A stretch of DNA of 63,885 bases, filler included. It is 6 parts of 6 records of this genome, joined end to end, with 100 filler letters (N's around TTAATTAATTAA, not from the genome) between each part and the next. Parts side by side here need not be neighbours in the genome. Positions count along the whole stretch, not along the records: positions 19,448 to 39,694 come from SRR31156797_1443; 5 more parts are not named here. The stretch is one strand, 5' to 3'. Shown piece by piece: positions 1 through 63,885 of this stretch (positions within the stretch are counted from its first letter, which is position 1; every line of letters starts with the position of its first letter). The notes below the pieces were generated by a model. The model did not search any database and was not told the origin of the DNA. It saw only the letters and a list, made by a program, of their open reading frames with translations. Both the position numbers and the translations under genes were made by a program.

Positions 1-825
1 CCCGAAAAGGAAAATGAGATTGTCCTGGGCATAAACCTTGCCCGGTTCCTGGCCGTTTCGACGGGGGACAGGATCAGTTTCGCGACCCTGAACAGACGGG
101 GCGGTAGCTTTGTAAACCGGGATTACGTTGTCAGCGGCATATTCAGCACCGGTTTCTATGAGTACGACAGGAATATGGCCTTCGCCTTCCTCGACGAGGC
201 TTCCGCCGATGCCGTCACCATAGGCATCAAGTTGAAGAATCATTTCAGAGATCATAAGACCCTGGATGCTCTGGCCCATGCTTTCCGGGGATACAAGGTT
301 CAGTCCTGGCGGGAGTACAACAGTGCCTTTTTTAACGCCCTGAAGATCGAGAAGGTCTTTATGTTCCTGATAGTGGCCCTCATCTTCATCGTTGTGGCCG
401 TCAACGTATACCACTCCATGAAGCGCAATGTCAGGGAGAGGCTTACAGAGCTGGCTCTTCTCAAATCCCTGGGGGCCTGTTCGGCCGACCTTAAGATGCT
501 CTACCTCCAGCAGGGTCTGTTCCTCGGGCTGTGCAGCTCTCTGTCGGGCACTCTGCTGGGCATCCTTCTCGCTGTGAATGTGAACGAGCTTCTCGCCTTC
601 GTTCTGGGGCTGAGAACATGGTTTCAGAGCATGCTGTCCCTCCTGCCGTTCTACGAAGGCCAGGGAGGCCTGCCATTTTATTTTACCCATATTCCCGTCA
701 AGCTCATTGTTCGGGATATCATCATGATCAACCTCTGTTCCATCCTTTCCGTATATACGGCGGCCTCATCGGCTGTCAGAGGGGCGGACAGGGTTCTTCC
801 CGCGGAGATCTTCAGAAATGAATAG
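1..825 (+). CDS. LolC/E-family (FtsX-like) ABC permease, 5'-partial
   Basis: Frame is open from base 1 (PEKENEIVLGINLARFL..., GIFSTGFYEYD). C-terminal permease helices with ELALLKSLGA; overlaps the lolD-like ATPase. Confidence 0.85.
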   Translation, partial: PEKENEIVLGINLARFLAVSTGDRISFATLNRRGGSFVNRDYVVSGIFSTGFYEYDRNMAFAFLDEASADAVTIGIKLKNHFRDHKTLDALAHAFRGYKVQSWREYNSAFFNALKIEKVFMFLIVALIFIVVAVNVYHSMKRNVRERLTELALLKSLGACSADLKMLYLQQGLFLGLCSSLSGTLLGILLAVNVNELLAFVLGLRTWFQSMLSLLPFYEGQGGLPFYFTHIPVKLIVRDIIMINLCSILSVYTAASSAVRGADRVLPAEIFRNE

Positions 826-1501
826 CGACAAACTAGTAGAGATAAAGAGCCTTACAAAAACATATGAATCCGGAGACGATACCCTGCTCATACTGGATGG
901 CATCGATTTCTCGATTGAGAGGAAGCGCTTCATGTCCCTGACCGGAGAAAGCGGATCCGGAAAGAGCACCTTTCTGAATATCATAGGGGCGCTGGACAAG
1001 GGCGACTCGGGAGAGGTTTACAGCTGCGGTCTCGACCTGAGCCGTGCCGGAGAAAGGGAAATGGCCCGCTACAGAAACAGGGACACAGGCTTCATCTTCC
1101 AGTTCCACTACCTGCTGAAGGATTTTACGGCTCTTGAAAACGTGATGATGCCCGGTCGCATCCTGAACCGTCCCTACGGCGAACTGAAGGACGAAGCCGC
1201 CGGATTGCTGGAATCCGTCGGCCTCGGGAAGCGGGGAGAGCATTACCCAGGCCAGCTTTCCGGCGGCGAGCGACAGAGGGTAGCCCTGGCGCGGGCCATG
1301 ATAAACGCACCGGGCCTTATCCTTGCGGACGAACCCACCGGTTCGCTGGATGAAAAAAACTCCCGCGTCATTGAGGAGCTGCTCTTCTCTATCTGCCGGG
1401 ACAGAGACGTTTCTCTGATCCTCGTCACCCATGACGAGCGCCTGGCGTCACGGGCCGAGGAACGTTACAGACTCCATTCAGGAAAGCTGGAGAAACAATG
1501 A
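818..1501 (+). CDS. lolD: LolD-like ABC ATP-binding protein
   Basis: [41 protein letters not shown]; lies between two LolC/E permeases. Confidence 0.85.
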
Positions 1502-2793
1502 AAAATCTCTCCGCCGATCTGATCATCAGGCTCTTCCACAGGAAAAGAAAGAGCTCTTCAAGACCCGTTCTGGGAGCCGTCACGGGCATAGCCTTGAGCA
1601 TGATCCCCCTGATCGTCGTCCTCTTCCTCTCGGACAGCATGATACGGGGCATCACAGATCGCTATATAGAAACGGGATCCTACCATATGCAGCTGCGATC
1701 CTATAAGGACCGCAGCCAACGGGAGTGGAGGGAAACGGCGGAGCGGGCTGAGTCGGTCCCCGGGATTGACCTGGCCGCCCTGGAGCACAACGGCATGGGG
1801 CTCGCCTATGCCGGAGACGCGCAGAGCGCCGTATCCATCAGGGCGGTGGATCCCTCGCTGCCGGAAAGGGACGAGAGCTTCCTCAGCTACATAACCCTTC
1901 TGGACGGCCGCTTCTCCCTGGAGGATGAGAAAGGCGCCGTCATCGGACGGGAGACCGCCGAGAGCCTGGGACTTTCTGTAGGGGACAGCTTCAGGGTGAT
2001 GACCGGCAAAACCCTGTCCACTGGCAAGTACATTCCTAAGATCAGCACCTTCCGCGTCAACGGAATTTTCACTACCGGCTATCAGGACCTGGACAAGCTG
2101 TGGATCTTCATTCCCCTGGAACGGGGCTGGAAAATCATGAGGGACAACGAATCGGCCACCAGGGTTTTGATCAAGACAGACGATCCCTACGGGGACCTCG
2201 GCCCCCGGATCGAAGGCCTCCGCTCGAAGCTCGGCGACGGCAGATGGGGAGTCTACACCTGGCTCTCACTGAACCGCTCCCAGCAGAGCAACTACAGGAC
2301 GACCAGGTCCCTTCTCATCCTGATCATGGTGATGATAGTCCTTGTGGCCGTCATGAATATCTCCTCCTCCATGGTCATGCTGGTGATGGACAACGAGCAG
2401 GAGATCGGGATCATGAAGAGCCTGGGGATGGAAAACTCTATATTGAGCCGGCAGTACGTCGTCACCTCGGGACTGGCCGGAGGGACGGGCAGTCTGTTGG
2501 GCATAGCAGCGGGCACGGCTATCTCACTCTACTTCAACGTGCTAGTCAGCGCGGGCGAATGGGCGGTAAACCTTGTCCTCTCACTGTTCTACACCCTGAC
2601 GGGCCGTCTGAATCCCGGCCCCCTGTCCCTTCTCAACAGGGAGTACTACCTGGAGAATTTCGACGTGTCCCCCGAACCTCTGATGCTCGTTGTTATCTTC
2701 GTTTCGACGGTTCTCCTTTCCATGCTCGCCGCTATGATCCCCGTCAGACATATAGGGCGTATAAGACCTCTGGACATCCTGCGGAAACACTGA
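1498..2793 (+). CDS. LolC/E-family ABC permease
   Basis: N-terminal TM, MacB-like periplasmic domain, EIGIMKSLGM, C-terminal PLDILR; ATGA overlap with lolD. Confidence 0.85.
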   Translation: MKNLSADLIIRLFHRKRKSSSRPVLGAVTGIALSMIPLIVVLFLSDSMIRGITDRYIETGSYHMQLRSYKDRSQREWRETAERAESVPGIDLAALEHNGMGLAYAGDAQSAVSIRAVDPSLPERDESFLSYITLLDGRFSLEDEKGAVIGRETAESLGLSVGDSFRVMTGKTLSTGKYIPKISTFRVNGIFTTGYQDLDKLWIFIPLERGWKIMRDNESATRVLIKTDDPYGDLGPRIEGLRSKLGDGRWGVYTWLSLNRSQQSNYRTTRSLLILIMVMIVLVAVMNISSSMVMLVMDNEQEIGIMKSLGMENSILSRQYVVTSGLAGGTGSLLGIAAGTAISLYFNVLVSAGEWAVNLVLSLFYTLTGRLNPGPLSLLNREYYLENFDVSPEPLMLVVIFVSTVLLSMLAAMIPVRHIGRIRPLDILRKH

Positions 2794-2899
2794 GGAGCCT
2801 GATCCGACGATTCCTGAAATTTTAATGTTTTGAAAACTCTGTCCCCGTCGATGATAATTATATAGAATAGATTATTCGAAGTAATTCTTAAACGAGGTA

Positions 2900-5374
2900 G
2901 TGATTTTGAAAGGATTAAGTCGGGAAGCCCAGCGCATACTGTCCATACTTTCCCAGGAGGAAGCACGCCGACTGAAATCGGACAAACTGCTTCCTGAGCA
3001 TGTTCTGCTCTCTCTTCTCAAAGACAGCGACGGCAGCGGCTATCATCTGCTGAAAAGACTGGGAGTGAATATCCAGGAAATGGCTGAGGAGATAGAAAAG
3101 TCGGTCCCCTCTCAGAATCTTCCGGGGATGTCGGCAGGGGAGGTTCCGCCGTCGGGACGACTGAGGTTCCTTCTGGAGAGCGCCGCCAATGAGGCGACCG
3201 CCCTTCGTCATGAGTTCATCGGGACCGAGCACTTCGTGATCGCCGCCGCCGGTGAGCCGGGGAGCGCGGCGGCCCTCTATCTGTCGGCTTACAATGTCAC
3301 AACCGAGATCCTCCGGTCCGTTCTCTACGATATAAACAGAAAGAAACAGAACAGCACGGGACAGGATAAGACCCCTCCCATTCGACCCAGGCTGGGGATG
3401 AACAAGGAACCCGCCGGTCTGCTCAAGGAGTTCTCCAGAGACCTTACCCAGATGGCCGAGAAGAACCTGCTGGATCCGGTCATAGGGAGGGAAAGAGAGA
3501 TCAACCGCGTCCTGAGGATCCTGGCCAGGCGGACAAAAAACAATCCCGTCCTGATCGGAGAGCCCGGAGTCGGGAAGACCGCCGTCGTCGAGGGTCTGGC
3601 CATCCGCATCCAGGGGGGCGAAGCCCCGGACTTCTTCAACGGCAAAAGGGTCATGAGCCTGGATCTGGCCTCTATCGTTGCAGGCACGAAGTACAGGGGC
3701 GAGTTCGAAGAGCGTCTGAAGAAGATACTCAAAGAGATTGAGCAGAGCGGCAACGTCATCCTCTTCATCGACGAGCTGCACACCATCATCGGAGCGGGGG
3801 GAGCCGAAGGCGCCATAGACGCTTCGAACATGCTCAAGCCCGCCCTGTCCCGGGGAGAACTCCAGTGCATCGGCGCGACCACGCTGAACGAGTACAAAAA
3901 GCATATCGAGAAGGATCCCGCCCTGGAGCGCCGTTTCCAGAGCATCATGATCAACGAGCCCTCCCTCGAGGAAACCTTTACCATCCTCAAGGGCATACAG
4001 CAGCGCTATGAGGATCATCATAACGTCAGCTACAGCGACGATGCCATTCATGCCTCCGTCGAGCTTTCGGCCCGCTATATATCGGACCGCTGTCTTCCGG
4101 ACAAGGCGATCGACCTCCTGGACGAGGCAGGGGCCGGGAAGCGTATGAGCAACGCCGTACAGCCAGTGGAAATATCCGATCTGGAGACACGTATCGCCGA
4201 GCTGACGGCGGAAAAAATCTCCTTCGTCAACGCCCAGAACTACGAGAAGGCCGCTTCGGTGCGGGACAACGTCCGCAGCCTCAGAAGCGAGATAGAGCTG
4301 ATGAAGGAGGAGTGGAAGAGGACGCTCAGGGAGGAAGAGAACGTCATCACCCGGGAGGATATTCATAACGTGGTCTCCGAAAACACGGGAATCCCCATGC
4401 AGAAGCTTATCCGGAGCGAGTCGGACCGGCTTATGGATATCGAGAAGGAACTCCATAAGAGGGTTATCGGTCAGGAGGATGCCATCAATATCGTGGCCAG
4501 CGCCATCAGGCGTTCCCGCACGGGCCTCAACTCACCGGACAGGCCCATAGGCTCTTTCATCTTTCTGGGGCCCACGGGTGTGGGCAAGACCCTTCTGGCC
4601 AAGACCCTGGCGGCCTTTCTCTTCGGGGATGAGGAATCGCTGATCCGTATCGATATGTCCGACTTCATGGAGAAGCACAACGTCTCGCGTCTCGTGGGCT
4701 CCCCTCCGGGATATGTGGGTTATGAGGAGGGAGGGCTTCTGACCGAGAAGATCCGCCGTCAGCCCTACAGCGTCATCCTTCTGGATGAGATCGAAAAGGC
4801 CCATCTGGATGTGTTCAACCTTCTGCTCCAGGTACTGGAGGAGGGGGAGCTGCAGGATAACCTGGGACACAGGATATCCTTTAAGAACAGCGTGGTAATC
4901 ATGACCTCCAACGTCGGCGCACGGGAGATGGCGAGGACGCCACTCGGTTTCCAGCCTTCCGATGCGACGGGTTTGAACGATTCGACGGCCATGAGCGAGC
5001 TTAAGCGTATCTTCCGACCCGAATTCCTCAACCGCGTGGACGAAATTTGCATGTTCCATACTCTTGAATCCAATGAAGTGATGAAGATCCTAGACCTTAC
5101 CCTTGCGGAAGTCGTCGGAAGGCTGTACAAACAGGATATAGTTCTGGATGTGTCGGCCAAGGTGAAGGCCCACCTGATCGACCAGTGGTACGACAGTACA
5201 TACGGGGCCAGACCTCTGCGAAGGGGTGTTCAGAAGGAGATAGAGGATCCCCTCTCTCTCGGCATATTGAGCGGCAGATTCTCCTCCGGCAGCCGTATCT
5301 ACGCCGAACTGAGAAACGGACAGATCCGCTTCAGAAAGAAAAGCCGGAAAATGATAGAAGAAAAAAGTGAGTAA
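2900..5374 (+). CDS. clpC: ATP-dependent Clp protease ATPase ClpC
   Basis: Double Clp-N repeat, [15 protein letters not shown], short UVR-like coiled coil (YEKAASVRD), [28 protein letters not shown]. Confidence 0.9.
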
Positions 5375-8193
5375 GACATTGAAACGCCCTATACTTATAC
5401 TGCTGATCCTGATTACCGCACTCTCTCCCCTGAGCGCCCAGTCGGCCTCGCAGCTCTTCAGGGAGGGGCGAGACGCCTTCTCGGACAAACTCTTCTCCCG
5501 TTCCATTGAGAGCTTCAGAGAGTTCATAAAATCCTATCCCTCAGATCCCAGGGTCGATCAAGCCGACTATATGATCGGTGTGTCCCTCTTCTATCTGAAG
5601 AAATTCAACCAGACCATCAGCCACTTCAGCCGTTACGAACGGGATTACCCGGGCTCCGCCTATCTGCGCAGGATACACTACTGGAAGGGATTGAGTTATT
5701 ACGGACAGGAGAACTACCGCTCCGCCATCGCTGAACTCAGGAAGCAGGCGGAGATTCGGGAAGAACTCTATTTCAGACAGAAAAGCCTTCAGCTTCTGGG
5801 CTACTCCTATGAAAAAACCGAAGAGTACGCCCTGGCCGCCGATTCATACAAAAAGCTATTTGAATCTTCCCCGGGAGAAAATCTTGCCGCCCTCGCTCTT
5901 GAACGCCAGGGCTACCTCGCGATGAAGACGGGGGAGTACGATAAGGCCCTGGATCTTTTCGACAAGCTGTCTGTGGAGTACAGCCACGTTCCGCAGATCT
6001 TGAAAGAGATCCCCTTCTATCAGGGAGAGTGCTACTACGCCCTGGGGGATTACAGCGCCTCTCTGAAAAAATACGAAACCTTTCTCTCCCTCTACAGCAG
6101 CTCCGAAAATAGGGAGATGGCGGTCTTCCGTCTCGGCACCCTCCACGCGCTGCTGAACAATCAGGATGATGCCAAGGAGTACATGAGCCTCCTCACCGAT
6201 GAGTATCCCGAGAGCGACTTTATCATGGAGGCCCACATCATCCTTGCGGAAAGCTATATGGCCGACGGGGATATGGCGGCCGCGCGGGAGTCTCTGGAGC
6301 GCCTGCTTGAAGACGAGAAGGATCCCGTTGAGATACAGAAACTTCAGTTCAATATGGCCAGGACATGGGAAGACACACCCGATGAAGCTCTTAAATGGTA
6401 CCTCTCCGCCTCGCGGGGCCTGGATCCGGATCTATCGGGAGAAAGCCTCTACAGAGCGGGAATCATTTACGAGAGCGAGGGACGCCCGGACAGAACGGTT
6501 CTTCTCTTTGAAAAACTTTTCAACCAGTACAAAGACAGCGATTACAGGCAGGAGACGGGCGACTGGATCGTCCTCTACTACGAGAACAATTCCCAGGACC
6601 TGGCTCTTAAGAACCACCTGGATCGTATGCTCGGAGAGTACCCGGAAAGCCCCAAGCGCACGATCTACCTCTATATGAGGGCCAATATTGCCTACAGGGA
6701 GGGCAAGTATAACGAAGCCCTCCGCCACTATCAGAACATCCTTAACGTGGAGAGGGAAGACAGGCAGATCCTGGATGAAACCCGCTATAGGATCGGCTAT
6801 ATCTACACCCTCAGGAAAGAGTATTACAGGGCGACCGACTACTTCCAGGCCGTCCTCAGGGGAGGCGACCGGGGCGAGGCCTATTACCGCTCCCTTCTGT
6901 CCCTGGGGATCTGTTATCTCAACGTAAAGGAAAACGACAAAGCCGAGTCCCGCTTCCTGGAGGTTCTGGAGGGGGATTCCGCATGGTCCGAAGACGCCCG
7001 CTTCTACCTGGGCAAGATCCAGATGGACAAGGGGCATTACGAACAGGCGGCCAACTACTATAAGGCTTCCTATGAGGGTTCGGAAAATCATGAAAGGAAG
7101 ATCCAGTCTCTCTACCAGCTCGGCTGGAGCTACATGAGGCTGTCATCCTTCGACAAAGCGGCGGAAGCCTTCGACAGGGTATGGGAGCTCGATCAGACCC
7201 ATAACCTGTCCGCCGACAGCCTTTACCGCGCCGGAACGGCCCTGAGCTACCTGGAGATGTGGGAGGAATCGCTCAGCCGCTACAAAAAGGCCCTTGAGAT
7301 CATCGAATACTTCAGCCTGCGGGAAGAGCTCCTCTATCAGACGGCCTGGTCCTATTTCATGCTGACGAAGATAGAAGACGCCGTCAGCTATCTGACAGAG
7401 CTGGAGAAAGAATTCCCCGGGAGCCCTCTGCCCGCCGACGGTCTTTTCAGAGCGGCCGAAAGCTTCACAGAGAGAGAAGAGACGGAGGCGGCTATCCGCT
7501 CCTACATCATACTCTATGAAAACTACAACGCCAGTCCTCTGGCCGAGACATCGCTCTACCGCGCCCTGAGCCTCAGTACGGACAGAAAGAGAAAGCTTCA
7601 ACTGATCAAGGATTTCATGGAACGTTATACGGGCGGCGAACGGGCTCTGCAGTCCGCGTCCCAGCTGGCCGGCCTTCTGGAGCGGGGGGATTTGGACGAA
7701 CAGGATCAGAATACGGTCGATGAGATCCTCGGGCTGAACCTGAGGGACAGCGAAAAGACTGTCATCCTTCTGGGACGATACTATACCCAGCTGGCAGAAG
7801 AAGAGACCCTTGAAAAGCTCAACAGCCTTTCGGGGAGGTCGGACATAAGGCCCCGTGAGGTAGCGAAAATACAACTCTACAAGGGGATCAGCCACTATAA
7901 CGCGGGCCGTCCGGAAGAGGCCCGCCAACTCTTAGACAAGGTGATGGAGGGGGACTTCGCCGCTTTCGGCGCCGAAGCTCTTTTCTATATCGCGACCATG
8001 TACGAGGATGAGGGTCAGTCCAAGTCCGCCGCCGATGAGTTCCTGCGGATCCGGTATCGCTATCCCGGTCAGAAGGGCTGGGTGGAAAGGGCCCTTTACA
8101 GGGCGGCCGACGCCTACGATAAAAGCGGTGATCCAGAAAGCTCCCGCAGGGCCGCCGACATGCTCGCCGAAGAGTACCCGGCCTCCGAGTACC
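5367..8193 (+). CDS. Exported TPR-repeat protein, runs into contig end
   Basis: Signal peptide (ALSPLSA-Q) followed by many TPR/BamD-like repeats (YPxS...A.Y..G). Confidence 0.8.
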
Positions 8194-8293
8194 NNNNNNN
8201 NNNNNNNNNNNNNNNNNNNNNNNNNNNNNNNNNNNNNTTAATTAATTAANNNNNNNNNNNNNNNNNNNNNNNNNNNNNNNNNNNNNNNNNNNN
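8194..8293. other. Artificial contig spacer
   Basis: 44 N + TTAATTAATTAA (stops in all frames) + 44 N; abrupt GC change across it. Confidence 0.99.
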
Positions 8294-8304
8294 CCGATAA
8301 TTCT

Positions 8305-8344
8305 AAAAGATGATTTCTGTATTTTACAGAAGTCATCTTTTTTT
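8305..8344 (+). terminator. Intrinsic terminator
   Basis: AAAAGATGATTTCTGTA / TACAGAAGTCATCTTTT inverted repeat followed by a T tract. Confidence 0.7.
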
Positions 8345-8695
8345 ATTTAAATTCAATATTAATTTGTTAATTTAAAGCTGCATATAAGCCCAATTTATAC
8401 TAAGTTTGTACGCGAAAATGACAGAGTGAACTAAAAAGACTACTCGGGATTTAATATATTAATTTGAGATATGTCTCTAAAGTTTGTAAAGTAAAAATAC
8501 GAGAAGCACTAAAATATATGTATAATTAACTCTATTAATAGTTAGTCAAAAAAGTTATAATATAATTAAAGTTTAGAAAAGAGAAGGATATTAAAGCAGA
8601 ATATTATATTGAGAAATAAGAGGTTTTTTTAAGAATTTATGAAGAACTATTGAAAGGTACGGGGTTATTTATAATAAGTGGAGGGGAATATAAAT

Positions 8696-9706
8696 ATGTA
8701 CAAAATTTTGTTAGATAACTTATCAGGTCAAGCATTAAAAGATTTAATAACTTTAGGAGAATTTGGCATTAAAAAAGGTTTATCGAAGGACAATTTAGTT
8801 AATGAAATAATTACTTCATTTAGCGACGCTTCAAAGCTAAATGTTTTTAAAAAGTACTATACAGGACTAAGTAAAGTTGCTAAAAAGGAATTTTTTATAT
8901 TCCATCTGAGTGAAAAATTTAATGTTGAATCATTCATCAATAGTTTTAATGCTTTAGAAACTATTAATGACATTTTTGTTCCAAATGATCGAGAATGTCA
9001 TATAAAAAAATATCAATCAAATAGCTATATATATGAAATAAAGGTATTTCAAAAAAAATCTAATAAAACTAGAGATAAAAATAATGATAGAAGAGAAGGA
9101 GACAGAGTTTGGGAAGCTTTTATTTATGATGATTTTATTCATGAAATGTATTTTAGATTTGATTTAAATAGAAATTATTGTTTCTTGGCAATAGGAGAGG
9201 ATAATAGTATTCGTAGGAATGAAAGGCTTCCTATTTTGCTTGAAAAATTATCTGAAATATTTGGAATGGCATTAGTAAATGAAATCAGAAAAATTGATTG
9301 TAAAGACACATTTGAGTCATTTTTAAAAGATAATCAGGTAATCACAAGACAAATGTATAATAAAAATGTTAATCAAGAACAGTCAACAAAATATAGTATT
9401 GATATGGATAATGTAAGGTTAATAAAAAAAAGACTAAATAGCGGAGAAGTTCTATTAGAAGATATTAAGACAGAACATATTAATTGTGATGTAGCTGACC
9501 ACCAGGTATTTAGAGTAAAATCAGAAAAAAATGAAATTAGAGAAATTTTACGTGAAGGAAGAGGAATATATTTTTATAGATGCAATATAAATAATAACTT
9601 TCAATATATGAGATTTGATTTAGATGTTGCGAGATCTAGTTTTAAAATATCAACAGATCATACTTCTGAAGGAGTTGTTTTAAATGTTCTATCAAGATTT
9701 ATTTAA
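8696..9706 (+). CDS. Hypothetical protein, first gene of cyclase-fusion operon (SAP/HeH-like N-terminus)
   Basis: Long ORF in very AT-rich DNA. RBS GGAGGGG favours ATG 8696 over the track start 8678. LSGQALKDL...KGLSKDNLVNEI resembles a SAP/HeH motif. Overlaps the next gene by 23 bp. Confidence 0.7.
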   Translation: MYKILLDNLSGQALKDLITLGEFGIKKGLSKDNLVNEIITSFSDASKLNVFKKYYTGLSKVAKKEFFIFHLSEKFNVESFINSFNALETINDIFVPNDRECHIKKYQSNSYIYEIKVFQKKSNKTRDKNNDRREGDRVWEAFIYDDFIHEMYFRFDLNRNYCFLAIGEDNSIRRNERLPILLEKLSEIFGMALVNEIRKIDCKDTFESFLKDNQVITRQMYNKNVNQEQSTKYSIDMDNVRLIKKRLNSGEVLLEDIKTEHINCDVADHQVFRVKSEKNEIREILREGRGIYFYRCNINNNFQYMRFDLDVARSSFKISTDHTSEGVVLNVLSRFI

Positions 9707-10646
9707 GCTTTATACTGATATTGATAGTAAGTTTTATAATATAAATTTGATTGCTGATATTGATAATTATCTCGGTAAGTTTGAAAAAGGAACCATATTA
9801 AAGAGTGATGATATTGAATTTGCAATAAATAATCCTTTAAAAATATCAAAGCTGTTAAAAGATTTAGAAAAATTAGGAATATTAAGAATAAATGAAGATG
9901 AATATAATGATGAGGATATTGATATAAATTATTATGAAATATTAATAAAACCAGAAAAGACAATGGATAAAGAATATGAGAAATATCTTAAAAGCAAAAG
10001 AGCTATGAATTGTTTTGAAATTATTTATAATAGAGTTCAGAATAGTAATAATGGATTCTTTTTATTACTTGATATAAAAGGATATTCAAAAAATATTAAC
10101 TCTGAAAATAAGCAAACAAGACTATTGATGCACTACTTTATGACAGAATTTAATGAAAAAATGAATAAGCTTATGGAAAGGTTATTTTACAGCGATTATA
10201 GTGGAATCATTATTAAGCAAAACGGAGATGGTTGGTTGTTATATTTTGAAAAAATAAATGATGCTATCAATTTTTCAAGAAAGCTAACGAATACTATTAA
10301 TGAAAAATCTTATGAAACTATGCAAATTTTAGGATTAAACATAAAAATGTATTTACATTATATTGAAAAAATTGAAAAAATGTATAGAACAGATACGCTT
10401 CATTTTGATGTGGAAGGCGAAGAGGTTATATATTTATTTTTAATTGAAAAAAAAATAGAGGAAGAAATATATCGTAAGCGGCATTGTAATTTTTTAGCGT
10501 ATACAAAAGAAGCTTATAATTATCTATCTGATAATCAAAAAATTAAGTTAACTCAATTGAATGAAATCAATTTTAATATTTCTGATAGTGAAGGAAATAG
10601 CAAAATTAAGAAAAAAAGTGATATATACTTTGAAGTTTTAACTTAA
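9684..10646 (+). CDS. wHTH-like domain fused to class III nucleotide cyclase-like domain
   Basis: FFLLLDIKGYS and IIKQNGDGWLLYF are the two metal-binding Asp motifs; HFDVEGEEV matches YDxxGxxV. N-terminal ISKLLKDLEKLGILR is wHTH-like. RBS AAGGAG. Confidence 0.7.
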   Translation: MFYQDLFKLYTDIDSKFYNINLIADIDNYLGKFEKGTILKSDDIEFAINNPLKISKLLKDLEKLGILRINEDEYNDEDIDINYYEILIKPEKTMDKEYEKYLKSKRAMNCFEIIYNRVQNSNNGFFLLLDIKGYSKNINSENKQTRLLMHYFMTEFNEKMNKLMERLFYSDYSGIIIKQNGDGWLLYFEKINDAINFSRKLTNTINEKSYETMQILGLNIKMYLHYIEKIEKMYRTDTLHFDVEGEEVIYLFLIEKKIEEEIYRKRHCNFLAYTKEAYNYLSDNQKIKLTQLNEINFNISDSEGNSKIKKKSDIYFEVLT

Positions 10647-10692
10647 AAGTGAGTTATTATTTTATAACTACATATGTATTTGTTACGTTATT

Positions 10693-10722
10693 ATCCCCTT
10701 CTTTGATAGAAAGGGGATTTTT
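10693..10722 (+). terminator. Intrinsic terminator closing the two-gene operon
   Basis: ATCCCCTTCT-TTGAT-AGAAAGGGGAT followed by TTTT. Confidence 0.7.
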
Positions 10723-10953
10723 ATTAAAGAATAGGAGTTTTAAAGTGACGTTATTTTAGTTAAATGTTCATACGTTTCTTGTTAAAAAAATAGAACTTTG
10801 CTTGAAAATAATAGTTTTATTAAATAGATAGATTAAATTAATAAAATACTGCTTAATCTACAAAAAAGTTTAGAAATATGAGATTTTGACTATTTTTAGA
10901 GAGTATTTTTGTGTTATACTAGTAGTGACTATACTAATATTTAGGAGAAAAAT

Positions 10954-12165
10954 TTGAAGACAAAAACTATAAATAGAGAAACTTCGGATTCTTATAAAGG
11001 GTTTCCATATCAAAAGAAGAAAACGGCTCATAGAATTTTAGAATTATTTAATACAGAAAATAGTTTTCTAGTAATTCCCGAATATATTGATGATATATTT
11101 GTACAAGTTGACGAGAAACAGGAGTTAACTCAGGTCAAAAAAAGTGATTCAAAAAACTTTACTTTAAACTCAAAAGATGTATATAAAAGTATAGTTTGCT
11201 TTTTAGATGCTTACTTTAAACATCAAAAGGGAAGTACATTATCGTTTTGTCTTTATACAAATACTTCGATAACGAAAGAAAAGAGTGAAAATTTTAAGGA
11301 GATTGAGGAACCTGTTTTAAATATTCTAAAAAAAACAGAAGTAAAAGATAAAATTATTACTATAGTTAAAAGTGAAATAATTAAAAGATATGAAGAAATT
11401 TATAAAAAAAATCAAGATGTAGAAGATGGTTATATTAATGAAATTAAGGATATGAGCGTAAAAGAGTGGAAAGAATTTTTTAAAAGAATTGATTTTGCTT
11501 TTCAATCAAAAAATGATGAAGAATTATTTGATTCTTCACTTAAATTAATTAAAGAATCAAAAGAGTACTCAAGAGCTCACTTTGAACGTGAAGAAGATAT
11601 ATTGAATGAATTATTAACTATAATTGATGATAAAATGGCGAGTAAATCTCTTTTTGATAGAATCATTAGAAAAGTTGATGTTGATTTAATTTTTGAAAAA
11701 AAGAAAAATTTTAAATCTAATAAATTAAATGACTCAAATTGTTTTCAGCATGATGAATGGAAGCAAATAGAATCAGAAAAGGATAAAAAAAGAAACATAG
11801 AAGAGAAAATTAAGGATGTATGTCAAAAAATTGATTCTAGATTATTAAAGAAATATAAATTAAAAGCATCGACAGCAGTTGCAGATTTAAACAAATTGAC
11901 TCAAAACGAGCAATTAGTATTTAAACAACGAGTTTATATGTTTATGCTTGATTTTGCTTGTGAGAATATAACTGAAACTAAAAATTATTCATCTCTCGAA
12001 ATAAAAGAAATCATAAAAAATTGGCAAGAATATTGTGTAGATAGAATGAATGATTTAAAAAGGGATTTTTATTATACTTATAATAATGACGAGTTTATCC
12101 GAACACTTGTATTATTAATGATTGATCAATGTTATCATAAATTTGAAGTTGAGGAGATAGCATAA
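10954..12165 (+). CDS. lmuA: Lamassu LmuA effector, Cap4/DUF4297-type endonuclease plus ABC-3C C-terminal domain
   Basis: N-terminal KGFPYQ...PEYIDDI...QVKK (Cap4-like D...QxK nuclease); first of three coupled genes ending in an SMC-like ATPase; TTG start with RBS AGGAGA. Confidence 0.75.
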   Translation: MKTKTINRETSDSYKGFPYQKKKTAHRILELFNTENSFLVIPEYIDDIFVQVDEKQELTQVKKSDSKNFTLNSKDVYKSIVCFLDAYFKHQKGSTLSFCLYTNTSITKEKSENFKEIEEPVLNILKKTEVKDKIITIVKSEIIKRYEEIYKKNQDVEDGYINEIKDMSVKEWKEFFKRIDFAFQSKNDEELFDSSLKLIKESKEYSRAHFEREEDILNELLTIIDDKMASKSLFDRIIRKVDVDLIFEKKKNFKSNKLNDSNCFQHDEWKQIESEKDKKRNIEEKIKDVCQKIDSRLLKKYKLKASTAVADLNKLTQNEQLVFKQRVYMFMLDFACENITETKNYSSLEIKEIIKNWQEYCVDRMNDLKRDFYYTYNNDEFIRTLVLLMIDQCYHKFEVEEIA

Positions 12166-12687
12166 ATGAATGAGAAAAGACTTGAATTTTCTAAAGTACA
12201 GGATTTAAACTTTATAACATATAATGTATTATTAATTTTACTTTATACAAAATCAGTAAATTCTAAAAAGCCTTTTAAAGATTATAGATTATTAACTCAT
12301 TTAATTCAAATTATTAGTGATGATTTTTATTTTAGTGCATTTAAAACCTTTTATAATGAATGCCTTACGCCAAAAGGCGAATATGAAGGTATATTAAAAG
12401 AAATTTATATTAAAAGTATTGAAAATAATGAAAGACTTAAACATATTTTGTTAATGATGGAGAATATAAATTTGATTAAACTTAAAAAAGAGAAGAATAA
12501 GATAACAAGTTTATGGCTAAATGATGATGAGTTTGAGAAGAGTATACTTGAGAATGATATTTTTGATGAGGAAAAGAAAAAAATTTGTGAATTATTAAAA
12601 TATGAAAAGAGAATAAGAACGAATCAATATAGTAAATTTATCGAGCGCTTATATAAAGATAATGGGGTAGACATATGGGATATTTAA
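12166..12687 (+). CDS. lmuC: Lamassu LmuC / ABC-3C middle component
   Basis: 173 aa, translationally coupled between the nuclease and the SMC ATPase; assignment is mainly by position. Confidence 0.65.
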   Translation: MNEKRLEFSKVQDLNFITYNVLLILLYTKSVNSKKPFKDYRLLTHLIQIISDDFYFSAFKTFYNECLTPKGEYEGILKEIYIKSIENNERLKHILLMMENINLIKLKKEKNKITSLWLNDDEFEKSILENDIFDEEKKKICELLKYEKRIRTNQYSKFIERLYKDNGVDIWDI

Positions 12688-14600
12688 AAATAGAAAAGGT
12701 GACTTATAGTGGTAAGAATTATTTTTACGAAAGTCCAGAGCTCTCTAAGAAAATAAATTTTCTTATTGGTGAAAATGGAAATGGAAAATCAACTTTTGCT
12801 AATTTAGTTTATTACGGTTTAGGAAATAAAGTTCCTTATTTTGAGAATTCAAAAAGTACAAAGAAAAGACCAATTCAAGAAATTGTAAGTGATGAAAATA
12901 ATTATATCGAATTACTTGTTGAGATAAATGGAAAGAAATATGAAATTAAAAGAGGAATAGGTAAAAACAAAATTAAAATTTCTACAGAAGATAACTCTTT
13001 TGTTCTACCAATTGACAGAAATGATAATTTATTTAAAACTAAGAACTCTATTTTTTCAGACTGGTTATTAACAGAATTAAAAATTGGAAAATTAGTTATG
13101 GAGCAATTTGGAACAACTCATCATATTAACTTTGATGATTTAAGTAGGCTGTTATATTATGATCAAAAATCAAATAAAGAGGATATTTATAAAGAACCCG
13201 AAGAAGATAATTATTTTAAGAAGAGTTCTATTATTAAAAATGCTATATTTGAGACTTTAATTGGTTCAACTTTTCAAGAATATTATAATAAGTTTTTTGA
13301 ATTGAAGAAAAAAGAAAAAGAAGCGGAGAGTTTACGAAGTAAAATAAAAACTTTGGAATTAGAGATTGGCTTAGGAAAAAATATAAATTTTAATAATTTA
13401 AAAGGTGAAATTGAAAAGAAAAAAGAAAAAAAATCGTTTATTATTACTGAATTAACTGAAAAAAGAAAGCAAATTAAAATAAACAGGTTTTCATCAACTC
13501 AGCAAATTTCTAATATCGAAACAACTCAGAAATTAATATTAGAAAAAACGATTGAAGAAAAAGAGCTGATTTCTGAAATAAGAGACTTCTCGATTGATTT
13601 AGAAAAAAGTTTAAGAGCAAAAGAAATAATAGAAAAAGATATATCTCATATTAATAAAATTCTATATACAAGTCAAAATATAACTAAAAGAAATAAGAAT
13701 AACTGTCCGTTTTGTAATGAAGCTATAACGATTCAAAATAACAAATGTATATGTGGTTCAGATCATGGATTAGATTATGAAAAATTTATGTATTCAGACG
13801 AAGAATATATTAGTATGCTGAAATCAAAGTCTAAAACTTTATTGACGATTAATGATTCGCTTAAATATTGCGAAACAGAACTTGAAGAATTGAATCAAGA
13901 TCTGGAGGAAATTAAAAAAGAAATTACGCAAAAATCAGCTTTATTAAAAGCGTTAATAGAAGAAACATCAACAGGAATTGGAACTCATATGTTAGATGAG
14001 TTAGAAGGGCAATTATATTCTTGTAAAGAAGAATTATTAGAATTAAATAAAACTAGTGAGAAGATAAATGAAATATTAAAAGAAAGGGAAAATTTAAGTA
14101 AAATAGAAAATGATATTTTTAAGATAAATAGTAGGTTAATAGAACTTGCATCTGAAAAAAAGGAAATTATATCAAAAAATTATAAAGAGTTCACTGAAAT
14201 TTACCAAAACTATATTAAAGAATATTATAAAAGTATTGAAAAAGAAATGCCTTCATTGTATTTAAATAGTTCATATATGCCTGAATTAGATTTTTATCAA
14301 GAAGATAGTGCTTATGAAATTATTAAATTTTTCTATTACTTATCTTTAATGAAATTATCGTTACGAAAAGATAATGTCTCATTTCCAAAGTTTTTAATAT
14401 TTGATGGATTTGATTCGGGATTAGATAAAAATAAAATTAATATATGCTATGAGAAGATGATAAACTTGGTAGAGGAGTATAAAGAAAAAGAATTTCAAAT
14501 ATTAATCACAAATAGACATGATACTTTTGAAAAAGAAAAGTTTAAAGGGTTTGTTGTTGATGAATTATTTGATGAAAAACCATTATTAAAATTAAGGTAG
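12675..14600 (+). CDS. lmuB: Lamassu LmuB SMC/Rad50-like ABC ATPase
   Basis: Walker A GENGNGKST, Q-loop YYDQ, coiled coils with central CPFC...CICG, Walker B FLIFDG, D-loop SGLD, QILIT. Confidence 0.8.
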   Translation: MGYLKIEKVTYSGKNYFYESPELSKKINFLIGENGNGKSTFANLVYYGLGNKVPYFENSKSTKKRPIQEIVSDENNYIELLVEINGKKYEIKRGIGKNKIKISTEDNSFVLPIDRNDNLFKTKNSIFSDWLLTELKIGKLVMEQFGTTHHINFDDLSRLLYYDQKSNKEDIYKEPEEDNYFKKSSIIKNAIFETLIGSTFQEYYNKFFELKKKEKEAESLRSKIKTLELEIGLGKNINFNNLKGEIEKKKEKKSFIITELTEKRKQIKINRFSSTQQISNIETTQKLILEKTIEEKELISEIRDFSIDLEKSLRAKEIIEKDISHINKILYTSQNITKRNKNNCPFCNEAITIQNNKCICGSDHGLDYEKFMYSDEEYISMLKSKSKTLLTINDSLKYCETELEELNQDLEEIKKEITQKSALLKALIEETSTGIGTHMLDELEGQLYSCKEELLELNKTSEKINEILKERENLSKIENDIFKINSRLIELASEKKEIISKNYKEFTEIYQNYIKEYYKSIEKEMPSLYLNSSYMPELDFYQEDSAYEIIKFFYYLSLMKLSLRKDNVSFPKFLIFDGFDSGLDKNKINICYEKMINLVEEYKEKEFQILITNRHDTFEKEKFKGFVVDELFDEKPLLKLR

Positions 14601-14665
14601 AATAATAGTAACATTAGATAAGTTTTGCAAAAGGGAAAGTAATGATTAAAGAAAATTGAATAATT

Positions 14666-14720
14666 ATACAGCCCTTACTATTGCCTCATGTAAAAAGCAA
14701 TAGTAAGGGCTGTATTTTTT
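14666..14720 (+). terminator. Intrinsic terminator after the Lamassu operon
   Basis: ATACAGCCCTTACTATTGC / GCAATAGTAAGGGCTGTAT perfect stem followed by a T tract. Confidence 0.85.
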
Positions 14721-14905
14721 GTAACCATTAAACTATAGTATAATTATTGACAATACTGCTTCGCCAGAAACCTAATAAAATTGGTATAATAAAAGTGTAA
14801 AAATAACCCGTGCTTTATTCTTTTCATTTTTATAGATATTATGGCATAATAGAATTATAAAAAAACTAGGATATAAGATATAGCATTGCTAAAAGGAGTG
14901 AAGAG

Positions 14906-15304
14906 GTGGAAAATTATTTTATTAAATATACTTCAGAAGGTGGAATGACTTCAAATCCAATGCCATTAGAGATTAAAATTCTAAAGAAATATATTGAATC
15001 AGAGGAATCTTATGAAATGTCATATACTGACAAATGGAGACCGATTGTTAAAACATTAGAATTAAATACTGGCGATAAAGAGAAATTAGATCTTCTAATT
15101 AGCAAAATTAAAATAGCAATCGAACCTGATGATTTTGCTATTTGCTTAGATGCTCCCGACGAAAAACTTGAAATAATATTTGGGCATACTTATAGTATAA
15201 AATTATCTTGGAATGGAAGTGTTCCGGTAAAATGGAAAGGTGTTTCAAAACTTACAAACTTTATATTAGAACTTCAAGAAAATGATAAATCAAATTTAGA
15301 TTAA
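14906..15304 (+). CDS. Hypothetical protein
   Basis: 132-aa ORF with RBS AAGGAG before GTG; followed by a bidirectional terminator. Confidence 0.6.
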   Translation: MENYFIKYTSEGGMTSNPMPLEIKILKKYIESEESYEMSYTDKWRPIVKTLELNTGDKEKLDLLISKIKIAIEPDDFAICLDAPDEKLEIIFGHTYSIKLSWNGSVPVKWKGVSKLTNFILELQENDKSNLD

Positions 15305-15308
15305 ATAT

Positions 15309-15346
15309 AAAACTACCCTATTTTAAAATGATGTAGGGTAGCTTTT
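15309..15346. terminator. Bidirectional terminator
   Basis: AAAACTACCCTA / TAGGGTAGCTTTT between convergent genes. Confidence 0.65.
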
Positions 15347-15860
15347 ATTTTGCAGTGAATATTTTTGTACTTACTATTTTATCAATAGGGATAGATCCGG
15401 TTGTTCCTTGCCAGTCACCTTTGCCGAGCCATTCATTTCCTTCATAAAAAATATCAGTATAAAAGATCCGCTCCCATGATTTTTCTTTAGAGATTTCTAG
15501 ATCACCAACATCAAGTTTTTCCTCTTCAGCTTCATTCATTGTAACAGTTCCGTTATTTAGAACAATATGCCAGGATAAAAACTCTGAAAGAAGTACTTCT
15601 ATCTCCTCAATCTCAATTTCTAATAATATAGCTCTTTCTCCAGGAGTCATATGACCGGACCTTCTTAGATCAGGTCTTTTAGGCCATAACCAAATGGGGT
15701 ATTCACCGGAATAATTAGGCAGCTTATTTTTCATCTGCTGCATTAACCAGTGATATTTATCTAAGAAATACGGTTCAATATATCTTTGATCTCCTTTTAA
15801 GTATCCGGTTTCTATTGCCTTATCATAAGCTTCAATTTTTTGAATTGTCCAATATCTCAT
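15345..15860 (-). CDS. DUF3841-like protein
   Basis: MRYWTIQ...YHWLMQQM...YPIWLW...RPDLR...VLLSEFLSWHIVLNN...SWERIF; RBS AAGGAG before ATG 15860. Confidence 0.75.
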   Translation of the reverse strand: MRYWTIQKIEAYDKAIETGYLKGDQRYIEPYFLDKYHWLMQQMKNKLPNYSGEYPIWLWPKRPDLRRSGHMTPGERAILLEIEIEEIEVLLSEFLSWHIVLNNGTVTMNEAEEEKLDVGDLEISKEKSWERIFYTDIFYEGNEWLGKGDWQGTTGSIPIDKIVSTKIFTAK

Positions 15861-16003
15861 GAAAACTCCTTTCATAGTCAAAGTAAATATTTAATTTAAA
15901 ATTATAACATATAATTTTTACAAATTTATAATAATTTGATTTTATTAGAATACTTTTGTTATACTTATACTAGTTTGAATGGCATTGAATAAGGAGCGAA
16001 TAT

Positions 16004-16927
16004 ATGAATATTTTTCAAGTTTTGAGTCAAGGTAAAGGAAGATTGAATGAAGAAAATCTATCAGCAATGCTAGGTTTTCTTTTAAATCCTGAACAATCCC
16101 ATGGATTAAAAGATTTATTCTTGAAGAGGTTTTTAAGTATGATCAATGAGGTAAGTGGTGTTGATTATATGAATGTTTTTAATAGTAACTATAAATTTGA
16201 TATAACACTCGAATCCCCATATGAAGTAAATAGTACTAAAAAGTACATAGACCTAGATCTTAAGTTTTTTGTAGATGGAAAAGAAGTTATAAGAGTATTA
16301 GTAGAAAATAAAATTAAGCCTGGTGCTGCTAAAAAAGATCAGTTTAAAGAAGAGTACTTAGGAGTATTAAATAGTTTAGAAGAAGATTCAAAAGAGCTGA
16401 AAGTACTAATGCTTTTATTAACACCAGAATCAACTAGTCCATTACTGAGAGAAGAGTATGAAGAGCTTAGTAGTGAATTGCTGCAAATTAATCATAATAA
16501 GGTTTGGCTTTATTGGAATGCAAAGGATAAAAACCCTTCAATTGTTCAAGAGTTAAAAAAAATAATATTACAAGAAGCTACAGTTGAAATAGATCCTATT
16601 TCAGAATACGTAAGACATACAATTAAAGCTTTAATTAGGCATATTATAGACTCTCAAAACATAAGTGATTTAGAGAAGAGATATAATCCAATTTCTAATG
16701 ACGAAATTATTCAAGAGGTAGAAATAAAATTAAATGAGATCTCATATAGAATTGAACAGTATAGATCATCAGCAATCAAGATTTTCAATTTAGAAAAAGA
16801 AGAGTATGAAATTGCTAAAAAGCTTTTAAGAGAGGTAAATGAGGTATATAACTTAGGAATTGATATAATCGGTAAGAATACAAGAAGTTTAGGAAAAGAT
16901 ATTCTGAAGGAACTTAAAAATATGTAA
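16004..16927 (+). CDS. PD-(D/E)XK nuclease superfamily protein (PDDEXK_4-like)
   Basis: EENLSAMLGFLLNP.QSHGL.D.FL, IDL...VLVENKI...DQF..Y. Confidence 0.8.
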   Translation: MNIFQVLSQGKGRLNEENLSAMLGFLLNPEQSHGLKDLFLKRFLSMINEVSGVDYMNVFNSNYKFDITLESPYEVNSTKKYIDLDLKFFVDGKEVIRVLVENKIKPGAAKKDQFKEEYLGVLNSLEEDSKELKVLMLLLTPESTSPLLREEYEELSSELLQINHNKVWLYWNAKDKNPSIVQELKKIILQEATVEIDPISEYVRHTIKALIRHIIDSQNISDLEKRYNPISNDEIIQEVEIKLNEISYRIEQYRSSAIKIFNLEKEEYEIAKKLLREVNEVYNLGIDIIGKNTRSLGKDILKELKNM

Positions 16928-17010
16928 AAAAATTGAAAAAGTGCGAGGGATTTTAATTCTCAGGCGTTAAAGTATTTGAGGAAATAAATAACGTAAAAAA
17001 GGAGATAATT

Positions 17011-18018
17011 ATGTCAAAACCTAATTTATTTAACTACGCAACAAGTGAATTATCCCAAGATGCATTTATATGCTGGTTGTTAGAATGGGCTAAGAAAGAG
17101 AATGAGCAATATGACAGTGATTTATATCAATGTGGACAGTTGTTAATAAGAGAATTTTTCAATAAGGCTAACATCGTATTGGAAGAGGGGATTTTAGAAA
17201 TAGAAATATTTAAACAATCAACTAATATTGATGTTTTAGCTGTGATTAATAAAGAGTACGCAATTATTATTGAGGATAAAACTCATACTAAAAATCATTC
17301 AAATCAACTTCAAAAATATATTGATCAAGTAATTTCTAGAGGTTTTCCTTTAGAAAAGATTATACCGGTTTATTTTAAAACTTATGATCAGAGTGACTAT
17401 AATGATATTTATAGTAAAGGTTACAAAACGTTTTTGCGAGAAGAATTACTTAAGATATTAAATAGTTTTTCTGAAGTTACTAATGATATTTTTATAGATT
17501 ATAGAAATAAAATAGAGAGTATAGAAAATGATGTAAATAGTTATCTTACGCTTCCAATAGAGAAATGGAGCTGGAATTCTTGGGTCGGTTTCTATAAAAA
17601 ACTTCAATGTTACTTTAATGGTAACTGGGATTATGTTCCTAACCCTAATGGAGGTTTTTTAGGATTTTGGTGGAATTTTATTGATACTGTAGATTATACA
17701 ATCTATTTACAGATAGAATCTAATTATGATTCAAAAAGTAATTTAATGCTTACGAAGCTTTGTTTTAAAATTAAAGTTGATGATAAATTGAAGAGATATG
17801 ATTTAAGAAGAGAATTAAATGAAAGAGTATGTTCTGCAGGATCAAAATTTGGTTTATCTATAAAAAAACCTCAAAGATTTGGTCATGGTCTTTATATGAC
17901 AATAGCTGTACTAGAGGAAGAATTTAGAAGTACAGATGCTGATAAAATAATAAATACTTCTAAAACATTCAATACTTTAGATAAATGCAGCAAACTATTA
18001 GAAGTGTTTGTTACGTAA
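17011..18018 (+). CDS. PD-(D/E)XK nuclease superfamily protein (PDDEXK_4-like)
   Basis: NLFNYATSELSQDAFICWLL, IDVL...IIIEDKT...HSNQL.KY. Confidence 0.8.
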   Translation: MSKPNLFNYATSELSQDAFICWLLEWAKKENEQYDSDLYQCGQLLIREFFNKANIVLEEGILEIEIFKQSTNIDVLAVINKEYAIIIEDKTHTKNHSNQLQKYIDQVISRGFPLEKIIPVYFKTYDQSDYNDIYSKGYKTFLREELLKILNSFSEVTNDIFIDYRNKIESIENDVNSYLTLPIEKWSWNSWVGFYKKLQCYFNGNWDYVPNPNGGFLGFWWNFIDTVDYTIYLQIESNYDSKSNLMLTKLCFKIKVDDKLKRYDLRRELNERVCSAGSKFGLSIKKPQRFGHGLYMTIAVLEEEFRSTDADKIINTSKTFNTLDKCSKLLEVFVT

Positions 18019-18180
18019 TAGAGAGGAGATATAGTTTGTTCTTAAAGAAGATCATGAAATATTTTTAGAAACTCAGATATTGACTCCATACTCTTTAAAA
18101 GTAAAAGGAAATTCAGTTATTGATATTTTTTTAAGGGGTATGTCTAAGATTTTCAACAAAAGGTGCGTTAAGGAATTTAT

Positions 18181-18225
18181 AAAAAGCTTGTAAGCCTATA
18201 TTCATAAGGCCTATAAGCTTTTTTT
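18181..18225. repeat. Imperfect palindrome (bidirectional terminator or recombinase-type arm)
   Basis: AAAAAGCTTGTAAGCCT-ATATTCATA-AGGCCTATAAGCTTTTT between convergent genes. Confidence 0.5.
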
Positions 18226-18315
18226 ATTGAGAGGTTTTTTAATGCAATTTTTATGTTTATTCTCTCTTTCAAAACCTCTTTTCAATAAATATAAGTTAAG
18301 TAGAAGATTTGATGC

Positions 18316-19293
18316 CTAAATAACTTTTTCGGTGTATCGATATTTATTTGAGTTGATATAAAAAATCCATTCTTTTTTAGATTTAAAGTAATTCCCACCA
18401 GGATAAGCTTTAGTCCAGTCAAGATTTAACCAAACACTACCATCTGCATCAACTCTATAGCTTAAGTTGTCATAACTATTCATAAGTTTGTATTTTACTA
18501 AATATGCTTTAATATTAGCAATCGTTTTCTTTGCAGCTAATAAATTATTATGTACATATACCTCTGTAAAGGCATGGCCTTCTTCTGAGCCTTCTGCAAG
18601 CACAATTCTACTTGTTCCTCCGATTCCCATAATGCAACTAGCCATTAGAATTGCAAAGTCATCGCAATCTCCTGTTAGGTTATTTTCAATACTCTCTGAA
18701 GCTTTTGCCATAATTTCCATAACGTTAGGATCATTAACATATTTCCAATTCCTTACAAGGTAATTGTGAATATAAATAATTTGTCCAATGTTATATTTCC
18801 CTTTATTATTAGCAGCTAGTTTTAAATAAAATTTTCTTGTTGCAGGATTATCAAAATCACACTTAAGCTTCAATTCTTCCAAAGTTTTATTCATGTAAGT
18901 TTGAGATTGATTTAGTTTTGGCGTGTATACAACTGGATCCTCTTTTATTTGAATATCTAGTGTATTTGATTTTGAAAGTGTTGAGGTAAATTTATTACTT
19001 TTAACGGGTTTTATCAAAACAAACAAAACGAAACAGCAAATCACTATGAAGGTTATTTTAAAAAGAAAATTACGTTTAAATTTATGGTAACTTTGCTTAT
19101 TTGTTATATATGAACTTTCTTTTATAGTATACTCATGTTTATAGTCTTTTTTATTTGCTCGATTCAGATTTTTAACATTAGATTTATTCTTTTTTAAGTC
19201 TATTTGCTTTTCGAAGGCTAAAGCTTTCTTCGATATCTCTTTATCATAAAAAGAATTTATTTCCAAATTATCATTTTCTAAATTAGATTTCAT
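18316..19293 (-). CDS. Membrane-anchored transglutaminase-like cysteine protease
   Basis: One TM (ITFIVICCFVLFVLI); catalytic triad GDCDDFA / GHAFTEV / LNLDWT. Confidence 0.8.
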   Translation of the reverse strand: MKSNLENDNLEINSFYDKEISKKALAFEKQIDLKKNKSNVKNLNRANKKDYKHEYTIKESSYITNKQSYHKFKRNFLFKITFIVICCFVLFVLIKPVKSNKFTSTLSKSNTLDIQIKEDPVVYTPKLNQSQTYMNKTLEELKLKCDFDNPATRKFYLKLAANNKGKYNIGQIIYIHNYLVRNWKYVNDPNVMEIMAKASESIENNLTGDCDDFAILMASCIMGIGGTSRIVLAEGSEEGHAFTEVYVHNNLLAAKKTIANIKAYLVKYKLMNSYDNLSYRVDADGSVWLNLDWTKAYPGGNYFKSKKEWIFYINSNKYRYTEKVI

Positions 19294-19347
19294 AAATCTT
19301 GTCCTTTAAGTAGTGAATTTTTTCATATGGCTGAATTTTACACGAAT

Positions 19348-19447
19348 NNNNNNNNNNNNNNNNNNNNNNNNNNNNNNNNNNNNNNNNNNNNTTAATTAAT
19401 TAANNNNNNNNNNNNNNNNNNNNNNNNNNNNNNNNNNNNNNNNNNNN
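19348..19447. other. Artificial contig spacer
   Basis: N44-TTAATTAATTAA-N44. Confidence 0.99.
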
Positions 19448-19453
19448 ATTGAA

Positions 19454-19606
19454 AACCACCTCCCGACTCGTACCTCGCCGTACTCCTCCTTGAATAAGGA
19501 GGAGAGTTGATTAGCATGGTGTATAGTCAATTGCGATTAAGAGGGTATTCGAACGCTAGAAAGCGATGCCCCTTGTTGTGAAGCTCAAGGCTTTCAGCCT
19601 TTGCTT
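19454..19606. repeat. REP-like hairpin elements
   Basis: AACCACCTCCC...CTCCTCCTT-GAAT-AAGGAGGAG, then GGGTAT...ATGCCC and AAGGCT-TTC-AGCCTT hairpins at the contig end. Confidence 0.55.
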
Positions 19607-19664
19607 ACAGAATTTAAAATCCATGTTAAACAAATTCTTATTTTAGCTTGGCGCCAATTTAAAA

Positions 19665-19869
19665 TGAAATGAGCACAAATACTTTTCTTGGGAGCTTATC
19701 GGAGATAAAATGGACACAAATACATTTCTTGAAGGCATTTCAAAAATAAAATCATGCCAAATACTTGGATTGTGGCCATTTCACAAATAAAATCAACACA
19801 AATACTCGGCTTGGGCGCATTTTACACATAAAATGGCTCCATGCACAGTACTTGGAACCATTACAAAAT
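19665..19869. repeat. Degenerate 41-bp tandem array of dyad motifs (5 clear units)
   Basis: Units start at 19665, 19706, 19747, 19788 and 19829; consensus TAAAATSNNNNCAAATACNNNNCTTGNNNNCATTT. Confidence 0.8.
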
Positions 19870-19906
19870 GAGGTGATACCAAGCCCAAAATTTGCCTTGA
19901 ATAATT

Positions 19907-20833
19907 TTACCGCACTATTGACCTCAACTTTTTCTCTTGTTCCTTTAATAATCGATGCGCTTCATCAAGATGCACCTGTTGAAAAGTAAGTTTATTTCCA
20001 GCTTTCATCTGCCCTAGCAAAGGAAGATCTGCAGAAATAACATTCGCTATTTTGGTATAACCGCCCACCGTTTGTCTGTCGGCCAGCATAATAATAGGTT
20101 GGCCATCTCCAGGCACCTGAATAGCTCCATTGCCTATTCCCGAAGAAAGAATATCTGCACCAGCAAGGTGCTTTATAGAAGGTCCTTCCAATCGATACCC
20201 CATCCGATCACTCTGTCCCGAAATGGTATAAGTTGAAGTCAAAAAAGTTTTTACCCCAGCTATATCAAAACGTTGAATATCGCTTCCTCCAATTACTCTA
20301 ATCGTTTGTTCTTGTTTTAATGACAATAAGCTATCCCTTCGAAGTTTTCTCTTTTTCACCTTCTTAACAGGTTTGCCAAGAGAGATTTCATCACCACTCA
20401 TTAATTGTCGCCCATTAAAACCGCCTAATTGCGCTCTGCTATAGGTGGAACGACTACCCAATACCGAATTTACATCAATACCACCTGCAAAAGCAATATA
20501 CAATCTACACCCCTCTTCAACACTTCCTATTTTAACCACATCTCCTTTTTGCAGGTGCTGATTAGAATAAAGATCTACCTCGTGATTATTAATCCACACA
20601 GATGCTTTTCCTCCAGCTATTCCCATAACCGATGCCGACAGAACCTCAAACTCAGGCCCGGTAAAACTAGCTTCCAGACAAGCTAAATCTTGTGCATTAC
20701 CCACTAATTTATTCGCCACCCTTAGCGAAAAAGAATCCATAGCACCAGCCACCGGCATACCATATTGTTGATAGCCATACCTACCCAAATCCTGAATACT
20801 GGTATATATTCCCGGGTTAATTATTCTGATCAT
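19907..20833 (-). CDS. pxpC: 5-oxoprolinase subunit C
   Basis: SIQDLGRYG, GAMD, SDRMGYRL, GAIQVP.DGQP, DRQTVGGY.KI; start at MIRIINPG. Confidence 0.9.
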   Translation of the reverse strand: MIRIINPGIYTSIQDLGRYGYQQYGMPVAGAMDSFSLRVANKLVGNAQDLACLEASFTGPEFEVLSASVMGIAGGKASVWINNHEVDLYSNQHLQKGDVVKIGSVEEGCRLYIAFAGGIDVNSVLGSRSTYSRAQLGGFNGRQLMSGDEISLGKPVKKVKKRKLRRDSLLSLKQEQTIRVIGGSDIQRFDIAGVKTFLTSTYTISGQSDRMGYRLEGPSIKHLAGADILSSGIGNGAIQVPGDGQPIIMLADRQTVGGYTKIANVISADLPLLGQMKAGNKLTFQQVHLDEAHRLLKEQEKKLRSIVR

Positions 20834-21497
20834 AACTATCGTATTCTGCTTTGCTGATGGCATAAAACTCCAGACAACAACCTGCTTCAACTAAAAAGGG
20901 TTTCTCCCTTAAAGGATCAAACATTTTAAGTGGTGTTTTTCCAATTATCTGCCAACCTCCGGGACTATCGATGGGATAAATACCAGTTTGCTCTCCAGCA
21001 ATACCAACCGAACCTGCAGATATTTTCAACGCGGGTTTCTCTTTTCTTGCTGTCGCGATGCGCTCGTCCATGCCTCCTAAATAACAAAAGCCGGGTGTAA
21101 AACCCAACATATATACCAGGTACTTTCTGCTACAATGAATCTGAACTACTTCTTGCCTTGTCAATCCACTCTGTCGCTCCACTTCTTTTATATCAGTTGC
21201 AAATCCCTCATCGTAACACACCGGTATTTTCACAACTTTGGGAGGAGGCAATTGAATATTTTCAGCTTGTTTGGCCAGCTTTTTTAATTGCTTTAATAAC
21301 TTTTTCCATTTAAGCTGCAAAGGATCGTAATGCACCAGCACATCACCATAAGCCGGAACCAACTCTACTATTCCTTTTATTTTTGATGCAGATAACAGTG
21401 ACACAAACCCTCGAATCTGCCGATGCGTTTCTTCTGATATTTCATTACCAAATCGAACTAAAAAAGCACTATCTCCGGAAGGTAAAAATGCTATCAT
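20817..21497 (-). CDS. pxpB: 5-oxoprolinase subunit B
   Basis: IPVCY, MLGFTPGF.YL, GSVGIAG.QTGIYP..SPGGWQIIG.TP. Confidence 0.9.
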   Translation of the reverse strand: MIAFLPSGDSAFLVRFGNEISEETHRQIRGFVSLLSASKIKGIVELVPAYGDVLVHYDPLQLKWKKLLKQLKKLAKQAENIQLPPPKVVKIPVCYDEGFATDIKEVERQSGLTRQEVVQIHCSRKYLVYMLGFTPGFCYLGGMDERIATARKEKPALKISAGSVGIAGEQTGIYPIDSPGGWQIIGKTPLKMFDPLREKPFLVEAGCCLEFYAISKAEYDSYDQNN

Positions 21498-22231
21498 AAA
21501 GCTGCAATTTGAATATGATTTTCCTTTAGATGTTGATGAATAGCCTTAACCATTTCCAATGCATTTTGATTATCTCCATGTACACAAATGGTATCAGCAC
21601 GAAGGTTTAAAATATTTCCATTCACATCTTTTACCTTTCCATTTGCCAGCATCATCACTCTTTCTTTACAAACATCCACATCATGAATAACAGCTCCTTC
21701 TTTATTGCGGGATAAAAGCAAACCATCTGCGGCATACGCTCTGTCAGCAAAAGCTTCTGCCGCAAACTTTAACCCAGTCTTTTGAGCCGCTCTTTCCATC
21801 TCTGAATTAGCCAAACCAATCCATATCATTTGAGAATCGATATCATTGATGGCCCGAGCTATTGCATTGGCAATTTCACTATTTTCAGCAGCCTGATTAT
21901 ACAATGCTCCATGCGCTTTTACATGATGCAATACACCGTCTGCTTTTTTTACTTTCGTTTGAAAAAGTAATATCTGATCTGATACAATCTTATAAATTTC
22001 TGAAGCTGGTAAATCCTGGGCTACTCTTCCAAAATTTTCCTTATCGGGATAACCCGGATGCGCACCTATGGCAACACCATGCTTTAAAGCCAAAACAATA
22101 GCCTCTTCCATTAAACGATCGTTTCCGGCATGATAACCACAAGCTACATTCGCCGAACTGATATATGGCATTATAGCCGCATCCGATCCCACTCCTTCGC
22201 CTAAATCACAATTAATATCAATGGTTTTCAT
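21494..22231 (-). CDS. pxpA: 5-oxoprolinase subunit A (LamB/YcsF)
   Basis: DINCDLGEG, SANVACGYHAG, GAHPGYPD, HVKAHGALYN, EAFADR, DTICVHGD. Confidence 0.92.
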   Translation of the reverse strand: MKTIDINCDLGEGVGSDAAIMPYISSANVACGYHAGNDRLMEEAIVLALKHGVAIGAHPGYPDKENFGRVAQDLPASEIYKIVSDQILLFQTKVKKADGVLHHVKAHGALYNQAAENSEIANAIARAINDIDSQMIWIGLANSEMERAAQKTGLKFAAEAFADRAYAADGLLLSRNKEGAVIHDVDVCKERVMMLANGKVKDVNGNILNLRADTICVHGDNQNALEMVKAIHQHLKENHIQIAAL

Positions 22232-22291
22232 TTGCCAAGCTTTAACAGATCTCTAACTTTTAATTTTGAGAATAGCCAATGTAAGAAAAAT

Positions 22292-22322
22292 AAAAAAACC
22301 GGCAGTGACACACTACCGGTTT
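22292..22322 (-). terminator. Terminator of fabD
   Basis: AAACCGGTAGTG / CACTGCCGGTTT on the minus strand, followed by a T tract. Confidence 0.7.
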
Positions 22323-22343
22323 CAAAAATATTTTATCGAAATA

Positions 22344-23228
22344 TTACAAGCTGCTTACGCCTGCAACTTCCATTTTGCGGTCAACTTTTTTTACCAAACC
22401 TTGTAAAACTTTACCTGGTCCTACTTCTGTAAAAGAAGAAGCACCATCAGCAATCATGTTTTGAACAGTTTGCGTCCATTTTACCGGCGCAGTTAACTGA
22501 GCAACCAAATTTTCTTTAATTTGAGCAGGATCAGTAAATGGAGTAGCGCTTACGTTTTGGTACACCGGACATATAGGTGCTGCAAATTCAGTAGCTTCAA
22601 TAGCAGCAGCTAATTCAGTACGAGCAGGCTCCATTAATGGCGAGTGAAATGCACCTCCTACAGGAAGTTTCAATGCACGCTTAGCACCTTTTTCAGTTAA
22701 GATTTCACAAGCTTTGTCAATTCCGGCAAAAGAACCAGAAATGACCAACTGTCCTGGACAGTTATAGTTAGCAGCAACCACTACCTCATCAATGCTTTCG
22801 CAAACTTCTTCTACAATAGCATCCTCTAAACCAACGATAGCAGCCATAGTTGAAGGCTCTGCTTCACATGCTTTTTGCATAGCCATGGCACGTTGAGAAA
22901 CTAATTTTAATCCATCCTCAAATGACATGGCTCCGGCAGCAACTAATGCACTAAACTCACCTAATGAGTGACCAGCTACCATCTCAGGCTTAAAATCTTC
23001 GCCCAATGTTTTTGCCAATAATACAGAATGTAAAAATATAGCAGGCTGAGTAACTTTAGTTTGCTTTAAGTCCTCATCTGTTCCTTCAAACATTAAATCA
23101 GTAATTCTGAAACCTAAAATTTCATTTGCTTTTTCAAAAAGCGCTTTAGCTTCTTCAGAATTTTCGTACAGGTCTTTTCCCATACCTACAAATTGGGCTC
23201 CTTGCCCAGGAAATACATATGCCTTCAT
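22344..23228 (-). CDS. fabD: Malonyl-CoA:ACP transacylase
   Basis: FPGQGAQ, GHSLGEF, GAFHS, EVGPGKVL. Confidence 0.95.
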   Translation of the reverse strand: MKAYVFPGQGAQFVGMGKDLYENSEEAKALFEKANEILGFRITDLMFEGTDEDLKQTKVTQPAIFLHSVLLAKTLGEDFKPEMVAGHSLGEFSALVAAGAMSFEDGLKLVSQRAMAMQKACEAEPSTMAAIVGLEDAIVEEVCESIDEVVVAANYNCPGQLVISGSFAGIDKACEILTEKGAKRALKLPVGGAFHSPLMEPARTELAAAIEATEFAAPICPVYQNVSATPFTDPAQIKENLVAQLTAPVKWTQTVQNMIADGASSFTEVGPGKVLQGLVKKVDRKMEVAGVSSL

Positions 23229-23388
23229 ACAAATTTCAATTTTGTATCAGATGCCAGCGCACCCGAAACATTTCATTTAGTTAAGATCAGTTCAACGCCT
23301 ATTTCTTAAGCCCGCTACACTCAACAGTGCATGGGGAATAATCATTAAACCAAGCAATTATTTATCTCTAACTTTTGATTTGTGCCGG

Positions 23389-23396
23389 CAAATATA
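23389..23396 (-). promoter_or_regulatory. Bacteroidota housekeeping promoter -7 element upstream of fabD
   Basis: TATATTTG matches TAnnTTTG. The same motif precedes purF (28253-28260, -), the acyltransferase (30872-30879, +) and the DEAD helicase (35302-35309, +). Confidence 0.6.
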
Positions 23397-23606
23397 GTAA
23401 AAATGAACAACAACAAGCACTTACAGCAAATACCTATCTGAGGAATTGATTTCTACAGAAGCGAATATACTCCCTAAACCTGGGCTCCCCCCTAAAAAAC
23501 ACATGGATATTTCCCCATAAATTGTTTGATTCGACATATTACTCTACATTTATACAGGTTTGAACTATTTTTTGAACTTTAAGTTATTCTATTCAAAAGA
23601 GAAATT

Positions 23607-25091
23607 ATGCAAGAATTTGACCTGGTAGTAATAGGTTCAGGCCCGGCGGGCTTTTCATCTGCAATGCGCGCCCTGGACTTTGGACTTAATATATGCATTG
23701 TAGAAGGAGCACATTTGGGAGGTGCCGGGATTATGAACGGTGCCCTAACCTCCAAAACCATGTACGAACTAAGTATGGACTATGCTGTAGCAGCCCGTAC
23801 CGACCGTGGTTACCGCTCCGGGAGTTTAAGTGTTGACTTTTCTAAAGTGATAAAAACGGTTATTCATGCAGCCAAAGAGAAGCAATATCAAATGCTCAGT
23901 CAAATTGAAACATTTTCTAAAGACAAGTCTGAAAATGGTTCATTGTGCTTAAAAAAAGGTTGGGCCAAATTCATCGATCCTTATACTATATCTATTACAA
24001 ACGAGGATGAAGTAGAAAAAGTAAAAGCCAAAAACTTTGTAATTGCCACTGGAGCAACTCCTCGTCAGGCTCCGGGATTAGAAATTGATCACAAAAGAAT
24101 TATTAACTCTGATGATCTGCTAAAACTGAAAAAATTTCCGGAACGAATGCTGATCATCGGTTCAGGAATTATTGGTTGTGAGATTGCAACCATCTTTAGC
24201 AACTTTAAACAAACCGAGGTTCATTTATTAGACCGGGCAAACCGGGTTCTTCCTTACGAGGATGATGACGTAAGTGATTTCGTATCAAAAAACCTGGAAG
24301 ATAATGGCGTTATTATTCATCATACCGCACATTTAAAAACCATCAATAAACAACCCGATCATCTTGAAGTTGTATTAGATTACGATGCAGGTAATAGTAA
24401 AGTAATTGAAGTGGATGTAGCCTTGGTTGCTATTGGTAGAGTAGCCAATACCAAAAATTTAGGTTTGGAAGAAATCGGTGTTGAAACCAGCGAAAGAGGA
24501 ACGTTGGAAATTGCTGATCATTGTGTATTAAGAGAAGGAAATAACACCTGCCATATTTTTGCTGCAGGTGATATAACCGGACATACACAACTATATAGCG
24601 TTGCAGAATTTCAAGGCAGGCTTGCGGCTGAACAAATTGCAGATACACCATGCTATCCTCTGGATTACTCACATATGTCAACACTCATGTTTTTTAAGCC
24701 GGAATTAGCCTCTGTAGGTTTTAATGAAAAACAATTACGTGCAAAAAAAATCCCGCATAAAGTAGCTTATTATTCAAACAAACTAGTGAATAGAGCTATT
24801 GCTATGCGCAACACCAATGGTTTTGTAAAAATAATTGTTAGCAATGATGACGAGCCGCGTATTTTAGGAATGCGTGCAGGAGGACCTCAGGCATCAGCCT
24901 ATATCGTTTCGGTAGCTCATTTGATGTATCAGGGAAACAGTCTTCAGGAGGTGTTAAAAATATTTTATCCACACCCGAGTGTGGCAGAAGCTATTCAGGA
25001 ATGTCTGAGAACTTTAAGTGGTAAATCTATTTATAAACCACATGCTTTTCCTGAATATATCCGATTTAAAGAATGGAATCCTGAGGATTAA
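23607..25091 (+). CDS. Class I pyridine nucleotide-disulfide oxidoreductase family flavoprotein lacking the redox cysteines
   Basis: GSGPAG, ATGA, GSGIIG.E, FAAGD, HPSVAE; GGAGIMNGALTSK replaces GGTCxxxGCIPSK. Confidence 0.85.
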   Translation: MQEFDLVVIGSGPAGFSSAMRALDFGLNICIVEGAHLGGAGIMNGALTSKTMYELSMDYAVAARTDRGYRSGSLSVDFSKVIKTVIHAAKEKQYQMLSQIETFSKDKSENGSLCLKKGWAKFIDPYTISITNEDEVEKVKAKNFVIATGATPRQAPGLEIDHKRIINSDDLLKLKKFPERMLIIGSGIIGCEIATIFSNFKQTEVHLLDRANRVLPYEDDDVSDFVSKNLEDNGVIIHHTAHLKTINKQPDHLEVVLDYDAGNSKVIEVDVALVAIGRVANTKNLGLEEIGVETSERGTLEIADHCVLREGNNTCHIFAAGDITGHTQLYSVAEFQGRLAAEQIADTPCYPLDYSHMSTLMFFKPELASVGFNEKQLRAKKIPHKVAYYSNKLVNRAIAMRNTNGFVKIIVSNDDEPRILGMRAGGPQASAYIVSVAHLMYQGNSLQEVLKIFYPHPSVAEAIQECLRTLSGKSIYKPHAFPEYIRFKEWNPED

Positions 25092-25113
25092 TTAAAAATC
25101 ATTAAACACTTTC

Positions 25114-26262
25114 GTGAGCATTAAAAAATCACATAAAAGTATTTTAGTTGGATTTCTGTTTCTGGCACTACTCTATGCCATTACACCGATATATCTAAAA
25201 AGAGCCATAATCTATTTATTTCCGGGCATAGAAGATCATTCTATTTTTGAAAACAGAGTAGTTGAAAACGCAGAAGGTATTCCATGGCCGGAAAGTTCTG
25301 CTTATATGAAACAAAAAATTAACAAGGTTGAGCGGGATACTCTCGAACATTATAAAACGACTGTATTCCTAATTATAAAAGAAGACTCTGTATTATACGA
25401 AGAATATTGAGATCATTTTGATAATACAACGATTTCCAATTCATTTTCTGCTGCTAAAAGCATTGTCAGTTTACTTATAGGAGCAGCTATTGACGATGGT
25501 TATATCAAAAGTGTAAATCAATCCATTGGTGATTTTATTCCTGAGTTTAAAGACAATGCTAACAATCTGGTTACCATTAAGGATTTACTGACAATGAGTT
25601 CTGGCTTAAATTGGAACGAAAGTTATGCCAACCCCTTTTCCATGACAACCAAAGCCTATTATGGAGATAACGTAAATGAACTAGTAACTGATTTACAATT
25701 AGTAGAAACTCCCGGAAAGGAATTCAAATACATAAGTGGCAATACGCAGTTATTAGCCATTATTATAAAAAATGCAACAGGTAAAACCCTCTCCGAATAT
25801 GCATCTATAAAACTATGGAAACCACTTGGAGCCACGAATAATGCACTTTGGAGTCTGGATAAAAAAGATGGGGATGAAAAAGCATACTGTTGCTTCTACA
25901 GTAACGCCAGAGATTTTGCCCGTATTGGCAGCTTAGTTTTGCACAAAGGAGTTATCAATGAACAACAACTTATTTCACCAAACTACATTGAAGCATCTAC
26001 TTCTCCTGCTACCTATTTAAATGATCCGCAGGATAAAATGCCAGTACAATTTTATGGTTACCATTGGTGGATTGCAAATATAAATGAAGATCAGATTCCA
26101 TACGCTAGAGGAATATACGGCCAGTATATTTTTATTCTCGAAAAGGAGAAATCTATTGTTGTTCGCTTAGGTCATAAAAGAAGTAAAACCAAAATTGATC
26201 ATCATCCCAGCGAAATATACTCTTACATCAAAACTGCTAAAAGAATATTAAACACAAAATAA
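25114..26262 (+). pseudogene. Beta-lactamase-family serine hydrolase interrupted by one in-frame TGA
   Basis: Track ORFs 25114-25410 and 25594-26262 share a frame; YEEY-TGA(25408-25410)-DHFDNTTISNSFSAAKS carries SxxK, then LLTMSSGL, YISGN, ARDFAR. Confidence 0.8.
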
Positions 26263-26292
26263 AAAGGCCACATGAAACTTTCCATGTGGCCT
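26261..26292. terminator. Terminator between convergent genes
   Basis: AGGCCACATG / CATGTGGCCT with an A tract on the left. Confidence 0.7.
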
Positions 26293-26316
26293 AATAATCT
26301 CTATATGTTTAATTTC

Positions 26317-28218
26317 TTAATAAGCTCTTGCATTTTTTCCTTCCATAAAGTTAATGAATGAAGTATTCACCACTTTATTTCCTCCGGCAGTTGGATAATT
26401 CCCTGTAAAATACCAATCTCCAGTATCATTCGGACAGGCTTTGTGTAAATTATCAACGGTTTGATATACAATAGACACTTCAGCATCAATATCAACAGGT
26501 TTCAGCATTTCTGCAATTTTATCCGAAATTTCCTGATCCTCAAAAGGCTTGTAAATTTCAGTTACATAATTCACAATTTCCTCCTTTGGAAGGTTTTGCT
26601 GCTCCTTACATTTTTTATAAACTTCATCAATAATGTTCTTCATTCCTCTTTCCTTCAACAACTCAATAGCTGCGCGGAAAGCACAGAAGTCACCTAACTT
26701 CGCCATATCAATACCATAGCAATCCGGATAGCGAATTTGAGGTGCAGAAGAAACAATAATTATTTTCTTCGGATGAAGTCTATCCAGAATTCTTAAGATA
26801 CTCTTTTTTAAAGTAGTTCCTCGTACAATAGAATCATCAATAATTACCAAGGTATCTTTCTGGTTTTTCACCACACCATAGGTTACATCATAAACGTGGG
26901 CTACTAAATCATCTCGACTATCATCATCAGCAATAAACGTCCTCATTTTAACGTCTTTGATTGCCATTTTTTCAACTCGAGGTTCCACATTCATGATTTC
27001 CTCTAATTGCTCATCGGTTATTCCGGCACCAAGCTCTTTTATCTTCTTAATCTTATGCTTATCACATGCTCTACGAACCCCCTCAATCATACCATAAAAG
27101 GCAGTTTCGGCAGTATTAGGAATATATGAAAACACCGTATCTTTAAGGTTATAATCCACCATTTCCAACAATGTTGGTGCAAGCAATTTACCAAGCTCTT
27201 TTCTTTCCTGATAAATATATTTGTCACTTCCTCGTGAAAAATAAATTCTTTCAAACGAACAAGATCTTCTTTCCTGAGGCACACGAACTAATTCCTCTGA
27301 AACTTCCCCATTCTTTTTAACGATTAAGGCATGACCAGGCTTTAATTCCTTCACATCTCTGATTCCCACATTCATGGCAGTTTGAATCACAGGTCTTTCT
27401 GAAGCCACAACGACTACTTCATCATCAATATAATAAGATGCCGGACGAATACCCCATGGATCTCTGGCCACAAATGCATCTCCATGACCGATCATTCCTG
27501 CAATTACATATCCACCATCCCATCTACGACTTGAACGCTCTAGAATCTTTCTAACATCCAGATTAGCCTCAATCTTATGCGAAATTTCTCGATTCGAGAA
27601 ACCTTCGTTTTTATATTGACGGAATAAAAATTGATTTTCTTCATCTAAAAAGTGACCTACATTTTCAAGAATTGTTACGGTATCGGTAAAATCCTTAGGA
27701 TGCTGACCTAAATCTTCCAAGTTTCGGAATATCTCATCAACATTAGTCAGGTTAAAGTTCCCCGCTACTACAAGGTTTCTTGAACGCCAGTTGTTTTCAC
27801 GCATTACAGGATGAACGTAATCGATACTGTGCCTTCCAAAAGTCCCGTAACGAAGGTGTCCCAAATATAATTCTCCACTAAAAGGCATATTTTCTTTCGC
27901 CCACTCCGGATCTTTCATTAATTCAGGTGTCCCACCTTCAACCTTATTCATGGCTTTGTTAATCTCTGAAAACACATCCTGAATAGGATTCTGTTTATTA
28001 GATCGTCTTCTTGACAAATACCTTGAACCTGAATGCTGATCAAGTTTTAAGCTTACCACTCCAGCTCCATCCTGTCCCCTGTTGTGTTGCTTTTCCATTA
28101 AAAGATATAGTTTGTGCAAACCATACATCCACGAACCATACTTCTCTTTATAATACTCCAGGGGTTTTCGTAATCGAATTAATACGAACCCACACTCATG
28201 CTTAATTTGATCGCTCAT
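26317..28218 (-). CDS. purF: Amidophosphoribosyltransferase (Bacteroidota long form)
   Basis: HECG Ntn start, QHNRGQDGAG, GHLRYGT, CSFERIYFSR, IIDDSIVRGTT, YGIDM. Confidence 0.92.
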   Translation of the reverse strand: MSDQIKHECGFVLIRLRKPLEYYKEKYGSWMYGLHKLYLLMEKQHNRGQDGAGVVSLKLDQHSGSRYLSRRRSNKQNPIQDVFSEINKAMNKVEGGTPELMKDPEWAKENMPFSGELYLGHLRYGTFGRHSIDYVHPVMRENNWRSRNLVVAGNFNLTNVDEIFRNLEDLGQHPKDFTDTVTILENVGHFLDEENQFLFRQYKNEGFSNREISHKIEANLDVRKILERSSRRWDGGYVIAGMIGHGDAFVARDPWGIRPASYYIDDEVVVVASERPVIQTAMNVGIRDVKELKPGHALIVKKNGEVSEELVRVPQERRSCSFERIYFSRGSDKYIYQERKELGKLLAPTLLEMVDYNLKDTVFSYIPNTAETAFYGMIEGVRRACDKHKIKKIKELGAGITDEQLEEIMNVEPRVEKMAIKDVKMRTFIADDDSRDDLVAHVYDVTYGVVKNQKDTLVIIDDSIVRGTTLKKSILRILDRLHPKKIIIVSSAPQIRYPDCYGIDMAKLGDFCAFRAAIELLKERGMKNIIDEVYKKCKEQQNLPKEEIVNYVTEIYKPFEDQEISDKIAEMLKPVDIDAEVSIVYQTVDNLHKACPNDTGDWYFTGNYPTAGGNKVVNTSFINFMEGKNARAY

Positions 28219-28391
28219 AACTTTAAGAGACTAACTTATTTTTTAGAAAGCGCAAATTTATTCTATTTTTTTGGCTTCCCCAACAACAAAAACCCATTAA
28301 TAAATGTTAAGGTGCTTTTGTCTAATTGTTTTTCCTATATAATTAACACAATAACAAAAAACGCCCTCCATTCAGAGGGCGCATGTATATT

Positions 28392-28853
28392 TTACTGTAA
28401 ATTTTCCAGAGGTATATGACTCACCGGCACCGGATAACAACTTGGAAATTCTTTTTTCAACTTTCGATAAAGACCTAAAGCCTCAGCTTTACTTCTAAAA
28501 TCTCCCACCTGCACACGCCAAAAAGGAGCTTCATACATGATATAAGGTTTTTCATCCGGAAATAATTCTAATAACTTCCCTTTTACTTCTGTTGCTTCTT
28601 TTTTGGCATTATTATTTGACCCCAAATAAAGTTGAATCCTGAATCCCTCAACACCCTTGCTTCTCTCATTTTGATCTACATGTATCTTCAATAAATCATT
28701 AATCGCAGGATCTTGAATGACAACTACTTTTCCTTCACCATCTTTAGACGAAGTAACTTCATCAATTATATTATGTGTTTTATCCTGAGCTGCAACACTT
28801 GCCATTAAGCATAAAAAAAATCCCAAAACAAAACTTTTCTTCATCATCTCCAT
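28392..28853 (-). CDS. SPOR-domain protein
   Basis: Signal peptide; GFRIQLY...WRVQVGDF..K.EA; terminator at 28356-28381. Confidence 0.85.
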   Translation of the reverse strand: MEMMKKSFVLGFFLCLMASVAAQDKTHNIIDEVTSSKDGEGKVVVIQDPAINDLLKIHVDQNERSKGVEGFRIQLYLGSNNNAKKEATEVKGKLLELFPDEKPYIMYEAPFWRVQVGDFRSKAEALGLYRKLKKEFPSCYPVPVSHIPLENLQ

Positions 28854-28861
28854 TTATTTTA

Positions 28862-29716
28862 TTAAGCGTACAAAGATAGTGATTCTTTTGTAGGAACAAC
28901 AAGAACAGGACAAGCCGATTCATTAATCAACTCATTGGCAAAAGGTTTAAAAAAATTCTCAAATGGAGTTGAAGAATGATTAACATTTGTTGCCAGCACA
29001 TCTGCATCAATCTTGGCAGCATAATCCATTAACAAACTGGATTTAACCTTTCCTGTTAATATTTCAGACTCCACTTTTAAATCCGTATTTTTCTCAATAA
29101 ACTTGACTGTCTGTTTTACAAAAGAATTAACTCTACTTTCCAATAAACTAAATCCATTTTCTTTCAGTCCAACTACATGAACTTTGGCATCAAAAAGTTT
29201 AGCAAGTCCAACCACAGCTGGTACTTTCTGCCTACTTGACTTATGCATGGTCACAGGCAATATTACCTTATCGATCCCTCGCCAATCTCTTTCCGGACGA
29301 ACAGTCAAAACAGGAACTGTAGATGCATTCACTAGCCTAAAAGCATTACTTCCTATATATTTATCTTCAAAACCAGAAGCCCCATGTGTTCCAATCACTA
29401 TAAGCGTAGTATCATCATATTTAGCTTGGTTTGAAATTTCTTTGAAAACATTCCCCTCTAATATTTTGCTATCAAATACACCATTTAAGACTCTATATGA
29501 TTCTTTATATTCTTTAATAACATCATCCAACCAAACTTCAACATCATCATTTAACAAAGCCTGCACTTTATGCTGAAGGTACTTTTGTGCTAATTTCTTA
29601 TTTCTTACATGCACTACTCTGAGGCTAGCCTGCAATTTATTCGCAATTTGTATTCCAAATTTCAATGCATTTAAGGAACTCTCAGAAAAGTCAATGGGAA
29701 CAAGAACTCGTTTCAT
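28862..29716 (-). CDS. Universal stress protein (tandem USP domains)
   Basis: RVLVPIDFS..S, LIVIGTHGASG...IGSNA, CPVLVV. Confidence 0.9.
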   Translation of the reverse strand: MKRVLVPIDFSESSLNALKFGIQIANKLQASLRVVHVRNKKLAQKYLQHKVQALLNDDVEVWLDDVIKEYKESYRVLNGVFDSKILEGNVFKEISNQAKYDDTTLIVIGTHGASGFEDKYIGSNAFRLVNASTVPVLTVRPERDWRGIDKVILPVTMHKSSRQKVPAVVGLAKLFDAKVHVVGLKENGFSLLESRVNSFVKQTVKFIEKNTDLKVESEILTGKVKSSLLMDYAAKIDADVLATNVNHSSTPFENFFKPFANELINESACPVLVVPTKESLSLYA

Positions 29717-29976
29717 GGCGTAGTTTATTTTTTAATATTAGGAAAATCGGCACCCCGCAAAATCAACCTGCTTTTACTCTCGATAAAGGTATCAAGTAAT
29801 TTATAAAACTTATTACCCAAAACCAATTTTATTACGAATACGTACACTACAGGTTGCATACCATTCCTAAAAACATTCGCTGATCTACTTTATTTTCAAC
29901 CATTAGGTCGCATGTCAAAATATTACAATTAAGTGAAACATCATAACTTAATTGAATAATGCTTCACAATTTTCCG

Positions 29977-30045
29977 AAAAAAAATACCGAGAATTGCCCA
30001 GGCATGCAATCCCTTCGACAATCTCGGTACCAATCAACACAACAC
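29977..30045 (-). ncRNA. Candidate sRNA unit A
   Basis: GTGTTGTGTTGAT, then a TACCGAGA...TCTCGGTA hairpin and a long T tract. Confidence 0.55.
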
Positions 30046-30110
30046 ATTTTAAATGCTTTACAACCGTACCCTATATATAAGGATATGAATGGTTTTATAT
30101 TTTTTTGATT

Positions 30111-30179
30111 AAAACACCGAGAGCTACAATCTTTTGGGGACAAAATGCATGTAACCCCCGGCATCAATCAACACAACAC
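30111..30179 (-). ncRNA. Candidate sRNA unit B
   Basis: GTGTTGTGTTGAT, then GCCGGGGGTTACA/TGTAGCTCTCGGT (fully paired only with G-U on the minus strand), loop TTGTCCCCA, then GTTTT. TACCTTAG promoter-like box upstream. Confidence 0.55.
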
Positions 30180-30241
30180 TCTTAAATTTTGCTAAGGTAG
30201 TTTTAAATTTTCTACCTACAACACATCTTTTCCGCTTGTTG

Positions 30242-30309
30242 AAAAATATACCGGAAGTTATTCAAGTGGGGACAAGAATTGCAACTTCCGGTATTGATCA
30301 ACACAACAC
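30242..30309 (-). ncRNA. Candidate sRNA unit C (3'UTR of the STAS gene)
   Basis: Starts 5 nt after the STAS stop: GTGTTGTGTTGAT, then ATACCGGAAGTT/AACTTCCGGTAT, loop TTGTCCCCA, then a T tract. Confidence 0.55.
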
Positions 30310-30314
30310 TTCTT

Positions 30315-30656
30315 TTATGCTATTAATAAGTTTTGAGAAAATGGCTTTGGTAAATCGCAAAAGAAAAACAGATGATCTACTTTAGCCTCAAATAATGTCT
30401 TATACACCTCTTCCTTTACATTGAACAAGCTCACCTGACACTTATTCATACTTGATAAACGCTGACCGGCGATAAGGGCATTAATCATATCTTGATCTAT
30501 CTCATTGACTCCACTAAAATCGATCATTAAGTTGGAGTAAGGAGATGTTAATTTTTTTAGAAATTGATTTTTAAAATCTGCCGTTTTATTCTCCTGAAGT
30601 TTACTTTCTTCGAAGGATACTAATATTGTATTGTTATAAGTTTTCACTTTAATCAT
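30315..30656 (-). CDS. STAS-domain protein (anti-sigma-factor antagonist-like)
   Basis: LMIDFSGVNEIDQ..I.ALI...LFNV.E.V...AKVD.LF; likely start MIKVKTY. The usual phosphorylated Ser of D-S-S is replaced (DQD). Confidence 0.75.
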   Translation of the reverse strand: MIKVKTYNNTILVSFEESKLQENKTADFKNQFLKKLTSPYSNLMIDFSGVNEIDQDMINALIAGQRLSSMNKCQVSLFNVKEEVYKTLFEAKVDHLFFFCDLPKPFSQNLLIA

Positions 30657-30688
30657 AACTTGTGTGTTTGTGTTCGGAATGGGTAATT

Positions 30689-30704
30689 CCAAAGCATGTG
30701 CCAA
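30689..30704 (-). promoter_or_regulatory. Sigma54-type -24/-12 promoter-like site
   Basis: TTGGCACATGCTTTGG versus TGGCAC-N5-TTGC, about 33 nt upstream of the STAS ATG. Confidence 0.5.
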
Positions 30705-30904
30705 AAATTTTTTACATCTGATTTTCAGTACTTTATATTTTAACCACACTTCTGTATGATTACAAAATGGAATCTGTTCCATATTTTGGAATATGAAATA
30801 TATTAAGATTCCTATATCCTTAATGCTCAAACTTTTTTCTCTATATCTTTAAGTTTGTGTAGCTATTATCATATTTTTGCGGTGAATTAAATTTTCACCA
30901 AAAT

Positions 30905-32041
30905 ATGGTAACAGATCAAGACTTTAATGAAATACGTCCATACAGGGATAATGAAATACATTCGATTTTTGAAGAGTTAATGCAGGAAGAATCTTTTGTG
31001 GAACTGCTCAAATTTCTTTTCCCTCACATTCCTATAGATGTGTTTATTCAAAAACTTTTAAATGTAAACTCTATTAAAGAGTTCCAGATTGGGATAATAT
31101 ATCCATATATTCAAGAGATAATTAAAAACACCACACAAGGCTTAACAATAGAAGGTTTAGATCAATTAGACCCGAACAAAAATTATATATTCATTTCGAA
31201 CCACAGAGATATAGTTTTAGACTCAGCTTTTTTAAGTGTTTCATTGTATGATGCAGGTCATGACACCTGCGAAATTGCCATTGGAGATAACTTATTAATA
31301 TATCCCTGGATTACCAAATTGGTCAAACTTAATAAGTCATTTGTTGTAAGAAGAAACCTTCCGGCCAGACAAATGCTGCAAAGCTCACTATTAATGTCTA
31401 AATACATACGTTTTAACATTACCGAACGAAAACAAAATGTATGGATAGCTCAAAGAGAAGGGCGATCAAAAGACGGTGATGACAGAACACAAACCAGTTT
31501 GCTTAAAATGCTAAACATGAGCGGAAATGGAAACTTTGTAGAAAATTTTAAAGAATTACAAATTGTTCCCTTGTCCATCTCTTATGAATACGACCCATGT
31601 GATTATCTTAAGGCTCATGAGTTTTTATTAAAAAAGCAAAATCCAGATTACAAGAAATCCCAGGCGGATGACTTAAAGCATATGGGAGCTGGAATTAAAG
31701 GAAGAAAAGGAAGAGTAAATTTTAAAGCAGGAACTCCTATTAAAGCAGAACTAAACGACCTTGCCACTTTTGATAAAAATAAGCAATTAGAAAAACTAGC
31801 AGGAATCATTGACGATCAAATACACAACAACTATAAACTTTGGCCAGGTAACTTTATAGCTTCGGATAAATTAAGTGGCACCAAACATTTTGCTTCTAAA
31901 TACACTAATGAAGATGAAAAAATATTTGAGGCTTATATAAATGAGCATATATCAAGGTTAGAATCTACAGACCAAACCTTTATATACAACAGCCTGATGG
32001 AAATGTATGCCAATCCTGTGAAGAATTTCTATAAAGAATAA
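30905..32041 (+). CDS. Glycerolipid acyltransferase (PlsC/PlsB family)
   Basis: SNHRDIVLD (HxxxxD), WIAQREGRSKDG, IVPLSISYE. Confidence 0.85.
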   Translation: MVTDQDFNEIRPYRDNEIHSIFEELMQEESFVELLKFLFPHIPIDVFIQKLLNVNSIKEFQIGIIYPYIQEIIKNTTQGLTIEGLDQLDPNKNYIFISNHRDIVLDSAFLSVSLYDAGHDTCEIAIGDNLLIYPWITKLVKLNKSFVVRRNLPARQMLQSSLLMSKYIRFNITERKQNVWIAQREGRSKDGDDRTQTSLLKMLNMSGNGNFVENFKELQIVPLSISYEYDPCDYLKAHEFLLKKQNPDYKKSQADDLKHMGAGIKGRKGRVNFKAGTPIKAELNDLATFDKNKQLEKLAGIIDDQIHNNYKLWPGNFIASDKLSGTKHFASKYTNEDEKIFEAYINEHISRLESTDQTFIYNSLMEMYANPVKNFYKE

Positions 32042-32055
32042 TTACTACAAAATAT

Positions 32056-32096
32056 AAAAAAAGCGCTATTCCAAATTTTGGAATAGCGCTTTTTTT
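32056..32096. terminator. Bidirectional terminator
   Basis: A tract, AGCGCTATTCCAA / TTGGAATAGCGCT, T tract. Confidence 0.85.
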
Positions 32097-32114
32097 GTAT
32101 ATTATCCAGACAAA

Positions 32115-33869
32115 CTATTTCTCTTTTTTCCTTAAAGCTATATTTAATTCCTCTAGCTGATCTTCTGCAACTGGTGATGGAGAATCAATCATCACATCTC
32201 TTCCCGAATTATTTTTAGGGAAAGCAATTACATCTCTAATCGAATCAATTCCTGCAAACAAGGAAACTAATCTGTCAAATCCAAAAGCAACTCCACCATG
32301 TGGTGGCGCTCCATATTTAAACGCATTCATTAAGAAACCAAACTGACTTTCCGCTTCCTCTTCAGAGAAACCAAGTAATTGAAACATCTTATGCTGTAAC
32401 TCATCGTTGTGAATCCTAATAGAACCTCCACCAATTTCAACACCATTAATAACTAAATCGTAAGCATTTGCTCTTACTTTTCCTGGATCAGTCTCCAATA
32501 AAGCAATATCTTCTTTTTTAGGTGAAGTAAATGGATGGTGCATCGCATGAAAACGAGCCGAATCTTCATCCCACTCTAATAATGGAAAATCAACCACCCA
32601 AAGCGGAGCAAATTTAGTTTTATCTCTTAAACCGAGTCTGCTACCCATTTCTAAACGCAATTCACAAAGTGCATTTTGCGTCTTCGCTTTTGCACCGGCC
32701 AAAATCAACAATAAATCTCCAGGCTTTGCACCAAAAGCTTCTGCCCATGTTTTTAATGCAGGCTCGTCAAAGAATTTATCAACTGACGATTTAAATGTTC
32801 CATCTGTGTTATATTTTACGTACACCAAACCTTGTGCTCCAATCTGTGGTTTACGCACAAAATCCGTCAGCTTATCCAATTCTTTACGACTATATCCGGC
32901 ACATCCTTCTGCACAAATACCACCAACATACTCCGCATCTTCAAAAACTTTAAAGCCACAATCAACTAAAAGCTCTTTCATTTCAACAAACTTCATATCA
33001 AAACGAATGTCGGGCTTATCAGATCCATAAAACTTCATCGCTTCCTCGTAAGGCATTTGAGGAAAATCAAAATCTAAATCAACATTCTTAATGACTTTAA
33101 ACAAATGCTTGGTCATTCCTTCAAAAGTTGAAAGAATATCCTGCTGTTCAACAAATGACATTTCACAGTCAATTTGGGTAAATTCAGGCTGGCGATCCGC
33201 ACGTAAATCTTCATCACGGAAGCACTTTACAATCTGAAAATACTTATCAAAACCAGCAACCATTAACAACTGCTTAAACACCTGAGGCGACTGCGGTAAG
33301 GCATAAAATTCACCTTGATTCATACGTGAAGGTACAATGAAATCGCGTGCTCCTTCAGGAGTAGACTTAATTAAAACAGGCGTTTCTGTTTCAATAAAGT
33401 TTTCATTATTTAAATAGTTACGAACTTCAAATGCTAATTTGTGACGAAGCACTAAATTTTCACGAACCGGATTACGACGTAAATCCAGGTATCTGTATTT
33501 CATACGAAGGTCATCTCCCCCGTCTGTTTCATCCTCAATAGTAAATGGAGGTAAATCAGAAGCATTTAATAAGGTAAATTCACCTACTAAAATCTCAATT
33601 TCTCCGGTTGGGATTTTTGAATTCTTATTACTACGCTCCGCGACTACCCCTTTAGCCTGAATCACATATTCACGACCTAACTTTCTTGCTTCCTCGCTTA
33701 ATTCTTTTTTTGTTTCATCAAGAACCAATTGGGTAATACCATATCTATCTCTTAAATCAATAAAAGTCATCCCCCCAAGGTTACGAACTTTCTGCACCCA
33801 TCCACTTAAGGTTACATTTTGGTCTACATTGGTAAGTCTTAGCTCACCACAAGTATGTGATCTGTACAT
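32115..33869 (-). CDS. aspS: Aspartate--tRNA ligase
   Basis: [52 protein letters not shown]. Confidence 0.97.
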
Positions 33870-34016
33870 TTTCTATACTTATTAAATATTCATTGAATAC
33901 ATGCGCCATGTTGATAAATTACTATTTTCGCCTTACCAACACTTAATCTTTTCAAGGTGCGAAAATATAAAGAAAATAGATAAAAGTACAGGTATTGACC
34001 CATTTAAAGTATAAAG

Positions 34017-34463
34017 ATGAGCAAAATCAATTTTTCAGATGAGTATTTTATGAAACAAGCGCTTAAAGAGGCGCAAATAGCTGCACAAAAAGATGAAATT
34101 CCTGTTGGCGCCATCGTTGTTTGCAATCAACAAATTATATCAAAGGCGCACAATTTAACCGAAACACTGAAAGACGTTACTGCTCATGCTGAAATGCTAG
34201 CCATTACAGCAGCCACCGAATTTTTAGGTGGGAAATATTTAAATGAATGTACACTGTACGTTACTCTTGAACCATGCGCCATGTGTGCAGGTGCGCTTTC
34301 GTGGTCACAAATTGGAGAAATAGTAATTGGGGCTCCCGATAAAAAAAGAGGTTTTTTAAAACACTCCCCCCTTATCAAACACCCCAAAACAAATATTAAA
34401 CAAGGTTTTTTAGCAGACGAGTGCTCTGAAATTGTAAAAAACTTCTTTAAAACAAAAAGATAA
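34017..34463 (+). CDS. tadA: tRNA adenosine deaminase
   Basis: EIPVGA, TAHAEM, TLEPCAMC, FF..KR. Confidence 0.85.
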   Translation: MSKINFSDEYFMKQALKEAQIAAQKDEIPVGAIVVCNQQIISKAHNLTETLKDVTAHAEMLAITAATEFLGGKYLNECTLYVTLEPCAMCAGALSWSQIGEIVIGAPDKKRGFLKHSPLIKHPKTNIKQGFLADECSEIVKNFFKTKR

Positions 34464-34500
34464 CTTTTAAACTTTTTTGTTTTTTCGTATTTTTACACAC

Positions 34501-35187
34501 ATGAAATTTGAAGATATTTATACCGATTTAGAAAAGTGTGGCACTGAGCAAAACAGAAAAGTTTACAAGCGACATGGTGCTAAGGGTGACCTCTTTGGCG
34601 TAAGCTTTGCCGATCTTAAAGAAATTAAAAACAAAGTTGTTTCTCCCTCTGGAAAAAAAGGAACAAATCATGGAATTGCAAAACAACTTTGGGCTACCAG
34701 AAACACGGATTCGCGCATCCTCGCCTGTATGATTGCAGACCCTGCAGCTATTACGCGCATTGAAGCAAACAAATGGGTTTCTGTTATTAATTACTATGCA
34801 CTTGCAGACTGCTTTGCGGAACTTATTGCTAAAACACGATTTGGATTAGACATCATGTACCTTTGGATTCAATCTCCCGATGAGTATATCAAACGAGTTG
34901 GTTTTGCAATCCTTAATTATTTTGCACAAAATGATGAATCAAGAAGTGATTTATTTTTTATTGGTTTTATTCAAAAGATAAAATCGGAAATACAAACATC
35001 TCCAAACAGAGCTAAAGAAGGCATGAACAACTGTCTTATTTCTATTGGAGGAAGAACGGAAGCTCTGCGCGATAAAGTTATTGAAACTGCACGTGCCATT
35101 GGTCCTGTTGAAATTGACCATGGCGAAACTTCATGCAAAACCTTTATCATTGAAGAATATGTACAAAAGATTTGGGATAGAAAATAA
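34501..35187 (+). CDS. DNA alkylation repair (AlkD-like HEAT) protein
   Basis: RHGA...FGV..ADLK, LWAT.N.D.R.LA, MNN.LI.IG, V.IDHG.T.CK. Confidence 0.75.
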   Translation: MKFEDIYTDLEKCGTEQNRKVYKRHGAKGDLFGVSFADLKEIKNKVVSPSGKKGTNHGIAKQLWATRNTDSRILACMIADPAAITRIEANKWVSVINYYALADCFAELIAKTRFGLDIMYLWIQSPDEYIKRVGFAILNYFAQNDESRSDLFFIGFIQKIKSEIQTSPNRAKEGMNNCLISIGGRTEALRDKVIETARAIGPVEIDHGETSCKTFIIEEYVQKIWDRK

Positions 35188-35210
35188 AATATCCAGTTTA
35201 TATATAAATC

Positions 35211-35247
35211 AAAGGGGTTGTGTTTAAAGTTCACAACCCCTTTTTTT
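35211..35247 (+). terminator. Intrinsic terminator
   Basis: AAAGGGGTTGTG / CACAACCCCTTT followed by a T tract. Confidence 0.8.
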
Positions 35248-35331
35248 ATGGAACATTTTATTACATTTCAATTGTCTTTAGTTGTATTGTAAATATCATC
35301 TTATCTTTGTCCCAAATTAAAATTTTACGTT

Positions 35332-36663
35332 TTGAAGTTTTCTGAATTAAATTTAAATACAGTTCTTTTAAATGCCCTTGACGAAATGGGGCTACAAGAA
35401 GCTACACCTATTCAAGAACAAGTTTTTCCGGTTGCAATGTCGGGTCGTGATGTGGTTGGAATAGCGCAAACCGGTACAGGTAAAACCATATCTTATATAT
35501 TACCGATTTTAAGAAATTTAAAATTCAGTAAACAACGCCACCCTCGTGTTTTAATTTTAGTGCCTACCCGGGAATTGGTGGAGCAGGTCGTTGGTGAGTT
35601 TAAAAAGTTAACTGAATACATGAGTGTTAGAATTGCCGGTGTTTATGGAGGTACCAATATTAACACGCAAAAACAAATGGTTTACGAAGGTTTAGATGTA
35701 TTAGTTTCTACACCAGGCCGACTTATTGACATTACTTTAACCGGCGTATTACGATTAAAATCGATTCAAAAGTTAGTAATCGATGAAGTTGATGAGATGC
35801 TCAACTTAGGGTTTAAACCTCAATTGGAAAGAATCGTAGATCTTCTGCCGGAGAAAAGACAAAACCTCATGTTTTCTGCCACATTAACCTTTGATGTAGA
35901 GGAAATTATCAAATATTTTTTCTATGATCCGATTAAAATTGAGGTGGCTGCATCCGGAACTCCGGTCGATAAGATATTTCAATCAGCCTACAATGTTCCT
36001 AACTTTTACACAAAAATCAACCTTCTGCTTTATCTTCTAGATATTCAATCTGACATGAATAAAGTTTTGATTTTCGTAAAAAGCAGAACGATGGCCGATT
36101 TTCTTTTTGCACAACTTGAAGAAATATTTGAAGATGAAATTGGAGTTATTCATTCTAATAAATCACAAAACTTTAGATTTAGAATGGTGAATGAATTTAC
36201 CGAAGGTTCACTTCGATTACTGATAGCAACTGACCTAATTGCTCGTGGTTTGGATATTTCCAACGTTACACATGTAGTTAATTTTGACATGCCTGAAGAA
36301 CCAGAAGCGTATATGCACCGAATTGGTAGAACAGGTAGAGCGGAGGCTGAAGGAAACGCGATTTCATTTGTCTCCGGAGACGAAGCAAGCATTTGGAAGA
36401 GTATCAATAAATTAATGGATACGCAAATTAAGCTTGAAGAATTACCTGAAGAAGTAGAGGTCTCCACCCTACAAATTGACAGTGAGATCCCTGAAATCGC
36501 AGGCAAAACACTCATAAAAACACCTAAAATAGACGCAACTAAAGGTGCTGCTTTTCATGAGAAAAAAGAGAAAAACAAAAAAGTAAATTTAGGCGGTTCC
36601 TATAGACGTAAGCTGGCTATCAAATACAAAAAACCAAAAACAAGAGGTCAGAAAAGAAAATAA
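35332..36663 (+). CDS. DEAD-box RNA helicase
   Basis: TPIQ, AQTGTGKT, PTREL, TPGR, DEVD, SAT, ARGLD, HRIGRTGR. Confidence 0.95.
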   Translation: MKFSELNLNTVLLNALDEMGLQEATPIQEQVFPVAMSGRDVVGIAQTGTGKTISYILPILRNLKFSKQRHPRVLILVPTRELVEQVVGEFKKLTEYMSVRIAGVYGGTNINTQKQMVYEGLDVLVSTPGRLIDITLTGVLRLKSIQKLVIDEVDEMLNLGFKPQLERIVDLLPEKRQNLMFSATLTFDVEEIIKYFFYDPIKIEVAASGTPVDKIFQSAYNVPNFYTKINLLLYLLDIQSDMNKVLIFVKSRTMADFLFAQLEEIFEDEIGVIHSNKSQNFRFRMVNEFTEGSLRLLIATDLIARGLDISNVTHVVNFDMPEEPEAYMHRIGRTGRAEAEGNAISFVSGDEASIWKSINKLMDTQIKLEELPEEVEVSTLQIDSEIPEIAGKTLIKTPKIDATKGAAFHEKKEKNKKVNLGGSYRRKLAIKYKKPKTRGQKRK

Positions 36664-36870
36664 AGATAAAGTTCCTTGGCTTAGAATTTATTCCTGAATA
36701 ATTCAAAAAACGTATTCATATCATATAAAACCCCAATATGCCTCAACCTTTATGCCTGTGTGAGGTTATAAAAAATGTTAAGGTTCATATTTGACTGTAC
36801 TCTTAACAATTAATATTGTATTTTTCTGATATTACCTTATTTTAAGCATAAACCTATATTATTCTGGCTA

Positions 36871-39555
36871 ATGAACAACGAAAAGAAAAGACTTGACGAA
36901 TGCTTTAAAGGTGAAGTTGCCTGGAAAAAATGGGGACCTTATTTAAGTGAGCGCCAATGGGGAACTGTAAGAGAAGATGACGGCAGACATGATAATCCGT
37001 GGATTTCTTTCTCCCACGACCAGGCCCGTTCCCGTGTTTATCGATATGGCGAAGATGGAATTGCAGGAATAAGTGATGATAAACAAAATCTGTGTTTTGC
37101 ATTATCTCTTTGGAATAAAAAAGATCCAATTCTAAAAGAACGACTTTTTGGTTTATCCGGCCCCAAAGGTAACCATGGTGAAGATGTAAAAGAATACTAT
37201 TTCTATCTGGATTCTTCTCCTACGCATTCTTACATGAAATACCTGTATAAGTATCCATTAAACGAGTTCCCTTATCTTGATCTTGTAGATATTAATGCTG
37301 CCAGAACTCATAACGATTTTGAATATGAGCTTTTAGATACTGGTATTTTTAAAGACAGCCATTATTTAGATGTGTATGTTGAGTACTCAAAAAAAGAATG
37401 TGAAAATATTCTAATTAAAATTACAGCATATAACCGCAGTAGTAAGGATGCTAATGTAGTTCTATTGCCAACTTTATGGTATCGAAATACATGGTGGAAC
37501 CACCAAACAACCGAACCAATAATAGAACTCCTGGATGATAATTCTGTAATTGCTAAAAATGACTCTTTGGGCGATTATGTTTTAAGTTCTGAACTATCTC
37601 CTTTATGGCTTTTTACTAATAACGAAACTAATTTTGAACGACTTCATAATTCACCAAATGAATCGGAGTACGTAAAAGATGGCTTTCATGAATTTATCAT
37701 TAACCATAACAACGAGGCTGTTAATCCGGAACACAAAGGAACAAAAGCCGGAGCTATGTTTGATGTAAACATTCCGGCAGGTGAAAGTATAGAACTTAAG
37801 CTTTCGCTAAAATCAGCAAAAATGCCGAAGCACTCTTTCGGTAGTTTTGATAAAAATATGGAATTAAGAGCTCTGGAAACAGAACTATTCTATCAAGATA
37901 TTTACCCTGAAAATACAAGTGAAGACGAAAAAAGAATTATTCGTCAAGCACTGGCTGGTATGCTTTGGACCAAACAGTATTATGAATTTAATGTTTCCGA
38001 ATGGCTTGATGAATTCAGAGGAGGTCCCCGCCGCCAGTTAAGAAATAACGATTGGGAGCATCTTAAAAATAGTGATATTATAAGCATGCCCGATAAATGG
38101 GAGTACCCATGGTATGCAGTATGGGATTTGGCGTTTCATACCCTGCCATTAACAATGGTTGATCCATATTTTGCCAAGGAACAACTAAGCTTATTTCTTC
38201 AAAAAAGCTATCAACACCCAAACGGACAAATTCCGGCATATGAATGGAGTTTTAACGATGTAAACCCTCCGGTTCATGCATTTGCAGTGATTACACTTTA
38301 CAAAAACAGTAAACAGATGCAAGGCTACGGAGATAAGGAATTCTTAAAAAACTGTTTTGACGGGTTAGACCGGAATTTTCATTGGTGGATAAATCATAAA
38401 GATCCTCTTTCAACTAATGCCTTTCAAGGTGGTTTTTTAGGATTAGATAACATAGGCGTATTCGACAGAAGCCATACCTTACCAACTGGTGGTCATATAG
38501 AACAATCAGATGGTAATGCATGGATGGCCCTGTACGCCCAAAACATGCTCGAAATTTGTCTTGAATTAGTACACTTAGGCTACGATGAGTACCGGGATAA
38601 ATCAGTTGATTATTACAATCACTTTCTGGAAATTTCTTCTGCCATGGATCGCATTGGCGACAATGAAGATGAAATGTGGGATGAAGAAGATCAGTTTTTT
38701 TATGATGTATTACGTTTTCCTGACGGAACAGCTACACGACTTAAAGTAAGATCCTTAGTTGGACTACTACCTCTTTGTGCAGCAACCGTGCTAGAACCGG
38801 ATCACCTTGAGATGATGCCTTCGATAGCACAAAAGCACAAATACATGATAACAAGAACCAAAAGGCTATCGAAAAACATTCACAATCCCATGATAAAGGG
38901 AAAAAACAACAGAAGACTTCTTGGTGTACTGAATAAAGAAAAACTTGAAAGTGTACTAAAAGTGATGCTTGATGAAAACGAATTTTTAAGTGAGTTTGGA
39001 ATTCGTTCTTTATCTAAATACCACGAAGAAAATCCTTATGTATTTAAATGGAACGATGAAGAGTTTTCTGTAAAATATGTTCCAGGAGAATCTGACAGTA
39101 CAATGTTTGGAGGGAACTCCAATTGGCGCGGCCCTATATGGCTACCTGCCAACACTGTAGTCATCAGGGCACTTTATCAGCAATATGCTTTCTATGGCGA
39201 TGATTTTAAAATAGAATGCCCTACTGGTTCGGGAAATATGATGACGTTAATAGAGGTGGCAATGGAAATCATAAAACGCCTCGAAAACATTTTTAAAAAA
39301 GACGAAAAAGGTTATCGCCCGGTTTATGGTTGGAACAAAGAATTTCAGGAAGATCCTAATTGGGAAAACCATATCTTATTTTACGAGTATTTTCATGGTG
39401 ATAATGGAGCCGGAATTGGAGCCAGTCACCAAACAGGCTGGACCGGAATGATTGCCTATCTAATGATTATGTTTAGAACAACCAACTTTAATAAGCTTAT
39501 GGAAAAAGCTCATTGGGATCAGGAAACAAACTTGAAAAACAATAAAAATGAATAA
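36871..39555 (+). CDS. MGH1/GH63-like glucosidase
   Basis: WGPYLSERQWGTVRED, SMPDKWEYPWYA.WD, GGFLGLDNIG, FYEYFHGD.G.G.GASHQTGWT. Confidence 0.88.
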   Translation: MNNEKKRLDECFKGEVAWKKWGPYLSERQWGTVREDDGRHDNPWISFSHDQARSRVYRYGEDGIAGISDDKQNLCFALSLWNKKDPILKERLFGLSGPKGNHGEDVKEYYFYLDSSPTHSYMKYLYKYPLNEFPYLDLVDINAARTHNDFEYELLDTGIFKDSHYLDVYVEYSKKECENILIKITAYNRSSKDANVVLLPTLWYRNTWWNHQTTEPIIELLDDNSVIAKNDSLGDYVLSSELSPLWLFTNNETNFERLHNSPNESEYVKDGFHEFIINHNNEAVNPEHKGTKAGAMFDVNIPAGESIELKLSLKSAKMPKHSFGSFDKNMELRALETELFYQDIYPENTSEDEKRIIRQALAGMLWTKQYYEFNVSEWLDEFRGGPRRQLRNNDWEHLKNSDIISMPDKWEYPWYAVWDLAFHTLPLTMVDPYFAKEQLSLFLQKSYQHPNGQIPAYEWSFNDVNPPVHAFAVITLYKNSKQMQGYGDKEFLKNCFDGLDRNFHWWINHKDPLSTNAFQGGFLGLDNIGVFDRSHTLPTGGHIEQSDGNAWMALYAQNMLEICLELVHLGYDEYRDKSVDYYNHFLEISSAMDRIGDNEDEMWDEEDQFFYDVLRFPDGTATRLKVRSLVGLLPLCAATVLEPDHLEMMPSIAQKHKYMITRTKRLSKNIHNPMIKGKNNRRLLGVLNKEKLESVLKVMLDENEFLSEFGIRSLSKYHEENPYVFKWNDEEFSVKYVPGESDSTMFGGNSNWRGPIWLPANTVVIRALYQQYAFYGDDFKIECPTGSGNMMTLIEVAMEIIKRLENIFKKDEKGYRPVYGWNKEFQEDPNWENHILFYEYFHGDNGAGIGASHQTGWTGMIAYLMIMFRTTNFNKLMEKAHWDQETNLKNNKNE

Positions 39556-39583
39556 AAAAAGGCTGTTCAAAACGAACAGCCTT
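39554..39583. terminator. Terminator between glucosidase and eno
   Basis: AAGGCTGTTC-AAAAC-GAACAGCCTT. Confidence 0.7.
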
Positions 39584-39606
39584 CATTGTTTATCTTAAAG
39601 GTGTAA

Positions 39607-39694
39607 TTAAGCCTTTTTTACTTTTTTATATCCGTAAATAGCGCTTGCACCTAATTCTTCTTCGATACGAAGTAATTGGTTGTATTTAGCCATA
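39607..39694 (-). CDS. eno: Enolase, 3' end only
   Basis: Manual translation MAKYNQLLRIEEELGASAIYGYKKVKKA* matches the enolase C-terminus. Confidence 0.9.
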
Positions 39695-39794
39695 NNNNNN
39701 NNNNNNNNNNNNNNNNNNNNNNNNNNNNNNNNNNNNNNTTAATTAATTAANNNNNNNNNNNNNNNNNNNNNNNNNNNNNNNNNNNNNNNNNNNN
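39695..39794. other. Artificial contig spacer
   Basis: N44-TTAATTAATTAA-N44. Confidence 0.99.
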
Positions 39795-39939
39795 CATCCC
39801 AGCAATCGGGCTCCCGCTCGTCCTCGGGCTGGATCGACCGCTGGATATGGCACGCTCAGCCGTGAACGTCACGGGAGATTTGGCTGCCTGCGTTATCGTC
39901 GACTCAGACCCACCAAATGAAACCGAACCGCCTGAGTAG
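39795..39939 (+). CDS. Dicarboxylate/amino acid:cation symporter, 3' end only
   Basis: Manual translation IPAIGLPLVLGLDRPLDMARSAVNVTGDLAAC matches DAACS TM8. Confidence 0.85.
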
Positions 39940-39978
39940 ATGTCCGGCCTTTTCGGAACCTTGTTGGAAGCCAGTCCC

Positions 39979-40548
39979 TCAAAGAGTTTTCAGTACTTCT
40001 AAGGTTTCTTCCGGCTCGGGCCGGTGCGTATAATCGGGATCCGCCTGCAGGCTGCGGATCACACCGCTGGAGTCAACGACTATTCGAGCGGGCAACGGCA
40101 GCTCCCAGAGATGATCCTCATTGAATTCAGGAAGGTTGATGCCGAAACCAGCATACACCAACTGTAGTTCTTCCGGTAGCGCAAAGGAAATACCCAGCTC
40201 CTTCGCGTAGTTGTTGCCTGAATCGGTCAACACAGGGTACTCCAGACGCTGCTTCTCCCTGACCTCCTCATTTTTCTCTCGTGTTTGCGGAGAAATGGCA
40301 ACCAACTCAGCATTGCATCCGCGAACGGCGGAATAGTGTTGCTGCAAGGCATGCAGCTCCACGTTACAGTATGGTCACCATACACCTCGATAAAACGTCA
40401 GGACCAGGGGACCTTTTGCAAGCAACTCGCTGGACCGAACACACTGCCTTCTGGTGTCACTCAACTCGAATGCGGGCAATTGCGTACCGACTTTCGCAAT
40501 ACGATTCATGATTCCCGAATCGCGCAGTGTTTCGGCTGATCGATCCAT
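39979..40548 (-). CDS. Selenocysteine-containing AhpC/TSA peroxiredoxin-like protein
   Basis: Reading through TGA at 40375-40377 gives KVGTQLPAFEL...KGPLVLTFYRGVW-U-PYCNVEL...LVAISPQ...WELPLPA...DYTHRPEP. U aligns with the first C of WCPYC. True 5' end uncertain. Confidence 0.85.
40336..40362 (-). promoter_or_regulatory. Putative bacterial SECIS element
   Basis: GTG-GA-GCTGCA-[TGCCT]-TGCAGC-AA-CAC; the loop starts 23 nt after UGA, with G at loop position 2. Confidence 0.65.
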
Positions 40549-40888
40549 GATCGCGACAACCTCAGGTGACGCCTGCTGTTGTAAGTGCCTGCCTTACGCG
40601 TCCCTGATGCGAGAAGCTTTTGATCATTGGGGGTCCCGGTGTGTCTTCTGACTTGAGTCCTCTGTAGAGCGTGTCCGCGATCAGGGCGAGCATGAACACT
40701 ACATATGCTGCAAGCGAATGCACACGGAGCCACGAGGGACAACGACCGTCGAAATCCTGGATAACCGATGGCGAACTTGCCACGTACAACTCTTCTACGT
40801 ACTATTGGCTCCCTGAAGAAGCACAGGATATGCAACTGGTTGCACTGCTTGCTCTGACAAAACCCCGCAAGTTACTGGAGAAATACGA

Positions 40889-42241
40889 ATGGGAACACTA
40901 CGATCGACCTGCCTGACTCTTCTCTGTCTGTCTGCGGTGATCTTCGCAGGCTGTGCGTCCGAGCCAACGATCCGAGTCCGGCTGGTGCATACCGTGGACA
41001 GTCTTACCTTTGTCCCTCAGGGCGACTGGGTCATTCACTCTGGCGAACAGGATAGCCGCCGCATGCTCGACAGTGCAGCGACACCAGAAACAACGAAATC
41101 ATCTCGCACCGATCTGAGACTGCTGGTCAAAGATGGCAAGGTCGCGTTTGAGACCGAAGAAGGGATCGACTCAGGGGGAACGCTTGTGAAATTCGATCCC
41201 GTGTCGCCGGACAGCGTTATGGAGATCAAAGAGGTTCCGTACGGCGTGGGCTGGTGGTGGGAAAGTACACAGGATCGCACGTACCAGGGCCACCTGGAGG
41301 TGAGGCCCGCGCCAGACGGCATGCTTGAGGTCGTCCTCACCCTGCCGATGGAAGAGTACTTGAAAGGCGTTGTCCCATCGGAAATCGGCGCTAATTCACC
41401 CAAGGAAGCGCTCAAAGCCCAGGCCGTGGCCGCCCGGTCAGAGGCACTATTGGCCCTTGAGACGGGAAAATACGCGGGCGAGCACCACGACATCGGCTCC
41501 GACGTAGACTCTCAGGCCTACTCCGGGAATGTAAAAAGGACCGAGGCGTCAGATGAGGCAGTCTATGCTACGCGTGGGCTGGCGCTCTATTACGATGGCA
41601 AACCTCTGGCAGCCTTCTACGCATCCTCCTGCGGAGGTCATTCTGAAGATATCCGCAACGTCTGGAGCCACCGTTCACACGAAAAGGGATACTGGGATGT
41701 TGCCCGGTTCGACGGCGACGGCGACTGGCACTATGACCTTTCAAAGGACGCGAACCTCCGGGATTGGCTCGCGGCCGATCCTGACGTCTACTGCAATCCG
41801 AACAAACACGACGTGCCAGACTGGGCGGCGAAAAACTTCCGCTGGGAGCGTGTGATCACAGCGGAGCAGCTTACGGAGTGGGTCGGCAAGAAGAAGGACA
41901 TCGGACGTGTTGTTGCGCTCCGCCCTCTCAAGCGAGGTCCTTCAGGTCGGTTCGTCGAAATCGAGTTCGTCGGCGAGAACGGCTCTTATATGGAAGGGCC
42001 TGAACTGCCGATTCGCATGGTGTTTGATCCACCACTTAAAAGTGCCGCCTTTGTGGTCGATACGACTGGTCCCGAGCACCGCCCGGACAGCTTCGTTTTT
42101 CGGGGTGCCGGCTGGGGGCACGGCGTGGGCATGTGCCAGACGGGCGCTATCGCCAGGGCACGGGAAGGGCGGATGTTCCATGAGATATTGAAGCACTACT
42201 ACCCGAAGGCCGAAATTCGCAGCGTCTGGCGTACGGACTAG
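40889..42241 (+). CDS. SpoIID/LytB-domain lytic transglycosylase lipoprotein
   Basis: Lipobox FAGC; EEYLKGVVPSE, EALKAQAVAARS, SQAY.G, GWGHGVGMCQ.GA, IL.HYY. Confidence 0.9.
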   Translation: MGTLRSTCLTLLCLSAVIFAGCASEPTIRVRLVHTVDSLTFVPQGDWVIHSGEQDSRRMLDSAATPETTKSSRTDLRLLVKDGKVAFETEEGIDSGGTLVKFDPVSPDSVMEIKEVPYGVGWWWESTQDRTYQGHLEVRPAPDGMLEVVLTLPMEEYLKGVVPSEIGANSPKEALKAQAVAARSEALLALETGKYAGEHHDIGSDVDSQAYSGNVKRTEASDEAVYATRGLALYYDGKPLAAFYASSCGGHSEDIRNVWSHRSHEKGYWDVARFDGDGDWHYDLSKDANLRDWLAADPDVYCNPNKHDVPDWAAKNFRWERVITAEQLTEWVGKKKDIGRVVALRPLKRGPSGRFVEIEFVGENGSYMEGPELPIRMVFDPPLKSAAFVVDTTGPEHRPDSFVFRGAGWGHGVGMCQTGAIARAREGRMFHEILKHYYPKAEIRSVWRTD

Positions 42242-42571
42242 CAGTTGCCAAGGTGCATTGAGTTCCGTCGATGCGTGAACATTGCGACAACCTTACTGTT
42301 CCGACGACGATCGCCCTCAGGCCCGTTGTACATAACACGAAGTAGCGGAGCGACAGCCCTGGACCTTCTGAACGCACCACACAACCAGAACACGGACATT
42401 CCCAGGTAGAGTCCCATTACCGCGCGCATAATGTGAGTGAGATTGGTCGTATCAACCTTGATGCCGAAGAGAGTATCCAGGGTGAGCGATGCCCTGGCTC
42501 CGAATCCCAGCGCGATCGGCACCAGGCCGACAGCACAGAAGACCAGAACGGCGCGGGTTTCTTTTGTTCAT
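42238..42571 (-). pseudogene. DUF4345-like membrane protein remnant
   Basis: ATG 42571 is 1 nt out of frame with TKETRAVLVFCAVGLVPIALGFG...THIMRAVMGLYLGM..FW..GAF; the C-terminus loses similarity. Confidence 0.5.
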
Positions 42572-42625
42572 TCATCATGTTGTATTTTCTGCCGGGGAGT
42601 TAACCGGATACGCTGACTCAGTGAC

Positions 42626-43102
42626 TCACGCACGCACCATGACGACCTCATCGATTTCTTCGCCACGGGCGTTTGCGAAACCTCGTTCGTTCCGTGCGAT
42701 GGTGAAACCACACTTCTCCAGCACACGGATGGATGCGACATTGTCCTTCGCCGCTCGTGCATAGATCGGACGCACCGGAATCTGCTCCAGGAATGCAGTG
42801 AGTGCAGCCGTCGCCACGCCTTGCCCCCACCACTCGCGGCCGAGCCAGTACGTGACCTCCGGTTCTTCCCCTCGATTGAACTTCGCGATATGACCAGCGA
42901 CCTTGTCGTCCACGAGAATGGTTTGACTCACGATGGTTTCATTCGCACGAATGTTCGCCCAATGCGTATCGAATGCGTCTCGGTCAGAAGGATCATCTCC
43001 GATGAATGCGGCCATCTGTTGAGCAATTGGATCCTGCTCATGAGCGAAAAACTCACCAAGATCCTCGTCCTGCACATCCCGTAATCTGAGCCGTTCAATC
43101 AT
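42626..43102 (-). CDS. GNAT (RimJ/RimL-like) acetyltransferase
   Basis: EVTYWLGREWWGQGVAT.AL, DNVASIRVLEKCGF; RBS GGAGG before MIERLRLR. Confidence 0.85.
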   Translation of the reverse strand: MIERLRLRDVQDEDLGEFFAHEQDPIAQQMAAFIGDDPSDRDAFDTHWANIRANETIVSQTILVDDKVAGHIAKFNRGEEPEVTYWLGREWWGQGVATAALTAFLEQIPVRPIYARAAKDNVASIRVLEKCGFTIARNERGFANARGEEIDEVVMVRA

Positions 43103-43444
43103 CTCGCTTTTCCTCCATCCAAACCCGAGCACAAAATAACGCAATCGACATCCTCGGTTGAATCGTACCCATCCCAACAGTCTCAAACAAGATCAACTTC
43201 TCCGAACGAACTTTCTGCTGCCAGGTAGTACAGCAAGGTCAGGCAGTTGTAAAACTCGACAGTCGAGCGTACGATCTCCACCGGAAAATGGAAAAACCAG
43301 TTGATACAACTGGGCCTGCACCTTTGGTTTCGACTCTCCTGAGTACCAGGCCGTGCAGGAATCGGCGATCCGCACATCCGCTTTAGTAAGATCGCCGCTT
43401 ACGAACAAGTGATTGAGAAGCCCGAGTAAGGAAGTATTAGCATT

Positions 43445-44866
43445 ATGAGTATGCCTTCAACTCAGACTGATCCATACGAAAACCCGGTCATCAAAGTTGT
43501 TTACGAGTATGTGAATGGATTACGAGGACTGTTCACGTGCCCGAGAGAACTCTGGTTTACATTCCTGATCAAGGTTCTCGAGAGTCTCTGTTATTTCTCC
43601 ACTGTCCTTGTGTTAATGGTATTCCTGACCCAGGACATGGGGCTTTCAGATGTGAAGGCCGGGACCATCTTCGGCATATTCTCCGCATCCATGTCGTTCT
43701 TCATGCTGTTCGTAGGTTTCATTGCGGACTCGCTGGGCATCAAGAAAGCGTTGCTTGTGGGATTGATCATCGCGATGGTGGGACGGATGACGATCGCCTT
43801 CAGCACGTCCCCCTGGATTGTCTACCCCGGACTCTTCGTGCTGTCGATTGGGTTCGCCTACATGATCCCTCTCCTGGCAGCGGCTGTCGCACTGTTCAGC
43901 ACGAAGAAAACGCAGAAGTTCGCGTTCTCCTGGTACTACGTGGTCATGAATATAGGCAGCCTTATCGCGGGTCTTAGCCTGGACTGGTTGCGTGGGATTT
44001 TCACTGAAACCATCCAATTCTCCGTGCTCGGAATGGATATTGCCGTACGCCCCACGCAGATGATTTTCCTCGTTGCCGTGGCAACCACGATTGTTTCCTT
44101 ATTCGTTGTGGTCTTCTGCATACGATCGAAAGTCCCGAAAAAAGAGGAAACAGAAAAGCAGGAAAAGCCTGAACCGGCAGAAGCAAAGAAGACCGAAACG
44201 GCCAATGGAGAAAAAAAAGAATCACCATTCCAGGTCATGATGGAAGTTGTTCACGAAAAAACCTTCTGGATCTTCATCGTCTTTATCTTACTGCTGGTCA
44301 TGGTGAAAATGATATTCCAGTACAATCACTCCCTGTATCCCCTCTACATGGAACGGATCGACCTGAAACTGTGGACAGGAAAACTCTATGCCATCAACCC
44401 GGCAATTGTGATCATTCTTGTCCCCGTCATGACCGCCATCACGAGCCAGATGAATGCTTACAAGGTCATCCTGTTCGGCAGTTTCATTGCGGCCGGCTCG
44501 GTGTTCTTCCTGGGGCTTGGCGAATCCATCGTCTACATCGTCCTCTTCCAGGTAGTGTTGTCCATCGGTGAGGCCATCTACTCGCCTCGAGTGTACGACT
44601 ACACCGCCAACATCGCTCCTCCAGGCCGGGAAGCCAGCTACATGGCGTATTCCAAAGCCCCCATGTTCTTCGCGAAAGTAGCTTCAGGACCCGCTTCCGG
44701 TTTCCTGTTGTTCCACCTGTGTCCAGTAGAAGGGGAAAGAAATACCGAACTGATGTGGATCATTGTAGGAGTCACGACCATTATTTCCCCGATCACACTA
44801 TGGTTCGGACGAAAATGGCTGGACGTGGAATCGAAGAAGAAAGCAATGGAAGAGAACGGGGCGTAA
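43445..44866 (+). CDS. MFS transporter (POT/PTR-like)
   Basis: About 12 TM; GFIADSLGIKK motif A, AFSWYYVVMNIG, SIGEAIYSP, APPGREASYM. Confidence 0.85.
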   Translation: MSMPSTQTDPYENPVIKVVYEYVNGLRGLFTCPRELWFTFLIKVLESLCYFSTVLVLMVFLTQDMGLSDVKAGTIFGIFSASMSFFMLFVGFIADSLGIKKALLVGLIIAMVGRMTIAFSTSPWIVYPGLFVLSIGFAYMIPLLAAAVALFSTKKTQKFAFSWYYVVMNIGSLIAGLSLDWLRGIFTETIQFSVLGMDIAVRPTQMIFLVAVATTIVSLFVVVFCIRSKVPKKEETEKQEKPEPAEAKKTETANGEKKESPFQVMMEVVHEKTFWIFIVFILLLVMVKMIFQYNHSLYPLYMERIDLKLWTGKLYAINPAIVIILVPVMTAITSQMNAYKVILFGSFIAAGSVFFLGLGESIVYIVLFQVVLSIGEAIYSPRVYDYTANIAPPGREASYMAYSKAPMFFAKVASGPASGFLLFHLCPVEGERNTELMWIIVGVTTIISPITLWFGRKWLDVESKKKAMEENGA

Positions 44867-44906
44867 GAGACCACAGAACAGCCTTATCCAGATATTGATT
44901 TTCTCA

Positions 44907-44932
44907 ATCGGCGCCGCGAAAGCGGCGCCGAT
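44907..44932. terminator. GC-rich hairpin after the MFS gene
   Basis: ATCGGCGCCGC-GAAA-GCGGCGCCGAT, perfect stem with a GNRA loop; no clear T tract. Confidence 0.55.
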
Positions 44933-45300
44933 GGCAGCCATTTCAATGAACCCAACCTTGCTCCCGCGCCGTCGCCAGGAATGGACTTGCCTCCAGTTTC
45001 TTTCTATCTCAGTTGCTCCTAGTCACTTCGAAGATGGCATATACAACATCAGACAAGGACTTCCCAGACTTTCAAAGGCTTCAGACTCATCCTCGTTGTA
45101 AGAAAATAGCATTTGATTTGACCCAGATTATCTGGCTCCTAGAATTACCGAAACTGGACCATATTTGTACTAATTGTTAGTGCAAATGAAAGAACCGTCA
45201 CCAGATGATGATGAGTACGTTCTTTTCGACGGCATTAGAGAAAAAGAGGACACACATTTCGAGCTTCTTGGAAATACAAATCTCCAGAAAGGAATATATC

Positions 45301-47821
45301 ATGAACCGAACATTCGCAACGATCGCTGTGATTCTTGCGTCTTGTTGTACAACGTACGGACAAAGCAACCTGATTCCAAATTCGTATGTCGACTATACAG
45401 CTTCTCACGTCCCGCAGGACTTCACGATCTCTTTACCCGAAGGCTACCCTCTCGAACTAGCCGTCGCAGGCGCTGATGGAGGCAACGCGATCGCTGGCTC
45501 ATTTGACCAATGCACATCATCAGGTGGTCAGGGGGCGACTGTAAGCGGCGTTTTCATGATCGGCACAGGCTCCGGACAGCTTGCTCCCGGCGGAACGATT
45601 CGTTTTATCCTCGGTGAGCACGGCAGTGACAGCAACCGAACGTTCTCAGCAGCAGGTGCCGGTGGTGGTGGTAGCGCGATCCTGTACCTTCCCCCGGGTG
45701 GTTCATGGTCAACACCTTACGGTCAACCCGGCGCGGGCCAGATCCTGCTTGCAGCCGGAGGTGGAGGCGGCGCCACACAGAAAGTAACGTTCGGCGTTGA
45801 AGACTGCGTGAACGGAACGACCGGCGGTAACGGCGTGCAGACCGAATGTGGTGGTGAAGATGGTGGAGGCAATAACAGCGGAGCCCCCGGATGCAACGGC
45901 CAGGCAGGCCAGGACTTCCCTTCCATTGGTGAAGCTGGCAATGGTGCCTTCGGCGCAATCAGCCTCTATCAACAGGGTTGGCCAGCCGGTGGTGAGTCAG
46001 ATCAGGATCCTCCGGATGGCGTGACCGGTGGCTGGGGTTTTGGTCCCGGAGGAGCGAGTGATTATGTATCACCCAACTGCGGTGGCGGTGGTGGCGGTGG
46101 CTACTCCGGCGGTGCAGGTGGTGGCCGGAATCATAATGGTGGCGGTGGTGGAAGCTTCTATGCTTCATTCGCAATCGATACCACGTATGCAATCGACACA
46201 TTTATTGGGGAAGGACGCAACGGACGCGCCGCGATCTACTGTGTGCAGCCTTCCAACACGAATGCGGATGGCGCATTTGCTTTCACCGCTGGCGAAACGC
46301 TTGCAGGTCTCCCCTGCTTCCCCGACTTCGAAGCGATCGCGACCCCATGCCCCGCAAGCAGTTACACAGGCGATGTCTGGTATCGCTACGATAGCCCGAA
46401 TGCATCCTGCACTCAAACTCTGTCGTTCAGTTGGACATCTCCAGAAACGGCTGTCTCTGCTCATTCAATAAATGATCCGGGCACTACGCTCGACTGCAGC
46501 AATAATGGACAGTTCAGCATCGAAGTTGCACCTTCCGGTTCACTGTTGATACGTATCGCCAGTGGTCTCGCGGGATTCGAAGTACTGACGTCCGCATCAA
46601 ATCCGGACCCAGGCAACAACGGCGTCTGCAATGATCTGTGTGTGTACGCAATACCGCTTCTTGATGGCGTAATAACAGGCACTCTGGCCAATGCCACGCA
46701 CGACGTCTATCCATCGTGCTCCAGCGGACCGGATCAAACCGAAGACATCTGGTACTCCTACACCAACACGGCAAGTTGTCAGGCCGAAGTCACCGTTTCA
46801 ACGTGCTCTGGCGATTATGCGAATGAGTTGCGAATGCTGGCTGTTTATTACAGCTGCGCTGGACCAGAAATTGCATGTGATGCCGGCACCGTGGAAGAAC
46901 CTTGCGCATCAATCACATGGACCATGGAGCCGGGAGAAACACACCTGATCCGCCTCAGCCGCACGTCCAATTCCAACCCGTTGAATGATTTTACCCTCAC
47001 CGTCTCAAGCATCGGCGCCGGCGACCGCGATAACGACGGTGTAGAAGATGCATGCGATAATTGTCTTGATGACCCGAATCTGGATCAGGTCGACACGGAT
47101 GGCGACGGAGCCGGCGATGCATGCGACACGTGCCCCGGCTTTGACGACTTTGCAGACGCGGATGGCGATACCGTGGCGGATGCCTGCGACGTTTGCCCCG
47201 GATTTGACGATCTTCAGGATGCGGATGGAGACGCCGTCCCCGACGACTGCGATCCCTGCCCCAACAACAATCCCGACGACGTGGATGGCAATGGAACCTG
47301 CGGCGGGCAGATTCTGATTGAAGGAAATCTGCAAAGCGGTATCACGTACTTCGGAGACTTGAATCCGCCGTCAGCAATCGCCGACCAGCCTTGCGCAACA
47401 AGCGAACCAGGCACCTATGACTTCTGGACCTTCAGCGCAACCGCTGGCGATACGATCATGATCGAGTTGGATCGTCTCGATCCGGATCTCGATCCCACGA
47501 TGTCACTCTGGGCAGGGAACCTGAACGGCGCTTCGCTGGATGATTTCTCATCACCAACGGTGAATCCTGTACAGACCCTGGTGACTATCCCACCGGATAA
47601 TGAACTTCCGGCGACAATCGCCAACCAGATTATCCAGGGAGATGGCGAAGATCCCGCACTGGTAGGGTTCGTCGCACCCAACACAGGCACGTACACGGTT
47701 CTAGTTGCAGGCATCTGCAATGCCGCCGTGGATGACAACACCTATTCGATCCGCCTCGATCTGAATGCCGAAGCGATCATTCGAAACGTGTCAAACAATG
47801 CCACCTATCAGACGCTTCAAG
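45301..47821 (+). CDS. Large secreted protein with Gly-rich domain, Cys-rich beta modules and thrombospondin type 3 Ca-binding repeats; 3'-partial
   Basis: RBS AAGGA and signal peptide; GADGG...GGQGA...AAGGGGG...GGGGGYSGG; DVWY/DIWY modules; DxDxDGxxDxCDxC repeats; PPC-like domain. Confidence 0.75.
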
Positions 47822-47921
47822 NNNNNNNNNNNNNNNNNNNNNNNNNNNNNNNNNNNNNNNNNNNNTTAATTAATTAANNNNNNNNNNNNNNNNNNNNNNN
47901 NNNNNNNNNNNNNNNNNNNNN
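47822..47921. other. Artificial contig spacer
   Basis: N44-TTAATTAATTAA-N44. Confidence 0.99.
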
Positions 47922-48841
47922 TCCCGCTCATGGGCCGACTCCCTGACCTGCTTGCCCAGCGTATCCTTGAAGATGGCCTTCTGCAGCTCGAAATCATTCT
48001 CAACAATGCTCTGATCAGCCAGCCTGATGTTGAGATAAAGGCTGACCTTCTGGCCCTTTCTGTGAACCGCCCTGATCGCTTCTCTCAGCCTTTCCCTTCC
48101 CCCGAGGAAGACCGATGGATTGTAATCGGGATAGAGGATGTCATGACCGTGGGCGTATCCGAAGACATGAAGCCAATGCCCCTTACCAAGGTGCTTTTTC
48201 ATAATCCCCGCAATATCTTCCAGGATCATGAACCCCTTCTCTTCAGGAATGACGCAGTCGTAATCGGGACCGATCAGCCCGACCTGCTGCAGATACTGCC
48301 CCTCCGGCTCGGGGGGCGGGAGCTGAGGCCACTTCACCTTGTCGATGATCTTGCCCAGCCATTTCAGAGCGTCTTCCGGGCTCCCGTGGAACTGGGTAAG
48401 CAGCCAGTTGGCCCGGCCTGTCTTTACAGAGAACTCCACCCGTTCCCGGGATCTGCTTTTAACATTGAAACGGGTGATTCGGCCTTTCTCGTCAGGCATG
48501 GCGCTGAGGATGACCCCCCCCTTCCCATCACCGATTATAATGGTCCTGAAAAAGGCGCTGGTCGGATAGTTTACAGAGACGCCCCTGGTCTGATCCTCAA
48601 TGGTGGCAAGCTTTGCGCTTACCTCCTCAAGCCTGCCCTTTTCCCCTTCGTGATTGGGCCACCAGAACCAGGATTCACCAGGTCTCTGAATCTCCGCTTC
48701 CAGCCTGAAGATACCGATCTGAGAACCCGACAGAACCCTGAAGATATAGAGCGGTCCCGATTTGGTCGTTTCCATAGGGCCGTCCACATGAAGACGGCAG
48801 AGCAGATCGTCGCTGTGGTATATGATCGATTCGTCACTCAA
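47922..48841 (-). CDS. Putative glycoside-hydrolase-like (DUF6259-like) protein, 3'-partial
   Basis: LHVFGYAHGHDILYPDYNP...LGG...LREAI..VH.KG.KV.LYLN.R, a TIM-barrel pattern. Confidence 0.55.
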
Positions 48842-48868
48842 TGCGCAAGTCCCCTATACCGGGGAAGC

Positions 48869-49492
48869 TTATGTGCCAGGCGTCCCCTTGAGATATCCCA
48901 GAACCATGGTCTCCGCTTCTTCCAGATAGGAATCCAGATCAAAGGCACTCTCGTCGATCAGATACTGGACCGACGCCCCCATAAGAAGAGAGACGATCAT
49001 AGCCGGCGCGCCTTCTCCTCGCTCGGGAAGAAACCTTCCCGCCGAAACGCCTTCTGAAATCACCTCATATAAATTATATCGCCAATTGAGATAGGATTTC
49101 TGAATTTTTTCCTTTAAATCGGGATCCGTCGTTCCCTGAACCCAGAAATCGAACTGTATGAACTCAAGTTTCCGGTCCAGTATGGATCGCTTTTTCTCCT
49201 GAAAGAACATATGGATCTTCCCCTCGGGCGTCCCGTCGGAACTGGCAAAATCCATATCCCTCTCCTTTCGGAATATCTGAAGGATGTAGTCCAGGAGCTT
49301 GGATAACAGCTCTTTCTTGGTATGAAAATAGTAATGGAGGATTCCCTGACTCATCCCTGCTTCATCGGAAATGTGTCGCATCCTCACCCCGCTGATCTTC
49401 TCTCTCGCTATGACATCGAGGGCAGCCTGCATTATCTTCTCAGAGCTGCTTTCCAGGTCTTTTTCTTTCCGGTCCATAGGGAATTGTAGCAT
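48869..49492 (-). CDS. TetR/BetI-like regulator
   Basis: IMQAALDVI...MRHISDEAGMSQGILHYYF.TK.EL. Confidence 0.9.
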   Translation of the reverse strand: MLQFPMDRKEKDLESSSEKIMQAALDVIAREKISGVRMRHISDEAGMSQGILHYYFHTKKELLSKLLDYILQIFRKERDMDFASSDGTPEGKIHMFFQEKKRSILDRKLEFIQFDFWVQGTTDPDLKEKIQKSYLNWRYNLYEVISEGVSAGRFLPERGEGAPAMIVSLLMGASVQYLIDESAFDLDSYLEEAETMVLGYLKGTPGT

Positions 49493-49551
49493 TAATACGG
49501 AAAAGAAACAGAACTTTACTGTTTATCCGGGAATCGCTATGCTGTAGGGAC

Positions 49552-49923
49552 ATGAAAAACAGTATCATTACAGTCATATTAATCCTCGTAACGATCCTCT
49601 CTTTCACCGGCTGCGACAGAAAGACCGGGACGGACCTTATGTTCTACTACTTTGAGACCTGCCCCTCCTGCGAAGAGTATCAGCTCGCCGAGCTTTGTAA
49701 GGATAAGATAGGAGAGCTGAACGGAAAGAAACAGTGGACGGGAATATCCCGCAACCTGGTCAGCCCCGAGGCGGCGAAGGAACTGAAGGACGTCCTTCAG
49801 GAGAAGGGGCTTCCCGACGTATCCCGCTCCCTCCCCCTGCTCATCATGGGAGATGAATACATCAACGGCTATGAGGCCATCGGAGAGAAGCTGGAAGAGC
49901 TGCAGGCGGGCACCGGAAACTAG
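49552..49923 (+). CDS. Thioredoxin/glutaredoxin-like lipoprotein
   Basis: Lipobox FTGC; FYYFETCPSC; LPLLIMGDEYING. Confidence 0.7.
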   Translation: MKNSIITVILILVTILSFTGCDRKTGTDLMFYYFETCPSCEEYQLAELCKDKIGELNGKKQWTGISRNLVSPEAAKELKDVLQEKGLPDVSRSLPLLIMGDEYINGYEAIGEKLEELQAGTGN

Positions 49924-51323
49924 GAGAGGAGAACGAACAGCCCCATCCCCAGAAAGAGGAGGGCCGTCGCCAGCTTGATCTTTCCCAGATGCCTGGCAAA
50001 GAGCGCCCCGATCCGATCCGAATCGCTCCCTTTGTAGAAGAATAGGAATACAACTATCAGAGGCAGAATGAAGGCCGTGTTGTAGAGGAGCAGCGGAGTC
50101 AGCGCCGTCCTCTGCCCCTGCTTGAGCATGTAAACCAGCATGGGCAGGTAGATCTGTCCCGTGCATCCCAGCTCATAGAGGGAGATCAGGAAGCCCGCCC
50201 CGAAGCTGCTGAGGCAGAGGAGAGCCGAACGGCTGCTGTGCCGCAGGGTACTGTGGATCTTTTTCTTCCGTTTCGCCGAAAGCTGGAGGATGGAGTCGGA
50301 GGCGCGCCCCTGTCTGACGCGGACGAAATCCACCAGACTGAGAGACGCCAGGACCAGAAGCCCTGCCCCCAGTATATAGCGGATCAGCGAGGCGATAAGG
50401 GAGAAGGAAGAGGCGGCACGCAAAAACTGAAAGGCTCCCAGGCCGATCAGGAAGTAGCAGAGGAACACCGCCAGAGTGAAGCTTCCTCCGATCCAGAGAA
50501 TATCCCGTCCCTTGCGTCCGATGAGACGCAGATAGGAGATCATAAAGATCAGGGTGGTAAAGGCGCAGGGATTGATACCGTCCAGAAGCCCTGCCAGGAA
50601 GACGGGCAGCCAGCGGAGCTCGGCTACGCCTCCCTTGCCGGACGGAGCATCAGCCGAATCGGACGGATGAGCGCCCTTTCCTTCCAGGGCGGCAGGAAAA
50701 TCATGAAAGATCTCCTTCTCTCCCAGGAAGATCCTCCCGTCTGTGACGAGGGCTGGAAAATCCTGGATCACCACGCCCCGCTCCTCCGCGATGCCCCTCA
50801 GAAGCTCGAAGCTGCCTGGATCGAATGCGTTCAGCATTCCAATCTCCAGGACAACCCCAAGGCGCTGCTCCAACTCGGGAACCAACTCGGAAGAAAAGGT
50901 ATCGCAGATGCTGCAGCCGGGCGTATGGAAGAACAGCATCTCCCCCTTCCCCGCAGGGGGGGCCGGGAGAGCGGACAGGTCGGCACCGGAGGGAAGAAGG
51001 GAGTAAAGGTAGGGAAGGTCTTCCCGATCCGAAAGCATGAGGATCACCGAGCCTTCCGGCACCGCATCGCCCCTGTTCTCTACCTGAACCGAAGCGCTCG
51101 CGCCACCCTCAAGGCTAAGAGTGGAAGGATGAACTGAAATTCCCTCGGAGGAAGGAAGAAAGTCTATCTCAAGGAGTTCATCTGATCTGTTGGAAAACGC
51201 CACACGGACCGAGCCGCCCGCCGGAGGAAGAACGGCCGAGGGCGGATCGATAAGGACCTCCGCTCCCAGAGGGAGGGAGAGGAGAAGGGCGCACAGCAGA
51301 AAGAGCAGGGTCGGTCTGATCAC
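49920..51323 (-). CDS. CcdA/DsbD-like membrane protein with Ig-like and CxxC glutaredoxin-like domains
   Basis: Signal peptide; FHTPGCSIC; AGLLDGINPCAF; ELGCTGQIYLP; YN.AFILPL. Confidence 0.8.
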   Translation of the reverse strand: MIRPTLLFLLCALLLSLPLGAEVLIDPPSAVLPPAGGSVRVAFSNRSDELLEIDFLPSSEGISVHPSTLSLEGGASASVQVENRGDAVPEGSVILMLSDREDLPYLYSLLPSGADLSALPAPPAGKGEMLFFHTPGCSICDTFSSELVPELEQRLGVVLEIGMLNAFDPGSFELLRGIAEERGVVIQDFPALVTDGRIFLGEKEIFHDFPAALEGKGAHPSDSADAPSGKGGVAELRWLPVFLAGLLDGINPCAFTTLIFMISYLRLIGRKGRDILWIGGSFTLAVFLCYFLIGLGAFQFLRAASSFSLIASLIRYILGAGLLVLASLSLVDFVRVRQGRASDSILQLSAKRKKKIHSTLRHSSRSALLCLSSFGAGFLISLYELGCTGQIYLPMLVYMLKQGQRTALTPLLLYNTAFILPLIVVFLFFYKGSDSDRIGALFARHLGKIKLATALLFLGMGLFVLLS

Positions 51324-51328
51324 GGGGC

Positions 51329-52429
51329 TCAGTACTCCACCAGAATGCTGTCGACGGGCTTGCGTTCCAGCTCGGGAGGATTCCAGTCCGCCGCAGGATA
51401 GCCCACGGGCATGACCAGATAGGGCCTTTCGTTCTCAGGGCGTTCCAGGATCTCGCTTAAGAAGGTCATGGGCGAGGGGGTATAGGGGAGAGTGGCCAGC
51501 CCTTTGAGATGGAGAGCGGCCATCAGGAAACCCGTGGCGAGGCCCAGGGACTCCGCGGGATAGTAGTGATTGATCTTCCGCCCCTCATGATCCCTTCCGT
51601 AGCGCTGCAGAAAGAGGACGATCAGACAGGGAGCCTCTTCCAGAAAGCTCTTCTCCGCCCCTGTCCGCAGATCGGCCAGGTCGTCCCGCCAGGCCTTTGT
51701 CCCGGCACTCTCGTAGAAGCGGGTTTCCACCTTCTCCGCCGCCTTGCGGATCCTGTGCTTGACCCCGGGCGAACTGACAAGCGCAAAGGTCCAGGGCTGG
51801 CAGTTGGCCCCGCTGGGAGCGGTGCCTGCGATCTCGATGCAGCTCCGCACCGTATCCAGATCCACAGCTTTTTTAGCAAAGCGCCTGACCGAGCGCCTGG
51901 CCCGGAACTTCATCAGCATAGGATCCTCACCGGCTCGGTCCTTTCCTTCCCTGCCGGAGAAGGCCTCGGCTCCGGGATAGTTCAGACGGTCACGGGCCAT
52001 ACCCTTCGAAAAGAGTCTGTAGCATGCGCTCCCCCTGGTGCAGAGCCGTCCCTTGGCATCCCTCAGTTCCACCCCGATCACGGCGGATCGGCGTTCTTGC
52101 CGCTCCAGCACGGCCTCCAGGCGGAAAGGGCCGTTCTTTATGGCCGCCGATTTAAGATACTCCACCTCCAGACGATCGGTCACGCCGGCTGTTCCGCAGA
52201 TGGTGAATACCACCCAGCTGGCGATCTCATCGATCAAGGTGCTCTGGATCCCGCCGTGAACCACGCCGTCGAAGCCCTGGAACTGGGAACGGGGCGTCCA
52301 TTCGGAGACCAGCCTGTCCCCTTCCCGCCGGAAGGTCATCCCCAGTCCCTGATGGTTCAGCTCTGGCGGAGCGCAGCCGAAACAGCCGTAACCGGGCATG
52401 TCCGTAAAGGGATTCGTTATCTTATGCAT
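51329..52429 (-). CDS. PaaI/hotdog thioesterase fused to iodotyrosine-deiodinase-like nitroreductase
   Basis: N-terminus: CFGC...N..GL, HGGIQSTLIDE. C-terminus: RRSVRRF, GTAPSGAN.QPW.F, ETRFY, KSFLEEAP, TPSPM.FL...L.RP.NE, PVGYP. RBS GGAGG before ATG 52429. Confidence 0.85.
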   Translation of the reverse strand: MHKITNPFTDMPGYGCFGCAPPELNHQGLGMTFRREGDRLVSEWTPRSQFQGFDGVVHGGIQSTLIDEIASWVVFTICGTAGVTDRLEVEYLKSAAIKNGPFRLEAVLERQERRSAVIGVELRDAKGRLCTRGSACYRLFSKGMARDRLNYPGAEAFSGREGKDRAGEDPMLMKFRARRSVRRFAKKAVDLDTVRSCIEIAGTAPSGANCQPWTFALVSSPGVKHRIRKAAEKVETRFYESAGTKAWRDDLADLRTGAEKSFLEEAPCLIVLFLQRYGRDHEGRKINHYYPAESLGLATGFLMAALHLKGLATLPYTPSPMTFLSEILERPENERPYLVMPVGYPAADWNPPELERKPVDSILVEY

Positions 52430-52430
52430 T

Positions 52431-53795
52431 TCAAGCCTCCTCGGCGGCGGGCAGATAAAAACCGAAGCGCGCTCCGCCCTCTGTTCTGTTTGCGGCACTC
52501 ACCCTGCCGCCGTTGTCTTCCACAATCCTTTTCACTACGGCCAGCCCCAGTCCGGAGCCCTCGGAAACACCCGGCCGCGACTGGTAAAAACGTTCGAATA
52601 TGCGCTCCCGGTCTTCCTCGTGAATCCCCGGTCCCTGGTCCCTGATCCCGACGAATACGAGGCCGGCCCGCGATTCGACTCGAACGCTGATCCGGCTCTC
52701 TTCGGGGGACCATTTCAGCGCATTGTCCAGGATGTTAGAGAGGGCCATCTCAAGGCGGTGCGGATCCCCCATGACCTCTCCCGACGGGCCTGAAAGGTCC
52801 AGGAAGATCTTCTTTGCATCAGCCTTGGATTCCACTCCCTTCCAGGCCTTGCGACAGAGATTCTTAAGAGAGCAGAGTTCCTTCCTTGCGCTGGAACGCT
52901 CCGATTCGATCCTGGTCAGTTCCACAAGGTCTCCGATGATGCGTGACAGCTTATCCGTCTGCTGCCGGCAATCGCTCAGCAGCTCGGCCCGCCTGTGGAC
53001 CATGCCGGGAAGATCGCTTTCCAGCAGTTCCAGAAAGGTTGTCAGGGCGGTAACCGGCGTTCTCAGCTGATGGGAGGCGTCCTGAAGGAAGCGCTTCATC
53101 ACATCCCTCTCCTCCTCCAGGGTATGGAAACCGGCGGCGAGCTGGCTGCGCATGTCCCCCAGGCTGCGAGTCAGGAGCTCCAGCTCCCGGCTGTTGGTCT
53201 CCGGGAGGGGACCGTCCCAGCGGTGCGAGCTGATCTCGGCCGCCACCAGGGAGAGCCGGGCTATGGGCCTGGCGATCCTCCTCCCGCTGTAGCGCCCCAG
53301 AAGGATGGCGAGCACCACGGCCGCCAGGGCCGCCAGGGCGATGCCAGGCACCAGAAGGAATCCGGGATGGTAGAAATACTCGTCAAAGCGCATCACCACC
53401 AGAACATGGTCTTCCAGATAGGGGAAGGTCATCCTTCGCCTGGCTACGGGCATTACGGGCAGGTGGGGCAGGGAAAAGCCGCCCGGACTGGCATGGAGCG
53501 CCGATGACTCGGCCACAAGGACTCCCTTCCCGTCCTCCAGCCGGAGGACCACGTTGTTACGCAGGCCGAAGCGGTCCAGGGCGTCGTCAAGATCCGCCAG
53601 GGGGGCCGAGTGCTCCAGGTAGGCCCGGATCTGACGCTCCGCTTCCTCGGCTATGCCGCCCAGATACTCCTCCTCCCAGCGGTTGTAGCTTCGCACGGAG
53701 ATCCAGAAGGTCAGGATCCCGACGGCCAGAATGGAGACCAGAGCGATAAGGATAAAGCTGTAGACCAGGCGGACCTGTAGGGAGAGCTTCTTCAT
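52431..53795 (-). CDS. Sensor histidine kinase (2 TM, HAMP, HisKA, HATPase)
   Basis: DASHQLRTP, NILDNALK, DQGPGI, IFERFY, GSGLGL. Confidence 0.92.
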   Translation of the reverse strand: MKKLSLQVRLVYSFILIALVSILAVGILTFWISVRSYNRWEEEYLGGIAEEAERQIRAYLEHSAPLADLDDALDRFGLRNNVVLRLEDGKGVLVAESSALHASPGGFSLPHLPVMPVARRRMTFPYLEDHVLVVMRFDEYFYHPGFLLVPGIALAALAAVVLAILLGRYSGRRIARPIARLSLVAAEISSHRWDGPLPETNSRELELLTRSLGDMRSQLAAGFHTLEEERDVMKRFLQDASHQLRTPVTALTTFLELLESDLPGMVHRRAELLSDCRQQTDKLSRIIGDLVELTRIESERSSARKELCSLKNLCRKAWKGVESKADAKKIFLDLSGPSGEVMGDPHRLEMALSNILDNALKWSPEESRISVRVESRAGLVFVGIRDQGPGIHEEDRERIFERFYQSRPGVSEGSGLGLAVVKRIVEDNGGRVSAANRTEGGARFGFYLPAAEEA

Positions 53796-53877
53796 CCTCT
53801 ACAGGATACAGGGAATCGGAGATCATGAACAGAAAGAACTTTCCCGTCCGGGAGCTCGCCTCGTAGCGGCCGAGACA

Positions 53878-53903
53878 GAAAAGGGCTCCCTTCCGGGAGC
53901 CCT
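53878..53903 (-). terminator. Terminator after the hydrogenase gene
   Basis: AGGGCTCCC-GGAA-GGGAGCCCT followed by TTT on the minus strand. Confidence 0.7.
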
Positions 53904-53939
53904 CGCGTCAATCAGACTTGAACCGTCTCAAAAAAGAGA

Positions 53940-54164
53940 TTACTTCTGATAAAGCTTTCTTTCCTGATAGGTGGTGTGGAGCAGCTCGTGGGCCTTGTGG
54001 CTCAGGGGCTCGCCCAGGAAGTCCTTGTAGATCTCAACGATCTCGGGATTCTCATGGGATTTCCGTACGGTGCTCTTCTCATCGTCGGTGTAGATACCGG
54101 CGATTCTCTTATCGCGGATATCGTCTTCCGTTCCGTAGGGCTGACCGCCACCGGCGATACAACC
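53940..54164 (-). CDS. [FeFe]-hydrogenase catalytic subunit, 3' end only
   Basis: Manual translation GCIAGGGQP (H-cluster L3 motif)...RKSHENPEI...AHELLHTTY. Confidence 0.9.
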   Translation of the reverse strand, partial: GCIAGGGQPYGTEDDIRDKRIAGIYTDDEKSTVRKSHENPEIVEIYKDFLGEPLSHKAHELLHTTYQERKLYQK

Positions 54165-54264
54165 NNNNNNNNNNNNNNNNNNNNNNNNNNNNNNNNNNNN
54201 NNNNNNNNTTAATTAATTAANNNNNNNNNNNNNNNNNNNNNNNNNNNNNNNNNNNNNNNNNNNN
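54165..54264. other. Artificial contig spacer
   Basis: N44-TTAATTAATTAA-N44. Confidence 0.99.
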
Positions 54265-54356
54265 CGGGCTTCTTCCAGTTCGGTGGAGGCTTTTCTATCG
54301 AAAAACCCCCTTAACATCAAGTAGTTCATGAAAATCCAATCCCCGGGAGGTGATGA

Positions 54357-54929
54357 ATGAAAACTGAACTGATCGAATTGTTGTGTAAAAAATCCTTCAA
54401 ATATACCGAGGCTCCCTCATTTAAACTGGTCTCGGGCCGAATGAGCCGTTTTTACGTAAACTGCAAACCCACGACCTTGAGCCCCCGGGGGATGTTCCTT
54501 ACCGGTCACCTGATGTTCGAGGCCATGGAAGGAAGCAATGCAGCAGCCGTTGGCGGCCTCACCTTCGGTGCGGACCCGATCGCCATGGCGACGGCCTTTG
54601 CATCTGAATTAAAAGGAAGTCCCGTCAACGCCTTCTCCATCAGAAAAACCCAGAAAGATCATGGTATCGTCAAATGGGTGGAAGGGGATGTTCAACCCGG
54701 AGAAAAGGTGGTGGTGATTGACGATGTAGCCACTACGGGCGGATCGACGGTGAAAGCCATCGAGCGTGCCAGATCCGAAGGGCTGAAAGTCGTACGCGCT
54801 TTGATTCTGGTGGATCGCCAGGAAGGAGGGATGGAAAACATTCGCAACCACGTAGCCGATGCGTCGGCCATCATCACCCGGGATGAATTGGTGGAATGCT
54901 GGAAAAAAAGAAGCACTTCTGGAGAATGA
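54357..54929 (+). CDS. pyrE: Orotate phosphoribosyltransferase
   Basis: [45 protein letters not shown]. Confidence 0.92.
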
Positions 54930-54984
54930 GGTACAGGGAAGATGTAAACGGCCCGATACAACAATTATGGTAAGCCAGGCATTG

Positions 54985-55124
54985 CGTCCTTTCAGAAATG
55001 GAGATTTGGTTTCAGGCCAAGGCCGCAGCGAGGTTGAGACCGCAAGCGTAGCAGCGCTACGTTGAGGATCTCAGCTGAGCAAAAACGACGGCCTGGGCTG
55101 AAAGATGCCTTTTCTGAAAGGACG
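54985..55124. repeat. 140-bp nested inverted-repeat element (MITE/REP-like)
   Basis: Perfect 14-bp terminal IR CGTCCTTTCAGAAA / TTTCTGAAAGGACG; internal CAGGCC/GGCCTG and CGTAGC-AGC-GCTACG. Confidence 0.75.
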
Positions 55125-55128
55125 AAAA

Positions 55129-55500
55129 TTATTCGGGGTAGTAGGTTGAACACGCATCGTCCGACTCCCAGGTCGTCACCCGGCTGACGGTCACCCCCGG
55201 TTCGTCGAGCATTTCCTGCAGGCTTTGGGCAATGTATACGGCCAGGTTTTCCGAAGAAGGCTGCAACTCTTTAAAGTACGGCAGTTCATTTAAGAACTTG
55301 TGGTCCAGCCGTTTCATAATCTCCCTGACATGCTTTTTAACGATGCCGAAATCCATAACAACACCGGCATCATCCAGGCGCTCCCCCTTCACGCACACCT
55401 CGACCTTCCAGTTGTGACCATGAAGATTTTCACATTTTTTCGCCACCATGGTCAATTGGTGCGCCGCGGAAAAATGACTCAATATTTTTAGCTCGAACAT
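55129..55500 (-). CDS. queD: 6-carboxytetrahydropterin synthase
   Basis: FSAAH.L...KCENLHGHNW, MDFG, LDHKFLN, PSSENLA, WES. Confidence 0.92.
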   Translation of the reverse strand: MFELKILSHFSAAHQLTMVAKKCENLHGHNWKVEVCVKGERLDDAGVVMDFGIVKKHVREIMKRLDHKFLNELPYFKELQPSSENLAVYIAQSLQEMLDEPGVTVSRVTTWESDDACSTYYPE

Positions 55501-55521
55501 GTGATTTCAACTCCTGTTTCA

Positions 55522-55624
55522 ATAGGGTGGGAGACTGTTCTTTGGCAAGGATAGAGGGAGAACGTTGTCTGTGGGTATACCGCGACGGCCGATGAGGCAG
55601 TCAAAAAAGTCTCTCCCATTCTAT
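55522..55624. repeat. Degenerate inverted-repeat element
   Basis: ATAGGGTGGGAGACT ... AGTCTCTCCCATTCTAT ends; central TGTGGGTATACCGCG. Confidence 0.5.
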
Positions 55625-55625
55625 A

Positions 55626-56741
55626 CTAATTGGCTGCTCTCGTTGGCCCGCTTTTCAATATATTTTTCAATTTACTGGTAAATTTTCCCTCTTCCAAGGA
55701 TGCAAACTCCTTGAGCAAAGCGACCTGTTTTTTATTGAGATTGGTCGGGGTCTTCACATTGACTTGAACAATCTGATCACCTCGGTGACCATTTCTTAAG
55801 GACGGGATCCCTTCGCCGCGAAGTCGAAAAATATCTCCGGGCTGCGTACCCTTGGGAACTTCCAAATCTGTTTCGCCGTTCAGCGTTGGAATTTTTATGG
55901 AATCGCCCAAAGCCGCCTGGACAAATGAAATGGGAATCTGGCACAGGACACTGGTATCATCACGCTTGAAAAAATCGTGTTCTTCTGCCCGGATAAAAAC
56001 ATACAGATCACCGTGCGGACCGCCGTGATGCCCCGCCTCCCCTTCACCGGTAAGCCGAAGTCGCGAACCATTGTCCACGCCGGCAGGAATTCTAACGGAA
56101 ACTTTTTTCCGGACAAGGACCTTCCCCCGACCCTTGCAGGTTTTACAGGGGCTGGAAATCACCTGGCCCTGGCCACGGCAGTGACCGCATGTGGTCCTTA
56201 CAGTGAAAAAGCCCTGGCTTCGGCCCACCTGCCCACTGCCCCCACAATGCGGACAGGTCTCCACACCCGTGCCCGGTGCAGCGCCAGAACCTTCACATTC
56301 GTTACAGGCCTCCGCCTTTTCAACATCAATCTCTTTTTCCGTTCCGAAAGCCGCTTCCATGAAAGAAAGCTGCATGTCATATCGGAGATCACTGCCCCGA
56401 TTGGCCCGGCTCCGAGAGCGGCGCCCTCCACCAAACCCGAAAAAGTCTTCAAAAATATCTCCGAAGCTGGAAAAGATATCCTCGAAGCCTCCGAAACCTG
56501 AAAAGCCTGATCCTTCCAGCCCTTGATGACCGTATTGATCATAGATTTGCCTCTTCTGGCCGTCCCGGAGCACTTCATAGGCTTCGGCAGCTTCCTTGAA
56601 CTTATCTTCCGCTTCACGGTCACCGGGATTTTTATCGGGATGAAATTTTAAGGCAAGTTTCCGATAGGCTTTTTTTAGATCTGAATCACTGGCGTTACGC
56701 TCAACGCCAAGCACCTCGTAATAATCTCGTTTGGTTGTCAT
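55626..56741 (-). CDS. dnaJ: Chaperone DnaJ
   Basis: HPD J-domain, G/F region, four CxxCxGxG repeats. Confidence 0.97.
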
Positions 56742-56828
56742 GAATCGTCCTGAAAATGCGTCTTCGTTATATTGTCACAAGAGATTGGTTATGTTAAGTT
56801 TCCCATCTTTAATTAATGAACTAACGTA

Positions 56829-57566
56829 ATGCAAGATGAAAGGTTGTCAATGCAGCGCAAAGAGCTTCCGTTCATCCGTGAAATGTTCGACGGCATAGCC
56901 CCCCGTTATGATTTTTTAAACCGTCTGCTCAGCCTCCGCCAGGATGTGATCTGGCGTAAAAAAATGATTTCCCTGCTAAATCTTCCCGACAAGGGCAAGG
57001 TGCTGGACGTGGCCTGCGGCACCGGTGATGTTGCACTGGAAATCTTCCGGAAAAAAGGGCCTTTGGTTCAAATCATTGGGCTCGATTTTTCACTGGGCAT
57101 GCTCCGGTTGGCCCAGGAAAAAATCAAAAAGGCTCCAAATTCGCCCATTTTCCTGTTAAACGGCGACGCCCTTTCCCTTCCCGTTGGCAAATCGGTATTT
57201 CATGCGGTGACCATCGCCTTCGGCATACGAAACATTCAAAACAAAGTTAAAGCGCTAAAAGCTTTTCACGATTGCCTTGTTCCCGGGGGGAAAATCGTTG
57301 TTCTGGAATTGTCCACTCCCGGAGAAAGCCGGATTCGAGATGCCTATAAGGCCTATTTTATCCGAATACTACCGCTTGTCGGCCGCCTGTTTTCCAAACA
57401 CAACTTCGCCTATTCATACCTTCCTGAATCTGTATCCCGTTTCCCTGCGCCCGATGAATTCATGAAAACAATGGTCCATGCCGGCTTTTCCGATGTTACC
57501 TGTCAACGCCTGACCTTCGGGATTGCCAATCTTTTTATTGGAAATAAAGAGACGGCATCAATATAG
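56829..57566 (+). CDS. ubiE: UbiE/MenG methyltransferase
   Basis: MFDGIAPRYD.LNR.LS, LDVACGTGD, IAFGIRN, AYSYLPESV..FP; the start may be ATG 56850. Confidence 0.85.
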   Translation: MQDERLSMQRKELPFIREMFDGIAPRYDFLNRLLSLRQDVIWRKKMISLLNLPDKGKVLDVACGTGDVALEIFRKKGPLVQIIGLDFSLGMLRLAQEKIKKAPNSPIFLLNGDALSLPVGKSVFHAVTIAFGIRNIQNKVKALKAFHDCLVPGGKIVVLELSTPGESRIRDAYKAYFIRILPLVGRLFSKHNFAYSYLPESVSRFPAPDEFMKTMVHAGFSDVTCQRLTFGIANLFIGNKETASI

Positions 57567-57777
57567 AACCGATTGCAAGCGTTACATGTAAACGAACTGC
57601 ATCGAAAGGATGACGTTGTCCTGTTATCGCTCATTCATGACGATTGATAAACAATTTTTCTCCGGATAAAGGGCTCGATATTCCCCGCCGATACAGTATT
57701 GGATGAAGGAAAAGGCCAACTGCGGACGGCAACAGATAAGAAAAAACCCATCAAAGAACAGAAAGCGGACGGAATCG

Positions 57778-58734
57778 ATGAAACGCAACCTGACAATACT
57801 ATGGCTGGCAACCATCATCCGTACCCTGTCACCTGCAGCTGCATGGCCGTCGGACAATCAACATTCTTTAGAGACATGTATCGATATCGCACTGAAAAAC
57901 AACCACCGGCAGCAGATATCACGGCTCGCCGTGGAAACCGCAGAGGCACAGCTTCAGCAGGCCCTCTCCTCCTACTGGCCCCAAATTTCCTTTCAAAGCG
58001 GATACAATCGACTGGACGAAGACCTCAATTTCATTTTTCCTGAAGAGACAAGCCAGTACACCATCAGCGGCATCGGCCAGGATCCGGTCAGCGCCACAGT
58101 CAACGTACCCGCCAAAGACGTTACCGTCATCGAGCGGGACAATCTGCTATCCCGCCTGAACCTGATGCTGCCGATATTCACCGGCGGCATGCGCCCAGCC
58201 GTTGTTCGCCAGGCAAAGGCCGGCGTCGAGGCGGCACAGCACGCCCGGAAAAGGACCCAGTTGGAGTTGATCCACGATGTAAAGCGCTTCTATTTCGGAG
58301 CCATTCTTGCACGACAGGTAGCAGCCATTGGCGATGACGCCAAAGTGGATGAGGAAAAAGCCGAACGATGGCCAATGATCGGGGCCACTGGAACCTTATG
58401 GCGATGGGATCACGGCATGGATAACAGCGGCATGGGAACCGACCGGAACAGTGAGGGCTGGCCTGTGGGTGTAGGGCTTGAACTCCCCATTTTTACAGGA
58501 TTTTTAACCACCAATAAGAACAAGGTGGAAAAGGTGTTGGCCATGGGGGCATCAAGCTTTTTGAAAAAACCCTGCCGCCTGGGCGACCTTGCCGAATCGG
58601 TCTGTGAAGCATTGAAACAAGGGATTTTACTTTTCAGCTTGAATGGATGTAAAGATGGCTTCAACAGCACCAAAGGCTGTGGCCACGGCAAGTCCGGTAC
58701 CGCTCTTTGTACGAATCCAGTCCTGATGGGCTAA
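57778..58734 (+). pseudogene. TolC-family remnant with internal deletion, fused to a receiver-domain tail
   Basis: SLETCIDIALKNN...A.S.YWPQI...LPIFTGG..., then jumps to the second repeat (LELPIFTG), then ends in LAMGASSFLKKP..L.DL...V..AL. The ORF tail overlaps glpB. Confidence 0.65.
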
Positions 58735-59925
58735 AATCGAACCGGCGGCATAAAGATTGTCGTAGACCGGACGGTCTCTTTTCTCCAGCGGTCGGAAAAA
58801 CTTGTCCACCTCCAAACCAGCCAAATTGATGGTGTGGCCTTTCGGGTCGAGAAACGACTCCCTGTGCCAGCAGCTGCGGTCATCCGGTTGAAGAACGGGC
58901 AATTCCAAGAGGGGTTCGCGAATTCCCTTTCGTTCGGCAGACAACCCTTTTCCCAAGAACCGGCCTGTGGCCAACAGCACCCGATCAGCCCTTACAGTGA
59001 TCTCCGGTTCGGTTCGTCCCACCTCCAGCAGGAACCGCCCATCTTTTTCTCTCCGGACGGATTGCACGAGATGATGGTAATAGGTTTGGACCCCCAACCG
59101 GGGAAGGTGAAAATCGAAAACTTCCTTAAGGCGCACACCGGCAACGGCTGGCGGCATGGTGGGAATCTCGAAAACAGGCATTTCGAGCAGTTCTCCAAGG
59201 TCCCGGCAAACCCCTGCCGGGTCCTGGATGCCGAGAACCGCCGGCATCCCGATAACCTCCGCACTCCCTATGTGGGGACGGATCGCATCGGCCATTTCTT
59301 TTAGAGCCTCTTTAGCCTGCAGCCCCCTGGCAATGTGTTCGGCATATTTCGGTCCCAGTCGTTTTTCCCACGGAAGATCAATCGTTGCAGCCGACAATTT
59401 CGCCCAGCTGTGTTTGGCCGTCTCGACCAACTGGGCAGCACTGAACCCTCTCAGCCCACGAATATCCACAATCAGGCAGGGCAACTTCTCTTCCAAGGCC
59501 TGAACGCCGGCCCACATGGACTCGGGAATCCGAAATGTCCGTTTCACGGTTCCCACCGATGTGAGCAACCGAACATTTTTATTCAGGTATCCCGTGTAAG
59601 GCTGTCCGGCCTCTTTCATGAAATGGGTCAACCCATCCATGGCAGCTTTGATCTGCTGTATGTTCATCCGAGAGTAGGGATGTTCGGGATGCTTCTCTTT
59701 CAGTCTCTTCAGGCCCACCCAGGGATCTTCGATCAGTTCTCTTGATGGGCCATGAGAAACCCCGTACAGATCGAACAGCCCGCTTGCATAGAGGGTTTCG
59801 CCTGTTCGTCCTGCTTGAATTGTGTCGATTCCTCGACCGGCTGCAAAAATCCCTGCCGCGATTCCTGCCATTCCGGCGCCGATGATAAACAGTTCGCAAG
59901 AGAGGTTGTTTTGTTTTGTTCCCAT
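58627..59925 (-). CDS. glpB: Anaerobic glycerol-3-phosphate dehydrogenase subunit B
   Basis: IIGAGMAG, MPAVLG, FEIPTMPP.V.G.RL, LATGRFLG.GL, NLYAAGSIL, SGTGLAVAT. Confidence 0.9.
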   Translation of the reverse strand: MGTKQNNLSCELFIIGAGMAGIAAGIFAAGRGIDTIQAGRTGETLYASGLFDLYGVSHGPSRELIEDPWVGLKRLKEKHPEHPYSRMNIQQIKAAMDGLTHFMKEAGQPYTGYLNKNVRLLTSVGTVKRTFRIPESMWAGVQALEEKLPCLIVDIRGLRGFSAAQLVETAKHSWAKLSAATIDLPWEKRLGPKYAEHIARGLQAKEALKEMADAIRPHIGSAEVIGMPAVLGIQDPAGVCRDLGELLEMPVFEIPTMPPAVAGVRLKEVFDFHLPRLGVQTYYHHLVQSVRREKDGRFLLEVGRTEPEITVRADRVLLATGRFLGKGLSAERKGIREPLLELPVLQPDDRSCWHRESFLDPKGHTINLAGLEVDKFFRPLEKRDRPVYDNLYAAGSILAHQDWIRTKSGTGLAVATAFGAVEAIFTSIQAEK

Positions 59926-61493
59926 TAGATTAATTCATCCACATCCAGGTTGAGCAATCCGCAATGAAGCGCTTCCTGCAACTCGGCCTGGGAGACTGCA
60001 GCCCCCCACAATAAGGGTTGCATTCCCTTCCAGCGTTCGTTGAGAAAATCCTTTAGTTCGTCAACGCCCTCACTCCCCTTCAACATTCCCTCGTTGTACA
60101 TGTGCGCCGCTATACGGAGGCTGCAAAAAGAGCCCTGACAAGGCCCCTTTCCAATCCGGCTTCGCTGTCCCATCTCCCGGAGTCCCAACCGATGGCCATT
60201 TTCGCTCAAAGATGCCGCGATCTCGTTGAAAACGTCCGTAGAAACCATTTCACATTCACACAACAACAGATCGGATGGGTCTTTTTTTTGAAACCACAGT
60301 TTGGGAGTGAGTCCGGGTTCCGTATACCGGGCCTCATCGGAAGCGGGCAGAGGTTCGGTCCCAGTGCGACAGGCCTGGGTAACCCCCATTTTTCGGCAAA
60401 CCAGATTCGCTGTCTTTTCCGCCATCAGCCGATAGGTGGTCAGTTTACCTCCCGTAATGGTGATAAAATTTTCGAGACCGTCCACCTCGTGATCCACTAA
60501 AGAGAACCCCCGGCTCACTGTCCGATCATCGTCTCCACCGCCTGATTTCACCAAAGGACGAACACCGGCATAGGCACGAATGTATCGCGTATCCGACAGT
60601 TTCGGAACCATGGCCATTCCATCGTCGATCATGGTATCGATTTCGGCGGTCGTTGGGCGGCAGTGGTCAGGATCGTCAATTCGTTTGGAAGTGGTGCCAA
60701 AAATGGATACCGTACCCGCAGGAACCAGAATGTCTGCATCCGCTGCTTTGCGAAGGCGATTGATCACCCTTTCACCGATTCGCATCTGGCTAATCACCAA
60801 AGTGCCCTGGGAATAAACCATGTTTATAGGGGCGCCGGCCAGTGCGGCAACCTCACCGGCCCATGCTCCCGAGGCATTCACGATAAAATCAGCCTTCACG
60901 CGCACCTCTTCACCCCGGCAACCATCCATCAGCCGAACCGATTCTATTTTGCTTCCCTTTTTTTCGAAACCGACCACTTTATGATGCATCAGCTGAGTGG
61001 CACCCAGCTTACAGGCCTGGTTGATATTATCCAAAGAGAGCATGAATGGATCGATGGAACCGTCTTCCACGGAAAAAGCGGCGATGAGATTCGGAGAAAG
61101 GGAAGGCTCCATTTCCAGTGCCTCTTTGGGATCCAATGCTTTGGCAGTGATGCCGCATCGCTGGCAATAGTCTTTAAAATCGGCGATGTATGTCTCATCA
61201 TCACCTTGAACGGCAACAAAAAGGCCGCCGGTATCCTCTATGCATTGGGGAGCAAGACGTTTGAGGATCTCACCTTCATCCCGGCACTCTTTTGCAGCTG
61301 CGGGATCGGAAGCGATATAGCGGGCACCACTGTGAAGCAATCCATGATTGCCTCCTGAAGCACCTGCATTGATATCCTGCTTTTCCGCCAGTATGCATCG
61401 AACCCCGCGAAGGCTCAGATCACGGGCCAAACCTGTTCCCGTGGCCCCTCCACCGATGATCAGCACCTGGGTTGTCCATGTTTTTGGCATCAT
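59925..61493 (-). CDS. glpA: Anaerobic glycerol-3-phosphate dehydrogenase subunit A
   Basis: GGGATG.G.ARD, NHGLLHSGARY, AYAGVRPL, GGKLTTYRLMAE, CECE...G.CQG.FC. Confidence 0.93.
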   Translation of the reverse strand: MMPKTWTTQVLIIGGGATGTGLARDLSLRGVRCILAEKQDINAGASGGNHGLLHSGARYIASDPAAAKECRDEGEILKRLAPQCIEDTGGLFVAVQGDDETYIADFKDYCQRCGITAKALDPKEALEMEPSLSPNLIAAFSVEDGSIDPFMLSLDNINQACKLGATQLMHHKVVGFEKKGSKIESVRLMDGCRGEEVRVKADFIVNASGAWAGEVAALAGAPINMVYSQGTLVISQMRIGERVINRLRKAADADILVPAGTVSIFGTTSKRIDDPDHCRPTTAEIDTMIDDGMAMVPKLSDTRYIRAYAGVRPLVKSGGGDDDRTVSRGFSLVDHEVDGLENFITITGGKLTTYRLMAEKTANLVCRKMGVTQACRTGTEPLPASDEARYTEPGLTPKLWFQKKDPSDLLLCECEMVSTDVFNEIAASLSENGHRLGLREMGQRSRIGKGPCQGSFCSLRIAAHMYNEGMLKGSEGVDELKDFLNERWKGMQPLLWGAAVSQAELQEALHCGLLNLDVDELI

Positions 61494-61556
61494 TGTTCAC
61501 ACTTCACGGCAAATTCGCATTTTCCATGACCCAATGTTATTTTAAAACAAAATTTC

Positions 61557-61572
61557 TTTTCGCTTGAGAAAA
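61557..61572. promoter_or_regulatory. Putative GlpR operator (glpA/glpR intergenic)
   Basis: TTTTCGCTTGAGAAAA, a TTTTC-N6-GAAAA dyad; near-identical copy at 62646. Confidence 0.65.
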
Positions 61573-61738
61573 AAACAACAAAATGTTAGAAAATTAAGCT
61601 GTTTTTGTCCCACTTATGCAAAATATTTAGCACAATAAAGGTTCCCTGTCACCTCAAAACTGTTCGTTTTTTCACAATTACAACTCTAAAACGTCATAAA
61701 CGAAAATAAATACGCCTTTTGGCCCATAGAAATGTGAC

Positions 61739-62566
61739 ATGGCAAGCAAAAAAGAAAAACACCCGCAATCGAGAAAAAGTCACGCTGGCACTTCGCGAAA
61801 ACTATCGAGCATCCAGAATCGTCACCAAAAGATAAGGGAAATCGTTCAAGCGCAACGATTTGTAACCATCGAAACCCTTGCACAAACGTGCTCCGTAACC
61901 CCCCAGACGATCCGCAGGGACATTGCAGTCTTAAGCCGAAAAGGCTGGCTGACACGTTACCATGGCGGCGTCGCCACACCGACATCCACGGAAAATGTGG
62001 CGTATACCCAAAGAAAGATTCTCTGTTTTCGCGAAAAGCAGAAGATCGCCCGGCTGCTGGCCGGTCACATTCCAAACAATGCGTCCCTGTTTATCAATAT
62101 CGGTACGACAACGGAAGCCATCGCACACTCGCTTTGCAACCACAGGCGTTTGCGAATTATTACCAACAACCTGAATGTGGCGTCCATAATGAGCGCTAAC
62201 GAAAATTTCGAGGTGATTGTCGCAGGAGGGCTGGTGAGGCATCGAGACCAGGGAATCATCGGCGAGGCAACCATAGATTTTATCAGTCAGTTCAAGGTGG
62301 ACTTCGGCATTATCGGTATCAGCGGGATTGACACGGACGGGACACTGCTGGATTTTGACTATCGGGAGGTTCGCGCCGCAAGGGCCATTATTGACAATTC
62401 ACGCAAAGTTCTTCTTGCCGCCGACCATACGAAATACGGTCGTAATGCCATGGTCAGACTGGGAAACATCAGCGAAATCGATTGCCTGTTTACGGATCGA
62501 CACCCACCCAACGGACTGGCCGAAATCATTAGCGCATCGGAAGTCGAGCTTCACGTTGCCCAATAA
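61739..62566 (+). CDS. glpR: DeoR-family glycerol repressor
   Basis: VTPQTIRRDI, SLFINIGTTTE, ITNNL, GTLLDFDYREV; divergent from glpAB. Confidence 0.9.
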   Translation: MASKKEKHPQSRKSHAGTSRKLSSIQNRHQKIREIVQAQRFVTIETLAQTCSVTPQTIRRDIAVLSRKGWLTRYHGGVATPTSTENVAYTQRKILCFREKQKIARLLAGHIPNNASLFINIGTTTEAIAHSLCNHRRLRIITNNLNVASIMSANENFEVIVAGGLVRHRDQGIIGEATIDFISQFKVDFGIIGISGIDTDGTLLDFDYREVRAARAIIDNSRKVLLAADHTKYGRNAMVRLGNISEIDCLFTDRHPPNGLAEIISASEVELHVAQ

Positions 62567-62595
62567 CCTTGTCCCGGAATCATTCCACCAAGAGG

Positions 62596-62661
62596 TGTTC
62601 TTTTTCGAAAAAACCTTTCAATAATTGATTTCAACCAACATGGAATTTTCACTTGAGAAAA
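62596..62661. promoter_or_regulatory. Two putative GlpR operators before the ABC operon
   Basis: TGTTCTTTTTCGAAAA (62596-62611) and TTTTCACTTGAGAAAA (62646-62661). Confidence 0.6.
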
Positions 62662-62736
62662 TAAAAAGGTCGTGTTATTTTTTTACAATCGTCATTTGGT
62701 CTTCTATCTCCTATTTCACATAGCGGAGTCCATTCG

Positions 62737-63834
62737 ATGGCTTTAACACTCCAAAACATCCGCAAAGTTGTCGAAGGCGAGACGCATCTTCGACAAATCG
62801 ATCTCGAATTCGAAACGGGGTCACGAAACGTTCTGCTGGGACGAACGTTGGCAGGAAAAACAACCCTTCTCCGCATCATGGCGGGGCTCGACAGGCCCAC
62901 CAGCGGCAAAGTCTTCGTTGACGGCCGTGACGTCACCGGCGTCTCCGTAAGAAAACGCAGCGTTGCCATGGTCTACCAGCAATTCATCAACTATCCCTCC
63001 TTGACCGTTTACAACAACATCGCTTCGCCATTGAAAATCGCAGGGATAGCGAAAAAGGAGATCGATCGACGCGTTCGTGAGACAGCGGAAATACTCCATC
63101 TTGAAGAGATGCTGGATCGCATGCCCGCGGAACTGTCCGGGGGCCAACAGCAACGGACCGCCATTGCAAGAGCGCTGGTCAAAGAATCCCAGCTCCTTTT
63201 GCTGGACGAGCCTCTTGTCAACCTGGATTACAAGCTTCGCGAAGAGCTGCGGGTGGAACTCCAGGAAATCTTCCAAAGGCGCTCGGCCATCGTTGTCTAC
63301 ACCACCACGGAACCCTCCGAGGCGCTGATGCTGGGCGGGAATGTGGTTCTCCTCGACGAAGGAAAAACCCTGCAAACCGGCCCGACACCAGCCGTTTATC
63401 AGCAACCGCAAACCCTGCGGGCTGCCGAAGTGTTCAGTGACCCGCCGATCAATGCCATCGACAGCAGTGTTGCCTCCGGTGGGGCTGTCATGGGCAACGA
63501 TATTGCCGTTCCCATGACGGAACACCTCACCCGTCTTGAGCACGGATCGTACCGCTTTGCGTTCCGTTCCAATCACCTGCGGCTGTCACAGGAGCAAGAG
63601 AGTGATATTCCTATCACCGGTACGGTGGAGCTGTCGGAAATAAACGGATCGGAAACCTTTGTTTACCTTGACCACGGAAACAGTTCATTCGTTGTACAGC
63701 AGCAGGGAATCCATACCTTCACAATGGGAAGCGATATCACCGTTTTCATCAACCCCAAACACCTTTTTGTATACGATATGGATGGACTGCTGGTGGCGTC
63801 ACCGCTGACCTCCCATGCGGCAGTCTATCCATAA
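62737..63834 (+). CDS. Glycerol ABC transporter ATP-binding protein (GlpS-like)
   Basis: Variant Walker A GRTLAGKT, VYQQFINYP, LSGGQQQR, DEPLVNLDYKLRE, TTEP.EA; glp context. Confidence 0.85.
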   Translation: MALTLQNIRKVVEGETHLRQIDLEFETGSRNVLLGRTLAGKTTLLRIMAGLDRPTSGKVFVDGRDVTGVSVRKRSVAMVYQQFINYPSLTVYNNIASPLKIAGIAKKEIDRRVRETAEILHLEEMLDRMPAELSGGQQQRTAIARALVKESQLLLLDEPLVNLDYKLREELRVELQEIFQRRSAIVVYTTTEPSEALMLGGNVVLLDEGKTLQTGPTPAVYQQPQTLRAAEVFSDPPINAIDSSVASGGAVMGNDIAVPMTEHLTRLEHGSYRFAFRSNHLRLSQEQESDIPITGTVELSEINGSETFVYLDHGNSSFVVQQQGIHTFTMGSDITVFINPKHLFVYDMDGLLVASPLTSHAAVYP

Positions 63835-63847
63835 TCCGGAGAATTTC

Positions 63848-63885
63848 ATGGCGCGCATAGAATTTGATCAAATCGCCCACTCCTA
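63848..63885 (+). CDS. Second ABC ATP-binding subunit, 5' fragment
   Basis: RBS GGAGA, then MARIEFDQIAHS at the window end. Confidence 0.6.
   Translation, partial: MARIEFDQIAHS

What the first reader, a model, noticed from the sequence alone, without database searches (positions are those of the whole stretch)
29977..30309. Tandem triplet of homologous sRNA-like units sharing a GUGUUGUGUUGAU seed
Seen: an identical 13-mer occurs at 30033, 30167 and 30297 (spacing 134 and 130). On the minus strand each copy is followed within 2-4 nt by a long hairpin opening RCCG...CGGT, then a U tract. Stem sequences differ between units but stay paired, and unit B pairs fully only via G-U on the minus strand, which indicates RNA-level selection. 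Units B and C share the loop UUGUCCCCA. Units A and B have one-mismatch TAnnTTTG-like boxes 12-15 nt upstream of the seed; unit C is the STAS 3'UTR. Inference: sibling sRNAs, either base-pairing or protein-sponging, between a STAS gene and a USP gene.
Basis: partly seen in the sequence, partly recalled or inferred. Interest (0 to 1): 0.75.

Follow-up and report, generated by a model that had tools for sequence, protein, structure and literature searches.

The report
Three sibling small RNAs after STAS gene
Three tandem copies of a small-RNA-like unit sit between two stress-related genes and are kept in the same place across a family of marine Bacteroidota, which points to an undescribed family of regulatory RNAs of a familiar type.

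Summary
The 13-mer occurs exactly three times, at 30033, 30167 and 30297. On the minus strand each copy is a single-stranded GUGUUGUGUUGAU followed by a long hairpin and a U tract.

One scan of 185,579 species genomes found the same tandem cluster only in Marinilabiliaceae (Saccharicrinis, Labilibacter, Plebeiibacterium and MAGs). It always lies between the same STAS and USP genes.
- **Seed:** identical in 50 of 58 units, although the STAS protein is only 52-66% identical.
- **Hairpin:** the sequence varies but stays paired (95% of cells; 6-7 of 11 basal pairs show compensatory changes). There are 70 G-U cells against 2 A-C cells, which fixes the RNA strand.
- **Known families:** Rfam 15 has no match. 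The Bacteroides FopS family has the same design but a different sequence.

My reading is a new family of sibling base-pairing sRNAs:
- **Unit C** is the 3' end of the STAS mRNA.
- **Unit B** has its own conserved TAnnTT(A/T)G promoter box.
- **Unit A** ends the cluster.

The best candidate target is the conserved CA-rich leader of the STAS mRNA itself, which sits behind a sigma-54-like promoter. That link is suggestive only. Expression is untested. Interest is moderate.

The parts
30689..30703 (-). Sigma-54-like -24/-12 element TGGCACatgctTTGG upstream of the STAS gene
   Evidence: TGGCA(C/T)-N5-TTG(G/A) is present at the same place in 19 of 19 genomes. The canonical C of the -12 TTGC is absent in all of them.
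30660..30677 (-). CA-rich leader (CCGAACACAAACACACAA) ending 3 nt before the STAS start codon; candidate pairing partner of the seed
   Evidence: Conserved in 19 of 19 genomes. Duplex with the seed is -10.7 to -12.3 kcal/mol, against a median of -5.75 for 124 neighbouring start regions. Whole-mRNA folding predicts 7.5-12.5 leader-seed pairs in 14 of 15 genomes.
30315..30656 (-). STAS-domain gene (113 aa plus stop)
   Evidence: Pfam STAS 25.6 bits against a cut-off of 22.6. The start MIKVKTY matches the MIKIKTY starts of the orthologues. Translation.
30240..30315 (-). Unit C: A-rich lead including the STAS stop, seed 30297-30309, hairpin about 30248-30294 with a C-rich apical loop, then UAUAUUUUU
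   Evidence: Model R1 scores it 81.9 bits. Orthologous units follow the STAS stop in every locus that holds the STAS 3' end (19 of the 20; L041 starts downstream of it).
30192..30199 (-). TACCTTAG, a -7-type promoter box for unit B
   Evidence: A TAnnTT(A/T)G box ends 13-17 nt before the seed of B in 19 of 19 genomes.
30105..30185 (-). Unit B: seed 30167-30179, G-U-rich hairpin about 30113-30165 with a C-rich apical loop, short U tract
   Evidence: R1 scores it 72.5 bits.
30061..30068 (-). TACGGTTG box upstream of unit A (not conserved)
   Evidence: A one-mismatch box lies 13-24 nt before the seed in only 3 of 19 A units.
29975..30051 (-). Unit A: seed 30033-30045, hairpin about 29983-30031, U8 tract 29977-29984; the strongest terminator and the end of the cluster
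   Evidence: R1 scores it 60.4 bits.
28862..29716 (-). Tandem-domain universal stress protein gene downstream of the cluster on the same strand
   Evidence: Pfam Usp, E = 2e-27. Syntenic in every locus that reaches it.

Best explanation
The region encodes a previously undescribed family of three sibling small RNAs on the minus strand.

**Anatomy.** Each RNA has a short A-rich lead, an invariant single-stranded UG-rich seed (GUGUUGUGUUGAU, usually extended by UGAU), and a long intrinsic-terminator hairpin whose sequence drifts while its pairing is kept.
- Unit C is the 3' end of the STAS mRNA. It is either a 3'UTR-embedded sRNA or simply a seed carried by the mRNA.
- Unit B is transcribed from its own Bacteroidota-type promoter.
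- Unit A is made from an unrecognised promoter, or by read-through and processing of B, and ends the cluster.

**Proposed action (inferred).** The seed pairs with CA-rich single-stranded RNA. The best local candidate is the conserved CA-rich leader just upstream of the STAS start codon. Bacteroidota need unstructured, A-rich start regions, so pairing there would mask the start region and lower STAS synthesis. It could act in cis through unit C or in trans through B and A. The C-rich apical loop shared by B and C is a second conserved module of unknown partner.

**Shown:** anatomy, conservation, covariation, strand, synteny and the unit B promoter box.
**Inferred:** transcription, seed function and the STAS target.

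My odds: functional RNA elements about 0.8; trans-acting base-pairing sRNAs about 0.55; STAS leader as a true target about 0.3.
For: - **Distribution.** The scan for seed+NNN+TRCCG gave 54 loci. All 19 loci with 2-3 matches, plus L041, are Marinilabiliaceae. The other 34 are single hits in unrelated taxa, and I calculate about 35 expected by chance.
- **Model scores.** R1 scores 60 units at 54-89 bits. The best of the 34 other loci reaches 33.7 bits.
- **Synteny.** The order aspS, acyltransferase, STAS, units, USP, SPOR, purF-like is kept in every locus. STAS is 52-66% and USP 61-69% identical in protein outside the near-identical L012.
- **Seed.** Identical in 19 of 19 B units, 19 of 19 A units and 12 of 20 C units. 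The other 8 C units differ at one or two end positions. The 13 seed columns are 13 of the 16 invariant columns among 87.
- **Basal stem, all units.** 95.1% of 471 cells are paired, against 37.6-49.3% when the partner is slid. Six of 11 pairs carry changes on both sides, and 0 of 500 shuffles reach the covariation score.
- **Basal stem, B and C units only.** 98.5% paired, with 7 of 11 pairs compensatory.
- **Strand.** 70 G-U cells against 2 A-C cells, so the seed-sense strand is 95.1% paired and its complement 80.7%.
- **Accessibility.** The seed is unpaired in folds of the terminated forms.
- **Promoter.** The B box is present in 19 of 19 genomes at a fixed distance. Perfect TAnnTTTG boxes sit upstream of the neighbouring acyltransferase gene (sequences printed).
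- **STAS leader.** See the parts list. In whole-mRNA folds the native leader gives 8.9-12.5 expected leader-seed pairs. Leaders of other genes swapped in give 0-6.7. In 0 of 48 dinucleotide and 0 of 48 mononucleotide shuffles is the native value reached.
Against: - **No expression data.** No transcript, 5' end or terminator-usage data were available.
- **No conserved promoter for A.** A box is found in 3 of 19 genomes.
- **Weak U tracts.** The U tracts of B and of many C units are short or weak.
- **The seed-leader complementarity is largely compositional.** In isolated duplex tests, dinucleotide shuffles of the leader reach the native energy in 47-224 of 500 trials per genome. The pairing is only 7+3 bp with a bulge in most genomes.
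- **The 19 genomes are related**, so the conserved leader counts as roughly one observation.
- **No other conserved complementary site** was found near USP, SPOR, the acyltransferase gene or the purF-like gene.
- **No genome-wide target search was possible.**
- **Perfect conservation of a 13-17 nt single strand next to a hairpin** fits a protein-binding site equally well.
Confidence: 0.55

Rival explanations
1. The conserved 13-17 nt single strand next to each hairpin is a protein-binding site. The three units would titrate an RNA-binding protein (a sponge, as CsrB does for CsrA). Alternatively the protein, such as an RRM-type protein of Bacteroidota, is needed for their action, and pairing with mRNAs is secondary or absent.
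For: The motif is invariant across genera while everything around it varies. It is presented three times in tandem, always single-stranded and 1-3 nt from a stem. It is a tandem pentamer, GUGUU GUGUU. In Bacteroides thetaiotaomicron the RRM protein RbpB binds the single-stranded 5' part of the analogous FopS sRNAs (PMC11697453, passages read). The local target evidence is weak.
Against: No RNA-binding protein gene lies in the conserved neighbourhood. Three sites is few for a sponge. The CA-rich STAS leader offers a nucleic-acid partner. Nothing here tests protein binding.
Confidence: 0.2
2. The units are cis-acting. They form a chain of regulated terminators in a STAS-to-USP or unit-B-promoter-to-USP transcript, with the motif serving as the site where a factor decides between termination and read-through into the USP gene.
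For: All elements are on one strand in the fixed order STAS, C, B, A, USP. The U tracts of C and B are weak and that of A is strong. In 8 genomes A follows B by only 88-90 nt with no promoter box between them.
Against: The distance from A to the USP start varies from about 108 to 690 nt (coordinates). USP upstream regions carry their own conserved blocks in one subgroup. The UG-rich seed has no complement in the terminator arms, so no antiterminator alternative is evident. A conserved promoter placed in front of the second of three attenuators is not expected.
Confidence: 0.15
3. The repeats act at the DNA level as a repeated operator, or they are leftover duplications of the STAS terminator with no function of their own.
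For: A conserved 13-mer could be a transcription-factor site. Tandem duplication explains the origin of the units.
Against: The G-U over A-C asymmetry (70 against 2) and the compensatory changes are RNA-level signals. Spacings of 88-191 nt are not phased. Decaying duplicates would not keep 13 of 13 bases in 50 of 58 units across genera whose STAS proteins are 52-66% identical.
Confidence: 0.04
4. The seed is a three-codon mini-ORF (GUG UUG UGU UGA) whose translation next to the hairpin controls termination.
For: The frame GUG-UUG-UGU-UGA is present in all units. The one variant at the first base (L022 unit C) turns GUG into AUG. The upstream sequence is A-rich.
Against: No synonymous variation occurs at any codon in 58 units, so the constraint is on nucleotides and not on a peptide. 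As I recall, and did not test here, non-AUG starts are disfavoured in Bacteroidota. The AUG variant is a single case.
Confidence: 0.02

Closest known systems
FopS / GibS sRNAs of Bacteroides thetaiotaomicron (PMC11697453; passages read, Supplementary Data 2 searched)
   Same: Same phylum and no Hfq. The RNAs are about 65-70 nt with a conserved single-stranded 5' seed followed by a terminator hairpin. There are several paralogues with the same seed, one of them 3'UTR-derived. The promoters are of the canonical Bacteroidota type. They act by masking translation start regions.
   Different: The sequences are unrelated. The FopS 70% consensus shares only its first 5 nt (GUGUU) with this seed (compared by eye). 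FopS has 12-15 copies dispersed in Bacteroidaceae. Here there are 3 (once 4) copies in one syntenic locus in Marinilabiliaceae. The scan gave a single Bacteroidaceae hit (L007), which the model scored at chance level (32.4 bits).
Tandem sibling sRNAs of Proteobacteria and Firmicutes: PrrF1/PrrF2 with the read-through product PrrH (PMC2851614 and PMC7948967, titles and abstract starts seen in the listing); OmrA/OmrB and LhrC1-5 (recalled)
   Same: Adjacent paralogous sRNA genes with identical seed regions and divergent remainder. Each ends in an intrinsic terminator, and read-through of the first terminator is possible. C-rich loops, as in LhrC, are a recalled similarity.
   Different: Different phyla, sequences and chaperone context. 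Here the first copy is fused to the 3' end of a protein-coding mRNA. Only one of the three units shows a conserved promoter.
icaR mRNA of Staphylococcus aureus, in which the 3'UTR pairs with the mRNA's own 5'UTR (PMC3868564, title and abstract start seen in the listing)
   Same: A motif in the 3'UTR is complementary to the translation start region of the same mRNA. That is what whole-mRNA folding predicts for STAS and unit C.
   Different: In icaR the motif is an anti-Shine-Dalgarno sequence (recalled). Here the leader is CA-rich in a phylum that does not rely on Shine-Dalgarno pairing. The same motif is also carried by two downstream free-standing units. The interaction here is only predicted.

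Membership tests
Any Rfam 15 family | Covariance-model score at or above the family's gathering threshold | tested here: not met
   There were 0 matches in the whole window and 0 in 8 homologous loci. At E <= 10 the only overlap is MIR2670 at 16.7 bits against a threshold of 117.
FopS/GibS family (Bacteroides) | Sequence homology to the FopS 5' consensus (R1/R1' seed) | tested here: not met
   Only the first 5 nt coincide with the 35-nt 70% consensus given in Supplementary Data 2 of PMC11697453 (compared by eye). The FopS alignment figure and the large supplementary PDF could not be read.
FopS/GibS family (Bacteroides) | Architecture: single-stranded 5' seed, terminator hairpin, about 65-70 nt, several paralogues | tested here: met
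   This shows that it works like FopS, not that it is a member.
FopS/GibS family (Bacteroides) | Association with the RRM protein RbpB | not testable with these tools
   Needs CLIP or gel-shift assays. No RRM gene lies in the 20-kb segment.
Tandem sibling base-pairing sRNAs (general kind) | Adjacent paralogous units with a shared conserved seed and a divergent body | tested here: met
Tandem sibling base-pairing sRNAs (general kind) | Intrinsic terminator at each 3' end, with structure under selection | tested here: met
   The U tracts of B and of some C units are short.
Tandem sibling base-pairing sRNAs (general kind) | An own promoter for each unit | tested here: inconclusive
   B has one in 19 of 19 genomes and A in 3 of 19. 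C has none and lies in the STAS 3'UTR.
Tandem sibling base-pairing sRNAs (general kind) | Detected transcripts and seed-dependent regulation of targets | not testable with these tools
   No RNA-seq data or genome-wide target search was available.
3'UTR-derived sRNAs | The sRNA shares the terminator of a coding mRNA and starts just after the stop codon | tested here: met
   The seed starts 6 nt after the STAS stop in the window. Orthologous C units follow the STAS stop in the other loci.
Sigma-54-dependent promoter (upstream of STAS) | GG at -24 and TTGC at -12 with the canonical spacing (consensus TGGCAC-N5-TTGC, recalled) | tested here: inconclusive
   TGGCA(C/T)-N5-TTG is present in 19 of 19 genomes, but the C of the -12 GC is G or A in all of them.
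Sigma-54-dependent promoter (upstream of STAS) | A cognate enhancer-binding activator nearby | tested here: not met
   None is found among the genes of window 20-40 kb. An activator need not be linked.
STAS anti-sigma-factor antagonists (SpoIIAA/RsbV/RsbS type) | STAS fold and a phosphorylatable Ser/Thr | tested here: inconclusive
   The Pfam STAS match is just above its cut-off. In a weak alignment to RsbS of Moorella (E = 0.03-0.06), the serine column of the wild-type chain holds Gln. That this serine is the phosphorylated one is recalled.

The most novel reading that the evidence does not exclude
The STAS mRNA is self-masking. The seed in its own 3'UTR (unit C) closes onto its CA-rich 5' leader, and the two downstream sibling sRNAs carry the same seed. 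Together they would form an RNA switch that sets the level of a partner-switching STAS protein expressed from a sigma-54-like promoter. This would be a 5'-3' closed-loop mechanism combined with sibling sRNAs, in a phylum that lacks Shine-Dalgarno-based initiation.
Probability: 0.25. Interest if true: 0.7.

Novelty: new member of a known kind. Interest (0 to 1): 0.5.

Why it matters
RNA regulators of Bacteroidota outside the gut Bacteroides are almost unknown, and this phylum lacks Hfq and ProQ. This family has unusually clean comparative support: an invariant seed, a covarying terminator, fixed synteny and a defined strand. It also occurs in cultured marine isolates, so it is directly testable.

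It links an sRNA cluster to two stress-type genes (STAS and USP) and to a sigma-54-like promoter. It offers a concrete hypothesis for how UG-rich seeds could mask CA-rich, Shine-Dalgarno-less start regions. If the self-pairing of the STAS mRNA holds, it would extend 3'UTR-to-5'UTR control, known from icaR, to another phylum and tie it to sibling sRNAs.

Tried and rejected
- **Rfam.** The window at gathering thresholds, the region at E <= 10, and 8 homologous loci gave nothing.
- **Literature.** 'Marinilabiliaceae' with 'small RNA' gave 1 unrelated paper. Bacteroidota/sRNA/tandem/paralogous/terminator gave nothing on this family. The seed 12-mers as text returned 13 papers, and the 10 listed are unrelated by their titles.
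- **FopS membership.** Rejected on sequence.
- **More copies in the window.** None. The best other R1 hit is 18 bits at 22287-22335.
- **The 2-mismatch site in the purF-like gene (28079-28091).** It encodes the invariant peptide KQHN and shows ordinary synonymous variation in 17 orthologues, so it is chance.
- **Seed-complementary site 47 nt upstream of aspS.** It is 12-13 bp including G-U pairs, but it is present in only 3 of 14 loci long enough to test, namely the window, L012 and L002. It is not a conserved target.
- **Conserved complementary sites near other neighbours.** None near the starts of USP, SPOR, the acyltransferase gene or the purF-like gene.
- **Targets for the C-rich loop.** GTGGGGA/TGGGGAC in the loci mostly matches the antisense of the loops themselves. 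The 10 other scattered hits, 3 of them antisense to the USP start, were not pursued.
- **Isolated duplex test of seed against STAS leader.** Not significant against dinucleotide shuffles. Only the whole-mRNA context test favoured the native leader.
- **Partner genes near the locus.** No RsbW-type kinase, PP2C phosphatase, sigma-54 activator or RRM protein was found.
- **Other readings.** The mini-ORF, CRISPR-like and mobile-repeat readings were considered and rejected. The units form a single syntenic locus with no synonymous variation and no cas or transposase context.

Full report
**Observation.** The 13-mer ATCAACACAACAC occurs exactly at 30033, 30167 and 30297 on the + strand and nowhere else in the window. 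The only other match, with two mismatches, is at 28079-28091. On the minus strand each copy reads GUGUUGUGUUGAU, then three bases, then a long hairpin opening U(A/G)CCG and closing CGGU(A/G), then a U run. Cut at the U tract, all three units fold with the first 20 nt unpaired and one hairpin: -22.4, -25.3 and -19.9 kcal/mol, z = -3.1 to -3.8 (longer versions).

**Origin of the sequence.** The window is a mosaic in composition: GC is about 0.55 (1-8.3 kb), 0.25 (8.3-20 kb), 0.36 (20-40 kb) and 0.5-0.6 (40 kb to the end), with sharp steps. The finding lies in the 0.36 block. Locus L012, from a chromosome titled 'uncultured Saccharicrinis sp.', is 98.0% identical to window 26026-34309. This block therefore comes from a Saccharicrinis-like member of the Marinilabiliaceae (taxonomy).

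- It returned 54 loci. All 19 loci with two or three matches are Marinilabiliaceae by their record titles (Saccharicrinis, Labilibacter, Plebeiibacterium and family-level MAGs). So is the single-match L041, a contig end of the same MAG as L013.
- The other 34 loci are single matches scattered over unrelated phyla. By my arithmetic about 35 are expected by chance.
- Eight chromosome-scale records each have only this one locus.
- A covariance model built from 43 distinct units scored 60 units at 54-89 bits. The best of the 34 unrelated loci reached 33.7 bits, even though those loci were selected to contain 21 pattern positions.
- The model also recovered a third unit in eight genomes. There it has GUGUUGUGUUGAA and had escaped the pattern.
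- Every complete locus therefore has three units. L017 has four, and L004 has a degenerate third at its contig end.

**Synteny and conservation.** tblastn with the window's proteins shows the same order everywhere: aspS, acyltransferase (opposite strand), STAS, units C-B-A, USP, SPOR protein, purF-like amidotransferase.
- Outside the near-identical L012, STAS is 52-66% and USP 61-69% identical in protein.
- The seed is identical in 19 of 19 B units, 19 of 19 A units and 12 of 20 C units. Seven C units change only the last base, and one also changes the first.
- In the 87-column alignment, 13 of the 16 invariant columns are the seed.

**RNA-level selection.**
- The consensus basal stem of 11 pairs is paired in 95.1% of 471 cells, against 37.6-49.3% when the 3' partner is slid by 1-3 columns.
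- Six pairs show changes on both sides (23 cells), and 0 of 500 column shuffles reach the covariation score.
- For B and C units alone the basal helix is 98.5% paired, with 7 of 11 pairs compensatory. The top of the hairpin holds an invariant UGUCCCC around a C-rich loop.
- G-U cells outnumber A-C cells 70 to 2. The strand carrying GUGUUG... is 95.1% paired and its complement only 80.7%.
- Together these results fix the strand and argue against a DNA-level element. The shuffle controls do not correct for relatedness, so they should be read as support and not as probabilities.

**The three units differ.**
- **Unit C** always follows the STAS stop codon, which is part of a conserved UAAARAWW lead found before all seeds. 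It has no promoter box of its own, and its U tract is often weak.
- **Unit B** has a TAnnTT(A/T)G box ending 13-17 nt before the seed in 19 of 19 genomes, and the box is perfect TAnnTTTG in L017 and L052. TAnnTTTG is the Bacteroidota -7 promoter box as I recall it. Perfect copies sit upstream of the neighbouring acyltransferase gene (sequences).
- **Unit A** has such a box in only 3 of 19 genomes. In eight genomes it starts 88-90 nt after the seed of B, directly behind B's terminator. It has the strongest U tract.
- My inference is that B is an independent gene, C is the 3' end of the STAS mRNA, and A is made from an unrecognised promoter or by read-through and processing.

**Candidate target.** Orthologue comparison moves the STAS start to the ATG at 30656, giving 113 aa. 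Upstream, 19 of 19 genomes share two blocks:
- a sigma-54-like element, TGGCA(C/T)-N5-TTG(G/A), at 30689-30703. It lacks the canonical C at -12.
- a CA-rich leader, CGAAACACAAACACAC, at 30660-30677, ending a few bases before the start codon.

The evidence that the seed pairs with this leader is mixed.
- *Duplex energy.* It is -10.7 to -12.3 kcal/mol in all 19 genomes, typically AACACAA, a bulged A, then CAC. In L017 and L040 all 13 seed bases pair across two bulges.
- *Rank among neighbours.* Among 124 start regions in these loci the median is -5.75. The STAS leaders fill most of the top ranks.
- *Isolated duplex control.* Dinucleotide shuffles of the leader reach the native energy in 47-224 of 500 trials, so the complementarity is mostly CA-against-UG composition.
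- *Whole-mRNA folding.* Folding the STAS mRNA from 24 nt upstream of the start codon to the end of unit C gives 7.5-12.5 expected leader-seed pairs in 14 of 15 genomes, and 2.8 in L002.
- *Whole-mRNA controls.* Leaders of USP, acyltransferase or purF-like genes swapped in give 0-6.7. In four genomes 0 of 48 dinucleotide and 0 of 48 mononucleotide shuffles reach the native value.

I rate this a real lead at about 0.3. The orthologues are not independent, and long-range fold predictions are unreliable.

**Mechanism I commit to.** These are sibling base-pairing sRNAs whose UG-rich seed masks CA-rich, unstructured start regions. The STAS mRNA is the first candidate, regulated in cis by its own 3'UTR copy and in trans by B and A. 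The C-rich loop of B and C is a second module with no partner found locally. The rivals are a protein-binding or sponge role for the motif (0.2), a chain of cis-acting regulated terminators in front of USP (0.15), a DNA-level or decaying repeat (0.04) and a three-codon mini-ORF (0.02).

**Comparison with known systems.**
- No Rfam 15 family matches.
- The FopS/GibS sRNAs of Bacteroides thetaiotaomicron have the same design and include a 3'UTR-derived member (PMC11697453, passages). Their consensus shares only GUGUU with this seed. This family therefore works like FopS but is not a member.
- Tandem siblings such as PrrF1/PrrF2 with the read-through product PrrH (listing) parallel the B-A arrangement.
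- The 5'-3' UTR pairing of icaR (listing) parallels the predicted STAS self-pairing.
- Text searches found nothing on this family.

**Verdict.** The feature is real and well supported, and it is a new family of a known kind. Expression, targets and the choice between base-pairing and protein binding remain to be shown. The closed metagenome and viral collections, and diverged copies elsewhere in these genomes, stay unchecked.

Noticed in passing
window 1-63885, with steps near 8.3 kb, 20.0 kb and 40.0 kb: The window is a composition mosaic: GC is about 0.55, 0.25, 0.36 and 0.5-0.6, with sharp boundaries. The gene sets of the blocks are unrelated (ABC/FtsX, Clp ATPase and TPR; orphans; the Saccharicrinis-like block; mixed housekeeping). 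It looks like joined pieces of different genomes, or large foreign islands. Only 26026-34309 could be tied to a genome (L012).
   Followed up: partly
window 8300-20000: A block of GC 0.23-0.30 with strong positive GC skew. Most of its ORFs have no Pfam match, and it also holds an AAA_23 ATPase (12675-14600) and a PDDEXK_4 nuclease (16004-16927). It may be a defence-type or mobile island, or a different organism.
   Followed up: no
window 30689-30703 (-) and the matching positions of the 18 loci listed: A sigma-54-like TGGCA(C/T)-N5-TTG(G/A) element lies upstream of the STAS gene in 19 of 19 genomes, always without the canonical C at -12. Further upstream are conserved TGATAATCAG and AATTCCAAAA blocks that could be activator sites.
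   Followed up: partly
window 30315-30830 (-): The mechanical 171-aa ORF (TTG start) overstates the STAS gene. Orthologues and the conserved leader place the start at the ATG at 30656 (113 aa). In a weak alignment to RsbS, the serine column of the wild-type chain holds Gln.
   Followed up: partly
window about 33902-33916 (-), 47 nt upstream of aspS; also L012 and L002: A 12-13 bp complement to the seed, counting G-U pairs. All differences among the three genomes are transitions that keep the pairing. It is absent from the other 11 loci long enough to test.
   Followed up: partly
window 30069-30082 (-); equivalent positions in L002, L015, L017, L040 and L052: In genomes with about 120-150 nt between B and A, a short inverted repeat of non-conserved sequence lies 20-35 nt upstream of the seed of A. 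Examples are CCTTATATATAGGG here and AAGGTTAACCTT in L052. It could be a small extra hairpin or a protein-binding site.
   Followed up: no
L017 1748-2219: Labilibacter marinus has four units: the STAS-proximal C unit, a second C-like copy without a gene in front of it, then B and A.
   Followed up: partly
L008, L018, L022, L027, L032, L033, L035 and L044, upstream of USP: A conserved palindrome, CTATTTTA(C/T)AAAATAG, followed by TACGTATCTTTT lies about 50-70 nt before the USP start in this subgroup. It suggests a separate operator and promoter for USP.
   Followed up: no
window 26317-28218 (-): The 633-aa 'purF-like' protein matches the PurF model far below its cut-off (121 bits against 350). 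It carries only class-II glutamine amidotransferase signatures, so it is probably a different amidotransferase.
   Followed up: no
window 22287-22335 (-): A weak hit of the unit model R1 (18 bits, E = 0.04) lies between the LamB/YcsF-family gene and the acyl-transferase-domain (Pfam Acyl_transf_1) gene. It is most likely chance.
   Followed up: no
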